Shown in pieces: positions 1-64,000 of a stretch of 64,000 nucleotides of DNA (the stretch's first letter is position 1; each line of letters opens with the position of its first letter). This stretch comes from Vairimorpha necatrix (taxonomy: Eukaryota). Both the position numbers and the translations under genes were made by a program. The stretch lies in the NCBI GenBank assembly GCA_036630325.1, contig CP142730.1, positions 310,001 to 374,000 on the forward strand, read 5' to 3'. Under the pieces are notes generated by a model, which ran no database searches, was not told the DNA's origin, and saw only the letters and a list, made by a program, of their open reading frames with translations.

Positions 1-707
1 ATATTTCTGACATAAATCGACAAGTACTTGATTTACAAATTCTCTGCCGTTATCAGTATGAAGTATAAAACAAGGGCCAAACGTCCTAAACAATGTTTCA
101 AAAGCATTCCCTACGCTAATACCTGTTTTGTCAAGCAGTGGTACCGTCCAACAAAATTGGTAAAAGAATCTACAACATTTAATAACCATTTATATCCTTC
201 ATTGAGTTTGTGATATAGCCGGAGATCAATCAAGTCTGCAACATATCTTTCCCTTGGATATTTTGATACAATTGGTCTAATAACTGGTCTAGTTACTAGA
301 TTTCTCTTTGATTGACATATTTCACAGCTATTCAAAACTCTATTGATATCGTTTTTGGTTGCGTCGTAAACTTTTGTTTGCAATAATGGAAACAATCTGT
401 CCCGTCACGCATGCCCATTTGAGACGTGGATCAATAATTAATCAATTTTAAAACGTTGCTCGTTGGTGGTAAAGAATCTTAACGATTTATATAGACCTAC
501 TTTAAATCTCACCGTGAGCTCTGTGATACCATCAATTACATCCTCAAAAAGGATAAATTTTTTTGCTTTTTTCCTAAAAGCGTCTCTTGCTTGTCTTTCA
601 ACCAACCTTGTTGGAACGATACCAGTCTGTAAAAAGACAAAAACTTCTTGTCTTTCATTGTTATCCAATTTTATTTTCATGCCCCTAAAATTAAATAATT
701 TTTATAT

Positions 708-2970
708 TGTGGTATCCCGGGGAAACCCTCCCGGTTATAAAGTAGTATTCTAAAATACTTTTAATAAATTGTTTTTTATTTGTTTCAGTCCCTCTGGACT
801 CTCTAACATGACGCTCCTTGGTCCTCTCATCCATCTCCTTTTATGTACCCTTCCTTTTCTGAAAATATATTTATAGTAAATTTTGTTCATGAAAATTCAA
901 TGAGAGTTTTGACAGGGAAGGAAATAAAATAAATGTTGAAGACTAACAGTCTACAACATCCTGCCCCCTCTCAAAGCTTTAGCTGTTTCCTGTGAAACCA
1001 TCCTACTAATCCATGTACTTTGTACCATAATCCATTTTTTCCCTTTTTGCACACCTTGTATGGTCCTATAAATTTTTTATCAAGTTTGTTTCTTGAAAAA
1101 TTCTTCACATAAACAATGTCTTCGTTTTTTGGCACCTGGTCATAAATTTTTACCTTGATCATTTTATTTCTAGATCTCTCTGTATTGGTGTTTCCCTTTT
1201 TTCTAAAAGGATCATAAAATCTTATATCGGTACTTTTATCTCGATATTTTACTACAGTATCGAACTGCTCTTTTAATTTTTTATTAGTAGTTTTAACAGC
1301 ATTACATTCGCCTACTACTTCCATAATTTTATTATTTTTAATCCAACTACCTTTTCCAAATGCTTTATTTCTTTCATCTTTGGTTTATTCCTGATATATT
1401 TAATATTAATATCTTTAGTTTTCGCTGTATAATTTTTTTACTTTTATCTTATCTTCTTTTTCGATTTTTTTATCTTCCACTATGCAAATTCTTTCAATCA
1501 TTGCCTTGTCTAATGTCTTTTCTTCTATTTCTTTGTATTCAATAAATTTAATCAATTCATTATCACACATTACCACTTTATTTTTGTATCTAGAACACAA
1601 TTATTACCAAATAAAAAATCTCCACCTAAGATTACCTCATGCATACATTTATCAAAAATATATGGCTTAATAGTGTAATCTCTATCTACACCTTCAAATT
1701 TAAAATTAAATTCTGTTGATCTATTAGTAGCCATCACCTCGCCATTTGCTATAACTGTTTTAATTAACTTATTCTTTTTTGACTTTAAATTTAATTTATG
1801 GACTAGTTCTTTAGATATGAAGCTTCTGCTAGCTCCACTATCAAGTAATGTTTTTATTTTTAAGCCATTTATTTCGGCTCTTACCCTCGTTTCACTGATG
1901 GGATCTTTCACTTCTTCCATAATATTCATTTCATCACTTCTTGTTTGGCGGTTATCATAATGCGCCTTTTTATCTTTATTAGAAAACAATCAACTGAGTT
2001 GTGCCCATTGTGCTTACAATATCTGCACCATTTCTTTTGTACAGGGAAAATATTGTCCCTAAAATTATTAGTAGCTTCTTCGTGGTTTCTCATATCCATG
2101 TTGTTGTTTCTTAACTTTAAAATTTCTTCCTCCATCGTCTTTAACTTCTTCATATATGCATCCAAATTATGCACATCAAGACTTTCAATTAGTATTCTCT
2201 TCGTTTTGCTTCCTAAACCCTTCTTGAAGCATTCCCATAGCTTCCTGTTGTATTCTTCTCTGCTTATCTTATGGGCAATACTATAATATTTTATATAACT
2301 ATTGATGTATTCATAATACTCACTTATCGACTCAAAATTTTCTTGTCTTGCACTGGATAATTTATCAATCCATTCTTCCGCTCTATCAATACTATAAGCT
2401 CTACTTAGAATTCTTTCGGTAATTTTACTTAATTCTCCTTTAAATACTTTATCATCAATTGACTTATCACTTATTAAATCTCTTAAGATGAGCTCATACT
2501 GCTCACTGTTCCATTTATTTCTTAAACTTATTTTTTCGAATGTTTCTAGACATTCACACATATCAAAACTATAAATATCCTCTATGACATTTAACTCGGT
2601 CTCGATCTTCATATCCGTTCCTATAACGGTGTAACTTAATTTCACTTTCTTCTTGTTAACCTCACTATGGTTAATCTTTTTGTAGCTCGTGCTCAAAATA
2701 CTCGCACTTGAATTCAAGCTGTGGTATCCCGGGGAAACCCTCCCGGTTATAAAGCAGTATTCTAAAATACTTTTAATAAATTGTTTTTTATTTGTTTCAG
2801 TCCCTCTGGACTTTCTAACATGACGCTCCTTGGTCCTCTCATCCATCTCCTTTTATGTACCCTTCCTTTTCTGAAAATATATTTATAGTAAATTTTGTTC
2901 ATGAAAATCCAATGAGAGTTTTGACAGGGAAGGAAATAAAATAAATGTTGAAGACTAACAGTCTACAACA
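708..2970 (-). mobile_element. Non-autonomous Ty3/Gypsy-type LTR element E1 (Gag-protease-IN C-tail; no RT, RNase H or IN core)
   Basis: 251-bp LTRs at 708-958 and 2720-2970 (TG...CA, 3 differences seen). TSD TATAT at 703-707 and 2971-2975. PPT GAGAGGGGCAGGA next to the 3' LTR. Confidence 0.95.
971..2846 (-). pseudogene. Frameshifted Gag-aspartic protease polyprotein of E1 (homolog of ORF 32708-34633)
   Basis: Pieces 1926-2846 (Gag, knuckle WCRYCKHNGHNSVDC), 1570-1989 (LLDSGASRSFI), 1415-1600 and 971-1324 (VYVKNF...FIGPY...WFHRKQLKL) are collinear with the 641-aa ORF. Confidence 0.9.
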
Positions 2971-3008
2971 TATATACAAATTACAAAGAAAAACCAACGA
3001 TTTTTTAG

Positions 3009-3195
3009 CTTAATTTTTTACCCTTCTTAAGTAAGCATTTTCCCCTGCGTCCGCTCCGGACGGATATTTTTTTACTTAATTTTTTACCCTTCTCAAATAA
3101 GCATTTTCCCCTGCGTCCGCTCCGGACGGATATTTTTTTACTTAATTTTTTACCCTTCTCAAGTAAGCATTTTCCCTTGCATCCGCTCCGGACGG
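3009..3195. repeat. Three tandem 66-bp subterminal repeats of the Ginger-like element
   Basis: Units start at 3009, 3075 and 3141 (cttaattttttacccttc...gcgtccgctccggacgg). The last unit runs into the TGACA terminus. Confidence 0.9.
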
Positions 3196-3399
3196 TGACA
3201 GTAACTTTTATATTATGGCATTATAGATAAAAACATACACTTTCTGGTTCGTCTTTTGTTTGGCGGCGATGACGTATTTGTTCACGCCGCCGACTCGGCT
3301 GTAATTGGGATTTGACAGCCGAGCGATTTTAATTTTTTAAGTTTGTTTTGATTTCGAGAGCCTCGGGAAGATTGTCGAGTGACATGTACCAAACAAATA

Positions 3400-4790
3400 A
3401 TTTTTTAAAATCGATTGTTTAATATTAAAATTTTTTTAGCCTAGACAAAGTGAAGAAATTGTGTACCTTCTTCAGTTTCATATTTCTTCCTGTTGTTTGA
3501 GAGAATTTCTGTAATCGTACTGCTTAAGACAAAAAGAAAGATAATTTTAGTTTTTTTGTTTTGATATTATTATCAAAGTCTCTAGCTACAATTACCTTGT
3601 CCCCAATTTCAAAAGTATATTTTGAGATATGGAACAATGAATGACGACCATTCTTGCAAATTAATTAAGATCAACTGAACCAGTTTCTATTTTTTTTTCA
3701 AGAACACCAATCACAACTTTATTTTAATTTTCTGCATCAATCATCAATTCAACTTTTTTCATGCTATCATTGGAAGACTCGTTATCATCCTAGGTAAAAA
3801 CTAAATTAAATCCTGATATTTTTGAAAAAGAGTTAATAGAACTGCTTTGTTGCACTATGTTTTGCTAAATTATAAATAAACGACTTTATTAAGATGTTTT
3901 AGCCTTTTATTTTCATATTCTGTTCTAAATTACCAACGGCACAAACCTTATTCAAAAATTATTTTACAATAACGCGAGTTAAAGTTTGGTTAAACCTTTC
4001 TATTTGCCTGTTTAGTTGTGGTGACGCCACCTACTATGTTTTTGGACAATAACAAAATCTGCACAAAGTTTATTTATATTCTAAATGCAGAATTGCTTCC
4101 GTTATCGGTTTGACGAATCTTGGAGGACCAGTTATTTGTAAAATAATAATTTTAGGTTTTCTCTTGCCTCTTCTCCCGTTTTACTTTTCTTTGGAAGAAC
4201 AAGGCAAACTTAGAATACACATCAATTATTTTTAAAATCCAACAATACCCATCGATAAACTTTTTATAACCCGTCACGTCATATCGATTAAAACGGTCAT
4301 AATTAGTTCCATTGGCTCAAGGCCGTATTATGAACTTGGCGCTCTATATTTTTTAACGGTTGCGATTGTCCAATACGATGCATTCGGAGAAGACTTTTCT
4401 AATAATGTCCTTAGTGATTTTATTAAAACTTTGTTGCATGATGTTCAAATCTGTTGGCGCCCCGTGATAAAGCTACTGGAAAGCTCTACATTCAACTTCC
4501 ATAGCTTCAAGCTGTTCACATGAAAAAACTTTTAAATGGTTTCCATTGGCCTCAACCCCCAAATATAGCTCCCATCTATAAGAAGGCAATTGACAACTTT
4601 TTGTTTCAACCGTTTTTTGTTGCTTTTTAAAACAACTTTAATATCTTGCATTGTAAAATTAATGTTAAATTATCATAATTAACAGCATTTCTGGGAGTAC
4701 GAATCCTTTTAAAAGTATAAAAAATCATTTTAGTTATCAAATTGAATTATGCAAGTGTTGCTTTATGATAAAACTAAATGTTTTTTGAGT
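3400..4790 (-). pseudogene. Degenerate Ginger-like integrase (rve) relic
   Basis: Minus-strand remnants of integrase motifs with many stops; clear DNA similarity to 7480-7860 and 9367-9960 in the opposite orientation. Confidence 0.55.
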
Positions 4791-5356
4791 ATGCCATAGT
4801 CTAGTGGCATGATAGGTGTTTCCCACGTATGGGTCGTGGGGTTGGATTCAAATTGAAGCATTTAATTATCTAATTGAGATATATTTTAATTTAGATTTAG
4901 ATAGGGCTTTCTTAAAGGAAAACTCGGGGGCAATGCTTGCACGGGGTGGAAATATTAGGAGATCATCAAACATTTCTGGATGGAACCCCCTTGGGTTCAA
5001 CGCCTGCACGGGGTCAACGCTCGCTCGCCACAATTATCATATAAGTTGGTTGTTTAAAAGAATGATAAATATAACAAAGAAATTTATCATATGCGGTGTT
5101 CAAAAATAATCTTTTGAAATATAAAAAAAGTAAAATGATAGCGATAGAAAAGTTCGAGAAGATAAATACGGATATCTAAAGATCATAATTTTAGATGATT
5201 TTATAACTTCTGGTAGGAAAAAAGTGGAATATTGTGGTTTCGGGCCAACCTTCCAGGGAGTGAATACCACTCTATAATATTTTTTATAAGTGTTTTTATT
5301 ATTGTTGTTAGCGCTGTTTTAGCTTTCTTTGAATACGTTTCCATTATTACTCTTTC

Positions 5357-6460
5357 GGTGCATCTTTAGTAACGGGCCAGAAGGTAAGGGTCCCCCCTTA
5401 TAAACAAAAAATTTAGAAAAAATACATAAAAAACATATAAAAAGGCAGTTTTAATTCAATAACTTAGATAATAGATCAAGAAATCCATGATAAAAGCCGT
5501 TTATGTCGTCTTCTAGCAACATTTTCTTTCTAAACATAAACTCGTCTAGCCAAGTATCTATTTCAGACCGTTTTACTCCATGTTCTTTTGTCATCTCTGA
5601 TTTTAATTGTGACCAGACGTTTTCAATGTTATTTGTATGTATGCCATCAGTTGATAAGAATCCTATAGAATGATTAACGACATGATGATCCAAACATAAG
5701 TTCTCGGCAACACGAGGATAACTCGGATGCCCGTCACTGTGTAGCACCGAACCCACGCCAATTTTTCCCTCTAAAGCGGCTGTAAGGCATTCAACCGTTC
5801 TATTTTCTACTCTCGTAATGTAAAAATTTGAAGGGTTTTGTGTATCAATTATGCCTACGATCCAAACGGTGTCCCTTATGTAATCATCGGCGCTTGTAGG
5901 GGACCGTATTTTACCCCTTCTGCAAATTACGGATTCGTCTACTTGGATAACTTGACCCGGTCCACCTATTACCATTCTATTTCGGATGGTTTCCCTAAAA
6001 ATACTTCTTAACCTTGCTTTAGCCGATGAAATTATAGCAGTAGAAATACCTAATCTCGCCATTATCTGAAAGTAAGAGTTCCTACACAGTATCATAAAGA
6101 TAAGATCGCAAAAAGTAAATAATGGCAGTTTGCAGCCTTTATTAATAGCTTCCCTGACATTGCATTTGTAATTCATGCAACGATACGCTCCTCTAGTAAC
6201 GACCACTTCTATCCTAGGCCCTAACTTCATTATAGAGCCACACTTGGTGCATGGTTTTTCTTCTTTTAGAACTTCTAAATACACTAAAGACTCTAAACAG
6301 GCGTCTAAGTCATGAAAAAGTCTTTGTATTAGCACAAGCTGCATTTTGGTGCTTTTCTTTAGTAACGGGCCAGAGTTTTCAAAATTTGTATTCTCCATTT
6401 AGGGGGGTAAAAATTATTTTTTAAAACTGTAAAATTCTGGCCCGTTACTAAAGATGCACC
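5357..6460 (-). mobile_element. Merlin (IS1016-like) DNA transposon with intact transposase
   Basis: Perfect 26-bp TIR ggtgcatctttagtaacgggccagaa at 5357 and its reverse complement ending at 6460. TSD is imperfect. Confidence 0.9.
5451..6398 (-). CDS. Merlin/ISXO2-like DDE transposase, 315 aa
   Basis: N-terminal Zn finger (CTKC...YRC...C) and motifs GGPGQVIQVDES, VLHSDGHPSY, VNHS, HTNNIENVWSQLK. CCC motif precedes the ATG. Confidence 0.92.
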   Translation of the reverse strand: MENTNFENSGPLLKKSTKMQLVLIQRLFHDLDACLESLVYLEVLKEEKPCTKCGSIMKLGPRIEVVVTRGAYRCMNYKCNVREAINKGCKLPLFTFCDLIFMILCRNSYFQIMARLGISTAIISSAKARLRSIFRETIRNRMVIGGPGQVIQVDESVICRRGKIRSPTSADDYIRDTVWIVGIIDTQNPSNFYITRVENRTVECLTAALEGKIGVGSVLHSDGHPSYPRVAENLCLDHHVVNHSIGFLSTDGIHTNNIENVWSQLKSEMTKEHGVKRSEIDTWLDEFMFRKKMLLEDDINGFYHGFLDLLSKLLN

Positions 6461-6499
6461 CTTCTTTTTATATAAATTACTTATTGCAAATATTTTTCT

Positions 6500-7436
6500 A
6501 GAAAATTTGGTTTTTATTGAAAAAAATAAAATGACATGTTGTAGAAATATGGTCTACAATAGTTATATCTTATCGATGTCGGATATATATATTTGAAGTT
6601 CCCTCGACCTTTTTTTATATACGGTAAAATGAGAGTCAGTAATTGAAGCACTGGAAAATTGGATAAATACATACGGCAAGCCAAAAATATTAATATTAGA
6701 CAAGACACCGGCGCATAAGCAAACAAATTAGAGAAATCCGAACTGAACAACAAATTAAACATGTCTTACTACCTACATTGCTCCTAGTTTAAATGTTATA
6801 TCAGATGCTATAACAAGACTATTACGTTTGTGTCGTGTATAAGTAAAAGCAGAAAAAATAGACTCACTCTAGCAAACGCAAGAGATGCAATAAACAGAAA
6901 TGTACAATAGGAATATAGGCATATCACCATTTATAATCGTGAACAAATATGATGAACATGATTCCATGCAAAGACCAATATTATATAAACATCCATATAG
7001 CGCAACTGCTGTATAGTTTGCTAAAATCATAGATTTATACCGAGAACGCTAATTTAATTCAGATAAACTTGATATTAAAAATACTAAATTACAAAGAATT
7101 TTGGCAGTTAGTAAGAAAGGTTATTGGGTCAGGCAAAAGGAAAAAATGTGGGCATATCAAAACTTTAAAGTTCTGGAAGGAGCAGATGTGGTATTATCCA
7201 CATGTCAAGAAAACAATTTTTTTGTTAAATTTTTTTCTGAAAAAATGAATCTTCTAGAATTTTATTTTTTATAAATATTTATCTTTGAAAAGAAGGGTAT
7301 GAGCTACTAGAGAAGAAGTCATAAGCAAAGCTATGACAGATCTGAATTAAAAAAGACTAATTCAGGGCGAGGAGTCAGTAAGACTAACTATTTAGAAACT
7401 TATTTTAAACTGGAGACCATGGCCGGCGATAACCTC
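6500..7436 (+). mobile_element. Degenerate Gypsy 3' fragment (integrase remnant, PPT, 3' LTR)
   Basis: Integrase-like remnants, then PPT ggaaggagcaga, then an LTR starting tgtggtattatccaca at 7187 with the same TATA/aagggta layout as the E1/E2 LTRs. Right end is approximate. Confidence 0.55.
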
Positions 7437-7868
7437 GGTTTTCTTAAAAGCCCAGGGACATTTTTAGAAAAATCGTTTACGAATGCATTGTATGTGAACA
7501 TTTGTAACCGTTAAAAGTAGAAGCGCCAGTCTTATTACGGCTTCTGTCCGATGGACTATTATAACGATTTAATCAATATGACGTCTTTGAGAGGTTTATC
7601 GATGGGTATTGTTGGTTTTTAACAAAAACATATGTGAATGTAAATTTTGCCTAGGCCTCCAATTAAAAAGTAAAACGGGTTAAAAGGTTACAAAAGAACA
7701 TTAATTTTTGCTTTCAAAATTATAATTGATTCTCCTAAGATCCTTCTAAATGAAAATGTAAAGGTGTTCCGATATTCCATATAGGACTAAACTTTGTGCA
7801 GACTTTGTTATCGTTCAAAAACATAATAGGCCGAGTAACATACAGTCTAACGGTCAAATAGAAATATT

Positions 7869-9358
7869 GGTCCTACTAGAAAAATCGACTCTCAAAAAAT
7901 AAATAATTATTGAGTAACCAAACATTTTTCTAGAAGTAAAGCAAAAGCATGAGGAATTGAATATTTTTTTTATATTGGCAATGTCTTTACGCTAAGAAAA
8001 TTCTTCTAAAAATTTAGAGATATGATTATGATTTAACCAACTTCTTTTTCTATAATTGTGTTTTAAGTGGGACCAGAATTTTTCAATCTGGTTTGTATGA
8101 CCACTTTCTCCATTAGCAAATCTTTTACTATGATTTACTATTTTATGTACTGATCGAAAATTAGCCACAGCTTTAGGATATGATGGATATCCATCAGTAA
8201 CAATAATATTTCCTGGGAGTATATATTTTTAAACTATTCTAATAGAGTTTTATGTTTTCTTTTAGGAACTAATATAACAAAAAAATTCGTTCCATTCCCT
8301 TCTATACTCTACCAAGTATCCATTGTATACTTTAAGTATCGTCTTGTATAGACGATGGATTATCAATCACCAGACCATTGCATATGGCCGTTTCATCAAT
8401 TTGAATACGTGTGTTTTCTCACTCTATCTTTTCAATTTTAGAAGGATTCTCACTTATATAGTCCATTAATACATATTTAAATTCAATGTATGTGACTCGG
8501 CTATTTGACAAAAATTAATAGCTTGATAATTGGTGCATGAAAAGACCCAACAATACAAGCACCTTAGAATCTGTGATATAATGGATTATACCACATGATT
8601 TATGAAAACCAATAATTACTAAACGCTGATGCTTCTTCGGAACGATCAGTTATGGTCGACTATTATTGGTCAGCCAAATCTTATTTCTTTCTATTGGTTA
8701 CTATGTAATATAAATAGAGAAATTCCATGAACAACATGGTACAACATCAGAACGCAAATAAACACTCTTCCTTCTCCAAATCAGATAAACCAAACTCTTT
8801 TCATAACAATAAACAATCCTTTCCCTTAACTCTTTTAACTCCGTCTTCACGGCACCCCAAACCGCAGCATCATTGAATGCTTCCTTGCCACAGGCAAGCT
8901 TCCCGGTAAACACGCAGAAACTTTTTAAATTATTAATAATTTAAAAAAAAATTGGTGCTTTTTTTAAGGAGCACTTTATTTTACATTTTTTACTTGGGCA
9001 TTTGTACCCTTTCCCATCAATGAAGGAAGCTGTTTTAATTATTTTCATGTTTCTTACACAAGAATTAGATACTCATGGCATAACAGGTATTATTACACCC
9101 ATTTCTAACAAAAGTATAATTAACATGTCATTATCTTGGAATAATGGATTCCAAGGATCAAGTTCTCCTACCTTTTCTAAAATTCCTTCTACTAGCATAA
9201 TGGGTAAGAAAATGGAAAAAAACACCATAGCTTGGGAAATCGACCCCTAGAAAAAAATAGACAATAGAGTAAAAAATCGAGAGAATTTTTTGATTTTAAA
9301 GATGTGAAAAAAATTATATACTGTTTTAAGTAGAGGTGTCGATTTTCCTAGTAGCGCC
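7869..9358 (-). mobile_element. Degenerate Merlin transposon
   Basis: TIRs ggtcctactagaaaaatcgac / gtcgattttcctagtagcgcc; 8-bp TSD GAAATATT at 7861-7868 and 9359-9366; remnants IQIDET and TDGYPSYP on the minus strand. Confidence 0.85.
8572..8916 (+). mobile_element. Solo LTR (same family as 52740-53087)
   Basis: TG...CA ends; near-TSD gaatc/gaaac; high identity to the reverse complement of 52740-53087. Confidence 0.85.
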
Positions 9359-10029
9359 GAAATATTTAACCCACTTTATCAAGAACAATTTAAAAACATG
9401 TATTTGAAGAATACGTGCTAGCTGTGTCAAATTTTAGAACTAAATTTGAAAATTAATGGCCGAAACATTTTTATATGGTCGATTTAAACACTAAAATAGA
9501 AAACATAGTGGAAAATCGGGGTTCCTTATACTTTTTCTTAAAAAACTAGAATTTAATTCTGTTTACTCAAGATAAGAGCGAGTCTTCAAATTTAGCATAA
9601 AGAAAATTGAATTGACGCTTGAGACAGAATACAAAAGAGATGTGTAGATCATTGTTTTAGAAAAACAGAAACTGGTTCAGTTGATCTAAATTACTTTGTA
9701 AGAATTGCTCGTCATTTATTGGCCCTATCTTAAAATATACTTTTGAAAAAGGTGACAAAGTCATTGTAGTTTAAGACTTTGATAATAATATCAAGACAAA
9801 AAAAATCTAAAATTATATTCCTTGCTTTTAAAGAAGCTACAATTACAGAAATTTTTCCAAACAACAGAGTGCTATGTGAAGTTAATAAGATGCACAATAT
9901 TTCCTATATAGGCTTAAAACCCACAAAAAATAAACAATCTATTTTAAAAACATAGTTGTGTACTTTTGGTCTCTTATTTTTTTACGTTCTGAAGGGAGGG
10001 TCATTACTTGCGCGCCACAAATAATAGTT

Positions 10030-10200
10030 ACCCCGAAGCCAAGTCTAATGGATACGGCAGAGCTTGATGCACTACAAGTTTATGGGGGGGGGGTGTAGTT
10101 AGTAAGAATCCCGCTTTACCAGTTGGATAAGGAGCACCTTCAAAATCTTTGGTCCCTATGTAACGTTTCTCTCTACCTCTTACTTGCAAAGAAAAAAAAG
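10030..10200 (+). mobile_element. 3' fragment of the tRNA-headed SINE family
   Basis: Matches ~19185-19363 (atggatacggc...ggtccctatgtaa...tacctcttacttgcaaagaaaa), including the A tail. Confidence 0.85.
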
Positions 10201-10369
10201 AAGAGAAATGGAAATTTTGCCAAGTATAGAAAATGCATAGAATAGGGTACTACAACAGCCCGCCAGTTTTAAATTAATTGTTGAGATAGTTTTAATGTAC
10301 TGAGAAAGCAAAAATAATTAAATGAAGGTAATTGTGTCCCTAGTTATGAAATAACGGATAGAATATTCC

Positions 10370-11289
10370 TAAAAAATGGGGTTTACCAAACGTAAAAAAG
10401 GAGGTAGAACCATGTAAGATTGAGGCCGACTTATTGACCTCTGTAGTACAAGAAAGTGTTAATTCACTAGTTTTTAAAGCTATAAACCAGATTGTGATGT
10501 TAGCAGCTTCAGTAGGGCCGATATTTACACATACCCAGAATTGATAAAATTCTGGTCACAAACCGAGACTTTATTATAAAGAATGGAAATAGAATAAGGC
10601 TGAAATAATAACCAAGGTACTATGAAAAGCTGGTCCGAGGCTAGTTTGTCCATTCTCGAAGAGCTTACACATAGTGACTAGTATTATCAAGATTACTTAG
10701 ATGCCATCTCCGAGGAGCTCAGTAAACAGCAATTCAAGCTCAAAAACTTGAAGAAACTGTCCGATATTGTGATTTCTGTAACGAGAAATCAACTCAAAAG
10801 GCAGATTGATGCCACAAGGCCTTGTATGAAAGATTAGAGCAGAGGGTTGACATGATTTTTACTGAAAAAAAAAACGATAGTGTAAAGAACCAATCTCCAT
10901 AAAGCTGATCGTACTTATCAAAAAAAGAAAAAGAGAAGTTTGGTGTCTCTCTAAGGCTCAAGAAAATAACAAATAAAGATTACGGGTAAAAGGATTCCAT
11001 CATCCAATTCCATAATGTGTTTTTACGGAAGGTAACCGCTGCGGTAAATTTAAACAGAAAATTGTTGAAGAAAAATTTTTTTCTCACATAAAAGACAGAG
11101 AATGACTGGACAGTAATTCTCAAAATAGTGATATTAACCCAAAGGTTTCAAGAAAAGCCGATGTATCAAAACATCAAAAACAGTCGATACCAATAGATTT
11201 GCCTTTTTCCTAGATTGTATAAAAAAGAACTTTAACTGTGATGCAAAACAATTGAAAGTACAAGTTTCAAATTATAAACCTTGTAAAAG
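10370..11289 (+). mobile_element. Degenerate LINE ORF1 5' fragment
   Basis: Collinear with 19836-20735 (atggggtttaccaaacg...); ends abruptly at a Merlin TIR. Confidence 0.85.
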
Positions 11290-12533
11290 GGTTAAGTTGC
11301 GATGTTTCCCCCCCCTTAAAAAAATAAAAAAGGGGAAAAAATAAAATTATGCCCCTAAAATGAACATAAAGAATTTTAAAAAATTAATATATAAAAAGAT
11401 GGAATTATTTTTATTTCTTCTTGAAAAAAATATATTAAAGGTACCAATGTGCAATAAGTGCATGACTCCCATGACCAAAATTAGAAAAAATTTGGACAAA
11501 TATCGTTGTTACTTACGACGAAATGGGAGAAAATGCTCAAACAAAGGTAACATTTACAAAGAAAGCATTTTTAAAAGTTCTAGATTAGATATCGAAGATC
11601 TTTTAATTTTGCTGTGTGAATGGGTATAAGGTGTAAGCAATGTTTCGGCTATTATCGAATCGGATATAGATAGTAGTGCCGTATCTTGTTGTTTTACGCG
11701 TTTTAATGACGCTGTATTCTTATCCCATTTCAACTACATAAAAAACAAAACCATAGGAGGTTTAAATTGTATAGTTGAAATAGACGAGACATTGCTTGTT
11801 AAAAGTAAAAACCATAACGGTAGAATCCTTTAATAAAAAGTTTGGGTTGTGGTGGAGTAGTAAGAGGTGACAACAATTCTTTTTTTTCGAAATTGTTGAA
11901 AATCGATCAAGAACTACTCTTGTCGATTAGAAAAACGAAAAATCGACCCGGATCTACAATTATTACTGATTGTTGGCGGTGTATGAAGGGGGTTCGGAAC
12001 TATGTCCAGATTATAACTGTCGTAGTTACTTACGCTTAAACCGAGCATTTATAATGCTTGGATATTTCTTTATATTTTTATAATATTTTACCCCATCTTA
12101 TGGAAGGAGAAAAGAAACAAATGAAAATAAATAATATTACTAACAATAACTATTTACATTTAACTGTAAATCATAGCCAAAATTTTGTAAATGCAACAAC
12201 AGGCGCCCATATACAAACAATTGAGAGAATGTAGTCCATAATTAAAAGGGAATTGCGCAAAGAAGGAACAAGCCATGGTTTTTTAATGAATCTCATTCTA
12301 AAACGTTATATAGCTCGTTTTAAGTTAATTTATAGAGAATCACTACTCGAAAGAATGTTATGCTTTTTTGAGATTGATAATATATCGTTTTTAAATTACG
12401 ATTTAGCGCCCGAATTTGATTTTGAATTAATTGAACAAATTTTGTTTCCCCTTTTTTTTATTTTTTCCCCTTTTTTTATTTTTATCCCTTTTTTTTATTT
12501 TTTTAGGGGTGGGGGTAACATCGCAATTTAACC
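11290..12533 (+). mobile_element. Degenerate Merlin transposon (same family as 32369-35791), no TSD
   Basis: TIRs ggttaagttgcgatg / catcgcaatttaacc; transposase fragments at 11360-11629, 11842-12039 and 12253+. Confidence 0.9.
12018..12145 (+). mobile_element. 128-bp solo LTR inside Merlin
   Basis: TGTCGTAGT...ATTACTAACA flanked by TSD ATAAC (12013-12017, 12146-12150); absent from the paralogous Merlin copy at ~35060. Confidence 0.8.
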
Positions 12534-13243
12534 AAAAAAAACTATAAAAAGGAATTATTTCTAGCCCTTCACCGAGATATGAAAGAGCATAATTACAATA
12601 AACAATTTGCAAAAAAAACTTATTTAGGCACACAAAGCAGCAATGGAGGCAGCTGGTGTCACAATGGCGACAACGGCAAAGCCAATGATAATATAGAGGG
12701 TATTATCAAGAAGTTAGCTGGGATCATAACCTCAGAGAAATTTAAAAAATTTAGGGGGACTAGAGAAGAAAACCCAAAAGAATTTATTTCACAATTTTCA
12801 GAAATAGAGGGTGAGAAGACATCCGAACAATTATATAAAAATATAAGAACAAAACTTGAGTTTAAAGCATTATCATGGTTTGAAGCAAAAGAGGGCTTCG
12901 AGATTGCAGATCTAGAAAGTTTTAAAAAAGAGCTCAAAGATGAATATCTTCCGGCAGAAGAAGCCGATGACAATGAGAAATCTTCCTGGGAACAGATTCT
13001 TAAAGGCCCAAGTTTTCAAGACATAGTTACATATATAGATGAATTCATGAAACTCTCAAGACGAGAAGATAAGAAGCTAATACATGCTATAAAAAACCAT
13101 GGAGCATATAAACAGTGACAATTACTTGGAAGATAAATTATACGAATGCAGAACGTGGAAAGATCTGCTAAGCTTTGGCAAGAGATACGAGCAGAAATAA
13201 ATCTACAAATAAAATTCAAAATAAATCATAACGTGTCAAATAC

Positions 13244-15283
13244 GGTGACCGGAAGTTTCGAAAAAAAAATAAAAATAAAACTTTAATATTTCAATAATTT
13301 CAAAGACAAAATCTAACCAACCACTTCATCCACAGTTTTATTCAAAAAATCAGCTAGCCGAATCTCTTTTTCAATGTATTTTTGTTTACGTTCAAAAACA
13401 TGATTTAAAATTGTTTGTTGGATTATCTTGATTCGCACTATATCTTCTTTATCCTTTAACTTGCTCACTAATAGATAAAAACTGTATCGACTTGTACCAA
13501 ATGTGTTTTTAAAGGTATTATGCCAACCTTCAATCGCATTATTAGTTCTTGGAAAATCTATATCCATATTATTTCTCGTATGCCACAAATTCGGTGGAAA
13601 ACGACATCCTAAATCAATATAATTTGTAAAGAAATAGGCATATAACTCAGTCAAGCATTCAGGGAAATTTCTGTCTTGTTTTAATTCCAAAAAAGTAGAC
13701 AATATTTCGTCATAGTCAACATATGCAAGTGCCGTAAGAGACAAAACAAATTTTTTCACCATAGGTGAACATGTGTAAACAGAAGAAAGTCCTGAACTTT
13801 TAACACGTCTATCAATAGCCTGGGCTAAGTGAAAAAGACAACCCGAAATTTGACAATCCGGGAAAATTATTGAAAATGCTCTTATCGCAGCATACTCAAA
13901 ATCGGTTTTTATCAACCTTGGGTTGAGCTCTGGAAACCTTCTCTTTAACATTTGAAACAAAAAACAATAGGTTTCAAAACTTTTATCTTTTAAAATTGCA
14001 AATATTATCGGAAATACATGCGCTTCACGGATAAAACTAATTGTGTAAAGTTGTTAATATTAATTGGAACCACCGTAAAGGTCCCATCCATCGCCCACAT
14101 GTCATATAGAGCCAGTTTTTCCATAGCCGAATCTGTATAAAAAACTATTATACTGTCATTGGGTTTATCACTCCCGTAATTTTCAGGCCCATATCGATAC
14201 CATTGTTCGCCTGTATGACTGATTAATAAATCAGCACATAAACCCAATGTTTGGTTGGCGTATGGTTTTGGATTAAAGAAATTTAGCCTAGCTTTCCTTA
14301 ATATTCTCGTAATAGGCTCAATAGGGCCTATTGCGGCGATTGTTTCTTCACCAGCTTTTCTTAAGGAAGAAAAAAAAATGTTTCTAGGAGAATCTTTGCC
14401 AGAGATAATTTCCCGTTTCATTTTATCTATTTTATTCTTCCTACAGACCTGTTCAGGATTTGGTTCATGATTATGAGGCGAAGAAATAATAAAGGATTCG
14501 AGATTATTGACGTAAACAATACTACTAATGGCCTTGGCATTACAGCTTCGTACAATGCAGCGCCACTTTATAGTAGTATTGTTGATTCTTTTTTTCTCGT
14601 AAATATATAGATTTTCATCTATTATTTGGTCCATATTTCTTTTGCTTTTAATGATCCTTTTTGTCCCGGTCATAGGGGTAAAAAATCATATATATAAAAG
14701 AATTTTATTTAATTTTTTACCCATCTTTTTTGTCAATTTTAAATTTCCACACTATATATTTTAAGCTTTCTATGTTATTTAAATATCATATATAGATTTA
14801 TAGCGATAATTTGACTATTCTAAGTGTGTATGTTATTAGTTAATACTTTTTAATTTTGATTATTATTTTTGTTAAACTCAGTTCCAAAATATCGTCAGAA
14901 TCGTTTTTTAGAATTTATTTAACCCTTCTAGAAAAAATTCACAAAAACATGTACCAAAAAAAAAACAGCATAAAAGTGTTAAAATTGAGTTTAGAAGTTC
15001 CCGAAATTATTTCAATATGACTCAAAAGTGTTTTTAACTCAACTTTACTCCTAATATGTTACTAAAAAGTATTTTTGAAAAAGATGATTTCATCCTATCA
15101 AATTCAATCATCCCAAAATGTAAACTCAAAAAAATTCAAGGATCAAAGACATATTAAAAAACTAAACATTTCGATCCCGTTTTCAAAACGGGAAAGCATA
15201 CGCTAGTTAAAAAATAAAAAAGTTCGTTTTTTTATTTTTTAATTTTTTTAACCCCTATGACCGGGACGAAAAGACCGGGTACC
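13244..15283 (-). mobile_element. MULE (Mutator-like) transposon
   Basis: 9-bp TSD GTCAAATAC at 13235-13243 and 15284-15292; imperfect TIRs ggtgaccggaagtttcg / cgaaaagaccgggtacc. Confidence 0.9.
13313..14673 (-). pseudogene. MULE transposase with FLYWCH domain, one frameshift near 14040
   Basis: KWRC..RSC...HNHEP (FLYWCH), MDGTF, TDFE.A, GCLFHLAQ, RTNNAIEGWHN. Confidence 0.9.
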
Positions 15284-15893
15284 GTCAAATACCAACAAGC
15301 GAGAGTATAACCCCAAGAACAAGTAAGGTAAATTGAAAAAGACATTTCGATAAAGATAGCTGCAACAATTGATAGCGTGGATGATCTAAGACCTCGAATA
15401 ATGTTTAAAAGTGCTTCTATTAAAGTAAACATACTCCTTGATACAGGAGCAACTACCTCTCTTATAAGGAAAGACGTAGCAAAGAAACTCAAACTAAAAA
15501 TGAGACCGACAAACACATCAATCAAAGGAATAAATGGCAAAATGCCAATAAAGGAAACTGCTACCTTACGAATTAAATTTCAAATAACATAAGTAACATA
15601 GAATGGCAAGTCCTTGAAGAGGCAGACGAAGAACTGATTCTTGGAATATCAGAAATACGAGAGTTGAACTTATCTAAGTTTATTTTTAAAAAGGACAATC
15701 CCCAGGATAAACAAAGAAAAAAGAAAATAGTATTAGTTTCCAAACTAGTAAATAAGGAGCCTGAAGAAGTAGACAGACGAACTAAACTTGGATTATGGAA
15801 TAATTAAAACTTCTCTGATAGAATCAACGAAATCATATCTAAATATAAATCTATCTTCTTAAAGAGCAACACCAAAAACACATTAGAATTGCA

Positions 15894-16994
15894 GGTACAT
15901 GACCGTTTGGAACCCGCTTTGGGAAATGAACCCGCTTTGAAAATTTAAAGGGCCCCCTTTCAAAAAATGGCAAGATTGACAAAAACAAATTTTGTTGAAG
16001 AAGATGAGCTTTTTAGTGATGAAATGTTTTTAAACATGTAAATAAATGAAAATTTTAATTTGGAAACATTTTATGATGCTGAGACAGCGTGTATATTTCT
16101 GGCACGCAGTTCATTAATAAAAAACAACTTTTTTTGTACTGTATGCAGCTCTGAAAGGCCAATGAAATTGATTAGAAGAATAAGATTATTAGACAAATAT
16201 GTTTGGAATTGCACAAAACCTTGTACGGCTTCTAAATTTGTCAGAAAGGACTCTATTTTTGAAAATACCAAATTAAGTTCTTATAAAATTATAAGAATGA
16301 TATATAAGTATATCAAAAGAGTTTCTTTTCTCGATATAGCAAATGATCTTGAGCTAGACAGAAAAACCGTAAGTACATATGGTATGCTCTGCAGAGATCG
16401 CATAATCGAGGAAGTGACCAATAATAGTCAGAGGTTAGGAGGTCGTGATGAGTTCGGCATTCCTAAAGTAGTGGAGATCGACGAGAGTCTATTCTTTCGT
16501 GCCAAATATAATCGTGGTATATAGGAGGAGTTGAAAGAGGTTCTAGAAAGGCCTTTCTCGTCCCTGTAGCTAGTAGAAATACTGCTACGCTTCTTGAGGT
16601 AGTACAAGATAATGTATTGCCTGGTTCTATTGTGATCACTGATCAATGGAGAGCATATGGTGCTGCATTTAGACAAACTACGGGGATGGAGCATAGGACT
16701 GTGAATCACTCTATCAATTTCGTAAATCCTAACGATCCCGAGACACATACTCAACAAATTGAAGGATTTTGGTCTCTTTCGAAGAGAGATATTCGGTCTA
16801 GACATGGAATAAACCAGGACGAGCACTATGAGTATCTTTTACAGTTTCTATGGTCTTATCAAATACAAAAAAACCAAAGAATTAATCGACTTCTTTCATT
16901 ATTCAAAATAAATCGTTAAGTCTCTTTTTTTATAATTTTTTTTATTTTTCCTTTTTTTGAAATTTTAAGAGCGGGTTCCAAACGGTCATGTGCC
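15894..16994 (+). mobile_element. Merlin transposon (frameshifted transposase 16060-16919)
   Basis: TIRs ggtacatgaccgtttggaacccgc / gcgggttccaaacggtcatgtgcc; TSD GAATTGCA; motifs VVEIDES, ITDQWRAY, HTQQIEGFWS. Confidence 0.93.
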
Positions 16995-17447
16995 GAATTG
17001 CAACATGCAATTATATTGGTGCACTGGCCAGAGAAAATAACATGTGGTAAATATAAAAGAACACCAGAAGATCACGAATTCATAAAAAATGAAGTCATAT
17101 AATTTCTTGAATGAGGACTGATTGAAGAAAGCAACAGCAACTTCATCTCTCTAGTTGTCATCGTCAAAAGAGAAGGGAAAAGCCCAAGATTCTGCATTGA
17201 CTACAGGAAACTAAATAAACTAACCGTAAAAATAGAATACCCAATACCGCGAATAGACGAAACCCTAGACACACTATCAGGAGCTAAATATTACAACACA
17301 CTAGATATGGAGAGTGGGTATCATCAAGTCTACTTAAGAGAAAGCGATAAAGAAACCTCCGCATTCTATACAAGAGAAGGCATCTTTCAATGGAAAAGAA
17401 TGCCATTTGGATTAATAAACGCTCCGTTTACATGTCAGAAAATAATG

Positions 17448-18557
17448 GGCGCTCCTTAAATTCAAAATCACAGGGGTTAAAAAAATTAAAAAATTTACGA
17501 ACATGTATTGTAAACATTCTACAAAAAAATTACAAATGCCCTTATGATTTTGAATTTAAGGAAAGCGATTTTGTGAATTTTAATTTTTTAACCCTAATGC
17601 AAGTTAGAAATCTCTACAGCATAATATTTGTTGAAGAAGAAGCAGCTATAGAGTACTTAAAGGCTTTAAACTTTTACAGAAATACTATAAAGTGTGACTG
17701 TGGTTGTTTTATGAACCAAGTAAAATCTAAAAACTACTTGGGAGGAATCTGCTTTTATTGTACAAATAGCTTCAAAAAGCGAAAAAGCAATAAAAAGGGC
17801 ACTTTTATACAAAAGTCCAGGATGATTACGCACATACAACTGAGAATGTTGTATTGCTGGGTGACGAAAATGACCAACACAATGGTCTCAGTAACATGTG
17901 AGGTCTCCGAGTCCACCTACATTTCTTTTAAGGGCTTTATCCTAGAAAAAATAAAAAAATGAAATAAATACATTTTTTGTAAGAATAGGTGGGCCGAGAA
18001 TTACTATTCAAGTCGACGAGACAGCAATATGTGGAGGTAGTATAATAACAAATCCTACGACAGAAGAAGAAGACATCCTGGGACGACTTGGCTAGTCGGA
18101 GGTATAGAAAATGAAAGCAACAATTGCTTCTTAAAAATAGTTCCTAATAGGACAGCCCCTATAATGCTAGATCTATTTAGGGAGTATGTAGTTGTAGGAA
18201 CTACAATAAGAATTGATGGGGTTGCTTAGTATCATTCTGCTGTTCGCGATTTCAAATCTGTTCATGAAGTCGTTAATCATAGTGTTGGTTTTAATAACGA
18301 CAATGGACAACATACTAACAAAATAGAGAATCTGTGGAGTCATTTGAAGACCGAATTGAGAACAAGAAGAGGAATAATGAAGGTAAACATGGAAGGTTTT
18401 ATATACGAGTTTTAATTTAGATCTAAATATTTAAAAGAGAAGAATTTTGATACTTATGCAGAAACTGTTAACAGAATACTCTTGTTAGAATAAATGTTTC
18501 TTGTTTTTACTTTTTTTAATTTTTTTAACCCCTGTGATTTTGAATTTAAGGAGCGCC
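17448..18557 (+). mobile_element. Merlin transposon, degenerate
   Basis: ~45-bp TIR ggcgctccttaaattcaaaatcacagggg...; TSD AAATAATG at 17440-17447 and 18558-18565; remnants IQVDET and HTNKIENLWSHLK. Confidence 0.92.
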
Positions 18558-18566
18558 AAATAATGA

Positions 18567-18639
18567 GGTGCCCTTGGCCGAGTGGTCGAAGGGATGTTCT
18601 CATTGACCATTGGGCTGGGTTCGAGTCCCAGGGGCACCA
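18567..18639 (+). ncRNA. tRNA-like SINE head (tRNA-Met(CAT)-like)
   Basis: Acceptor stem GGTGCCC/GGGCACC+A, A box TGGCCGAGTGG, T arm CTGGG-TTCGAGT-CCCAG, anticodon loop CTCATTG on an imperfect stem. Confidence 0.75.
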
Positions 18640-19363
18640 AATTGTTTCTACTTTCTATGATGCAGTTGGAACAACTCAGATGATGAAAATGTCCACGGTA
18701 ATCATTAAGTTGATTCAATGAAACTTGTGTGTGTCCAGCCACAAGGGGATTAGCATCTAGTGTAGAAACGCACCTTAAGGCCAAAAAGCAGTATCGCCCT
18801 TTGGTGACTTAATGATACATAAAAGTATCTAATGGGTACGGCCTAGTTGGAGCCCATGGCTGGTGCACTCTAGAGTGGGATCCTAGAGCTAACTATGAGA
18901 CTAGACGAAGTAGGGCAATAGAAGGTCTCGTGGACCCTATCCTACATGATTCTGTAACACGGTGGCCGAAACTAGTGGGAGACTGGTGGTCAACGCAGTC
19001 CAATAAAAATGCCGGGCTGGGGATGTGGTCGTGTAAGGAGCCGTGTGTGCGATACAGATGATTGTAGGGACCTTTGAGTCAGTACGATGATGTCTCTCCT
19101 CGGGTTATAGATAACCATGCCCGTTAAGTATATCCGCTGTGAGGTCACTCTGGACGCGATTTGAGGTATAAATGGAAAGTGTTCTCCTGGAGCCAAAGTC
19201 CAATGGATACGGCGGAGCTTGCTGCACCGGCAAGTTATACGGAGGGAGTTTTAGTGAGTAAGAATCTCACAGTACCAGTTGGAAAAGGATCACACCCAAA
19301 TCCCTCTGGTCCCTATGTAAGGTTTCTCCCTACCTCTTACTTGCAAAGAAAAAAAAAAAAAAA
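18567..19363 (+). mobile_element. tRNA-derived SINE (~800 bp) with poly-A tail
   Basis: tRNA-like head, GC-richer body with no T5 run, A tail, and TSD gcgccaaataatga at 18553-18566 and 19364-19377. A second partial copy lies at 10030-10200. Confidence 0.88.
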
Positions 19364-19840
19364 GCGCCAAATAATGAACAGACTATTCAAAAAAATACTT
19401 CATAAATTTGTAATAATTTATAAAGACGACATGTTAATATGCTCTAAATCAGCAGAAAAACACATATCACACTTAGAGACTGAATTTAGAATAATAAGAG
19501 ACATTGGATTTAAACTAAATACGAAGAAATGTAACATCTTTAAAACTTAAGTATAATTCCTAGGATACGAAATTTCAAATGGGGAAATGACGATACCAAT
19601 AAAACAGAAAGCGAAAGCACTGGAATTTGCGAAACCAAAGACCAAAAAAGATGTCAGAGCATGGATGGAATTCACATAATTCTCTAGCCAGTTTATAAAA
19701 AACTACGCGGCCAAAATGGTATCACTACATGAGTGCATAAAAGGTTAGAAAAATGAACCTTTAACCTTTGGCGATAAGGCAAAGAAATGTTCAATTAAGT
19801 AAAACAAGAAATAATTGAATCGGTAGTATTGACATAAAAT

Positions 19841-21397
19841 ATGGGGTTTACCAAACGCAAAAAAAATGAGGAAGAAACTTGCGAGATTGAGGCCGACTTA
19901 TCGACCTCTGGAGTAAAAGAAAGTGTCAATTCACTAGTATTGGAAGGCTACAAACCAGAATGTGAAGTTATCAGCTTCCGCAAGGCTGCTATTCACACAG
20001 ACCAAGAATTGATAAAATTCTGGTTACGAACAGGGACTTTATTCAACAGAATAAAGATAGAAGAAGGCAGAAATTCCAACCAAAGGTACTGTGGGAAAGC
20101 TGGGCTGATGGCTAGCCTTGCTTCATATTGTAAGAGTTCACATGGAGTGACAAGTATTCATCAGGAGTACTTAGATGCCATCTGTGAAGAGCTCAATGAA
20201 CAGAGATTCAAGCTTAAAAACTTGAAGAAGCAGCATGAGATTGAGATTTCCGTAATTTCGAAACCAACTCAACACACAAATTGATGCCCTAAAGGCTTCA
20301 AATGAAAGATTAGAGCAGAGAATTGACTTGATTCTCACTGCAAAAAAGGAGAGTGTGAAGAACCAATCACAAAAAAAGCTGATCGTACTGATCAAAAAAA
20401 GGAAAAAGGAGAAATTTGGTGTCTTCTCTAAAGCTCAAATAAAGGATCTTATCATCCAGTACCACTAATGTGTTTTTACGGAAGGTAACCGCTGCCGTAA
20501 AAGGAAACAGGAAATTGTTGAATAAAATATTCTTCTAACAGAAAAGACGGAGAATGACTGGACAATCATTCTTAAAAATTGTGATATGAAACCAAAGGAT
20601 TCAAAAAAAGCTGATGCCTCAAAAACAGCAGATGCCAATAGGTTTGCCCCATTCCTAGAAGGCGTAGAAAAAAACTTCATCTGTGATACGAAACAGTTGA
20701 AAGTACCCGCTTTAAGTTCTAAAACTTGTAAAAAAAAACACTGAAAGATGATTTGTTACTGTCATCTATAAAAGGTTGTCCGAAGTCGAAATCTATGACT
20801 GAGCGCAAATCCAAGATGAAGAAAACTTCTTCATCTAAGGCACCTTCTTCTCACATTACGAGGAAGAAACAAACGAATTGGATAGATAAGCTATCCAGAG
20901 AAGAGTTGCTAGACCTAGCAATAAACGGAAAGAGGCTCAAAGACTGCAAATACAAAATTGTAGTCGCTCATGGTCCCCCTCGAGGGAAACACATTATTAG
21001 GGAGACCTGGGCCAAATTAATGGGCATAGAGGAAAAGAACATTCCGATAGTAAAAGACATTGAAGGCGAGGGCAGAATTTTTCTCATTAGAGATGAATTC
21101 TGCTTTCAAGCTGCAGAAGCTCTTGAGAACGCTTCAGAAAATGTAAGAGTATTAGTTGCCGAAAACGAAGTAGACAATTATATCTCTAGGAACAGATCAG
21201 CTTTGACTAAAATATTCTCCGATCTTCGTCAAAATTGGAGGAAGTATGTGTCTGTCGATAAGGCAATAAAAGTTATAAAAAACGGTCTATCTGACAAGCC
21301 TACAGTAAGCCATGAAGAGTTCTTTCTATCCGAGTTAAACTTTGAACATCTCGGGAAAGACAGGAAAGTTGATAGTAAACATCACAATGAACAGTGA
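19841..21397 (+). pseudogene. LINE ORF1 (frameshifted; coiled-coil-like and basic regions)
   Basis: Pieces 19841-20284 and 20753-21397 lie upstream of ORF2 within the TSD-bounded element. Confidence 0.7.
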
Positions 21398-21576
21398 TAA
21401 AAATGCTATTATTAAAAGATTTTTATTAAATAATATATATTATAATAAAAAACAAGTTATACGGCTTCTTGGCTGTACCAAAATTAATTGTCTACCCAAC
21501 AATTCACCAAAAGTTAGTAACTTTACTAATAAAAGATATGGATGTAAACTGAGATTTAAATCTCATGTCTATATCA

Positions 21577-24500
21577 TGGTAAAAGCTAGAATGCTGAGAA
21601 CAAGCATTCAAAAGGGGTTGTGTCTAGTTAAAACAATGGCCAACCATATCAATGAAGAAGAACTCCGACAACAGTTAGACAGAGTGTCAACGGGATTATC
21701 GGACTCCCTTATCTATACCAGAAATCATCGCAGAAAAGATGCTAACTTCAAATTCTGCGTAGTCAGAAGGTCAAGAAAAAAGGAAATTTCTGAAGCCATG
21801 GATATACCTGGCCTAGAAATATTAAAAGAAATTCCAACTCGTGATAGGGCGGAGAATAAAAGAAGATGCAAGTCCATAGAGAAGGCCAAGCTCTATAGTC
21901 TTAACATCAACCATTTCTACGGAAAGAAGGAGGACTTGGAAATCCTCCTTAAAGTAGAAAAGCCAACAGTCTTGTGTCTTCAAGAAACTTGGAAGAAATC
22001 CTTAGGTTCTACGAGACTAGAAAAGTATATGGTGGTGGAGACACCAGCCATAGGAAAGAATCGGCCAGGTCTAATGACTCTAGTCAGAAAAGACGGGGCA
22101 GTAAGATGTTCCAAAAGGGGGATGACGACAATATTCTACAAACTGTCGTTGAATTCAAAACCAGTACGGGATGGACAAAGGTCTTAATAATCAATGTTTA
22201 CGTTCCACAAGAGAGAGAGAGAGTTAAAGGCCGAAACTCTAAGTAAAGTAATTAACCTTCTTAGTATTGAGAAGGATAAAAGAAACTACAAGGAGATTGT
22301 AGTGGTGGGGGATATGAATACTAGTGATTCTTCCCTCAAAAAGAAGCTTGCTATCGCAGGGTTAAGCCCCGCAATAAACTATAACAGATTATCAGGGACA
22401 AGAATCCTGAGTGATGGACAAGTCTCTAAAAGACGTATTGATACGATATTTAGGGTCTTAATTCGGGACAACGAGAAAGTAACAATTTCTCGAAGATGGA
22501 CGGTAAGTGATCATCTCTTGCTGAAGAGAATGATATCTCTTCCTTCTCCAGTGAGAGAACGGTCATTTGCCTACAATAGGAAGAAACTTGAGCATCCAGG
22601 AATGGAAGCTAAGCTTTCAAGAAAGTTGAATGAAAAAACATTCACACTAGATGAACTCTCTAGAGTTTTAAAAGACATTTGTATATCCTCCAAAATATAC
22701 AGTAAAGTGGGGGCATTCAAAGGACTGCCCATCAGATGGAGACACGTAAATGTCTTTAAAAGTTTTAGATATGCTACTAAGCGTATGCTAACGAATAGGT
22801 CCGTAACGTCTGTGCATATGTACATGTTACTGAAGGATAAGATTAAGGCAACAAAGATAAAAGTTCGGAAAGATCGAGCCAAACTTTGGGCCTTCAAGGG
22901 CATTGAGCTCTATAAAAGTAACAGATCCAGAGACTTCTGGAAATGGTTGAAAGGTTCTTCTAACGTCACTGTTAGATTAGACAATGTTTGCTTGAAAGAT
23001 GTATCAGGCATGGCTCATAACGAGCATAAAAAGAAGTTAGAGATAGCCAATGACTTTTACGCTAATCTAGTTAACTCAATTTCAGACGTTGAAATTGTCA
23101 TAAAAGGATATCGAAAGGGATACTCCAGAGAACATCTATGGAGGAATTATTGAGAGCCACTAATAACTGTGGCAACAACGGGGCAGCTGGGCCGGATAAA
23201 ATTCCAACCGAGCTATACAAGGTACTACTTAAACCTAGTTTAGTAGATAAAAAGCTACCTCTGTTCCTTGTGAACGAGTTCAACATAATACTAACAGGAG
23301 ACAGCCCTCCTGTTAGCTGGAGTGCTGCTGGCATGATTTGCCTTCATAAAAAAGTAGATGTGTCAGATCTCAACAACTATAGAGGAATTGCGCTAATTAA
23401 CACAATAAGCAAAATTTACTTAAAAATAGTAAACGACAGATATACACAGTTTGTTGAAAAAAATAACATTCTTTTTTCTTTCCAAGCCGGATTTAGAGAA
23501 GGAGATGAATGTATGAATCAGATTGCAATCTTGCTGGAAGTTATTAAAAGAAAACAATTTCGAAGTCAACAAACATTTCTATGTTTTATTGACTTTGAAA
23601 AAGCTTACGACAATGTTAGCCATGAGCTACTATTTAATAAGCTATAAAGGTATAGTATTCCAAGATATTTTATAAACACATTGAAAGATATCTATGGAAA
23701 TACTAAGATGAGAATCCGTATAAACGGAGACACAAGTAGTGAATATCTCTACAAAAAAGGTGTGCGACCGGAAGCCCCTGTTCTCCTACGCTGTTCAATC
23801 TATTCATAAATGATATTTATGACGGCATAATAGGATTGGGCGTTCCTCGCTCAAATTTAAGCCTGCCCGGACTGATGTTTGCAGATGACATCGTAGTTCT
23901 AGGCAATACTCTTGCTGATTTGAAACACAAAGTATGTCAAATCAGCAGATGGGCAATTGAGAATCGTATGAAGATCAACTGTGACAAAAGTGATATCTTA
24001 GTATGGGATGCCAATAATAGATCCGAGTCTGTAGATGTCGATATCAGGACTGACTTTGGAAAAATCGGGGAAGTCGCCGAATACAGGTATTTGGATGTTC
24101 TTATAAAAAGATCTACTATAGAAGAACACTTAGTAAGAGATGGAGCCTTCAAAGCAAAAAAGCTTTACAAGTCTTGAAACCAAAGCTTCTTAATAAAGAA
24201 ATTAATATAGCTTTTAAAGGTATTTTTATAAAAAATGTGCTATTTCCCTCACTAATGTACGTAAGTGAATTATGGGGAATGTCTAGTATAAGGTCTGGTG
24301 GGATCAATAGAATCCTAAGAAAAGCGATCCGAATGATATTTCGAACCAAGATAGTGCCATTAGATAAGATAATGGACGAACTCTGTATGAATAGAGTTCA
24401 CATACAGGCGGCCCTAAGTAGATTTAGGGCATTAAGGAAGTGGAAACACAATAAAACCATTATCTCGGAATTTATTAACCAACCTCCGAGGGAAAGGAAA

Positions 24501-25073
24501 ACAACGTGGAGTTCGAGGACTAGACGTTGGTGTAAGAGATATATAGGGAACGATTATGAAAGCATTGCCTACATTATAGGCAAGAACAAGATTTTAGAGG
24601 TACTTAAGGCAAGAGGTTCTTACAACACCACTTTAGGTGCTCTAATAGCAGATAAGTATGGAATCTATGACTCGCAGATCAAGTACATACTATCGAAATT
24701 TAATAACAGACAGGTCAGGAATTACACCAGGCTTCGGTGTAATTTAGTCAGATGGTCTTCTGCTTTGCTCAATGCCAACAGAATCCCTCCTTTTTATAGG
24801 ACTCATTGTTTCCTATGTGAGGGAGAACGAGAAGACCTTGAACACTTCTTGTTAGACTGTCCGACGCTCTCTAACACAAGATCTATATATGAGGATAAAA
24901 TATCTGAGTTGAGATCTTCAACTCAAACAAAAGAGGAGCTAGTTAAGATAATTATTGGTAACATCAATGGCATCAAAGCTTGTTTTGACAAAAGGAAGTC
25001 TCTACTTGTAAGAGTTCTTAGACAAGATGATTGTACAACGATATATCGTTGTACGAAAAAGAAAGGTTTGTAA
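21577..25073 (+). pseudogene. LINE ORF2: AP endonuclease + reverse transcriptase + C-terminal Zn knuckle
   Basis: Motifs LCLQET, VVGDMN, SDH, AAGPDKIP, NYRGIAL, QAGFR, FIDFEKAYDNV, LMFADD, CFLC...EDLEHFLLDC. Confidence 0.93.
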
Positions 25074-27883
25074 GCCAGAACAGATCTAGAGAAATCTAGA
25101 AGAAAAAAAACACACTTTTACCTGGGGGTATGGCAAGCTGCTGGTTCCGTAGCATTTACGTTGAACTAGTTAGGTTCTTAACTGACGAGTAGGTCAGACG
25201 TGTTATTCTCTTAAAATCCTGCTGAACGCAGGCCAAAGACAGAAATGTTTGTGGTTATATTCCTAAGGGATATTTTTTTCTCCTACAAGCAAGGCCTTTA
25301 TGGTATGCTGGTGTGTATCACAAGTTATTGGCTGTTATAGTTTTTATTTGCTGGGTGGCTTTTCTTTAATAACAATAAAAGTTTTTTAGTTTTTTTAGGT
25401 AGTATTGACATTGCCGGACTTATAAAAAAGATTCACTCTTTACACAGATGTCGCAAAGTTCGCTTTAGGAGCAGCTCTTACACAATAACATAAAGAGGAA
25501 ATAAAACCTATTTTTTTTTTCAAGAAAAATATCACCAGCAGAATTAAATTATACAGTAACAGAAAAGGAGTGTCTTGCAATTGTATGGGCAGTACAAAAA
25601 TCAAAATATACTTATCAAAAAAATCCACCATCAGGACAGACCATAAATTCTTGCAATGGTTGCTGAATTTGAAAGAATAAGGGCAGATTAATGAGATGGA
25701 TCCTACAACTACAAGAAATAAATTTTATAGTAGAACACATAAAAGGAACGAAAAACATCATAGCGGATACACTTAGCAGAAAGATCGTATACAGCGCCAA
25801 ATTAATTAAAAAACGATCAGAACTATCAGAAGCAAAAAAACGAGAAATAATGTTTAGGAATCACTGTGACTGTGGACATGGAGGAGTAGAAGCGACATAT
25901 ACTCTCGTATTTAGACAAGCTACATGGCCCGGAATGTATAAGGATATAAAAAAAACAATAAAGAACTGCGAGGTCTGTAACAAATTTAATAGAGGCCCAC
26001 AAAATTTACAACAGTTTTGAACACAACTTACTAATCCACGAGCTAAAATTAAAAAAGATTAGTTGGTCCATTACAAAGAATCAGCAAACGGGAACAGATA
26101 CATAGTGATCGCGATAGATTACCTTACGAGATGGCAAAGGCAAAGGCAATTAAATCCAAAACGGTTGAAAACATGGCAAAATTCATTTTAAATGAAATAT
26201 TTACTCAACATAGACCACCGAAATAAATCATTTTAGACCAAGGAAAAGAGTTTGTGAACTCAATGGTGAAAAAATATGTAAAATTATGGGTTCAAAGAAA
26301 TCTACAACCTCCGCTTTTAACCCCAAATGCAACGGAGCAAGAGAGAGGTTAAATCAAACACTTATCGGGAAATTGGAAAAATTGTTCAATACAAACTGAG
26401 AAGAATGTGACGAATACCTACCTTACGTTTTATGTGCTATAAGAATATCACCCAGAGCAGCTACTAAAAATCTTCATATAAACTTTTGTATGGAAGAGCG
26501 CCATTCATGCAAACGTATAATCTCGATGAAATACGTGACATTGAAGAGCCAAATGATTAATTATTTGTAAGAATAAATCTATCACGCCAATTATGGCCTG
26601 AAACAGAAAAACATAACAGACAAAAGGAAATAAATAAAATTAGAAAAGGTAAGAATATCGAAGACCCCCTAGAAGGAGCTATAGTGCGAAGAAGAAAAAC
26701 AATCATCGAAAAAATTAATAAACTAGATACTAAGTTCGAAGGAATTTACGAAATGAAAGAAGTTTTTAAAGGAAGCTACTACAAAATACAATCTGTAGAA
26801 GGTAAAATATTCAAAGTTGATAGGAAGGATATAATGCTAATGGAAGAATCAGATTCTTAGAGTGAATCATTCGAGAGGAGGGGAGAGTGTCACACGACAT
26901 CCTTCCAGGCCCATTAGAGATAACAGAGGAGTGATAGATACTAATCCCTCAGTCAGAACTGTCAAATGACCGAGAGGCTTTTTGTTTACAATGAGTCATT
27001 GTAAACAAACAAGGAACAGATTACAAAGTAGTTAGAAACAATGAAACACTCGAAATAACTAATTTCTATTACTCCATAACTATCCCGCCTTTTCCTAAAA
27101 GATAAAAGGGCGGGGAAATGAAACTATAAAAAGGAATTATTTCTAGTCCACCTTTGAGATATGAAAGAGCATAATTACAATAAACAATTTCATAAAAATT
27201 CTTATTTAGACACACCGAGCAGCCAGGGAGGCAGCCTGTGTCACAGATATATTCGACATATCATTTAAATCAATTAGTACAATTGAAAAAAAAATATGCA
27301 AACGAATTGGCAAAATCGGGGGTGGGGGACAAGGATTAATATTAGAAATAGATGAAAGCAAATCTGGTATAGTAAAATACCACAGAGGAAATCGTGTTGA
27401 AGGTGTCTGGGTTTTAGGGATGGTTGAAAGAACATTCAAAGAAAGATAGTGATGATTCCAGTCGACAACAGTAAATCCAAAACACTAAAAGAAATAATTA
27501 AAAATTATGTTCACCCCGAATCATATATACACAGTGACTGTTTTAAGTCTTATTTAAGTCAATTGAATATTTTTCTGAACACAAAACTGTTAATAATTCA
27601 TTGGATTTTTAAAAAATTCCAATAGATGTCATACTAACACAATTATAGGAAATTGAAGTGGATTAAAAAATGTGACTTCAGCAATACACAGAACCAGAAC
27701 TTTGATAACTGGTTCGTTGATAAGATATATGGGCACATGACCGTTTGGAACCCGCTTTGAGAAAAAAAAATCCGCTTTGAAAATCTTAAGGACCCCCTTT
27801 CAAAAAATGGCATGATTGACAAAAACAAATTTTGTTGAAGGAGGTGGGCTCTTTAGTGATGAAATGTTTTTGAACATGGAAAT

Positions 27884-28179
27884 TGAAGTATCCGTGTTGG
27901 ACATTTTTACCAGCATGCTTATAAAATTAATGTTAGTTAATTTAATGGTTTTATTGTTAGTAGTTTTTGTTTGTATATGGTTTGCTGTAAGTGTTCGTTT
28001 GAGTTTCTCTTCATGGATTCGTATCTACGGCATAATTTTGCTATTTATAGTTGTGGTTTACGAACCACTTTTGATATTTCATAATGGACCATTAGCCTTT
28101 TCTAAATATTTGCGTGCTTTAAAACCGTTTGACATTTCCTTATTGATTGGCCCCTCTGAAAACATGTGGAAATATCACA
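27884..28179 (-). mobile_element. Solo LTR (296 bp)
   Basis: Insertion relative to the 15894 paralog; TSD GAAAT; minus-strand TGTGATAT...GGATACTTCA with a TATAAATA box. Confidence 0.8.
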
Positions 28180-31100
28180 GAAATAAATGAAAATTTTTTT
28201 GGAAACATTTTACGATGCTGAGACAGCGTGTATCTTTCTGGCACGCAGTTCATTAATAAAAAACAACTTTTTTTGTACTGTATGCAGCTCTGAAAGGCCA
28301 ATGAAATTGATTAGAAGAATAAGATTATTAGACAAATATGTTTGGAATTGCACAAAACCTTGTACGGCTTCTAAATCTGTCAGAAAGGACTCTATTTTTG
28401 AAAATACCAAATTAAGTTCTTATAAAATTATAAGAATGATATATAAGTATATCAAAAGAGTTTCTTTTCTCGATATAGCAAATGATCTCGATTTAGACAG
28501 AAAACCCGTAAATACATATGGTTTGCTCTGTGGAGATCGTATAATCGAGAAGTGACCAATAAAGTCAAAGATTAGGAGGTCGTGATGAGTTCGGCATCTT
28601 AAAGTAGTGGAGATCGACGAGAGTCTATTCTTACGTCCAAATATAATCGCGGTAATCATACCATAGGTTAGTGGTATGTAGAAGGAGCGGAAAGAGGTCC
28701 TAAAAAGGCCTTTCTCGGCCCCGTAGCTAGTAGAAATACTGCTACTCTTCTTAAGGTAATACAAGATAATATTTGCCCGGATCTATTGTGATCACCGATC
28801 AATGGAGAGCATATGGTGCCGCATTTAGACAAACTACGGGGATGGAGCACAGGACTATATATCACTCCATCAATTTCGTAAATCCAAAAGATCAAGAGAT
28901 AAATACTCAACAAATTTAAAGGAATTTGGTCTCTTTTAAAGAGAAATATTTGGTCTAGACATGGAATAAACCAGGGCGAGCACTATGAGTACCTTCTAAA
29001 GTTTCTATGGTCTTATCAAATACCAAAAAATCAAAGGATTAATTACATCTTAAATTATTCAAAATGTTGTATTATTTTAAAATTTATATATTTACCCCTT
29101 AATTTTATAAATAAAGATCTTAAAAATAAAATGGTGGAGAATGTCAAATTTGTGCCCATGACAAGAAAAATAACGGTGGGAAATGCCGCTCTAGAGCTAA
29201 AAATACTGGAAAAGTTGTCCTTTTTTAAAAGCATGAGCGAAGAGGAAAAAATAGAAATCATTATTAGCAGAGCATGTTATGAAATCATTGAATGGTTTTG
29301 CAGTTCAACATCAAGGAATTCTGCAATGAACTGGATTTGTTTTTAAGGGAAGTTATAGGGAGTTTGCAGCCCAATTAAGTTGGAGATGGGCGACGTGTTT
29401 CGTCTAAAGCAGGAACATATTTAAACAATTTGTGAATGCATTAAATTGGTGGAAAAATCAACAAAGCCCCACAGATTAAAAAATGAAGAAAAGATAAAAT
29501 AATTTTAGCTGAACTGAGAGAGGAAGTTCCAGGTGTAAAAAGATTAATAATTAGAAATAAAGTGTTAGATGAGATTTTAAATAATGATATTTATTTGTTT
29601 GAAGAGATTTTTTAGGCAGAAAAAATAAAAAAGGAAGAAAAGGAAAAGAAGAAACTTGAATTTAAAAAAGAAAAATCGAATTAAAAGGTATATTATCCCA
29701 GCTACATAGTTTAAAGGTCCAGGAACCAAAATAGTTTTCTTGTTACAACTGTGGATGGTCAGGCCATACTTCTAAACTCTGTAGGGCCCGCAAGACAATA
29801 ACCGGTCATATTAAAGAATCAATGAAGTAGCAGGAGACGCCGAGAAAAAAAGTTCACGACGTTATTAATAAAAACAAACCAGTTTATATTATTGATATTA
29901 TTTAGGGCTACACTGGCTCCCATTATAATTTCATATCAGATGCTGTTAATTGAGCATTGAAAGTTAAAACAAAGAGTAACCACATAAAATAACCTTTTAT
30001 ACTTGTTTAAATGGGCCTTTTTGTATTAAATAACATGTTTTTTTGGAAATTAAATACAAAGGAAAAAGATTACTACAGAAATTTTATCTTTTACCAAAAG
30101 TCAGAGCAGAGAAGAATCTTGTTGGCAGGGAAAGAATTAAAAATTTAATGAGAGGGAAGAAAATAGTGAATCAGACAGAAATTAAAACAACCGAAGGTGT
30201 TAAAGTCGTTGAGAACTTATGATTTGCCCAAGAACATTGAACTAGGATTTTATGAGGGAGTAACTGAGTTGCTACAGAAAGGCTACATTTCAAAATTTAA
30301 GTCCATATGGTTAAACAATATAAGACCTGCAATATAACCAAATGGCATCCGAGTCACAACCAACCTTGTAGCAGTAAAAAATTAGTAGAACAAGACCGAT
30401 ACTCCTTACCTAATATAAATACTATCTTAGTTAATTTAATAGATATGATATATTTTTATAAGATTGATTTAAAGAATGGTTCCTTTCAAACTTTGTTAGC
30501 CAAAGAAGACCGACATAAAACAGCTTTTCAGGTCCGACATAGATTGTACGAGTGAAACGTAATGTCTATACGCTTTAGAAATGCCCCAGAAAAATTTCAA
30601 AGGCACATGGATAAAGTTTTGGCTGCAGAAATAGGCAAATCACGTTTTTTTTTACGTAGACGACATATTAATTTTAGTAAAAGTGAAGAAGAACATTAGG
30701 CTGTCTTAAGAAATATTGTTGTCATTTTAAACAAAAATCATTTAGAGATAAATACAGAAAAAACAGTTTATAAACAAGAAAAAGTAGAATTTCTGGGCTA
30801 TATAATCACTCATAATTAAATATCCAAAAAACTCAGTTATACAAGGCATTGATTGTTCGAAGATGCCCCGAGATCGAAAACTTCTACAAGAATTTTAGGG
30901 GGCATTAATTCTTATAGGAAATTTGTTAAAGGATGTGCAATTCTTGGAGAATCCTTGTATGATTTATTGCATGAAAAGAAAAAATATATATGGTATGAGG
31001 CAGCATTGAACGCATATGAAGCATTAAAGGAAGAATAAGAGAAGAAAGTCGAATTTTACAAGCCGGATTTTTATAAGTCTTTCCAATTAGAAACAGACGC

Positions 31101-32585
31101 TTCCAATCATGGTATTGGAGCGATTTTAGGCCAATTTTCACTTTATGCCCCCCCCCCCTACATATATAAATACAAATTTTAAAAAATATCTCTTTTTTAG
31201 AAAATCAAAATGGAAAAAAGGAGGAGAAAAAAAATTAAAAAAAGTACTTAAAAATAATCTAATATACAAAAAAAAATATATGAATTATGTCAATTTTATT
31301 ATACAAATATAATTTTAACTCTATTTGTCATCATACGGTCCAAATTTTTTACTTAAAATTTTAATTATCATAAATAATAATAAGTAATGAAACCATACAA
31401 TAAATTCATTTATTTGAACTTATTACAACGATATATAAATTAAAATGACGATGTAGTTTTCTTTGTAGCAATTTTAAAAAATTTAATTTTAGTACCCCAT
31501 TTTTATGCTTACTAACGAAGAAATTATTTATAAACTTTTTCAAGTAAAATGTTTTAAATGCGGGGAAAAGGTTAGGAAGAGACAGCAAAGGAGTTACAAT
31601 GTCAGATGCATTTGTAAAAAGTGCAAAAAAGAGAGGAGCCTTGCTGCAAAGACCATATTTGCAAAAACCCATTTGGACCATATACTTATGTTTAAGATCC
31701 TGAACCTCTGGCTCACAAAAATCCCACCTCTACTAATCGCCAAGTTGTTATATATTTCTCCATGTGTTGTATCGAGGTGCCTTCAACAGTTTTGTTTGGA
31801 CGAGGCTTACCATAAATACATGGAAAGTGCAAGAGAGACACTGGGCGGTAAGGATACAATCGTAGAAGTAGACGAAAGCAAATTTGGAAAACGTAAATAC
31901 AACGTTGGACACAAAGTAGACGGTGTGTGGGGTTGGGGATGGTCAAACGGACTAAATAAAGAAAAATTTTATTAATTTCTGTACCTAATATAACTAAAAG
32001 GCAAGCCAATATTTCGGCCTTTCGGCCCAAAAAAAATTATTTTAAAATACCCCAATGGTAAATTTATCCTTCGAAGAACTGTGTGAAGTTCGTTCCAAAA
32101 GAGGAGGAAGAAGGATATTATATGCAGGACATGCGTATAATTTCAGATATAACGGAAAAGAAAAAAAATATGGAGATGTAGAGCAGAAAACTGCACTTCA
32201 AAACTTCATACAAATTTAGATTGTAGTTTTTTAAGCGTTACCCCCCCCCCACAACCACGAGCCAGACTTCGATAAAAATAAATTCGGATATTCCTACGGT
32301 CAAATCTTAAAACGGGCAGACGAAACTGCCGAGGCGTCAAGATTTATTGACGCGTTGAAAGAATATTCGGTTAAATTGCGATGTCACCCCCCCCCCCCCA
32401 CCCCTAAAAAAATAAAAAAAAGGGGAAACAAAATTTATTCAATCAATTCAAAATCAAATTCGGGCGCTAAATCGTAATTTAAAAATGATATATTATCAAT
32501 CTCAATAAAGCAGAACATTCTTTCAAGTAGTGATTCTCTATAAATTAACTTAAAACGAGCTATATAAAGTTTTCGAATGAGATTC

Positions 32586-34915
32586 TGTTGTAGACTGTAT
32601 TTCTACAACATTTATTTTATTTCACTCCCTGTCAAATCTATCATTGAATTTTCTAGAATTTTATTTACTATAAATAAAATTCTAGAAAGGAAGGGTACAA
32701 AAGGAAGATGGAGAGACAAACACAAGGAGTGTTTAGACATAGCAACAAGACAGCTATGAGAGAGTCCAAAGGGACGTTTAAAAATAAAGGGCAATATATT
32801 GATTCTATTTTAGAGTGGTACTTTATCACCGGGAGAGCTTCCCCGGGATACCACAACTTGAATTCAAGAGCGAGTGTAGGAGTGCCAAGTGCGAGTACAA
32901 AATTACTAGTGAATGATAATAAAATTAATCATGGTGAAGTAAACCAAAAGAAAATAAAATTAAGTTACACTATTCCAGGAACGGAATTTAAAATTGAAGA
33001 AGAACTGAATATTATAGAAGATATTCAAAAATTTGATATGTATGAATGGTTTAAAACATTTGAGAAGATTACCACAAGAAACAAGTGGAATTCGGAGCAA
33101 TATGAGCTCATACTAAGGGATTTGATTTCGGACAAATCCTTAGACGATAAAATATTTAAAGGAGATTTAATGAAAATACAAGAAAAAATCTTTAGTTATG
33201 TATACAGCGTGAAGAAAGCTGAAGGATGGATTAAGAAACTTGCTAATGCAAAACAAGTTGATTTTGTAACCATCAAGGAATACTATGAGTACATTAATAA
33301 GTACGTTAAATATTATAGTCCTGCATATAAGATAAGCAAGGACGAGTACAACAGAAAATTATGGGAGTACTTTAAGAACGGGTTAGGTGAAAACACTAGA
33401 AGAAAATTAATTGATAATATCAATGTTCACAACCTTGAGGAATATATGAATAAATTGTTAACGATGGAAGAAGAAATGCTTAAAACAAATAATCCGAGAA
33501 ATGATTCAAGAAAGTTCGAAACATCTGAACGAACACATAAGAACAATTCCTTTTCAATACAAAAGAAGTGGTGCAGATACCACAAGCACAACGGACATAA
33601 TTCTGTTGATTGTTTCATGAATAAAGAAAAAGGAAATCAAAACCATAGGGATTTACCAAGAAGAAATGAAATGAATGTCATGGAAGAAGAAAAAGACAAC
33701 ATTAGAGAAATGGTTGTTAGAGCGAATATTAAGGAAAGTAACGTGAACATTTTGTTAGACAGTGGAGCAAGCAGAAGCTTTATATCTGAAGGATTAGCTA
33801 AAAGATTAAATTTAAAGCTTAGAGAAAACAAATCTATAAGAACGGTTATAGCCAATGGAGAAGTAATTACCACTAATATGTCAACAGAATTAGACTTTAA
33901 ATTTGAAGGAGTAAGCAAGAGTTACTCTATTGAACCATACGTCTTTGATAGATGCATGTATGATATGATTCTAGGCAGCGATTTCTTGTTTAACAACAAT
34001 TGCATTTTAGATTATAAAAATAAGGTAGTTATTGTGAACGAGAAGATTGTCAAAATCATTGGGTATGAAGAGGTGGCGGAAAAAACATTGGACGAAATAA
34101 TGATTGAAAGACTATGCGTAGTGGAAGATGAAAAAATTGAAAATGAAGATCATAATAAAGTAAATAATTATACAGCCAAAACGAAAGATAGTAATGTGAA
34201 ATTTGGTAGGAATAAACATAAGAAAGAAAGAAATACAGTGTTTGGAAAACAAAATTGGGTTAAAAAGAATAAAAATAAGAAAGTAGTAACAGAATGTAAA
34301 ACTGGTAAAATTATTAAAGATAAAACAAAAGATCAGGTTAACCCTGTAGTAAAATATCGAGATAAGATTTCAAAAATAAGATTTTATGATCCTTATAAAG
34401 GTAAGGTAATTTTTAATGCATCAGATCGGCCAAGAAAGAAAAAGACCAAGATAAAAATGTGTAAGCAGAAAAATAAGGTCGAAGTTCTATTCTATGCGAG
34501 GAACTTCTCGACAAACAAACTTAATAAAAAATTTATAAGTCCATACAGGGCGAATCTAAAGGAAAAAACTAAATTAAGGTATAAAGTATATAAATTATCA
34601 GGATGGTTTCACAGGAAACAGTTAAAGCTTTGAGAGGGGGCAGGATGTTGTAGACTGTAATTCTACAACATTTATTTTATTTCACTCCCTGTCAAATCTA
34701 TCATTGAATTTTCTAGAATTTTATTTACTATAAATAAAATTCTAGAAAGGAAGGGTACAGAAGGAAGATGGAGAGACAAACACAAGGAGTGTTTAGACAT
34801 AGCAACAAGACAGCTATGAGAGAGTCCAAAGGGACGTTTAAAAATAAAGGGCAATATATTAATTCTATTTTAGAGTGGTACTTTATCACCGGGAGAGCTT
34901 CCCCGGGATACCACA
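32586..34915 (+). mobile_element. Non-autonomous Ty3/Gypsy-type LTR element E2, intact
   Basis: 270-bp LTRs at 32586-32855 and 34646-34915 (3 differences seen); TSD GATTC; PPT gagagggggcagga. Confidence 0.97.
32708..34633 (+). CDS. Gag-aspartic protease-integrase C-tail fusion, 641 aa (no RT/RH/IN core)
   Basis: Uninterrupted ORF starting inside the 5' LTR; knuckle WCRYHKHNGHNSVDC; LLDSGASRSFI and ILGSDFL protease motifs; GPY/F-like tail ending at the PPT. Confidence 0.92.
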   Translation: MERQTQGVFRHSNKTAMRESKGTFKNKGQYIDSILEWYFITGRASPGYHNLNSRASVGVPSASTKLLVNDNKINHGEVNQKKIKLSYTIPGTEFKIEEELNIIEDIQKFDMYEWFKTFEKITTRNKWNSEQYELILRDLISDKSLDDKIFKGDLMKIQEKIFSYVYSVKKAEGWIKKLANAKQVDFVTIKEYYEYINKYVKYYSPAYKISKDEYNRKLWEYFKNGLGENTRRKLIDNINVHNLEEYMNKLLTMEEEMLKTNNPRNDSRKFETSERTHKNNSFSIQKKWCRYHKHNGHNSVDCFMNKEKGNQNHRDLPRRNEMNVMEEEKDNIREMVVRANIKESNVNILLDSGASRSFISEGLAKRLNLKLRENKSIRTVIANGEVITTNMSTELDFKFEGVSKSYSIEPYVFDRCMYDMILGSDFLFNNNCILDYKNKVVIVNEKIVKIIGYEEVAEKTLDEIMIERLCVVEDEKIENEDHNKVNNYTAKTKDSNVKFGRNKHKKERNTVFGKQNWVKKNKNKKVVTECKTGKIIKDKTKDQVNPVVKYRDKISKIRFYDPYKGKVIFNASDRPRKKKTKIKMCKQKNKVEVLFYARNFSTNKLNKKFISPYRANLKEKTKLRYKVYKLSGWFHRKQLKL

Positions 34916-35799
34916 GATTCATTAAAGAACCATGGCTTGTTCCTTTTTGCGCAATTCCCTTTTAATTACAGACCACATTCCCTCAATTGTTTGGGTGTGG
35001 GCGCCTGTTGTTGGATTTACAAAATTTTGGCTATGATTTACAGTTAAATGTAAATAGTTATAATCCGGACATAGTTCCGAAAACCCTTCATAACCCCGCC
35101 AACAATCAGTAATAATTGTAGATCCAGGTGCGATTTTCCGTTTTATTAAATCGACAAGAGTAGTTCTTGATCGATTTTCAACAATTTCGAAAAAAAGAAT
35201 TGCTGTCTCCTCGTACAACTCCACCGACGGCCCAAACTTGGTATTGAAGGATTCTACCGTTATGGTTTTTACTTTTAACAAGCAATGTCTCGTCTATTTC
35301 AACTACGCAATTTAAACCTCCTATGGTTTTGTTTTGAAGGTAGTTGAAATAGGATAAGAATACAGCGTTATTAAAACGCGTAAACCAGCGAGATACGGTA
35401 CTACTATCTATATCCAATTCGATAGTAGCCGAAACATTGCTTACCCCTTTACCCATTCACACAGCAAAATTAAAAGATCTTCGATATCTAATCTAGAACT
35501 TTTAAAAATGCTTTCTTTGTAAATGTTACCTTTGTTTGAGCATTTTCTCCCATTTCGTCGTAAGTAACAACGATATTTGTCCAAATTATTTCTAATTTTG
35601 GTCATGGGTGTCATGCACTTATTGCACATTGGTACCTTTAATATATTTTTTTCAAGAAGAAATAAAAATAATTCCTCTTTTTTATATATTAATTTTCTAA
35701 AATTTTTTATGTTCATTTTAGGGGCATAATTTTTTCCCCTTTTTTTTATTTTTTTAGGGGTGGGGGGGGGGGGTAACATCGCAATTTAACCGTTTTTTT

Positions 35800-35987
35800 A
35801 ATATTATTTATTTTTTTTTTTATTTTTTTATTATTTTTTATTTATTTTTTTTATTTTTTATTAATTTTTTTTATTTTTTATTTATTTTTTATTAATTTTT
35901 TTTATTTTTTATTATTTTTTTTATTTTTTATTTTTTATTTTTTTATTTTTTATTTATTTTTTTTTTATTTTTTATTTATTTTTTTTA
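35800..35987. repeat. Low-complexity (TTTTTTA)n tract in the MULE subterminal region
   Basis: Direct reading of the sequence. Confidence 0.9.
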
Positions 35988-36242
35988 GGCCGAAATATCG
36001 GTCAGCCATATTAATAATCAATCCACTGTTTATTCTGATATGTGGAAAGGATATTCAAAAATGAACCAGATAATGGGAAGCCACATAAATGTTAACCATA
36101 GCAAATGGTTTAAAGATCCCATTACAGGTGTTCACACTAACACCATAGAAGGGAATTGGTCAGCTATAAAACGCCAAACGCCGATAAGATGTAGAACAAC
36201 TTGTTTAATATATCCCTATTTGTTAAGATTTATGTTGCTTAG

Positions 36243-39200
36243 TATGATATACCAAATATCATAAAACATATTTTTAGTTCTTTCCCTCCAAATTCGTTCA
36301 GTTTTCCCTCCAACATTTTTTTAAATATTTTATCCGGAGAGGGGTACGAAATGATGGAAAGGAAGAATAACTACACTAATAAAAATCTTCTAAATACTTT
36401 CCTCAGTGGTGGATACCACAAGTTAAATTTAACAAAGATGTGTCCTAAACTTAATAAAAGGATAGAAATTAAAAACTAAAGAAACATGATCAGCTTCGAG
36501 ATCAACGTCAAAGGCCTAAAGTAGCTTATAATTAAGCAATTAGAAATTATAACTAATTGTGAGAAAACCAATATGTTATCATGGTTTAGAAAGTTCGAAG
36601 AACTAAAAAATAAATTGGAATGGGACGGTGAAGAGACTCTTCTGGTTTTACAAAGTTTAATCGAAAGTGAAGAATGGAAAGGAAAAGATAATGCAAAAAA
36701 TTATTTAAAAGTTAAAGAGGAAATACTAAATATTGCATATCTGCATCACTTATTTTCAAATTTAGGAGTTTGATTGCTAGATATTAAACAAGAAAATTAT
36801 GATTTAATAGAGGATATGTTTGCCGATATTGATGCCAAACTTGAAGTGGCATCCTTTATAGAAAAATATACTAAGAGTGAGTATGAGCGTAGGTTTAATG
36901 AAATTTGTTTGAACGCTTTATCTGACGTTACCAAAGATTATGTCATGAAATCTAATACCAAGAGTGTTAAAGACATTAAATACTTATTGGTAAACCTGGA
37001 GAAAGAATTAGTGGTTAGAATTCGGAATGACTTAGAGTTAACTAAAAATTCCCAAGTTGAGTTCAATGAACCAAGACTGAGAAATGAGATGAATCGATGG
37101 TGTAGCTTGCACAAATCAAAAACTCATAACACCAGTGAGTGTTACAGTAAAAATAAAAGAATTGAGAATAAGAATAGTAAGATCAAAACAGACGAATTAA
37201 AAACTAATAAAGATCTTAAGTTTTCTCACTGTAAAGTGGTTTTAAAAGAAAAGTCTGAATATTTAACCGTAAAACTTCCAGTTTCAATTAATGGTCATAC
37301 TGGAATCGCTATTTTAGATACAGGATGCACTAAAAATTTGATAAGTGCAGAGAAGGTAGAAAAGTTAGGACTTATAGCCAAAAAGAATAGAACAGTAAGT
37401 TTTGTTTTCGGAAACGGCTATCAAGAAAGATCAGAAGATATTATAGGTGAATATATTTCGATAAATAGCCTTAACGTTAAATATTTTACAAGATTACACG
37501 TTATAAAAGAATTATCAGCAGATATAATTTTAGGGGTAGAATTTTTATGGGAGAATCAAATAATTTTAAACTTTGCAAACTTAACAATCAATCATAATCA
37601 AAAGATTATCAATATGATTGTTGGTTTGCCTCAACCATACGAGGAAAATAAAGATTTGTTACTGCAGAAATGCTTTTCCATAAGTGAGGAAAATGTCAGC
37701 ATGCAAAATAGAGATAAAATACTTCAATACATAAAAAACAACGAGTTTATAGAGAGATGAAAGTTAAGAAAATTGGTTTTGAAACTACAACAAAAGAGAA
37801 TTTAAGGCTAACAAATAAGAAATACACGATCCCACACAAATACCTAGATGCAACTAAACGAGAGATACAAAGACTCTTGAGAGAAAAAATCATAAAATAC
37901 AGTGATAGTAAGTACAGCAGTCCGGCCTTTGTAATTGCTAAGAAAAATCACGAAATAAGGTTAGTGGTAAATTATAGAGAATTGAATAAAAATATAGTTG
38001 ACATAATAGATTTATTACCAAAAATTATAGATATGATTAATGAGGTCAAAGGAGCAAAGTATTTTACAAAAATTGATCTTAAAAACGGGTTTGTTGAGTA
38101 TAGCATGTCAATCTCTGATATGGTAAATATCAGATGATATTTACTATAAATTGATTAAATAAATAAACCCATGTTTTTCGGTAATTATTCTGACCACAAC
38201 AGTTTGGCGACAACCGCAAACAAAAAAATCTTTAGGAACAGTAGAGAAGATGATCCGGATGCATTCTTGGCATACATAAGGGGATGGGCAGTAATTACAA
38301 ACTGTGGAGAAGCGGGAAAGGTTTTCTTCCTTCGTGATCATTTAGCAGGAGAAGCAGCTATATGGGCGGAATCGGTGCCATGGAGCTGTCAATTTGAATT
38401 CTTGTGTGAGGCATTTCTAAAAAGACTTAAAGGAAGATTAAGCAGTGTGGGACACATAAAAAATCTAGCACGATGCCTATACCAGTCGGGATCGTTTTTA
38501 TCATACCTGGATCAAATGAGAAGAATTTCAATAAAAGCTGGACTTCCAGATAATGTCCTAATTGCATTCGTACTCAATGGACTGCCTGATGATATTGGAG
38601 GAATTTTATTGATGAATACGCCGTCTGAACTTACATGGAACTATATCTATAATGCTTGCGAAGGACTCGATTGTAGTAATAGATCAATACGTATACGACA
38701 TTACCTCAAAAGGCCAAAAAAGAAACGATGGAGATATGCAAAGTGCAGGGCAATGAGTAGAGTTAGTATTGTGGCAGAAAAGGACGTTTTAAAAGAGAAT
38801 GCGAAAAAAGAAAAAAGGAACAGCGTAAAACGAAGGTAAGACAAGTTGGAATGGAAATTAAAGAAGAGGATGAATGCAATGAAAATAAAACTTTTAATTA
38901 TTACAACGCTATTAGGTCCTTAGATAATGGCTCAAATAAAGACCTCACAATAGTAGTTAAAATTGGAAAATTCCATGTACAAGCGCTAGTCGACTCAGGA
39001 GCATGCGTAAACTTAATTAAAGAAAAATACGTTAAGAATTTAAAACTAAAACACACAGGAAATCTTATCTCTGCAAACGGTACAGAAATAAAAACTTTGG
39101 GTATGTCAAGACAAAAATTCACGATCGGAGAAAGAGTTTTCGAAGAATATTTTGTTGTAACTAACGATATAACTTCAAATATGATCATTGGTCTCGGGTT

Positions 39201-42200
39201 CCTTAAGAAACATAAAGTCAAAATTGAATTTGGAATAGACTGTCGCATTGAATGGACACAAAAGGAGTGTGCAAAAGAAAATCTGGGAGAACATAGGATT
39301 ATCACTCAAAATCTCCCTCCAATAACGAACGCGTGTTATAGGTCAGGGGCGGAAGCGGAAAAGGAAGCGAAGAAAATTGTTAAACAATACCTAAAAGAAG
39401 GTGTCATACGGGAGTCTAATAGTCCATGGAGAAGTCCAGTGGTACTGGCAAAGAAAAAGAACGGAGATTACAGGTTATGCGTTGACTACAGAAGACTAAT
39501 CGAAATAACAATAAAAGACTCGTACCCCAAGCCTTGGGTTGACGAGATATTAGACTCTCTGCACGGATCATTCTTTTTTACTAAATTAGATGCATTATCA
39601 GGATATCACAAGATAAAAATGAATAAAAACGACATAGAAAAAACAGCTTTTTCATGCGGGGGTATTCTTTATGAATTTATGTACATGCCATTTGGTCTAG
39701 TGAATGCTCCAGCGACGTTTCAGAGGATTATGAATAGAATATTAAAGCCGTACCTCGGGAAGTTCACCATGGCGTATATGGATGACATTATTATATATAG
39801 TAGAACATTGGAAGAACATAGGGATCACGTTAGAAAAGTGTTAGAATTAATTAATAAGGCAGGATTAAAGCTTAACGATAGCAAATGTGAATATGAACAG
39901 AAGCAAATCTAAATACTGGGACACGTAGTAGATCATAGAGGGATTAGAATTGATCCAGAAAGGATAAAAGCGATTAAAGAACTAAAAATTCCCCAAAACA
40001 GAAAGGAATTAGAATCTTTTTTAGGGCGATTAACTATTGTAGTAAGTTTATAAAAAATTTGTCGAAAGAAACTACATACCTTTACGGATTAATAAAAAAG
40101 AATTCAGAAGTAGATTGGAAGAGAATTAGTAACGAAGACAAATATATTAAAGCTATCGAATCGCTAAAAGATAATATTGGAAGGATGGGAGTACTCGGAA
40201 TGCCCGATCTTAATGAAAAATTTATTCTTACTACAGATGCATCAGATCTTGGTTCGGGGGGCAATACTTTCACAGATACAGAGAGGAGAGGAAAAAAATC
40301 TTATGTTATTATTCTAAAGTGCATTCTAAGGCAGAAAAAAATTATTCAACGACAGAAAAAGAATTATTTACCGGTAATCAAAGCAATTGAGCATTTCAGA
40401 CATTACTTAATTGGAAAGAAATTTCTGCTAAGAACAGATCATAGTGCGATAAAATTTCTATTCAAGAGTACAAATATGAAAACAAAGTTCGCAAGATGGG
40501 CGCTCTATCTGCAGGAATATGATATAGAGATCGAACATATTAAAGGACAGAATAATCCAAGTGACTCTTTAAGTCGAATGATGGGAGAACGGCAGAACAT
40601 TAAAGTCATAAAAGAAAAAAGTGAAGTCCTGAAACTTGTGAAATGGACACACATACGGTTAGCACATGGATCAAGAAAAGCATCGATGTACGCCTTAAGG
40701 AAAAAAAAAAATTAAAAGTCTACAAAAGGAAGTTATAAAGACAATACAAAATTGCCTTAAGTGTTAACAGATGGGGCCATATTACATCAAGAGGAGCATC
40801 ATTCCGGTTAGAGCAGATAAATTAAACGTAATATGGGAAATTGACATAGTAGGGCCTCTACCGCAAAGCCAACAAGGATATAGATATTTGTTAACCATAA
40901 TCGATCACTTCTCAAAGGTAGCGAATGTAATACCATTGCGGACTAAGGATGCAATGGAAACGAGTGGGGGACTCGAAGAAACTATAAAAAAAATGGGCGC
41001 ACCAAAGGTTGTTATATCTGATAATGGAAAAGAGTTCGTGAACCAGAGCATGAAAAATTTAGCAACGATACATAAAATTGAATGGAGACTGGGGGCACCA
41101 TATACACCTACAACTACAGGGTTAGTAGAGAGATTCAACAGAACATTTGTGGAAAAGTTAAAAAAGGTGTCAAATTTCGGGAGGATTGACTGGTGCAATG
41201 CATTAAGAAAACGTTGGAATGATATCTGGATTCATTTCATCGAGGAATAAACTGTTCACCGCGGGAAATGTGGTCGAAGAAGAAAATGATAAAACAACAA
41301 AAACGGCACATAATCCAATATAAAACAAGTTACTGCAAACCGACAAGAAGTAAAACTAGAGAAGAAATTAAAGTTGGGGATAATATACTTAATCATCACC
41401 CAGTCAGTAAAGAACATAAATTAGCAGCAAATTATAATTTTAGTGGAACATTTATAGCTAAGAGGGTTGGATCTGTTGACATCAAGCTAACAGATGGAAG
41501 GATAATTACTTCGAACCTAAGTAACGCGAGAAAATATTTTTTTGAAAGGAGGAAGAGTGTTGAGTATATCATGTCAATCTCTGATATAGTAAATATCATC
41601 TGATATTTTCTATAAATTGATTAAATAAATAAACCCATGTTTTCCGGTAATTATTCTGACCACAACAGGGTTCAATCAAGTACCCATAGAAGAAAATAAT
41701 ATGAATCTTACAAGTTTTAAAATTTTAGGAAATGTATACAAGTATACAAGAATTCCATTTGGCATTAAATCCGGTCCAAAATTATTTCAAAGGACCATAA
41801 ACAAAATTTTAGCAGAAATACATAACGTAGTAGTATATATCGACAACATTCTAATATACACTTCAACCAAAGAAGAACACAATGAGATTTTAAACCAAGT
41901 ACTAGATAGATTGTCTAGTTATGAAATAAAAATCAACTTTGAAAAAAGCATATTTGCAGTTAAAGAAGTGGAGATGTTGGGACTGATTATAAATGAAAAT
42001 GAAATTAGACCAAATCTAAGTAATATTGACAAATTATTAGCAAAACTAAATATATCAAAACGTCGTGAATTGCAAAAAAATTTAGGAGTATTTAATTGGT
42101 ATCGAGAATTTGTGCCAAATTTCAGTATTAAAGTTATGACGTTAACAGATAAATTAAAAGGAGTTGAACAAAAGATAGAATTAAACGAGCAAGAAAAGAA

Positions 42201-43829
42201 AAAGATTAAGAGTTAAATAATGAAATTAAAGAAAACGGAAAATTAGTGTCTCCGAAATATGACGAAGATTTCTGTTTTCAGACTGACGCATCTGACAAAG
42301 CCATGGGTGCAGTGTTATTTCAAAAGCATGGATGCATAGGACATTATAGCAAGAAATTTACTAATACTGAAGTAAACTATACGATTGTCGAAAAAGAAAT
42401 GTATGCAATCTTACAAAGCTTAAGATTTTTCAAAGGAATTATCATGGGATACCAAGTTAAAGTAATGTGTGATAATAGAAATTGCTTGTTCGACACTAAA
42501 AATGATAACAACAGAATGATAAGATGGAAATTAATGCTTAACGATTATAACTTTACATTAAAAGGCATCGAAGGAAAGAAAAATGTGATTGCTGACATTT
42601 ATCACGAATACCATCAGACGAAGTTTAGTAGTGGCAGTGAATGCAGAAAATCAAGCAAAGAAAGTAATAAAAGAGACACCTCATGTTACAGAAACCAAGA
42701 AGAACGGTGAAATTTACATAAAGCCATGTGAAAGGGAATTGTTCAATAAAATATGCATATAAAATGTAAGCATGCGGGGATGTTCGTATTATACAATAAT
42801 TTAAAAGATTACTACTACATCCATAAGATGAAGGAAACTATCAGAAGCGTAGTAAACAGTTGTCAGGATTGTAAATTTGATGAAAAATTTAGCTACCATA
42901 GATTTGAAAATAAAATGGAAATTACCGCAAGTATAGCCTTTGAAAAAATTTGTTCGGATATATACGGCCCTACAAAAATAAAGAATAAAAAATGGTATAT
43001 TATGACGATTATTGATGTGCACACCAGATATACAAAGGTGTATAAACTAAAAGAAATTACAGATAAAAGGGTGGTAGAGTGTTTCGAACAATGGAATAAT
43101 AAATTCCCTTACCCCAAAACAATAATTACAGATAATGGAACACAGTAAACTAGTAACTTAGTTAAAGACTATTCTTATAGACACAACATAAAATTAGTAC
43201 ATGTACCTAAGTATCATCCCCAGAGCAATGGTATCTGTGAGAGGACAAACAGTACTATTTCGGAAATAATCAGGCTATATAAAAGGGAACCCCTAGAAAA
43301 TATAATGGAAAATATAGAAATCCGATTAAACCAAAATTATCGAAGATCAATAGGTTGAGCACCAAAAGAATTAGTTGCAGAGACTAATCAATTTGATCCT
43401 GAAGGCAGATCACATTTTAAGAAGATACATAGGAGAAAGAAAAAGAATTTGGCTAAGAAAAAGATTAATGCAGTTAAAATAGGTGATATGGTGTATGTAA
43501 AAAACTTTAATGGGAAAAATGGGAGAAGGCATATACGGGTCCACACCTAGTAGAATTGGTCAGCAGAAATGACCGATGGGTTAAAGTTAAGGGAGTCTAC
43601 GAATGATTCACCTAGGTGATACTAAACTTTGAAATCTAAGGAGAGGTAGATTATGATGTACCAAATATCATAAAATATATTTTTAAAATCTTTCCCTCCA
43701 AATTCGTTCAGTTTCCCCCCAACATTTATATAAATATTTTATCCGGAGCGGGGTACGAAATGATGGAAAGGAAGAATAACTACACTAACAAAAATCTTCT
43801 AAATACTTTCCTCAGTGGTGGATACCACA
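36243..43829 (+). mobile_element. Ty3/Gypsy element B (complete gag-pol, degenerate), same clade as E1/E2
   Basis: 178-bp LTRs at 36243-36420 and 43652-43829 ending ggataccaca; TSD CTTAG; gag knuckle WCSLHKSKTHNTSEC; ILDTGC protease; RT split by element C (KIDLKNGF|NQV); RH and IN to ~43630. Confidence 0.93.
38092..41667 (+). mobile_element. Compact Ty3/Gypsy element C (3.6 kb), frameshifted
   Basis: 110-bp LTRs at 38092-38201 and 41558-41667; TSD GGGTT; PBS tggcgacaaccgca (tRNA-Ser-like); gag from 38171; ALVDSGA; YMDD; TTDAS; IN EIDIVGP...SDNG...VERFNRT; PPT. Confidence 0.95.
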
Positions 43830-45307
43830 CTTAGAAAATCAAAAGACAATTATTTTAATGTTTTAATAAATTTATTATTTTAAGTATTTCTCCTCCTTTT
43901 TTCCATTTTGATTTTCTAAAAAAAGGGATATTTTTTAAAAATTTGTATTTATATATGTAGGGGGGCATAAAGTGAAAAAGCTCCGCGATTTTATCTCAAA
44001 CAAATGAAAAGGAAAGATACCCTTTAGCATTTGCTTAAATAAGATTAAAAGAACACAAGAAAAGTATAGTATTTCAGAAAAGAAATTTATAGCAATTCTA
44101 TGGGGATTGAACATTTTAATATTTTGTGTATAGGACACCGGTAGATGTTATTACTGATCATAAAGTTTTAGAGGTTATTAATAAAGGAGACATAGCATGT
44201 CCTAGAATTCAGCGATGGTTAGATAGATTAAGTATGTTTGACTTCAATATTAAATACAGAAAAGGAAATGAGATGGTCCATGTAAATTGTCTTAGTAGAA
44301 ATACACGAGTACAGAGTTGGAGAAAACGGAGAATAATGTCTTAATGAAAATAAATTACATAAAATGTGACGAAAAAAAACGAAAAAATTTATAAGGAAGG
44401 TTCATTAAGAATGTTTACACAGAGGCGAAAAGACAATAAAACATAAACTGCTTTCACAAGGTACATGCTTCAATAATATGGACAGAATATAAAAGAAGAG
44501 ATTTCAAAATGTGTAGTATGCAAACAATACAATCCAAAAAAAAAACATTTTGTATTTGTAACAGCTCAAGAAGTAGGAGAAAGGTGGCGGTGGATATAAT
44601 AGGATCAATAGAGAACTGTTACATAATATCTGGGATTGATTATTTTTCGAGAAAGGGATTTGCAAAGATAATCAAGTCAAGACAAGATAGGAATGTCACA
44701 AGTTTGTGAAGGAACTTCATAAAGAATTAAAAATTCAAATGTTAATTTACAATCTAGGGAAAATTTGAGTAAGAAAAGCCAAGATTTCGCAAGAAAAGAA
44801 AATTTTGAACTGCATTACACCTCTCCGTTTCATCATCAATCAAATAAACGGGTTGAGAGATTCAACAGAACTCTACAAGATCTAATAGATAAGAGTAAAC
44901 AGGATAAACTCCTTACAAATAAGCTAACAAGAGCAAAAAATATATATAATGAGTCATATCACACTGGCATAGAGATGACGCCTGAGGAGGCCTTAAAAAA
45001 AGAAAATTATCAACATTAAAGGAAAATACAATTCATGAATAGAATTAAGTTCAGTAAAGCAAACTGCAACAAAGAGAAGGAGGAAATATCTAAAAAAAGA
45101 GGATATAGTTTTAATAAGAAAAAAAAATAGGTCGGACTAAGGGACAACCCAGATAAGGCCAGGGGAATAATTCTTAATAAGGCTGGAGAGAATTTATATA
45201 ATATTAATGTAAAAAATAAAATAATCAAAAGGCATGCGCCACAACTTAAAGTAATTGTAGACGAGCCTTCCTTTTGACCGGTGGAATGTTGTATTATTTA
45301 AAAATTT

Positions 45308-46314
45308 GGCTAAAGTCAGCTTTAGGACGCAAATTTCGATGTAGGGTTTTTTGTTTTTTGCCACTTTTTTAAAAAAATGGAAGAAAGAATAATGACAAGA
45401 GCAGAATTGTAAACAGTGTATAAAAATGTAATTATTAAAAGACAAAATCAGATTTGCAGTGTGATAAAAAAATGAGGTTCACGAGAAAACATGTTGTGTT
45501 TTAATTTGTACCTGGAAAGATTGTAAGAAGCAAACATCGATATGGACGAATACTTTCTTTGAAAACTCCAAACTCGATCATATCACAATTTTGCATGTAC
45601 TAAATATGTGGATTCTTGGCTATTCTCGTAAATTTATTTGCCAAATTCTCTGTTGTTCAAAACCTTCGATATCTTTTTTACTTAAAAAATTAAAGAAATT
45701 AAACCTCTATGATAAATATTTATCATCTTTAAACAAGATAGGAGGAGAAGATATCATTGTTGAAATAGATGAAACTAAAATTGGAAAAAATAAATATAAC
45801 AGAGGAAAATTAGTGATGGTATTTTGGTGTTTCGGCATGATAGAACATACTATCGAACGTAAGATTGTGGTTCTCTATATTAAGAAAGAGAAAAAGAAAC
45901 TCTTGCGGATCTCTTGTTGAAATTCGTCAATACAAAAAGTACTATACATAGTGATATGTGAAAGCTCATCATTAGTTGGGCACCTTTTTTAAAAAAAATT
46001 ATATTGTATGCCACTCGTTCCACTTTCGAGTTCCAAATACTGGAGTACACACCAATACCATTAAGGCAATTGGCGTTCACTCAAAATTTCTATACCTAAC
46101 AGAAATAGGTCAAAACGGCGCCAAACTTTATTTACTTAGGTATATGCTCGAGAGAAATTACTGTTATTCTGTTTTCGAAAAATTATTAAATTTATTGTTC
46201 TAATTTAAATTTTTTGTTCCTTCAGCCACATTTTCTTTCTTCAATTTTTAAAAAGTGGCAAAAAAAACAAAAAAACCCTATATCGAAATTTGCGTCCTAA
46301 AGCTGACTTTAGCC
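45308..46314 (+). mobile_element. Merlin transposon inserted in the 3' LTR of Gypsy A
   Basis: ~60-70-bp TIR ggctaaagtcagctttaggacgc...; TSD AAAAATTT; motif IGGEDIIVEIDETK. Confidence 0.92.
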
Positions 46315-46621
46315 AAAAATTTATATATTTACCCCTTAATTTTATGAATAAAGATTTTAAAAATAAAACAAAATAAATCATTAAGTCTCTTTTTAAATTT
46401 TTTTTTTAATTTTCCCATTTTAAAATTTTCAAAGCGGTTTCATTTTCCCTATGTGTATTCCAAACGATCTTGTTCCGATATATGTTAAGAAGAACTTTAA
46501 AGTTGATTTATTTCTAATATCAATGAATTTATTTTTTTCTTCCTTTTTGCCGTTTTGACTTTCAAAAAGAGTATTTTTTTATTAAAAAATATTTATACCC
46601 TTTTTTGGCCAAAGTGGCTCC

Positions 46622-48752
46622 TTTGACCGAACCAAAGACTTCTGGAAATTGCTGTAAAGTTTTTCTAACGTCACAATTAGATTAGATAATGTTTGCCTGA
46701 AAATGTATCAGGCTTGGCTTTTAATAAGCATAAAAAGAAGTTAGAGATTGCTAATGATTTTTGTGCTACTCTAGCCAATATAAGTGGAGATGTTGAAAAC
46801 GTCTATTAAAAGAATATCGAGGGGGATTTGTCAGAGAACATCAATTTGGATGAATTATTGAGAGTCACAAATAACGGTGGTACAACAAGGCAGCAGGCCC
46901 GGATGAGATACCGTTCGAGCATTATAAATACTATTTAACCCCAGTTTAGTAGATAAAAAGCTACCTCTGTTTTTGCCGAGTTAACAGGATACTTTTAAGA
47001 GACAACCCTCCTATTAGCTGGATTGCTGTTGACATGATTTGCCTCTATAAAAAATGAGATGTGTCAGATATCAACAATCATAAAGGAATTGAGCTAATTT
47101 TTACAATTAGTAAAATTTACTTAAAAATAGTAAACGACGGACTTACGCAGTTTGTTATAAATAAAAAAAATCCGTATCATGGGTATTAGTCGACATTTAT
47201 GTCGTATAATACTCACTAAATTTATTTTTTATATTGACCTAAAAAATTGGAAATTGACTTAAAGAATGAAAAATGACTTCAAAATTGGCACTTATCTAAG
47301 ACTTAGAAGTTGGAAGTGGAAATTTGATCAAGATTTTATAAAGATAAAACTTATTAGTCAATTGTTTAAGTGTAGAAAGTATTGTCATAAATTTATAATC
47401 ATAAGAATTAAAGAAAGTAATTTATGAAAGAACTTGTGGTTTTTATAATTCTAAATGTTTAAGAGTATTGTCAACTTTTAGCTTGCACTAACTCTTTTAA
47501 ACGATTGGAATTGAATCTATAGAACGTCTATGCCGTTATAATTTTGTAGTTGTAAAATAAAAATTTAATATCAGATTTCAATAGTCATCGAATCGATGGC
47601 AAAAACAGTTTCTAAAATATAGTCGAATAACGTAAGTAGTTTCAAACGCTTTTCATTAAACTCTGTTCTGTCAGGAGTAACGGAAGTATAAGACAAATGG
47701 GCTAATCATTATTTTGCTACAAGCAGCAATGTCATATTGGTAAGGTTTCAAATAATCAAGTGTAGTATGTGGTACTGTGGATACAACTTCAAAGCTGCAA
47801 AATATTATATACAAGTCGTAACAAATAGATCTGATGAAATCCTGTTGCCTATTATTAAAAATATTTGTAAAGATGGGACTTTTATGTTCAGCGATGAATG
47901 GGTTGTCTACAAAATAAAATCCAGGAAACATTTGGCTTAAAACAAGGTAAATGCTTCTTTTCATTTTGTGAATCTTAATTAAGGAGTAAATGCTTAATGT
48001 ATAATCATACTGGGCCAAGCAAAAATTTAACATAAAAAATATGCATTGCAAAATTATTTTAAAGAAATTATGTTTAAAGAAATATAAATAAGAGCCGTGA
48101 TCTAATTATTTTTATAGAGTTGTTGTTCGTTGTAGAAAATCTTTTGATTTTATTTGCTTTTTTTATCTAATCGGCCAAATCTTTATTTTTTTTATATATG
48201 TCGCATAATACCCATGATCCGAACATTCTTTCTCGCTTTCAGGCTGGATTTAGAGAAAGGAAAAATGTAATAATCAGATTTCAACCTTGCTGGAGGTTGC
48301 TAAAAAAAGAGAATTTTAGGTCAACAAACATAGTTATGTTTTACTGACTTCGAAAAAGCATATGATGTGTTAGCCATGAGCTGCTACATAATAAGCTAGA
48401 AAAGTATAGTATTCTAAGATATCTCATGAATACATTGAAGGATACTTATGGAAATACTCAGATAAGAATTCGTATAAACGGAGACACAAGCAGTTGTTAT
48501 CTTAAAAAAGGGGACAGAAAGGGAAGCCCCTGTTCTCTTATGCTGTTCAACTTATTCATAAATGATATTTTTGATGGTAAAACAGGATTGAGCGTTCCTT
48601 GCTCTAATATAAGCCTGCTAGGACTGATGTTTGCAGATTACATTGTAGTTTTGGCCAATACTATTGCTGATCTGAAAAAAAATTGTTCAAATCGGCAGAT
48701 GGGCAATTGAAAATCGTATGAAAATCAATGTGACAAAATGTGTATCTTAGTA
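46622..48752 (+). mobile_element. Degenerate LINE ORF2 fragment
   Basis: Collinear with ~22915-24003 (RT region; LMFAD remnant in 48426-48710); interrupted by Merlin 47174-48220. Confidence 0.85.
47174..48220 (+). mobile_element. Highly degenerate Merlin transposon
   Basis: TIRs gtatcatgggtattagtcgacat / atgtcgcataatacccatgatcc; remnant VVTNRSDEILLPII...FSDEW. Confidence 0.75.
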
Positions 48753-49003
48753 TGTGGTATCTTTGTGCATCAAAGATCCACAAGAAGAATTGTTTGTTTG
48801 TTTACACAACAAACACATAAAACTATAAATAAAATTTTAGTCACTACCCATAAACAACCAATACAAAGATGAACTTCATACATAATAAAAAGACGAGCAC
48901 TAGAGGGAAGTATCAAATACTATAAAACCATCAATGAATTATTGTACAAAAAATATTTTAGAGACATACTTCGGATTAGGATATGTCAGTATGGAATATT
49001 AAT
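48753..49003 (+). mobile_element. Probable LTR fragment with terminal hairpin
   Basis: Starts tgtggtatctttgtgcatcaaagatccaca exactly where LINE homology stops; contains TATAAATA and a CCC motif. The other end was not established. Confidence 0.45.
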
Positions 49004-49079
49004 TGTTGAGAATAGTAGACATGAGGAATATTTAATAATAATATTGCTATTTATAGCCATCCAAACATCCCGCCCCCAA

Positions 49080-49633
49080 AATACGTTTACGGTCTACTAG
49101 TCTTTTTAAAACATTCTCTGTCTCGTGTCCCTGTTGTTTACAAAAATTGCAAGTTTTTTTATTATTAGTGAGCTTATTCCTTCTTGTTCTGCTGGTAAGT
49201 ATTTTAGAAGTGTGTGCCAAAAATTCTTCCGTATCGGTGTGTAGGCTCAACATCATGTGGACTTCCACATTTCCCATAGCAACAGTAAGGCTTTAGTATT
49301 TTATGATCATTTTATCCGTGGCTCCAAGTCGTTTTAAGTCCTTTTTCAGTCTGTCTAGATATTCAGTTACGGATTCAGTGCTTTTCTTGTGTTTGCACAT
49401 ACTTTTTATACGCTATCAGCTGTAATTTTTTGGTCTTCGGCACATTTTTTGATGCCCTTCCATGTTGTAGAACCTTCCTGTAATATATACTCTCCCAATT
49501 CGATATTTGCATTCCTAATTATATAATTGAATTTATCTTCGTCTTTTAGGTAAAACTGCAAATTTAAGAGTCTTATTTTTACATTTAAAGTTGACTTACA
49601 GAAGGTTTTGGTTCTTTGAATAGTTTCTGTCAT
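49080..49633 (-). pseudogene. Second Gag-like ORF downstream of integrase in element E
   Basis: ATG at 49633 after tacccgtaa. Reconstructed across frameshifts: ...STTWKGIKK...KKSTESVTEYLDRLKKDL...CNFCKQQGHET(.EC). Confidence 0.7.
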
Positions 49634-52600
49634 TTACGGGTACTAAAATAAAAATTTATGTCTTTTTGGTTTTATAACAAGCAATCATATAGTTGGTACT
49701 GATTTGAGCTGAGAATTACTCTTTTTGATCAGTTTATCGTTTACTTTTACTAAATAAAAGTCATTTCTAACACAGTATGTGACATTCCCTCTTCAATGAA
49801 TTTATCGTTGAGCTTGTCCTGTGCTTGCATTGGATTTTGTTGGATATACACTTGTTCTCTAATTTCAAATTTTTCACGTGGAAGTTTTTTAAAATCTTTT
49901 CCGTATTTTGAATCTTTTTTATTCAATTCTTTCAATGTTTTATTATCAGGATCATCCCATGCTTCGTTCGGGGTACAACCTATTGCTCTATTAGATGTAT
50001 TTGTAATTTTATTTTCTACATCATATAAAATTTCTTCTAATGTTTCCTTTTGATTACATTCTATTTTTTTAATGCTTGCCAAATTTTCCTATGTAATCTT
50101 TCTATCCTACCATTAGACTGATGCTCGTCTAAAGAAATTTTATGGTGGTTTATTAACATATTAGACATGATTTCTTTAATAGTTGTAGCTGTAAATTCTT
50201 TTCCATTGTGTAATAATTATCTCTGGAACTCCAATCTCTTGAAACATTTCTGTTATTGCATTTCTACAAACGCTAGCTTTCTTTGATTGAAAGGGTTTCA
50301 TCATACATCTACGTGCAAAGTAATCATAACAAGTCAAAAGTGTCGTATTCTGCTCAATAAACATTAGGTCCATTCCAAATATTTCTAACGGTCAATGTGT
50401 TTCTTCAAATTCTTTACCTCCTAAGCTTTTTTGATCGAATAAAACACATGATTCACAGTTTTTTATATAGCTTGTTATCGATTCTGTCATTTTTGGCCAA
50501 TAATAGTTCTTTTTCAATTCGTAAGTCATGCCACTTATTCCACCATGCGCAGTGCTTACTTCGTGTGCTTTTTATACAATATCTTTTCTTTCAAGAACTT
50601 CGGGAAATATCTAATTTCATTTTTATTTACTTTATAGTACCACTTCCCATCAGAAGCGATTAATACGTTTTTATTTTTAGTTCTAAGTTCTTCAACTCCT
50701 TTGGATCACCAATCCTGCTAATTCCATCGGCATCTATTAGTTCTTTGCCTTTTCGATATTAAATTTCGAAATCGTAATCCTGTAATTTTTCTCTCATTCG
50801 TTCTAGTCGTAGGTTTCCAAAAATGTGTTTATCTTTCATAGATAAAATTGCAGAATGATCTGTTATTACTTTAAACTTTCTTCCTTAAAGAATATAATCA
50901 AAGTGTGTAATACCCAAAGCCATCGCCAGAAATTCCTTTTCTGTAATTCCATATTATTTCTCAGCATCTGTCAGTTTCTTTGATGCTCAATCTACTAATG
51001 CAATTTCGTTATTGTGCTCTTGTTGTAGGCATGCACCGATTCCTGTATTTGATGCGTCGGTGGATAGTATAAAGAGTTTGTTGTAGTCAGGAATATGTCT
51101 AGCAATCTTACTGTTGATTCTTTCTTTAATAATATCAAATGCTTTTTGTTGCTCCTCCTTCCATATAAAGTTATTCTTCTTTTTAAGTAATTCATAAAGC
51201 AGAGCAGATATTGTAGCTAGGTTTAAGATAAATCTTCTGTAATAATTGGCTAATCCTAGAAATCATTGTACTTTATTAACTGTGGTTGGTACTTTAAAAT
51301 CTAATACCTTTTTGATGTTGTTCTATTGGATATTGTTTCTTTCCATCGATCATCATTCCTAATAATTTAATTTTTTTTTTAAATTATAATTTAGTTGGGT
51401 TGACCTCGAAGTTGTTTTTTCAAGTATTGTCAAAACATTAGCTAGGTTATTGTCATGTTCTTCTTCTGTTGTTCCAAAAATTATTATGTCGTCTAAATAG
51501 ACGCAACAAGCAGTTTCAAGGTGGTTTTCTAGTAATCTATCCATTATCATTTGAAACATGCCAGGTGAATTCTTAAAGCCTTGTGGCATCCGTGTGTATT
51601 GGTGTAGTTTATTTTTAAAATAAAATGCGGTTTTATATTTATGTTCAGGTTTTAGGTGTATTTGATAGTAGGCACCTGTCAAATCTATAAATGTAAAAAA
51701 TCTTTTGCCTCGCATGGCATCTACTATGTTTTGAATTACAGGTATTGTATAGTTGTTATCTTCAACTAGGTTATTCAGAAATTGCATATTGTTTGTAATT
51801 CTAACAGTGCCATCTGGTTTCAATACTGGTCTTATGGGATTACACCAAGCTGATGTCGAATATTCTATATATCCTTGTTCTAATAATTTGTTAAGTGTTT
51901 CTTGTGCTCCTTTCATTAGGGCCTGTGGTATATTTATGTATTTTATATTCACTTTCTTACCTATCGGTGTGTTTATCTCACACATTATATCCGTGTATCC
52001 TTTACTTGTCTTTCCATCAAAAACCTTTGGAAATTTTCTTACAAGCTCTGAAAGTTCATTTTCAAGTTTTTTTACTTTATTTAAAGTTGGCCTGCCGATA
52101 ACTATCTCTTCATTGGAATTCTTAAAAGCTCCTACATAACATTACTGAGTAAGTAAAATATCATTTATTTTTAATGTTACCTCTACCTTTTTAGTCAGTT
52201 CTGTTACTACCCCAAACACGTTTTTTATTGTTGTATGTTCACAGGGTAATGCAATAAGTCCTCTTTCTTCTACTTTCTTTTCATTGATAATGTTCACATC
52301 TGATCCTTCATCCATAAAAGCGGAGATATTTGCACTGTTTAGTTTTATCTCAGTTACATTATCACTTTTGTTATTATCCATTGGTTCTTTTACTAATTGA
52401 TTAAATTTTTTCATTTCAGTTTTGTCAGTTTGTTTAATGGGTTCTTTATGTCTTGGCTCTGAAACGCTTTTTCTTCTCATTACTGTCTCTCTATTAGCTC
52501 CTATCTTTTTTACAGATTTCTTAATATATTCCACTTCATCTATATCTTTTAAAATCATTTCTTTCTCTTTGTAAATATTACGTTCAATCAAACATTCTTG

Positions 52601-52739
52601 GATAATCAACATTGAATCTAAGTTAACACATGTATTCTTAATGAGCATTTTAGTATATTCTTGAGGCAAGTTGGCTGCACTTGCCAGGGGAAGAACTCTT
52701 TTTATCCAAGTTGCTTTTGCTAAATTAAATTTTTGTTTT

Positions 52740-53087
52740 TGGCGTGTTTACCAGGGAGCTTGCCAGTAGCAAGGAAGCATATAATGATGCTACGGTTTGG
52801 GAGTCGTGAAACCCGGAGTTAAAAGAGTTGGAGGGAAAGGATTGTTTTTTGTTATGAAAAGAGTTTGGTTTATCTGATTTGTAGAAGGAAGAGTGTTGGT
52901 TTGCATTCTGATGTTGTACCATGTTGTTCATGGAATTTCTCTATTTATATTACATAGTAACCAATAGAAAGAAATAAGATTTGGCTGACCAATAATAGTC
53001 GACCATAACTGATCGTTCCGAAGAAGCATCAGCGTTTTATTATTTATTGGTTTTTATAAATCATGTGGTATGATCCATTATACCACA
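52740..53087 (-). mobile_element. Solo LTR inserted in the gag of element E
   Basis: TSD GTTTT at 52735-52739 and 53088-53092; TGTGGTAT...CA ends; paralog at 8572-8916. Confidence 0.9.
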
Positions 53088-53948
53088 GTTTTGATTTTAA
53101 AATTTTCTCTAAAGCATTCCTTTCCATGTATTTTTAATTTTTCATTTAAATGTTCGCCATGATATTTTTGTATATTTTTCTTTGTTTGTGTACAAGAAAT
53201 AAGCGGCTTCATCGTCAGAAAATAATAAGACGGTGTTTATTTTTTCCTCATCTACAATTTTATTTTTGTCTTTAAAATATATCTCGAACTTCATGCAATC
53301 TACAAGTGCACTTTTTAAACTGAAGATGGGTGCTTCCATCCTTCTATATAAGTTTTCCGTGCCGGGTGCCATGTTGAGAATAGTAGACATAAGGGGCATT
53401 TAATAATAATATTACTATTTATAGCCATCCAACAACTATAACCTGTTTCTTTATTTTTTACACAACAAAACAAAATTAAATTTTTTTTTAAATAGAGTTT
53501 CTGTGTCAACTGCTATTAATAAATGACTATTGGGATATAAAATTAAATGGCAAAGTATGTATAAATAAGCAAGATAAAAAAGTTTGATTTCCAAAATCCA
53601 TATTTGATTTTGTCATAAGCATATGTACTTGCAAAAAAAGCACAGATTTCGATATTTAATGATCTTATGTTTTGATAGTAAATATTTCCTAATGAACAAA
53701 AATTAAAATTTTTTTAAAACACAAAATTTTGAACAATTATTAAAATTTCACAGAATTACTAAATTATACTTTCTTGATTATAAATTGAATTTGATTTAAT
53801 TCTACGTGATTTCACACACATTATATATGCAAAAAAAAATACCTCCTTTGAGTAAATTAACATAAAAAACAAACTCGATAATTTTATATTTCTAGGCTTT
53901 TTTCCTATAATTTTTTTAGTTAATTCATAATTGTTTTTTATCCCTTAA

Positions 53949-55616
53949 ATGGAAAAATTAAAACTTTACAAATTTAGAGAGACCTGCAGTTGTTGTTTTT
54001 TAAATGTGAAAAGTGGAATAAATGTTTGTAAATGTCAAATATCTTTTTGTGATAAACATTTCGACGTACATACAAACAAATCTTCTTGTTCGCTTTTGTA
54101 CAGAGTTCATGATCAAGATACGCTACACATTCAAGCTTCTGATTTAAACAATGAAGAAAAACAAAAAGCTCTTGAAAAACTTAAACTAATTTTAAAATGT
54201 AATAATTATGACGAGAAAGTTATTTTTAAAACAGATGAAGTCGAGTGCCATCATATTCTTCATATAAGTGTACATGACAAGATTCAAATTGATAAACTAA
54301 AAAATTTAAAATGTAACGACTGCGAAGTTACAAAAAATTTATACATTTGTTTTACATGTGGGTTTATAGGATGTGGTAGAGTACAATTTGGCATAGAAGG
54401 CAATGGACATGCCAAACATCATTATAATGTCACTGATCATTGTATTTTTGTATTAATTTCTTCAATAACCCCAGAATATATTTGTGATACTTTTTGTTAC
54501 AAGTGTGACGAGTTTATTGTCAATCCAATTTGTGAAGCGAAAATTGAATGCGTCGAGTTTTTCACGACAGATGCATCAGAGACTGACAAAAAAGTTGTAG
54601 TCGAAGAGTCAGTAAATGAAGATCCAAGTCCATTTTTAGGAATTAAAAATGCTGGAAATACTTGTTTCATTTCTTCATCTCTTCAATTAATAGGATTGAT
54701 AGCTTCTAAAGAAGATTTAGATTTTGAGAAACATTTTGAAATTTGCGAGGAGAATAATCCTCTTAATTGTATTTATTGCCAAGCATGTAAAATTTTCAAT
54801 GAAATGAAAATTAAAAGGAAATCTATGGATTGTAAATCAATTTCCATACCCGACATGCTAGTACTGATTTGGAGAAGATTCCCATTCTTCGAGAAAAATG
54901 TACAAGAAGATGCTAGCGAATTTCTTCTCGCTTTTTTAAATCTTCTAAGCGAGGCCGAGTCAATAGGATTATTTCCAAAAATTAGTCAATTTTTCAAACT
55001 AAAAACAGAAAGTCAAACAAGTTGTAATTCTTGTAAATCATCAAGAGTCAATGAAGAAGAACAGTTTGCTTTATTTCTTCCTTTTAAACAGTCTCTACAA
55101 AGTTGTGTAGAAAATTATTTCAAAGATCATACAGGCGTATGTTCTTGTGGAAATGAACAAATAGTCTCTAATAAAATTCTGTCGCTTCCGAAATATTTAC
55201 TAGTTTCAGTAAAGAAATTTAAATATGAAAATCAAGTATGTACAAAGATTTGTGATAGTTTGTCAGTCGATGAAGTAAATTTAGTGAAATTTATTAAAAG
55301 ACCTTCTATTTCTAATTATTTTATTCAAGAGCTTATTTCTAAAGGATTCAAAGAAGGAGAAATTTTATTAAGCTTGTCTTCTAATGTTGACTTTGATAAT
55401 AAAGAAGAATTAATTAGAGAATATTCCGAATCGTATCGTACTAATCCCGTGTACAATGTACAAGGGTCTATAGTGCACACAGGCACTAGTTTTAATGCTG
55501 GTCATTACATGTGGTTTGTAAAGAACAAGGATGTTTTTTATTTGGTGAATGATAGGAAAATATCCGAAGAAAGAGTTGAGTGGTTTGAACAATCCTATGT
55601 GATTTGTTTGTATTAA
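53949..55616 (+). CDS. UBP14: Ubiquitin carboxyl-terminal hydrolase, Ubp14/USP5 (isopeptidase T)-like
   Basis: zf-UBP (C.TCGFIGCGR...GNGHAKHH), Cys box GIKNAGNTCFISS, QEDASEF, His box HTG...AGHY. CCC motif before the ATG. Confidence 0.9.
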   Translation: MEKLKLYKFRETCSCCFLNVKSGINVCKCQISFCDKHFDVHTNKSSCSLLYRVHDQDTLHIQASDLNNEEKQKALEKLKLILKCNNYDEKVIFKTDEVECHHILHISVHDKIQIDKLKNLKCNDCEVTKNLYICFTCGFIGCGRVQFGIEGNGHAKHHYNVTDHCIFVLISSITPEYICDTFCYKCDEFIVNPICEAKIECVEFFTTDASETDKKVVVEESVNEDPSPFLGIKNAGNTCFISSSLQLIGLIASKEDLDFEKHFEICEENNPLNCIYCQACKIFNEMKIKRKSMDCKSISIPDMLVLIWRRFPFFEKNVQEDASEFLLAFLNLLSEAESIGLFPKISQFFKLKTESQTSCNSCKSSRVNEEEQFALFLPFKQSLQSCVENYFKDHTGVCSCGNEQIVSNKILSLPKYLLVSVKKFKYENQVCTKICDSLSVDEVNLVKFIKRPSISNYFIQELISKGFKEGEILLSLSSNVDFDNKEELIREYSESYRTNPVYNVQGSIVHTGTSFNAGHYMWFVKNKDVFYLVNDRKISEERVEWFEQSYVICLY

Positions 55617-56401
55617 AACATTAGTAAAGCCATGATCACTCTTAAATTGATCGCATTTTAATTTTCATAAATAAAAACAATTTTGTAAATTTAGATAGTG
55701 TTTTTACATAAAAATTTATCATTCTCAGGTGTGTATTGTTTTTTTGTAAACATATAACTTTTATTTATCACTGTAATTTATTTTTTGCTTTGTCTAATTA
55801 TTTTATAAACAAAGTTAATTTCTTATAAAATAGCATTAAAAATAATTTAAGCATAAACAAGAGTTAGAAGAAAAAAAAATATTTTAGCACACAGGTGTAA
55901 GAAGATGTATTTTCTCATGGTCAATTATTCGTAGCTTTATTATATCCCTCCAAGGGCATTTTATCTAGATTTAGATTTATAAGATTAGAATTATACGCCC
56001 AGAACGTACAAGAACTATGTCATTTTTTGACAAAAAAATATTAGATTTTAAAATTTAACTGTTTAATTGAAAACATGTGGTTTTTTATAAAATATTTAAG
56101 AAAACAACATGTCAAACATATTAAATTTTAACAGAAGAATTTAAGCACGTGGTGTACGAAAATAGCATTAAATGGCTCTTTCTCTAAATATTTAAATATG
56201 TTGTACGTGCTGTATATGTTTTCATCATCAATGCTAACATATGTTGATAACTTGCTGCATTACAGTAGTGTCCTCATTTTATATGAAATATACAGTTATC
56301 TTTCTAATTGTAATTTTTTATATTAATAAATGACATTCAAACTTCAAGGGCTCTTTATTTCGCACTAGAAAATTATTCAAATTTTAAGAATTGACCCCCA
56401 A

Positions 56402-57562
56402 ATGTTAGATGAAGTAGAGTTATTTAGAATGAGGAAATTACTGAAAACTCTTAAAGATAGTAGAGGAAATGGAACTTCTATGATTTCTTTAGTAATTCCA
56501 CCCAAAGATCAAATACATAGAATCACAAAAATGCTCACTGATGAATATGGCACTGCTTCTAATATAAAATCCCGAGTAAACAGACTTAGTGTACTTGGGG
56601 CCATTACGAGTGCCCAAAATAAAATTAAAACTTATAAAGAAACGCCGCCCAATGGATTAGGGATATTTGTTGGTACTGTCTTGAATACAGAAAATAAAGA
56701 AAAGAAAATTAGTATAGGAATAGAACCAATAAAGCCAGTAAATACTTCTTTATACATGTGTGATTCTAAATTCCACGTAGATGATTTATTAGCTCTTTTT
56801 GAGGATGAATTTAAATTCGGAGTGGTTGTTATTGATGGACAGACAACACTTTTTGCTACTTTACAGGGTAATGTAAAGACAATATTACAACAAATTCATG
56901 TTGAATTACCAAAAAAACATGGACGAGGTGGTCAATCCTCAGTAAGATTTGCTAGACTACGTGTAGAAAAGAGATTTGCGTATATTAAAAAAGTATCGGA
57001 AATTATTACTAATTTGTATTTGACGAACAATGTGTCAAATGTAGAAGGTCTAATTTTAGCTGGTCAATCAGATCTGAAAAATGAATTAGCTAGAATACTT
57101 GACCCGAGAGTGAAAGTTATAAAAACAGTTGATACAAATTATGGAGGAGAAAGTGGACTAAATCAAGCTATTGAATTATGTGAAGATGTTTTAAAAGATG
57201 TAAAATTATCTAAAGAGAAAAAAATTCTCCAAGAATTTTTTAATGAAATAAATTTGGACACTGGCAAATATTGTTTTACACTCAAAGAGACGATGTATTG
57301 TTTAGAAATGGGCGCTGTAGAAACTCTGATAGTTTGGGAAAATTCAGCCGAGATGAAAGAAGAAGAGACTTTTGTGGACTGGATAGCAGAAAATTATAAA
57401 AATTATGGATGTACATTAGTTTTCGTCAGTGATAAAAGTTCTGAAGGTACGCAATTTGTAGAAGGATTTGGTGGTATTGGTGGAATTTTAAGATATAAAG
57501 TAGAACTTAATGGTTATTGTGATGAAGAATATTTTTCAGATGACGACGATGCGCCTTTTTAA
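56402..57562 (+). CDS. SUP45: Eukaryotic peptide chain release factor 1 (eRF1)
   Basis: GTSMISL, TASNIKSR (NIKS), YMCDSKF, HGRGGQS (GGQ), GFGGIGGILRY. Confidence 0.98.
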   Translation: MLDEVELFRMRKLLKTLKDSRGNGTSMISLVIPPKDQIHRITKMLTDEYGTASNIKSRVNRLSVLGAITSAQNKIKTYKETPPNGLGIFVGTVLNTENKEKKISIGIEPIKPVNTSLYMCDSKFHVDDLLALFEDEFKFGVVVIDGQTTLFATLQGNVKTILQQIHVELPKKHGRGGQSSVRFARLRVEKRFAYIKKVSEIITNLYLTNNVSNVEGLILAGQSDLKNELARILDPRVKVIKTVDTNYGGESGLNQAIELCEDVLKDVKLSKEKKILQEFFNEINLDTGKYCFTLKETMYCLEMGAVETLIVWENSAEMKEEETFVDWIAENYKNYGCTLVFVSDKSSEGTQFVEGFGGIGGILRYKVELNGYCDEEYFSDDDDAPF

Positions 57563-57574
57563 TAAATAGAAACT

Positions 57575-57790
57575 TACTAATATATTAATACAATTATTAT
57601 AATATAAATATAATTCAATTATTATAATATAAATATTAATTAAATATAATATATCAAATTCAATATATATATAATTAAATATAATACTAATATATTCAAA
57701 TCTAATATATATATATATTTAAATTTAATATAAATATTAATTACTAATATTAATGTATATGTCCATATAAAACTAATTATCAATGTTTAT
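57575..57790. repeat. Extremely AT-rich low-complexity spacer between convergent genes
   Basis: Repeated aattattataatataaata-type words. Confidence 0.6.
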
Positions 57791-57794
57791 TAAT

Positions 57795-58912
57795 TTATAA
57801 ATTAGATTTAGCTTCAATTAATTCTTCTCTGACTTTTTCAATATTTGTTTGTAAATTTTTTAAGCTTCTAATTTTTAATAAAATCAAATTTGTCAAACTT
57901 TCCTCTAAGACATTTTCTAATCTCTTGATTTTCTTCGTTTCTAATTCAATAATTTCTAGACTTTTCTTTTTCGCTTCATTTAACATCGTCTTAAGAAGAT
58001 TCTGTGTCTGATTAGAAATTTCTTTAATACAAATTTTCGCCGCACTGGCTGCTACAGAGGGATGAATTACTGAAGATAAAAAGACTAAAATATGTGTAAC
58101 AGGATTAGATGACAACATAAAAGGCATATGAGTAGAAAACCCAATTTTAGAAAGATTATTTTCTAAAATTGGTAACATAATAAAATGATAAATACATTCA
58201 TGTTTAGATTTTGTCTCTACGAAATTTGCTACATTAGTCCAATCATCTCCATATTTTTCTATGGCTTCTAATAATTTTATTTCTTCTCTTTTTGTCCATA
58301 TTTTAGGCTCAATTTCTCTGTCTATAAAAAAAAATCACTGACATTTAAATGTTCAGGAAATTTGCCTTTTCTTAGGCATTTTTCACAGATAAAAAAATTA
58401 TCTTTAGAAAAAAACTGACTTTCTTCTTGACAAATACAGAGATTTTTAGTATCAATAATATTAGGAATAAATTCTTCTTTTTTTGGTTTATTAATAACAT
58501 TTATATTCTTTAATGCTTCTTCACATTCTCCTATGATATCTCTATTATTAATCATTTTAATTTTATCTAAAAAATTGTAAATTTTAAAAACATTTGCAAA
58601 TTTGTGAGATGACAAAATATTTAAAACTGTTTTTAGAGACAAAAAAGTCAAGGATTTTTCATAATTTTCAAGGATAATATTTCTTATTTCTAAATATTTA
58701 GGAATTTGACCAAAATAATTAATTTCATAAGAGCTTATCTCTGTCATATTAAACCATTTGTATTTTAGACCCTGTTTATATTTATATTTTATATCATTTT
58801 TTGTATTAAAAACATAAGTTGGTTTATTTCTAGGGGGGAGAGCATTTTCTCTTTTTTTACCGTAAATTTCTTCAAATTCAATTTTTTCACAAACTGGGTA
58901 AACATTTTCCAT
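57795..58912 (-). CDS. SWI/SNF-RSC subunit Swi3/Rsc8-like (SWIRM + Zn + SANT + coiled coil), split by an apparent 1-nt homopolymer error at ~58330
   Basis: ATG at 58912 after CCC; SWIRM (WF...IS.YE...YLEIRN.I...FL.KIKMIN); after the T9 run a SANT domain WTKREEIKLLEAIEKYGDDW...TKSKHECIYHFIMLPI joins ORF 57795-58178; NPV...LVFL motif. Confidence 0.85.
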
Positions 58913-59276
58913 GAGGGGTAAAAATAAAATAAAAAAAAAGCATAAAAAAATAAAGGACATGAACATGAGAAAAAAAAAATCAATTAGAAGAAAATTTAAA
59001 ATGATAAGACAGAAAATCCACAAAAAGATTATTGTAAAAAAATCATGCAAAAGAAAAGTTTAAATAAAAAAGAACCCCTGTAAAAAATTATTACAAAAAT
59101 AAAAGTAATCATTAAAGATGGTTAAATCTTATAAGCGACACTGGGAAAATATGTGCTAATAAAATAAAAAACAAACTTCATATGTATCAGAATAGTAATA
59201 AGATCAGTCCACATTGTTGGAATGTAAACATGGGTTTATTTATTATAAAATATTTAAAGAACAGCGGGTCAAATGA

Positions 59277-60280
59277 CTAAAAAGAACATTGCCATATTTG
59301 ACATGTGTTGCACTTCCTAAAATATGATCTGAATTCAGGCAGTATAGTTACAAAATACAAAAAAAACAAGAGATTTCTGACAAAAGTGCTACGAGTAAAT
59401 AAATTTAACTTTAAATTCCTATAGAGAACAATTAAGGAGTTTAGAAGAAGATATGGATCATAAATAATCATGTAAGAGAAGAATAACAGAATTTTTATCG
59501 ACAAAAATTGACATATTTAATCCTTTAATAAACTGCTAATTAAGTTAATTATACACAAATAAGGATAATAAATATTGTCTTAGTAAAACTATGCTCAGTA
59601 TTAAGGATGATGTCTACAGTGAAAATCAAAAATCTAACCAAATATTAAGGGCTATGGTGAACTTTATGTAGTGTGTAGGCCACAGACATGCAAAAATCAC
59701 ATAGTTTATAACTGAATAATAATAACTAAACAATTCTTTAAACACAGACGAGAGCTAAAAAATAAGCACTAAACCCAAATATATAAAATTAATTACAAGA
59801 TTCATCTTGTAAACATCTTGTAAACATTTGTAAAGTAAAGCAGAGAAATTAAAAGAAAAATGCAGCAAAATCAAGCTTTTATCTTTGCATAACATAGCTA
59901 AAAAATGCACCAAAGTAACTCCTAAAGAGAGATTTTTTAGTAGTTCTAAAATAATTGATAAGTCTATCGAAAATTGTAGAGTCTCAAGAAGTAAAAGACT
60001 ATAAATAATAGTAAAGTTATGTAATGCAAAAATATTGTTTGTAGGCACAAAAGTATTCTTATCTACCAAGCTGTTAAAGATAATTGTAAGTTAAGGGTCA
60101 AATTTAATAAATACTATTCTCAACAGTATTATTTAAAAATGGGATACGCAGGCAGCCAACGATAAAAAGAGAGGGAATAGTTATTTAAGTATAAGAAAAA
60201 TAATTTGCAGTTCTATAAAATCCAAAAACTCCTACTGCAGCATGATAAAAAATATTCCTTATCGTCTCTGCTAAACATAT
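59277..60280 (-). pseudogene. Possible fragmented membrane-protein gene of unknown function
   Basis: Successive hydrophobic ORF pieces (59755-60069, 59277-59504) with no recognisable motif. Confidence 0.25.
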
Positions 60281-63200
60281 ACAAATTAAGTTTTTTATAG
60301 TATAAAAAAAATATATGTAAAGAACATTAGTACTGTTCAAAAATAAATGCAATTATATGACATATTTTTTAGATAAATAAAAGGAATAATCGCATACACA
60401 AAACAAAAAAAAATATCATACCTATATCTCTTATAAATTATTTTTTGAATATTTGAGATCAGAAATGAAAGCGAGGTCCTAAAAAAAATTTCTTTGTAAT
60501 AATTTAATTTAGTAGCTAATAAACAACTTTACGTATATTTAAGCGAATGCATGTTTTTTCGCAGTTTATTTATATAAAATAAGCACATGATTTTTAATTC
60601 GTAGAATTAGACCCAAAAATAAACTATAACTATTGCGAAAATCTAATATACATTTGGTTATTTTGTAATATAGTGCGATGAGGTCGTCATTCAAAAAAAC
60701 AAGAAGCACAACAAGAAACTAAATTCCGACAAAACGAGGCATAAATCAAGCCCTTTTGAGAAATTTTAATTTTGTATGGCAAAAATTTCTAATTAAAAGA
60801 ATTTAACTGTATATACCAAATCGAAACGACAATTTTAGAGACCAAGATATAAATGCCTAGAAATATTTGGCATCAAAAAGATAGTAGTAAAATTTATTAA
60901 CGCAGATTTCATCTCATGATAAGGGTAGTGCATGTTTCAGTAGATACGAACCGGCTACATATAACTACCTAGTCTTTTTATAAACATATATTTTGTTTAA
61001 CTAAAAAAAAAGCTTAATTGATCTTAAATTAAAATTTTAGATTTAACTTTTGTCATTAAGTGTTAAAAAAAATTTAATCGAATAAACTAAAAAAAGTTTA
61101 CAGATGGCTTTCTTTGAACTTCAATATAAATGCAATATGACAATTTTCTGATTAGAAAAAATCATTATATGAATATGAATGTACAATGAAAGTTTTTTTT
61201 ATTTATATCAAATAAAAACACGACCAAGCATTATAACCAGAACCTTTTAACATTTATTTATCATCTTTGAAGAAAAACCATTTTTTATCCGTAAAAATTC
61301 ATAAACGAAATAAAATTGTTTGTTAAATTTTTCTTTGATTTAATTTTATACTATAAACATCAAAAAATTCTGGTTCTAATGTAGCTATAAACTAGGCATG
61401 TTTTTATTTTAAGTGAAAGTTTCTCATTTAGCTCTATAATTGTATTTTTAAAAAACAAAAAAAGTCAATTCCTTATTTTTGCTTATTTTTTAGTTTCTAA
61501 TACATTTGATTATTTTCTGGGGTTTCATATTTCTTACCCGTATGTATTTTCTCATGAACAATTTTTTTATATATTTCTGCTTTTAAAAACTTGTAAATCC
61601 ACAAAACAACAAGATCAATCTTAAAGGTAACTTAATTTAATTAAATTACAGGCATTTAAGGCAAACGATCATTGAATTGATAGAAATATAATGTTTAATT
61701 AAATACAAATGTTTGTTGCGGCCTTTGTTCTGATAATATTAACATAAGACTTGGCGACATAAAAAAAAATTTAACAACTCGACAAATTTTTTAGTAGAAG
61801 ACAATAATGTAGAAATAAATGTTTACAAGCATTTTATTAACTTTTATCATTCTAAAAATAAAAAATATTCATATTTTAATAAAATAACCTTAGCGCTGAA
61901 TAAATTTTTTTAATGCAATTTGGGCACTAAAAAAATTATTTTTCTTTATACCTCTTAATATATTTTTGGTTATAAACATTAAAGGTGTTCATTTGTGGGA
62001 AAAAATAAAATCTTTTAATATATATGGAAAAAAATTTCTGTCGCAATATCATTAGTGGAAGAATGATATTTTATTTCTAAAAAAATTGTTCTAATTAAGA
62101 ATTTTAATATTTAGTGCAATTCTTTATGATTTTATTATGTACATTTGTTGTTTGCAAATATTCCTTAAAATTTTAACCTTAGTTACATTTAGATTAAACA
62201 TAAGTAAATAGAAAATTTGATTCTTATTCATAAGAATTCACCATAAATACCTCTGTAAGACACCCCCCCCCCTTTATTTTATGACGTTGACTCTTCAGTT
62301 GAAAACTTTTTTTTCATATAAATTTACAAGAGGCTTGTTTTTTATCATTTTTATAAAAAAAATATGTTTTTTTGATTTTTGCATTTATTTTACAAAGTTT
62401 TTTTGAATGTATCAAATCATTTTAATATTTTATTATATGTAATTTAAAAATCATTCGCTTTATTTGAAATTTTTTAATGTATATTGTGTTGATTTTATTG
62501 TTAATAGTTTACTGCATTTTGATTATGTTTAAAATTAGATTAAATTTTAGATCATTAAGGGCCTTTTTGTTCATTTATAATTATTTTTAAAGTGATATAA
62601 CTTTTTTGACGCTATATGCCTAGAGAAATAGACTTGATAAATATTTATGTTAAGACAAGCGGCGAATATCCTTGTATATTTAGAAGCCATTATAATTAGA
62701 TACGATGTATATAATAGCTCTAAAATGTTTCTAAAACTTTATTTCTCATAAAAATATTCTCTCTTTTTATCATTTATTGAAAAATCCGCTTTTCAGTTCC
62801 TCAATGAAATGTATAACTTAAATAATAATATGAAGAAAAGCGTCAAATAAAGGCTGTGATACGCAAAATCAGTATGTTTTAACTCTTGCCTGAAAGCTAA
62901 CAACTTCAACATTTCTTTATATATTTTGTTATAATTAAGTTTCCTTACTGTTTTTATTATGTATCCATAAAATACAAGAACGCACTGTTATATATTACTA
63001 ATTTAAATCTATGCATTATATAGTATGATTTTTCTGGATTTTATTCCAAAATTAATCTAATTTCGCACATGCAAAGTAAGATTAAATTTTCTCTATTTAT
63101 AGTTTGTTTACAATTTTTATAGTTTATGTCCATACATTGTCTAAAACTTTTAAACTTATTAGGACATCTACTATTCTATTCATCATATATCTCCTTGATT

Positions 63201-64000
63201 TCATCGAGGATATGTTAGTTATGTAATATTTAACTTATGAGAAATATCTAAATATGGTTATAATTATCTAAGAATGTATTGATGTTTTTAGGTATACAAA
63301 AATATATACAAATTAATTGAGTTAAATCAACAATTTAAAGCATTCAAGAGAGAAACCATAATAATATGACTTGTTAGGTAGATATAAACTAAAAGTATCA
63401 ACAAAATATATAAAGGATATTATGGGCACAGGCCATATGTTAAAATAAAAATTTATACAAATATTGTCAATATTCAAATAGCGTATAATATTTCTTTTTT
63501 ATCATTTAAATTATATCTTATTGATACTTTTTGTGTCCAAATAAATCCATTCATTATGGAATATTATAGGCTAGGATCTGAGAGCCTGGGCAGATATAAA
63601 TATGACTTTTATGTATAGATTATTGGTAAATATAGAACGAGATATAATCCCAACAAACAGCTTATAATTAACATATAGAGGCTACTAATTGTATCAGCTT
63701 ATTGTTTATTCGACGTAATATGTATTTTAATATACGATTTCGTATCATCTAATTGTACTTTCTCCAAGTCCCGTGTTCATTCTTAAACTGTCCATTAATA
63801 TGTGTAAACAAATACTTTCCAGAATAGCGTTTTATCTCGCCCGTATTTAATCATTATTATGCGTGATAGAAAACAAAAAAATTATCTTGGCTTTAAAATA
63901 CATATGATTCTAAGTTAATAAATGGTGACATAAAGTTAATTTATAGATTTAAAATCTAATTTTAATAGAAAAAATAGATAGGGGCTGCAAGTATAATCAA

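What the first reader, a model, noticed from the sequence alone, without database searches (positions are those of the whole stretch)
32856..32868. Gypsy clade replaces the tRNA primer-binding site with a covarying 12-bp palindrome (candidate new priming or dimerisation mechanism)
Seen: three related elements whose LTRs end in GGATACCACA have no TGG-type PBS. Exactly 1 nt after the 5' LTR each has a perfect 12-bp palindrome: CTTGAATTCAAG in E1 (2707-2718) and E2 (32857-32868), and GTTAAATTTAAC in Gypsy B (36422-36433). The two versions differ at 4 positions that form two compensatory pairs (C-G to G-C, G-C to A-T). The other Gypsy elements here (A, C, D, E) have ordinary TGG PBSs. Known: Ty3/Gypsy minus-strand synthesis uses a tRNA 3' end, or in Tf1/sushi a self-primer from the transcript 5' end; I see no complement to the 5' leader here. 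Inference: tRNA-independent priming, for example two genomic RNAs annealing through the palindrome with one cleaved to prime the other, or a DIS-like dimer site placed at the PBS position.
Basis: partly seen in the sequence, partly recalled or inferred. Interest (0 to 1): 0.9.

Follow-up and report, generated by a model that had tools for sequence, protein, structure and literature searches.

The report
Palindrome replaces tRNA primer site
A whole group of jumping genes in microsporidian parasites has swapped the usual tRNA docking site, where copying of their RNA into DNA begins, for a 12-letter self-complementary sequence, which points to a way of starting reverse transcription that needs no host tRNA.

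Summary
Three LTR elements in the window (two 2.3-kb Gag-protease-only copies, one full Ty3/gypsy) have LTRs ending GGATACCACA, one spacer base, then a perfect 12-nt palindrome; none has a TGG-type primer site. The gag reading frame starts inside the LTR and runs through the palindrome. Four contigs of related elements, mis-binned in a bacterial MAG, show the same layout with four other palindromes: across 7 sites all 42 pair cells are Watson-Crick, 4 of 6 pairs carry double changes, and the palindrome is always exactly 12 nt. In 61 distant Gag relatives (Nosema, Dictyocoela, Pancytospora and unnamed) 56 have residues compatible with such a palindrome, with amino-acid covariation that follows the base-pair rule. 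Free covariation, including the central pairs, argues for pairing between two same-sense strands, not a hairpin, a protein site or a host tRNA. Best reading (about 0.45): a self-complementary priming site used between two packaged RNAs, Tf1-like in cleavage. Mechanism is untested. A precedent exists: fungal GalEa Copia elements (PMC5445492). New variant of a known kind.

The parts
32586..32855 (+). E2 5' LTR (270 nt), ends GGATACCACA; holds the gag start codon at 32708
32856..32856 (+). E2 single spacer base (A) between LTR and palindrome
32857..32868 (+). E2 perfect 12-nt palindrome CTTGAATTCAAG at the primer-site position
32708..34633 (+). E2 single ORF, 641 aa: Gag with C-X2-H-X4-H-X4-C knuckle, aspartic protease, basic tail; no RT or integrase
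34632..34645 (+). E2 polypurine tract directly before the 3' LTR
34646..34915 (+). E2 3' LTR (99% identical to the 5' LTR), followed by target duplication GATTC (34916-34920; other copy 32581-32585)
2720..2970 (-). E1 5' LTR
2707..2718 (-). E1 palindrome CTTGAATTCAAG; spacer G at 2719
1926..2846 (-). E1 gag ORF (306 aa, cut short), 92% identical to a Vairimorpha necatrix database protein, 62% to E2
708..958 (-). E1 3' LTR; polypurine tract 959-972; target duplication ATATA (2971-2975 and 703-707 on the minus strand)
36243..36420 (+). B 5' LTR (about 178 nt), ends GGATACCACA
36422..36433 (+). B palindrome GTTAAATTTAAC; spacer A at 36421
36525..43651 (+). B internal part: Gag, protease, RT, RNase H, integrase in Ty3/gypsy order, frames broken, RT split by a nested element at 38092-41668
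43652..43829 (+). B 3' LTR; target duplication CTTAG (36238-36242 and 43830-43834)

Best explanation
The 12-nt palindrome is the minus-strand priming site of a clade of microsporidian Ty3/gypsy elements, a self-complementary replacement for the tRNA primer-binding site. Shown: it lies one base after the LTR-terminal CA, which is where the 3' end of the minus-strand primer must pair; it is always 12 nt; its sequence drifts freely but both halves change together, the central pairs included; elements in one genome carry different palindromes. Inferred: because only self-complementarity is kept, the partner strand is another copy of the same sense strand, most simply the second genomic RNA in the particle, giving a 12-bp RNA duplex. 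Inferred by analogy with Tf1 (11-bp RNA duplex cut by the RNase H domain of RT): one strand is nicked at the 3' edge of the duplex and its 3'-OH is extended across the spacer into U5-R to make strong-stop DNA. The same duplex would also link the two genomes. Since any self-complementary 12-mer serves, Gag-protease-only elements (E1, E2) can use the RT of an autonomous relative without sharing its sequence.
For: Position and geometry: 7 of 7 DNA sites (3 in the window, 4 in MAG contigs L027, L029, L031, L121) have CA, 1 spacer base, a perfect palindrome with arms of exactly 6. Covariation: 42 of 42 cells Watson-Crick, 4 of 6 pairs with changes on both sides, 10 such cells, 0 of 500 shuffles reach the score; partners slid by 1-3 columns pair in 20-49% of cells. 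Central pair 6-7 is A-T, C-G or T-A, which a hairpin would not need. Clade-wide: 56 of 61 Gag relatives with the site aligned are compatible with a 10- and 12-nt palindrome in the same frame (background 4.4% of tetrapeptides); 17 different 10-mers implied; shuffling any one of the five residues never reaches 56 in 5000 trials; second residue Leu goes with a following codon that can start with A (or G with CTG), Met with T-starting, Val with C-starting, Ile with Ser. The codon before can start with A in 59 of 61 and the one before that has a C-ending codon in 60 of 60 (background 0.476 and 0.747), as the LTR-terminal CA requires. Not a host primer: two palindromes in this window, four in one MAG bin. 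No tRNA-type site; another Gypsy in the same window has one. No complement in the transcribed LTR and no downstream partner above shuffles. Dimer duplex -13.8 (E) and -9.4 (B) kcal/mol against -1.0 and 0 for the hairpin. E1 and E2 have 99% identical LTRs and target duplications, so the arrangement works. Tf1 precedent: PMC7175516, passage read.
Against: No step of the mechanism is observed: no RNA run was listed, no cDNA ends, no cleavage site. If both RNAs were nicked the template would lose its primer site, so the cut must be one-sided, which nothing here shows. The primer would be a 5' RNA piece of roughly 150 nt (start site only inferred from a TATA-like box), unlike Tf1's 11 nt, and what stops plus-strand strong-stop synthesis is unknown. 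The B duplex is all A-T but two pairs and weak. 0 of 42 G-U pairs fits a DNA-level constraint as well as an RNA one. Host tRNAs could not be searched. In the four MAG contigs the LTR end is inferred from CA plus terminal inverted repeats (8 of 8 in L031), not from a second LTR copy. The protein-level result shows compatibility, not actual DNA; 5 of 61 rows are incompatible; related sequences inflate shuffle tests.
Confidence: 0.45

Rival explanations
1. The palindrome is only a dimer-linkage or packaging signal (a DIS placed next to U5); minus-strand synthesis is primed by something else not recognised here.
For: Retroviral and Ty1 dimerisation use palindromes (abstracts of PMC6844567 and PMC516450 in the listing). 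Same covariation evidence as above.
Against: The primer must pair at the U5 edge, that is on the palindrome itself; no other conserved site lies there and no TGG site follows. A host primer cannot match 6 different palindromes.
Confidence: 0.2
2. Pairing is within one RNA: with the 5' end of the transcript as in Tf1, or with a downstream partner as in the GalEa conserved hairpin site.
For: Both are published ways to do without tRNA (PMC7175516 passage; PMC5445492 section 10). E1 and E2 have an 8-nt match (with G-U) in the LTR. A G+C-rich hairpin lies in U5 just upstream, as Tf1 needs a U5-IR-like stem.
Against: The LTR match lies upstream of the TATA-like box and B has none on its palindrome (start site inferred, not mapped). 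Best downstream matches are 6-8 of 12, reached by 149 to 992 of 1000 shuffles in the 7 elements. A cis partner gives no reason for the site itself to be a palindrome.
Confidence: 0.1
3. The site binds an internal fragment of a host tRNA (half-tRNA priming as in copia or Bianca).
For: Half-tRNA sites exist (PMC6317226 passages). The E palindrome read as RNA could hold a Leu anticodon (CAA) in a loop-like context (my inspection).
Against: It would need a different tRNA with a self-complementary 12-mer for each of 6 observed and 17 implied palindromes; an even-centred palindrome cannot sit on a stem with a 7-nt loop; in B the base at the would-be position 37 is a pyrimidine. Not tested against host tRNAs: none available; the window's only ARAGORN hit (18567-18639) has no match and is not confirmed by Rfam.
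Confidence: 0.04
4. A DNA-level site for a dimeric protein (host factor or integrase), or a DNA hairpin or cruciform used in strand transfer.
For: Perfect Watson-Crick symmetry, 0 of 42 G-U, suits DNA.
Against: Protein sites keep their bases; here 4 of 6 pairs change freely while symmetry is kept. It leaves the missing primer site unexplained.
Confidence: 0.06
5. Coincidence of coding: the residues Leu-Asn-Ser are conserved for Gag function and happen to be palindromic.
For: The tripeptide is the commonest form at the site and the N-terminal region around it is conserved.
Against: Lineages that change the residues do so in complementary pairs; flanking residues differ between E and B while symmetry is kept; background compatibility 4.4%.
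Confidence: 0.01

Closest known systems
Conserved Hairpin Site of fungal GalEa (Ty1/copia) retrotransposons, Donnart et al. 2017, PMC5445492 (abstract, section 10 and discussion passages read)
   Same: [quoted passage not shown]
   Different: There 10 nt counting the last LTR base, no spacer, non-coding, and always with a second complementary 9-mer 12-41 bp downstream forming a hairpin with an A/A mismatch. Here 12 nt after a 1-nt spacer, inside the gag ORF, no downstream partner, Ty3/gypsy not Copia, Microsporidia not Pezizomycotina.
Tf1/Tf2/sushi self-priming (Levin 1995, 1996; seen as a passage in the review PMC7175516 and in reference lists only)
   Same: tRNA-independent; element's own RNA pairs with the primer site over about one helical turn (11 bp against 12 bp); a cut in an RNA duplex by RNase H would make the primer; Ty3/gypsy superfamily.
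   Different: In Tf1 the partner is the first 11 nt of the same transcript and the site is not a palindrome; here no such complement and the site pairs with itself.
Retroviral dimer initiation sites and Ty1 PAL sequences (listing and abstracts only)
   Same: Short palindromes near the 5' end that pair two genomic RNAs.
   Different: They lie in hairpin loops and exist beside a tRNA primer site; here the palindrome occupies the primer-site position and no other site exists.
Half-tRNA primer sites of copia, Osser, Bianca (PMC6317226 passages)
   Same: Primer site does not start with TGG.
   Different: Those match one internal tRNA stretch and are not palindromic nor variable within a genome.

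Membership tests
Ty3/gypsy (Metaviridae) LTR retrotransposon | Direct LTRs with target-site duplication and polypurine tract | tested here: met
   LTR pairs, 5-bp duplications and purine tracts for E1, E2, B
Ty3/gypsy (Metaviridae) LTR retrotransposon | Gag, protease, RT, RNase H, integrase in this order | tested here: met
   Met for B (Pfam RVT_1, RT_RNaseH, Integrase_H2C2, rve in order). E1 and E2 have Gag and protease only: non-autonomous derivatives
Ty3/gypsy (Metaviridae) LTR retrotransposon | Primer site complementary to a tRNA 3' end | tested here: not met
   No TGG within 25 nt of the LTR in E1, E2, B; usual feature, not strictly defining
Tf1/sushi self-priming group | Primer site complementary to the first bases of the transcript | tested here: not met
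   Best LTR complement 8 nt with G-U, upstream of the TATA-like box, absent in B; start site inferred only
Tf1/sushi self-priming group | U5-IR-like stem-loop next to the site | tested here: inconclusive
   5-bp G+C stems predicted in U5 of E1, E2 and B, sequence not shared between E and B
GalEa-type Conserved Hairpin Site | Palindrome abutting the 5' LTR in place of a tRNA site | tested here: met
   7 of 7 sites, but 12 nt with a spacer instead of 10 nt overlapping the LTR
GalEa-type Conserved Hairpin Site | Second complementary 9-mer 12-41 bp downstream | tested here: not met
   Best matches within 70 nt no better than shuffles in 7 of 7
Retroviral-type dimer initiation site | Palindrome exposed in a hairpin loop, in addition to a primer site | tested here: not met
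   No separate primer site; predicted folds put the outer 4 bases of each arm in a weak 4-bp stem
Half-tRNA primer site | Complementarity to an internal stretch of a host tRNA | not testable with these tools
   No genome held; only indirect arguments

The most novel reading that the evidence does not exclude
A third way for LTR retroelements to start reverse transcription: two co-packaged genomic RNAs anneal through a 12-nt palindrome next to U5, the element's RNase H nicks one of them, and that RNA primes DNA synthesis on the other, so that dimerisation and priming are one act and no host RNA is needed. Because the primer's end would be copied back into the progeny, the palindrome would repair itself, which could explain why it is perfect in every copy seen. 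The trait would define a large clade of Ty3/gypsy elements across Microsporidia and may be shared in principle with fungal GalEa elements.
Probability: 0.4. Interest if true: 0.9.

Novelty: new variant of a known kind. Interest (0 to 1): 0.78.

Why it matters
How reverse transcription is primed is a defining trait of retroelement lineages; only tRNA 3' ends, tRNA halves and Tf1-type cis self-priming are established. A clade that keeps nothing but self-complementarity at the priming position, over enough divergence that the rule is legible in protein sequences, gives a clean, testable case for priming between two genomes and would also give meaning to the unexplained GalEa palindrome. It bears on why retroelements package two RNAs, on how Gag-protease-only parasites can borrow an RT without matching a primer, and, practically, on annotation: LTR finders that demand a tRNA site will miss or misjudge these elements, and one copy is already annotated as part of a host gene.

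Tried and rejected
Whole genome: none held, so neither all family copies nor host tRNAs could be collected. Earlier findings: nothing for this genome, sequence or topic. Sequencing runs: no RNA holder listed. Contigs of 4 runs laid on 32800-36700 at 80% likeness: no changed letter is listed inside either palindrome while nearby places vary (32884, 32909, 36442, 36452, 36455), but 273 rows were not shown, so this is no evidence. Word-index protein search: 1 hit near in length (P0002), none longer, none shorter. Metagenome contigs: protein-pattern scan found no relative; a degenerate DNA pattern gave 21 stretches, viral contigs 2, all unrelated coding DNA, 3 of 23 palindromic by chance. Viral contigs with the polyprotein alignment: 3 loci, none with this Gag N-terminus or LTRs. 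Further search of five MAGs with a Gag piece added no new copy. Tf1-like complement and GalEa-like downstream partner: not found. Second copy of the palindrome elsewhere in the elements: matches at up to 2 mismatches are at chance level. Rfam: no family at gathering score in the window. Literature: no paper on microsporidian LTR primer sites; 'Conserved Hairpin Site' is used in 2 papers; Goodwin and Poulter's report of possible novel priming in Cryptococcus Tcn2-5 is known to me only through a review passage and could bear on novelty; Levin 1996 is not held. Supplements of PMC5445492 (lists of GalEa sites) were not seen.

Full report
What is in the window. Reading the three sites confirms the finding letter for letter. 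E2 is a 2330-bp element: LTRs 32586-32855 and 34646-34915 (270 nt, 99% identical), target duplication GATTC, a polypurine tract at 34632-34645. E1 is its relative on the minus strand: LTRs 2720-2970 and 708-958 (99%), duplication ATATA. B is a 7.6-kb element: LTRs about 36243-36420 and 43652-43829 (118 nt ungapped at 96%), duplication CTTAG. All six LTR copies end GGATACCACA; behind the three 3' copies comes flanking DNA, behind the three 5' copies come one base (A, G, A) and a perfect 12-nt palindrome: CTTGAATTCAAG in E1 and E2, GTTAAATTTAAC in B. None has TGG within 25 nt, whereas the unrelated Gypsy nested in B's RT (38092-41668) has an ordinary TGG-type site two to three bases after its LTR. 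Perfect 12-nt palindromes start at 45 of 64000 positions of this 31% G+C window.

What the elements are. B encodes Gag, protease, RT, RNase H and integrase in Ty3/gypsy order, with broken frames. E2 has one ORF of 641 aa with Gag, an aspartic protease and a basic tail, and nothing else; E1 is the same kind, cut short at 306 aa. E1 is 92% identical (269 of 291) to the only close database protein, a Vairimorpha necatrix model named as an ER oxidoreductin that has plainly run into such an element, and only 62% (182 of 292) to E2. So E1 and E2 are two old subfamilies of a Gag-protease-only LTR element, both recently mobile, and both keep the same 12-mer while the bases on either side of it differ. 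In all three elements the gag start codon lies inside the LTR (32708 in E2) and the frame runs through U5, spacer and palindrome.

Related DNA from elsewhere. No genome is held for the window. A scan of prokaryote assemblies with an alignment of eleven full-length polyproteins of this Gag type (A3) returned 64 loci, among them short contigs mis-binned in MAGs. Of all loci from L027 on, four distinct contigs carry the Gag N-terminus with upstream DNA: L027, L029, L031 and L121, all of one bin. Each has, one base after a CA, a perfect 12-nt palindrome: TATGACGTCATA, GCTGATATCAGC, GATGAATTCATC, ATTGAATTCAAT. In L031 the CA ends an 8 of 8 terminal inverted repeat with the LTR start that follows a purine tract; in L029 the LTR start is fixed by a second copy (56 and 4175) but the end is inferred; L027 and L031 are cyclic assemblies with one LTR copy; in L121 the boundary is inferred from CA alone. 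On the seven sites aligned without gaps (A4), 42 of 42 cells are Watson-Crick, 4 of 6 pairs show changes on both sides (10 cells), none shows a one-sided change, 0 of 500 shuffles reach the covariation score, and sliding the partner by 1 to 3 columns leaves 20-49% paired. The arms are exactly six in all seven; spacer and following base never form a Watson-Crick pair.

The rule is legible in proteins. A full HMMER search of 1.84 billion representatives with the first 330 residues of E2 Gag gave 162 hits at E up to 0.001. A profile of the N-terminal block aligned 126 rows, of which 61 cover the five residues that span the palindrome. Fifty-six of 61 (34 of 39 distinct tetrapeptides) can be encoded by a perfect 10-nt, and also 12-nt, palindrome in the E2 frame, against 4.4% of all tetrapeptides in these proteins (3144 of 72066); 17 different 10-mers are implied. 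The commonest form is Leu-Asn-Ser followed by a residue whose codon can start with A. Where the first residue is Met the following codon can start with T in 10 of 11 rows (Phe, Tyr, Leu, Cys, Trp); where it is Val, with C in 3 of 3 (Leu, Pro, Arg); where it is Ile the follower is Ser in 3 of 3. Changes of the central Asn to Ile, Ser or Thr are those that keep bases 6 and 7 complementary. Shuffling any one of the five residues among the rows never reached the observed 56 in 5000 trials, also with one row per distinct pentapeptide (46 of 51). The codon before the palindrome can start with A in 59 of 61 rows (background 0.476) and the codon before that has a C-ending form in 60 of 60 (0.253 of residues have none), as a fixed 'CA, one base, palindrome' layout demands. 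An earlier MAFFT alignment of 23 N-termini gave 22 of 23. These are compatibilities, not DNA; the rows are related, so the shuffles overstate independence; five rows do not fit.

What it means. Three readings fall away. Coding alone does not explain paired changes. A protein-binding site would keep its bases, not only its symmetry. A host tRNA or tRNA fragment cannot match six observed and many more implied sequences, two of them in this window; this last point is argued, not tested, since no host tRNA set was at hand (the one ARAGORN call in the window, 18567-18639, is not confirmed by Rfam). A simple hairpin is unlikely because the two central pairs covary although a loop would free them, and the 12-mer alone folds at -1.0 or 0 kcal/mol against -13.8 or -9.4 for the two-strand duplex. 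Pairing with another part of the same RNA finds no partner: the best LTR complement is 8 nt with G-U, upstream of the TATA-like box in E1 and E2, with nothing alike in B, and within 70 nt downstream nothing beats shuffles. What remains is pairing between two copies of the same sense strand. Since the end of U5 is set by where the minus-strand primer sits, and the palindrome begins one base beyond it in every case, I read the palindrome as the priming site itself, with the partner genome, nicked at the 3' edge of the duplex, as primer. Tf1 shows that an RT's RNase H can cut an 11-bp RNA duplex to make a primer (PMC7175516, passage). The nick, its one-sidedness, the long RNA primer and the stop of plus-strand strong-stop synthesis are all inference. 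If the primer's end is copied into the progeny as a tRNA's is, a one-sided change would be passed to the other half, which might explain the absence of G-U or mismatched pairs; this is speculation.

Comparison with what is known. The nearest published case is the Conserved Hairpin Site of fungal GalEa Copia elements (PMC5445492): no tRNA site, a palindrome at the LTR edge in two complementary versions, mechanism unknown. It differs in length, in overlapping the LTR, in being non-coding and in always having a downstream complementary partner, which these elements lack. Bivalve TRIMs were compared with it in one paper (PMC6934838, passages). Searches for microsporidian primer sites or other palindromic primer sites found nothing further. 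I therefore rate this a new variant of a known kind: the same idea in another superfamily and phylum, in a cleaner form, and with far stronger comparative support than a three-element observation suggested.

Verdict. Observation confirmed; structural inference supported and extended to a clade; mechanism plausible but unproven; precedent exists. Interest 0.78.

Noticed in passing
window 708-2970 and 32586-34915: E1 and E2 are 2.3-kb LTR elements encoding only Gag and protease, with 99% identical LTRs and target duplications; two subfamilies 62% identical in protein, so a long-lived non-autonomous lineage that must borrow RT and integrase.
   Followed up: partly
protein P0002 (NCBI, Vairimorpha necatrix): The database protein named as ER oxidoreductin (ERO1) is 92% identical to E1 Gag over 291 residues from its residue 100 on: a gene model that runs into an LTR element.
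   Followed up: partly
window 33570-33615 and 37230-37275 (Gag knuckle): The Gag zinc knuckle of this clade reads C-X2-H-X4-H-X4-C, with His in place of the usual second Cys; Cys, His and Cys are invariant in the 11-protein alignment A3.
   Followed up: no
window 38092-41668: A different Gypsy with 111-nt LTRs (95%) and an ordinary TGG-type primer site is nested in the RT of element B.
   Followed up: partly
window 3000-3197: Three tandem copies of a 66-bp unit (89-100%) right next to the 5' LTR of E1.
   Followed up: no
window 18567-18639: ARAGORN calls a tRNA-Met (CAT) with an encoded CCA end; Rfam finds no tRNA at gathering score.
   Followed up: partly
window 10476-10781 and 19944-20255: Two stretches 80-81% alike, 9.47 kb apart, in the same order: two copies of a gene or element not examined.
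   Followed up: no
G001 (L027, L029-L031, L121 and others) and G005: Two assemblies filed as bacterial MAGs hold 46 and 44 matches to microsporidian-type Ty3/gypsy polyproteins: eukaryotic transposon contigs mis-binned as bacteria.
   Followed up: partly
window 32820-32845, 2730-2755 (minus), 36404-36419: A 5-bp G+C-rich stem-loop sits in U5 just before the LTR end (CCGGG...CCCGG in E1 and E2; GTGGT...ACCAC in B), recalling the U5-IR stem that Tf1 and retroviruses need.
   Followed up: partly

Follow-up and report, generated by a model that had tools for sequence, protein, structure and literature searches.

A gag-like module 3' of pol in a decayed microsporidian Ty3/gypsy retrotransposon, likely captured by one sublineage

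Does an LTR retrotransposon of Vairimorpha necatrix carry a second gag gene 3' of pol, and would such a gene set the Gag:Pol ratio of its family? The question is raised by element E, an LTR retrotransposon on the minus strand (53434-49004) of the stretch analysed here, hereafter the window (64,000 nucleotides; assembly GCA_036630325.1, contig CP142730.1, positions 310,001 to 374,000). An earlier note on this DNA had proposed a gag'-pol-gag order, with a separately promoted 3' gag as the source of surplus Gag. Element E has a pair of LTRs, a PBS-like site, a single frame for gag(CA only)-PR-RT-RH-IN, the 3' module and a polypurine tract (PPT); apart from the module, its features are:

53372..53434, minus strand: 5' LTR, 63 nt, TG..CA, with TATAAATAG, CCCC and the ATG of the polyprotein, arranged alike in the relative L004
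53357..53371, minus strand: PBS-like site TGGCACCCGGCACGG, sharing bases with the polyprotein codons M-A-P
49685..53390, minus strand: polyprotein remnant gag(CA)-PR-RT-RH-IN, collinear in tblastn with residues 1-1125 of the relative P0002
52560..53390, minus strand: 5' gag, a two-lobed CA-like region without zinc knuckle, split by a solo LTR (profile, and fold of a relative)
52735..53087, minus strand: solo LTR (348 nt, TG..CA) nested here from another family, with its 5-bp target duplication AAAAC, together a 353-nt insertion in the 5' gag
52157..52351, minus strand: protease region with a degenerate DEGSD site (weak Asp_protease match, E-value 0.04; collinear with P0002)
51359..52141, minus strand: reverse transcriptase (RVT_1, E-value 1.1e-24; 59% identity to P0002)
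49685..50610, minus strand: integrase region with the true end of pol at TGA 49687-49685, reached past a frameshift ('SQLKSVPTI*')
49078..49107, minus strand: 3' UTR common to module-less copies, beginning with the right copy (49107-49100) of the 8-nt repeat AAAAAGAC
49068..49077, minus strand: PPT GGGGGCGGGA, adjoining the 3' LTR
49004..49067, minus strand: 3' LTR, 64 nt, TG..CA

The borders proposed before, 49004..53434, match the TG..CA ends of the LTRs exactly. A direct repeat pair (53372-53432 / 49004-49064) shows 92% identity, and the LTR pair read from TG to CA (53434-53372 vs 49067-49004) differs by 5 mismatches and 1 indel. TGGCACCCGG lies directly 3' of the 5' LTR, TGGCACC directly 3' of the LTR in L004, and 'NMAP' is N-terminal in 6/8 relatives, at the position of the PBS overlap. 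The only tRNA in the window (18567-18639) was considered as primer and rejected, its 3' end having no match to the PBS-like site. No target-site duplication of element E is present (flanks ATAGT vs ATTAA). That the 5' region leads into PR-RT-RH-IN was borne out by the reverse transcriptase match and by collinearity with P0002, which has RVT_1, RT_RNaseH, Integrase_H2C2 and rve; relatives carry rve, RNase H and Integrase_H2C2. About 20 stops interrupt the frame of the polyprotein remnant, which also changes frame at least 4 times; its only long open part is the reverse transcriptase (260 codons). Judged by its sequence, element E is a Ty3/gypsy retrotransposon of microsporidian type, very compact and decayed, and a pseudogene in the window, as is its module. 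Depth in the interior of element E was low or nil in X1, one of the two public runs used (X1 and X2), which is taken to be a hole from fragmented repeat contigs and not absence; read depth was not taken as copy count for element E. A joint that goes back (53413->49202) probably stems from the 3' LTR of another copy, and was left unused as evidence.

The capsid-like nature of the 5' region, and its want of a zinc knuckle, were upheld. A profile built from the N-termini of eight relatives matched the 5' gag with E-values of 9e-14 and 3e-9, and CX2CX4HX4C occurred in 0/17 close relatives (P0002-P0015, P0034-P0036). An AF2 model of residues 1-175 of P0002 (pLDDT 84) resembled the Arc C-lobe (Z 8.3, rmsd 3.2 over 79 residues), the dArc1 capsid (Z 8.1, rmsd 8.0 over 147) and PEG10 CA (Z 7.9, rmsd 2.4 over 82), and on this model the 5' gag of the clade has a predicted CA fold. 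A stretch of the 5' gag that reads like a decayed knuckle, 'CFLATGKLPGKHA', was rejected as such, as it sits within the nested solo LTR. This solo LTR had been overlooked in the first description. It is absent from contigs of both runs that join 52734 -> 53088 with 255-nt sides; depth on it was 5460-14770, vs about 215 on a host gene, and a second copy with 92% identity lies in the window at 8568-8915.

The relatives, one of which is a protein from the microsporidian Enteropsectra breve, form a compact clade of elements of about 3.5 kb, with LTRs of 63-67 nt, a single frame running from the LTR across the PBS, and a CA gag without knuckle. Its intact member L004 (3530 nt, with 67-nt LTRs 100% identical) has only 82 nt between pol stop and 3' LTR; no target-site duplication was seen at L004, whose contig may be a collapsed assembly. 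Polyproteins of the P0002 type (1115-1126 aa) lie on contigs of 3476-3516 nt, which leave no room for a module, and in six related elements, complete or nearly so, no ORF of at least 60 aa lies downstream of pol and before the 3' LTR. Two insertions aside, element E fits this knuckle-less clade (P0002, L004, the Enteropsectra breve protein; LTR <70 nt, 3' UTR <100 nt): when 353 nt for the solo LTR and 562 nt for the module are subtracted, its length becomes 3516 nt, the size of P0002's contig.

The second insertion is the module of about 560 nt between pol stop and PPT, termed gag2:

49108..49659, minus strand: module gag2, with its start motif, a CA-like frame and a CCHC knuckle (skip joints in two runs; profile match hmm 42-160)
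49660..49667, minus strand: left copy of AAAAAGAC, adjoining the module
49631..49659, minus strand: gene-start context ATAAATTT..CCCGTAA-ATG (ATG 49633), resembling host genes of the window
49409..49633, minus strand: piece 1, 75 codons, closed by TAA (5/30 Atlas matches are Retrotrans_gag clusters)
49296..49409, minus strand: piece 2, in another frame, containing ESVTEYLDRLKKDL (aligned to profile positions 90-119)
49111..49292, minus strand: piece 3 with the CNFCKQQGH knuckle at 49151-49111 (7/30 Atlas matches are zf-CCHC clusters)

A new ATG does follow pol, at a distance of 51 nt from the true stop and not the ~55 nt past the integrase end given before. It stands, as had been described, behind a microsporidian-type CCC, with CCCGTAA and ATAAATTT upstream; the CCC motif (CCC-N2-4-ATG) precedes 2/3 host genes of the window, and a box of the ATAAATTT type together with CCC is found upstream of 1.7% of 2221 window ATGs. 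Both ESVTEYLDRLK and CNFCKQQGH were found in the frame, which extends over about 180 codons, ends in CX2CX4H(X4C), runs 8 codons into the element's own UTR and stops just before the PPT, so that its reported reach up to the PPT is correct. Of the Gag-like protein of ~185 aa claimed for it, the gag-like character stands and the open frame does not: the window copy is broken four times, by a stop at 49408-49406 coinciding with a frame change, by a second stop at 49295-49293, and within the knuckle, where CX2CX4H is in frame and the last Cys codon (49113-49111) lies one base off frame, His and Cys codons being separated by 11 nt.

Such a frame might be a chance opening with a chance CX2CX4H motif, a reading to which the want of a gag domain in Pfam (zinc-finger noise only on the module pieces) and of relatives in databases would lend itself. 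It was rejected as having next to no probability. Three stretches, of 75, 38 and 81 codons, are open on a single strand of DNA with 31% GC, where, at ~0.078 stops per codon, 75 open codons have p ~0.002; the sequence is conserved in other copies; and the clade gag profile matches gag2, read with X at the breaks, collinearly (15.7 bits, hmm 42-160), a score equalled by 0/2000 shuffles. With this profile two gag2 pieces rank directly behind the two 5' gag pieces among 1853 window ORFs, also collinearly. The translated sequence reads as hydrophilic and gag-like. In hhalign, piece 2 reached P 0.067, and the fold of pieces 2+3 (AF2 on the single sequence, X at the stop) had a pLDDT of 39.6, too low to use. 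That the 3' frame is a genuine former coding sequence, with a gag-like CA region plus CCHC, is therefore supported by motifs and profile.

The likeness to the element's own gag is remote (15.7 bits), and on this ground the module appears to be a remote homologue of the family's CA and not a recent copy of it: a foreign gag, derived from another gag lineage, rather than more of the Gag already encoded. Searches for its source gave little. Piece 1 had no relatives in a word search at longer and near lengths and no match in metagenome loci; piece 3, in an exhaustive phmmer search of 1.84 billion representatives, gave one match (E-value 2.8e-4), to a knuckle-repeat protein only; the best candidates for a donor gag in G001 and G002 had E-values of 0.07 and 0.68; and no close gag was found within the window, the best being a knuckle-bearing gag ORF at 1926-2846 (E-value 0.0044). 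These blanks say little about the module, because the species' own element E proteins are missing from the databases too (best reverse transcriptase match 59%). Metagenome loci searched with the reverse transcriptase gave relatives at 28-30% only, and no relatives were found in viral contigs.

Whether the module belongs to the family by design, its subgenomic mRNA providing Gag in excess of the single gag-pol frame, can be judged from its distribution. The clade does have one fused frame, as also described in the available part of Parisot et al. (2014, PMC4202319), and the module comes with a start motif of its own and a neat end before the PPT. Against this, the same read sets contain module-less copies: joints skipping the module are present in 2/2 public runs (49107->49670 in X1 and 49112->49670 in X2), albeit with short sides (30 and 39 nt). 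The module is likewise lacking in the relatives, among them intact L004 with its identical LTRs. Co-assembly is moreover not to be expected as a matter of course, because the module resembles the family's own CA only remotely. We consider this explanation highly improbable; with the skip joints, L004 and 0/6 relatives bearing the ORF, the claim that the 3' gag sets the Gag:Pol ratio of the family is not supported, copies that lack the 3' ORF being what the earlier note itself had named as a refutation. The module looks like a feature of few copies, and not like the family's route to surplus Gag.

Those few copies seem to belong to a small sublineage, because one diverged contig, record 3 of X1 (341 nt, 49 other letters, 8 gaps; ~84%), spans 49555-49853 and bridges integrase into module. 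Among the matches listed, 3-4 X2 contigs cover positions 49407-49450, and 49407 T>A, which turns the stop 49408-49406 into a sense codon, is found in one X1 contig and at least three X2 contigs. Among the matches listed, four differences in the module were readable (2 synonymous, 1 replacement, 1 stop-to-sense); no intact module copy was seen among the contig matches listed for both runs.

The junctions bear on how the module came to be where it is. The earlier note had seen no mark of a nested insertion. The module indeed has no LTR remnant or 5-bp duplication; it is, however, flanked by the 8-nt direct repeat AAAAAGAC (49667-49660 and 49107-49100). The module could accordingly be ancestral in the species' family of element E and the module-less copies secondary deletions between these repeats, all the more as the junction already exists in the diverged copy (~84%). 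Deletion between the repeats, though, predicts CCAAAAAGACTAG, whereas the module-less contigs show 5 or 11 additional letters at the joint, and every outgroup element examined lacks the module. An ancestral module is decidedly unlikely on this evidence. Whether the module was gained or lost is read from the outgroups only, the junction sequences as such being compatible with both.

A third possibility is that an independent LTR element inserted in the 3' UTR and that the module is its truncated remainder, LTRs and pol having since been lost. Remains of nested elements abound in this region, one of them the solo LTR within the element's own gag, and the frame ends straight after the knuckle, where a polyprotein would continue to the protease. 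Yet no LTR remnant is left: the sequence upstream of the ATG was tried as a truncated LTR and rejected, its alignment to the LTR of element E being no better than shuffles (156/300 reach the score). Nor is there a 5-bp duplication, unlike at the solo LTR; the nearest gag of the window, the ORF at 1926-2846 mentioned above, is distant, and the identical junction recurs in the diverged copy. We regard an independent insertion as very unlikely.

We therefore favour, with a probability of about 0.6, the reading of element E as a dead member of the compact clade whose sublineage captured a foreign accessory gag module, broken here and a candidate for function. In one sublineage, a foreign module of ~560 nt would have entered the ~65-nt 3' UTR at a point 25 nt past the pol stop, bringing along an AAATTT-like box, CCC and ATG as a host-type start, together with a small but complete Gag that has a CA-like domain and one CCHC knuckle. 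Capture may have proceeded by recombination or template switching, as in retroviral gene transduction, and the module would afterwards have multiplied with the element a few times. From an intact module, a short mRNA of its own ending at the 3' LTR may have been made, and its product would be a free CA-NC protein. As to effect, our best guess, a tentative one, is that it would have acted in trans as the kind of knuckle-bearing Gag missing from the polyprotein; that the module is a neutral passenger has at least equal probability. The strongest version, in which the sublineage gained a complete foreign CA-NC gag with its own promoter, expressed as a separate mRNA, and thus became a gag-pol-gag element whose second Gag provides, in trans, either nucleocapsid or additional capsid, or brakes copy number like Ty1 p22, is unlikely.

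When retroviruses transduce foreign genes, recombination takes place during reverse transcription and the segment comes to lie between pol/env and the 3' LTR. Element E is alike in having a foreign coding segment before the 3' LTR with little or no junction homology; it differs in that the cargo is a gag gene itself and that none of the carrier's own genes is given up. Ty1 p22/p18 and the Fv1-type inhibitors are Gag-derived and act in trans on particle assembly. They share with the module a separately initiated Gag-derived protein, but Ty1 p22 is read within the element's own gag and the module is a second, foreign gag 3' of pol. The gag-only non-autonomous elements TR-GAG and BARE2 are separate elements that borrow pol; gag is uncoupled from pol there as here, while element E houses both together.

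Microsporidian Ty3/gypsy elements with one polyprotein have been described as a microsporidia-specific clade (Parisot et al. 2014, PMC4202319). Their fused gag-pol frame is that of element E, whose polyprotein is collinear with such proteins, including that of Enteropsectra breve. The available part of that paper mentions no gene after pol, which the sublineage of element E has; the consensus sequences given there may bear on this point. ORF3s have been captured by LTR retrotransposons of bdelloid rotifers (Rodriguez, Kenefick & Arkhipova 2017, PMC5408684). As is proposed for the module, these are, in the portion of that paper at hand, lineage-specific gains between pol and 3' LTR, missing in basal branches and forming a separate transcription unit. 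They are env-like, GDSL lipase, DEDDy exonuclease or coiled-coil/transmembrane genes, with no second gag in that portion, and spliced messages serve for their expression, whereas a promoter-like start of its own is proposed for the module. A second gag after pol was not found in the literature searched on LTR elements, env-like, lipase and exonuclease genes being known there.

Because the window copy is dead and the family at large lacks it, the module of element E is a curiosity and not a new principle. If it is active in intact copies, it would bear on the supply of structural protein in single-frame elements that use neither frameshifting nor splicing, and on RNA handling by an element without a zinc-knuckle nucleocapsid. 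If the capture is true, element E would be a natural case of an LTR retrotransposon taking a structural gene from a rival lineage.

Element E, an LTR retrotransposon on the minus strand (53434-49004), carries a gag-like module (about 49659-49108) between its pol stop and its PPT; the module was compared with related elements and with contigs of two public sequencing runs (X1, X2).

Features of E
53434-53372, minus, 5' LTR, 63 nt, TG..CA
49633-49409, minus, module frame piece 1, 75 codons
49409-49296, minus, module frame piece 2, contains ESVTEYLDRLKKDL
49292-49050, minus, module frame piece 3, contains CNFCKQQGH
49067-49004, minus, 3' LTR, 64 nt, TG..CA

The LTRs differ by five mismatches and one indel and share TATAAATAG; the 5' LTR also contains CCCC-TT-ATG, the polyprotein start. 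TGGCACCCGG stands immediately 3' of the 5' LTR, GGGGGCGGGA directly ahead of the 3' LTR. E has no target-site duplication (flanks ATAGT vs ATTAA). It lies 514 nt upstream of a UBP-type ubiquitin hydrolase gene in opposite orientation; just past its 3' LTR is a non-LTR (LINE-type) RT fragment (48366-48710, plus strand), multi-copy in X1 and X2.

Searching with the RT frame of E (260 codons, 51359-52141; RVT_1 E-value 1.1e-24) brought up polyproteins encoded in a single frame, 1003-1136 aa long and 48-59% identical; the one that is named comes from the microsporidian Enteropsectra breve. E is collinear with residues 1-1125 of the closest, P0002; along this length in-frame stops interrupt it about 20 times and the frame shifts at least four times, so E is dead, and this copy is a pseudogene. 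Its pol truly ends in 'SQLKSVPTI*', with the TGA at 49687-49685. The knuckle-less, capsid-like 5' region described in the earlier note was borne out: a profile of eight relatives' N-termini matched it with E-values of 9e-14 and 3e-9, and 0 of 17 close relatives (P0002-P0015, P0034-P0036) contained a CX2CX4HX4C knuckle. The fold was judged from residues 1-175 of P0002 as modelled by AF2 (pLDDT 84.4).

Structure matches of the P0002 1-175 model
Arc C-lobe, Z 8.3, rmsd 3.2, 79 aligned residues
dArc1 capsid, Z 8.1, rmsd 8.0, 147 aligned residues
PEG10 CA, Z 7.9, rmsd 2.4, 82 aligned residues

The remaining matches were capsid proteins almost throughout. As Z values of this size are mid-range for helical folds, structural support is moderate for a predicted capsid-like 5' region in the E clade; such a knuckle-less region is a trait of the entire clade, beyond E.

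X1 and X2 contigs connect 52734 to 53088 (sides 255 nt), omitting 353 nt of the 5' gag that start with TG, end with CA and are followed by a repeated AAAAC; depth over this piece was 5460-14770, vs about 215 on the adjacent host gene. It is a solo LTR from a different, high-copy family. The anatomy first proposed for E had overlooked this nested insertion; once it is taken out, the 5' gag can be read across the site, with frame slips, in agreement with the relatives.

Solo LTR copies (348 nt, TG..CA, 92% alike)
52735-53087, 5-bp target duplication AAAAC
8568-8915, 5-bp target duplication GAATC/GAAAC

X1 covers this LTR 25 to 70 times as deeply as a single-copy gene, so the family is very abundant; no internal part was seen within the window.

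The pol stop is followed by 17 nt, AAAAAGAC (49667-49660), ATAAATTT, CCCGTAA and the ATG at 49633, and a second AAAAAGAC copy lies on the other side of the module (49107-49100). The proposed 3' ORF reaching the PPT held in part: a gag-like frame ends ahead of the PPT, but in three pieces, broken by a stop plus frame change (49408-49406), a stop (49295-49293) and a slip within the knuckle, where the His codon and TGT (49113-49111) are 11 nt apart; translated in register with TGT, the protein stops 8 codons further on.

Against 1853 window ORFs, the clade gag profile ranked pieces 2 and 1 next after E's 5' gag, at collinear positions with E-values of 0.16 and 0.4. When its breaks were bridged with X, the module aligned to profile positions 42-160 with 15.7 bits, above all 2000 shuffles (at most 10.6 bits) and the reversed sequence (5.3). 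For piece 2, hhalign gave P of just 0.067; the Pfam search of the module found no gag domain. As leads only, 5 of 30 language-model atlas matches of piece 1 were Retrotrans_gag clusters, and 7 of 30 of piece 3 zf-CCHC clusters. The profile score, the shuffles and the CNFCKQQGH motif thus agree with the Gag-like protein first noticed, and point to a putative remote CA homologue with a knuckle. It did not arise by recent duplication of the 5' gag of E.

Contigs bypassing the module were found in X1 (joint 49107 to 49670, 11 letters inserted, depth 58, side 30 nt) and X2 (49112 to 49670, 5 letters, depth 16, side 39 nt). An intact relative on metagenome contig L004 (4623 nt; the same contig as L006) spans 3530 nt (416-3945) in one 1109-aa frame, with E-like, 100% identical LTRs of 67 nt and 82 nt from pol stop to LTR; its ATG sits in the LTR, and the PBS is translated as M-A-P. 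It ranks with the most compact autonomous LTR elements known. Contigs bearing the P0002 cluster measure 3476-3516 nt, and E less both insertions 3516 nt. No ORF of at least 60 aa lies between pol and 3' LTR in six related complete or near-complete elements (L006, L008, L012-L015). By these four lines, the module is not part of the E family at large, and Gag:Pol stoichiometry set by a 3' gag, as once suggested, is not supported as a family trait. The module is carried by a small sublineage, given that an X1 contig of 341 nt, with 49 differing letters and 8 gaps, links integrase and module (49555-49853), and 3-4 X2 contigs, among those listed, cover 49407-49450. In these X2 contigs and a second X1 contig the 49408-49406 stop reads as a sense codon; of three further differences listed in module-covering contigs, two are synonymous.

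The L004 contig, filed under a bacterial (Erysipelotrichales) MAG, is a eukaryotic contaminant. G002, the genome holding L005, is a 4.0-Mb MAG labelled Clostridium sp. in which a profile of microsporidian-type polyproteins found 45 matches, on many contigs and in several element families; the bin appears heavily contaminated with TE-rich eukaryote contigs.

Whether the module was gained or lost is judged from the outgroups, the junctions being compatible with both. Loss by simple repeat-to-repeat deletion would leave no extra letters, but the module-less contigs have some. No donor was found in protein libraries, metagenome contigs and two contaminated MAGs, which is weak evidence because the libraries lack the species' own E proteins (best RT match 59%). 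Within the window, the closest gag is the knuckle-bearing ORF 1926-2846 (E-value 0.0044). Sequence upstream of the module, considered as an E-type LTR, showed no resemblance to E's LTR on alignment. The features behind the gag-pol-gag order are real and the order unusual: the literature searched gave no second gag after pol, and the nearest precedent is ORF3 capture in bdelloid elements (PMC5408684).

Positions 1-47000 are mostly a transposon graveyard.

Surroundings of E
5451-6398, 16512-16916, 35989-36261, Merlin/IS1595-like transposases
13313-14673, MULE with FLYWCH
about 21339-25070, LINE with endonuclease and RT
15332-17456, 25673-26017, 32678-34630, 36774-45016, other Ty3/gypsy fragments
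1926-2846, 32678-34630, CCHC gags
18567-18639, plus, tRNA-Met (CAT), single tRNA gene (ARAGORN), in a TE-rich stretch
53949-58966, three intron-less host genes beside E: UBP-type ubiquitin hydrolase (555 aa), short eRF1 (386 aa), SWIRM-domain protein

The 3' end of the tRNA-Met does not match E's PBS. The intron-less host genes fit a microsporidian genome.

The microsporidian-type CCC motif reported ahead of the module ATG was confirmed as CCCGTAA-ATG, and a CCC-N2-4-ATG context also precedes two of the three host genes and several transposase genes. CCC occurs at just 5.4% of window ATGs (n=2221), both boxes at just 1.7%. CCC(C)-N2-4-ATG starts of host and transposon genes lie at 53949, 56402, 6398, 14673 and 38171; in many cases an AAATTT-like box is found 20-30 nt ahead of the start. 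Such a context helps to call true gene starts in this genome.
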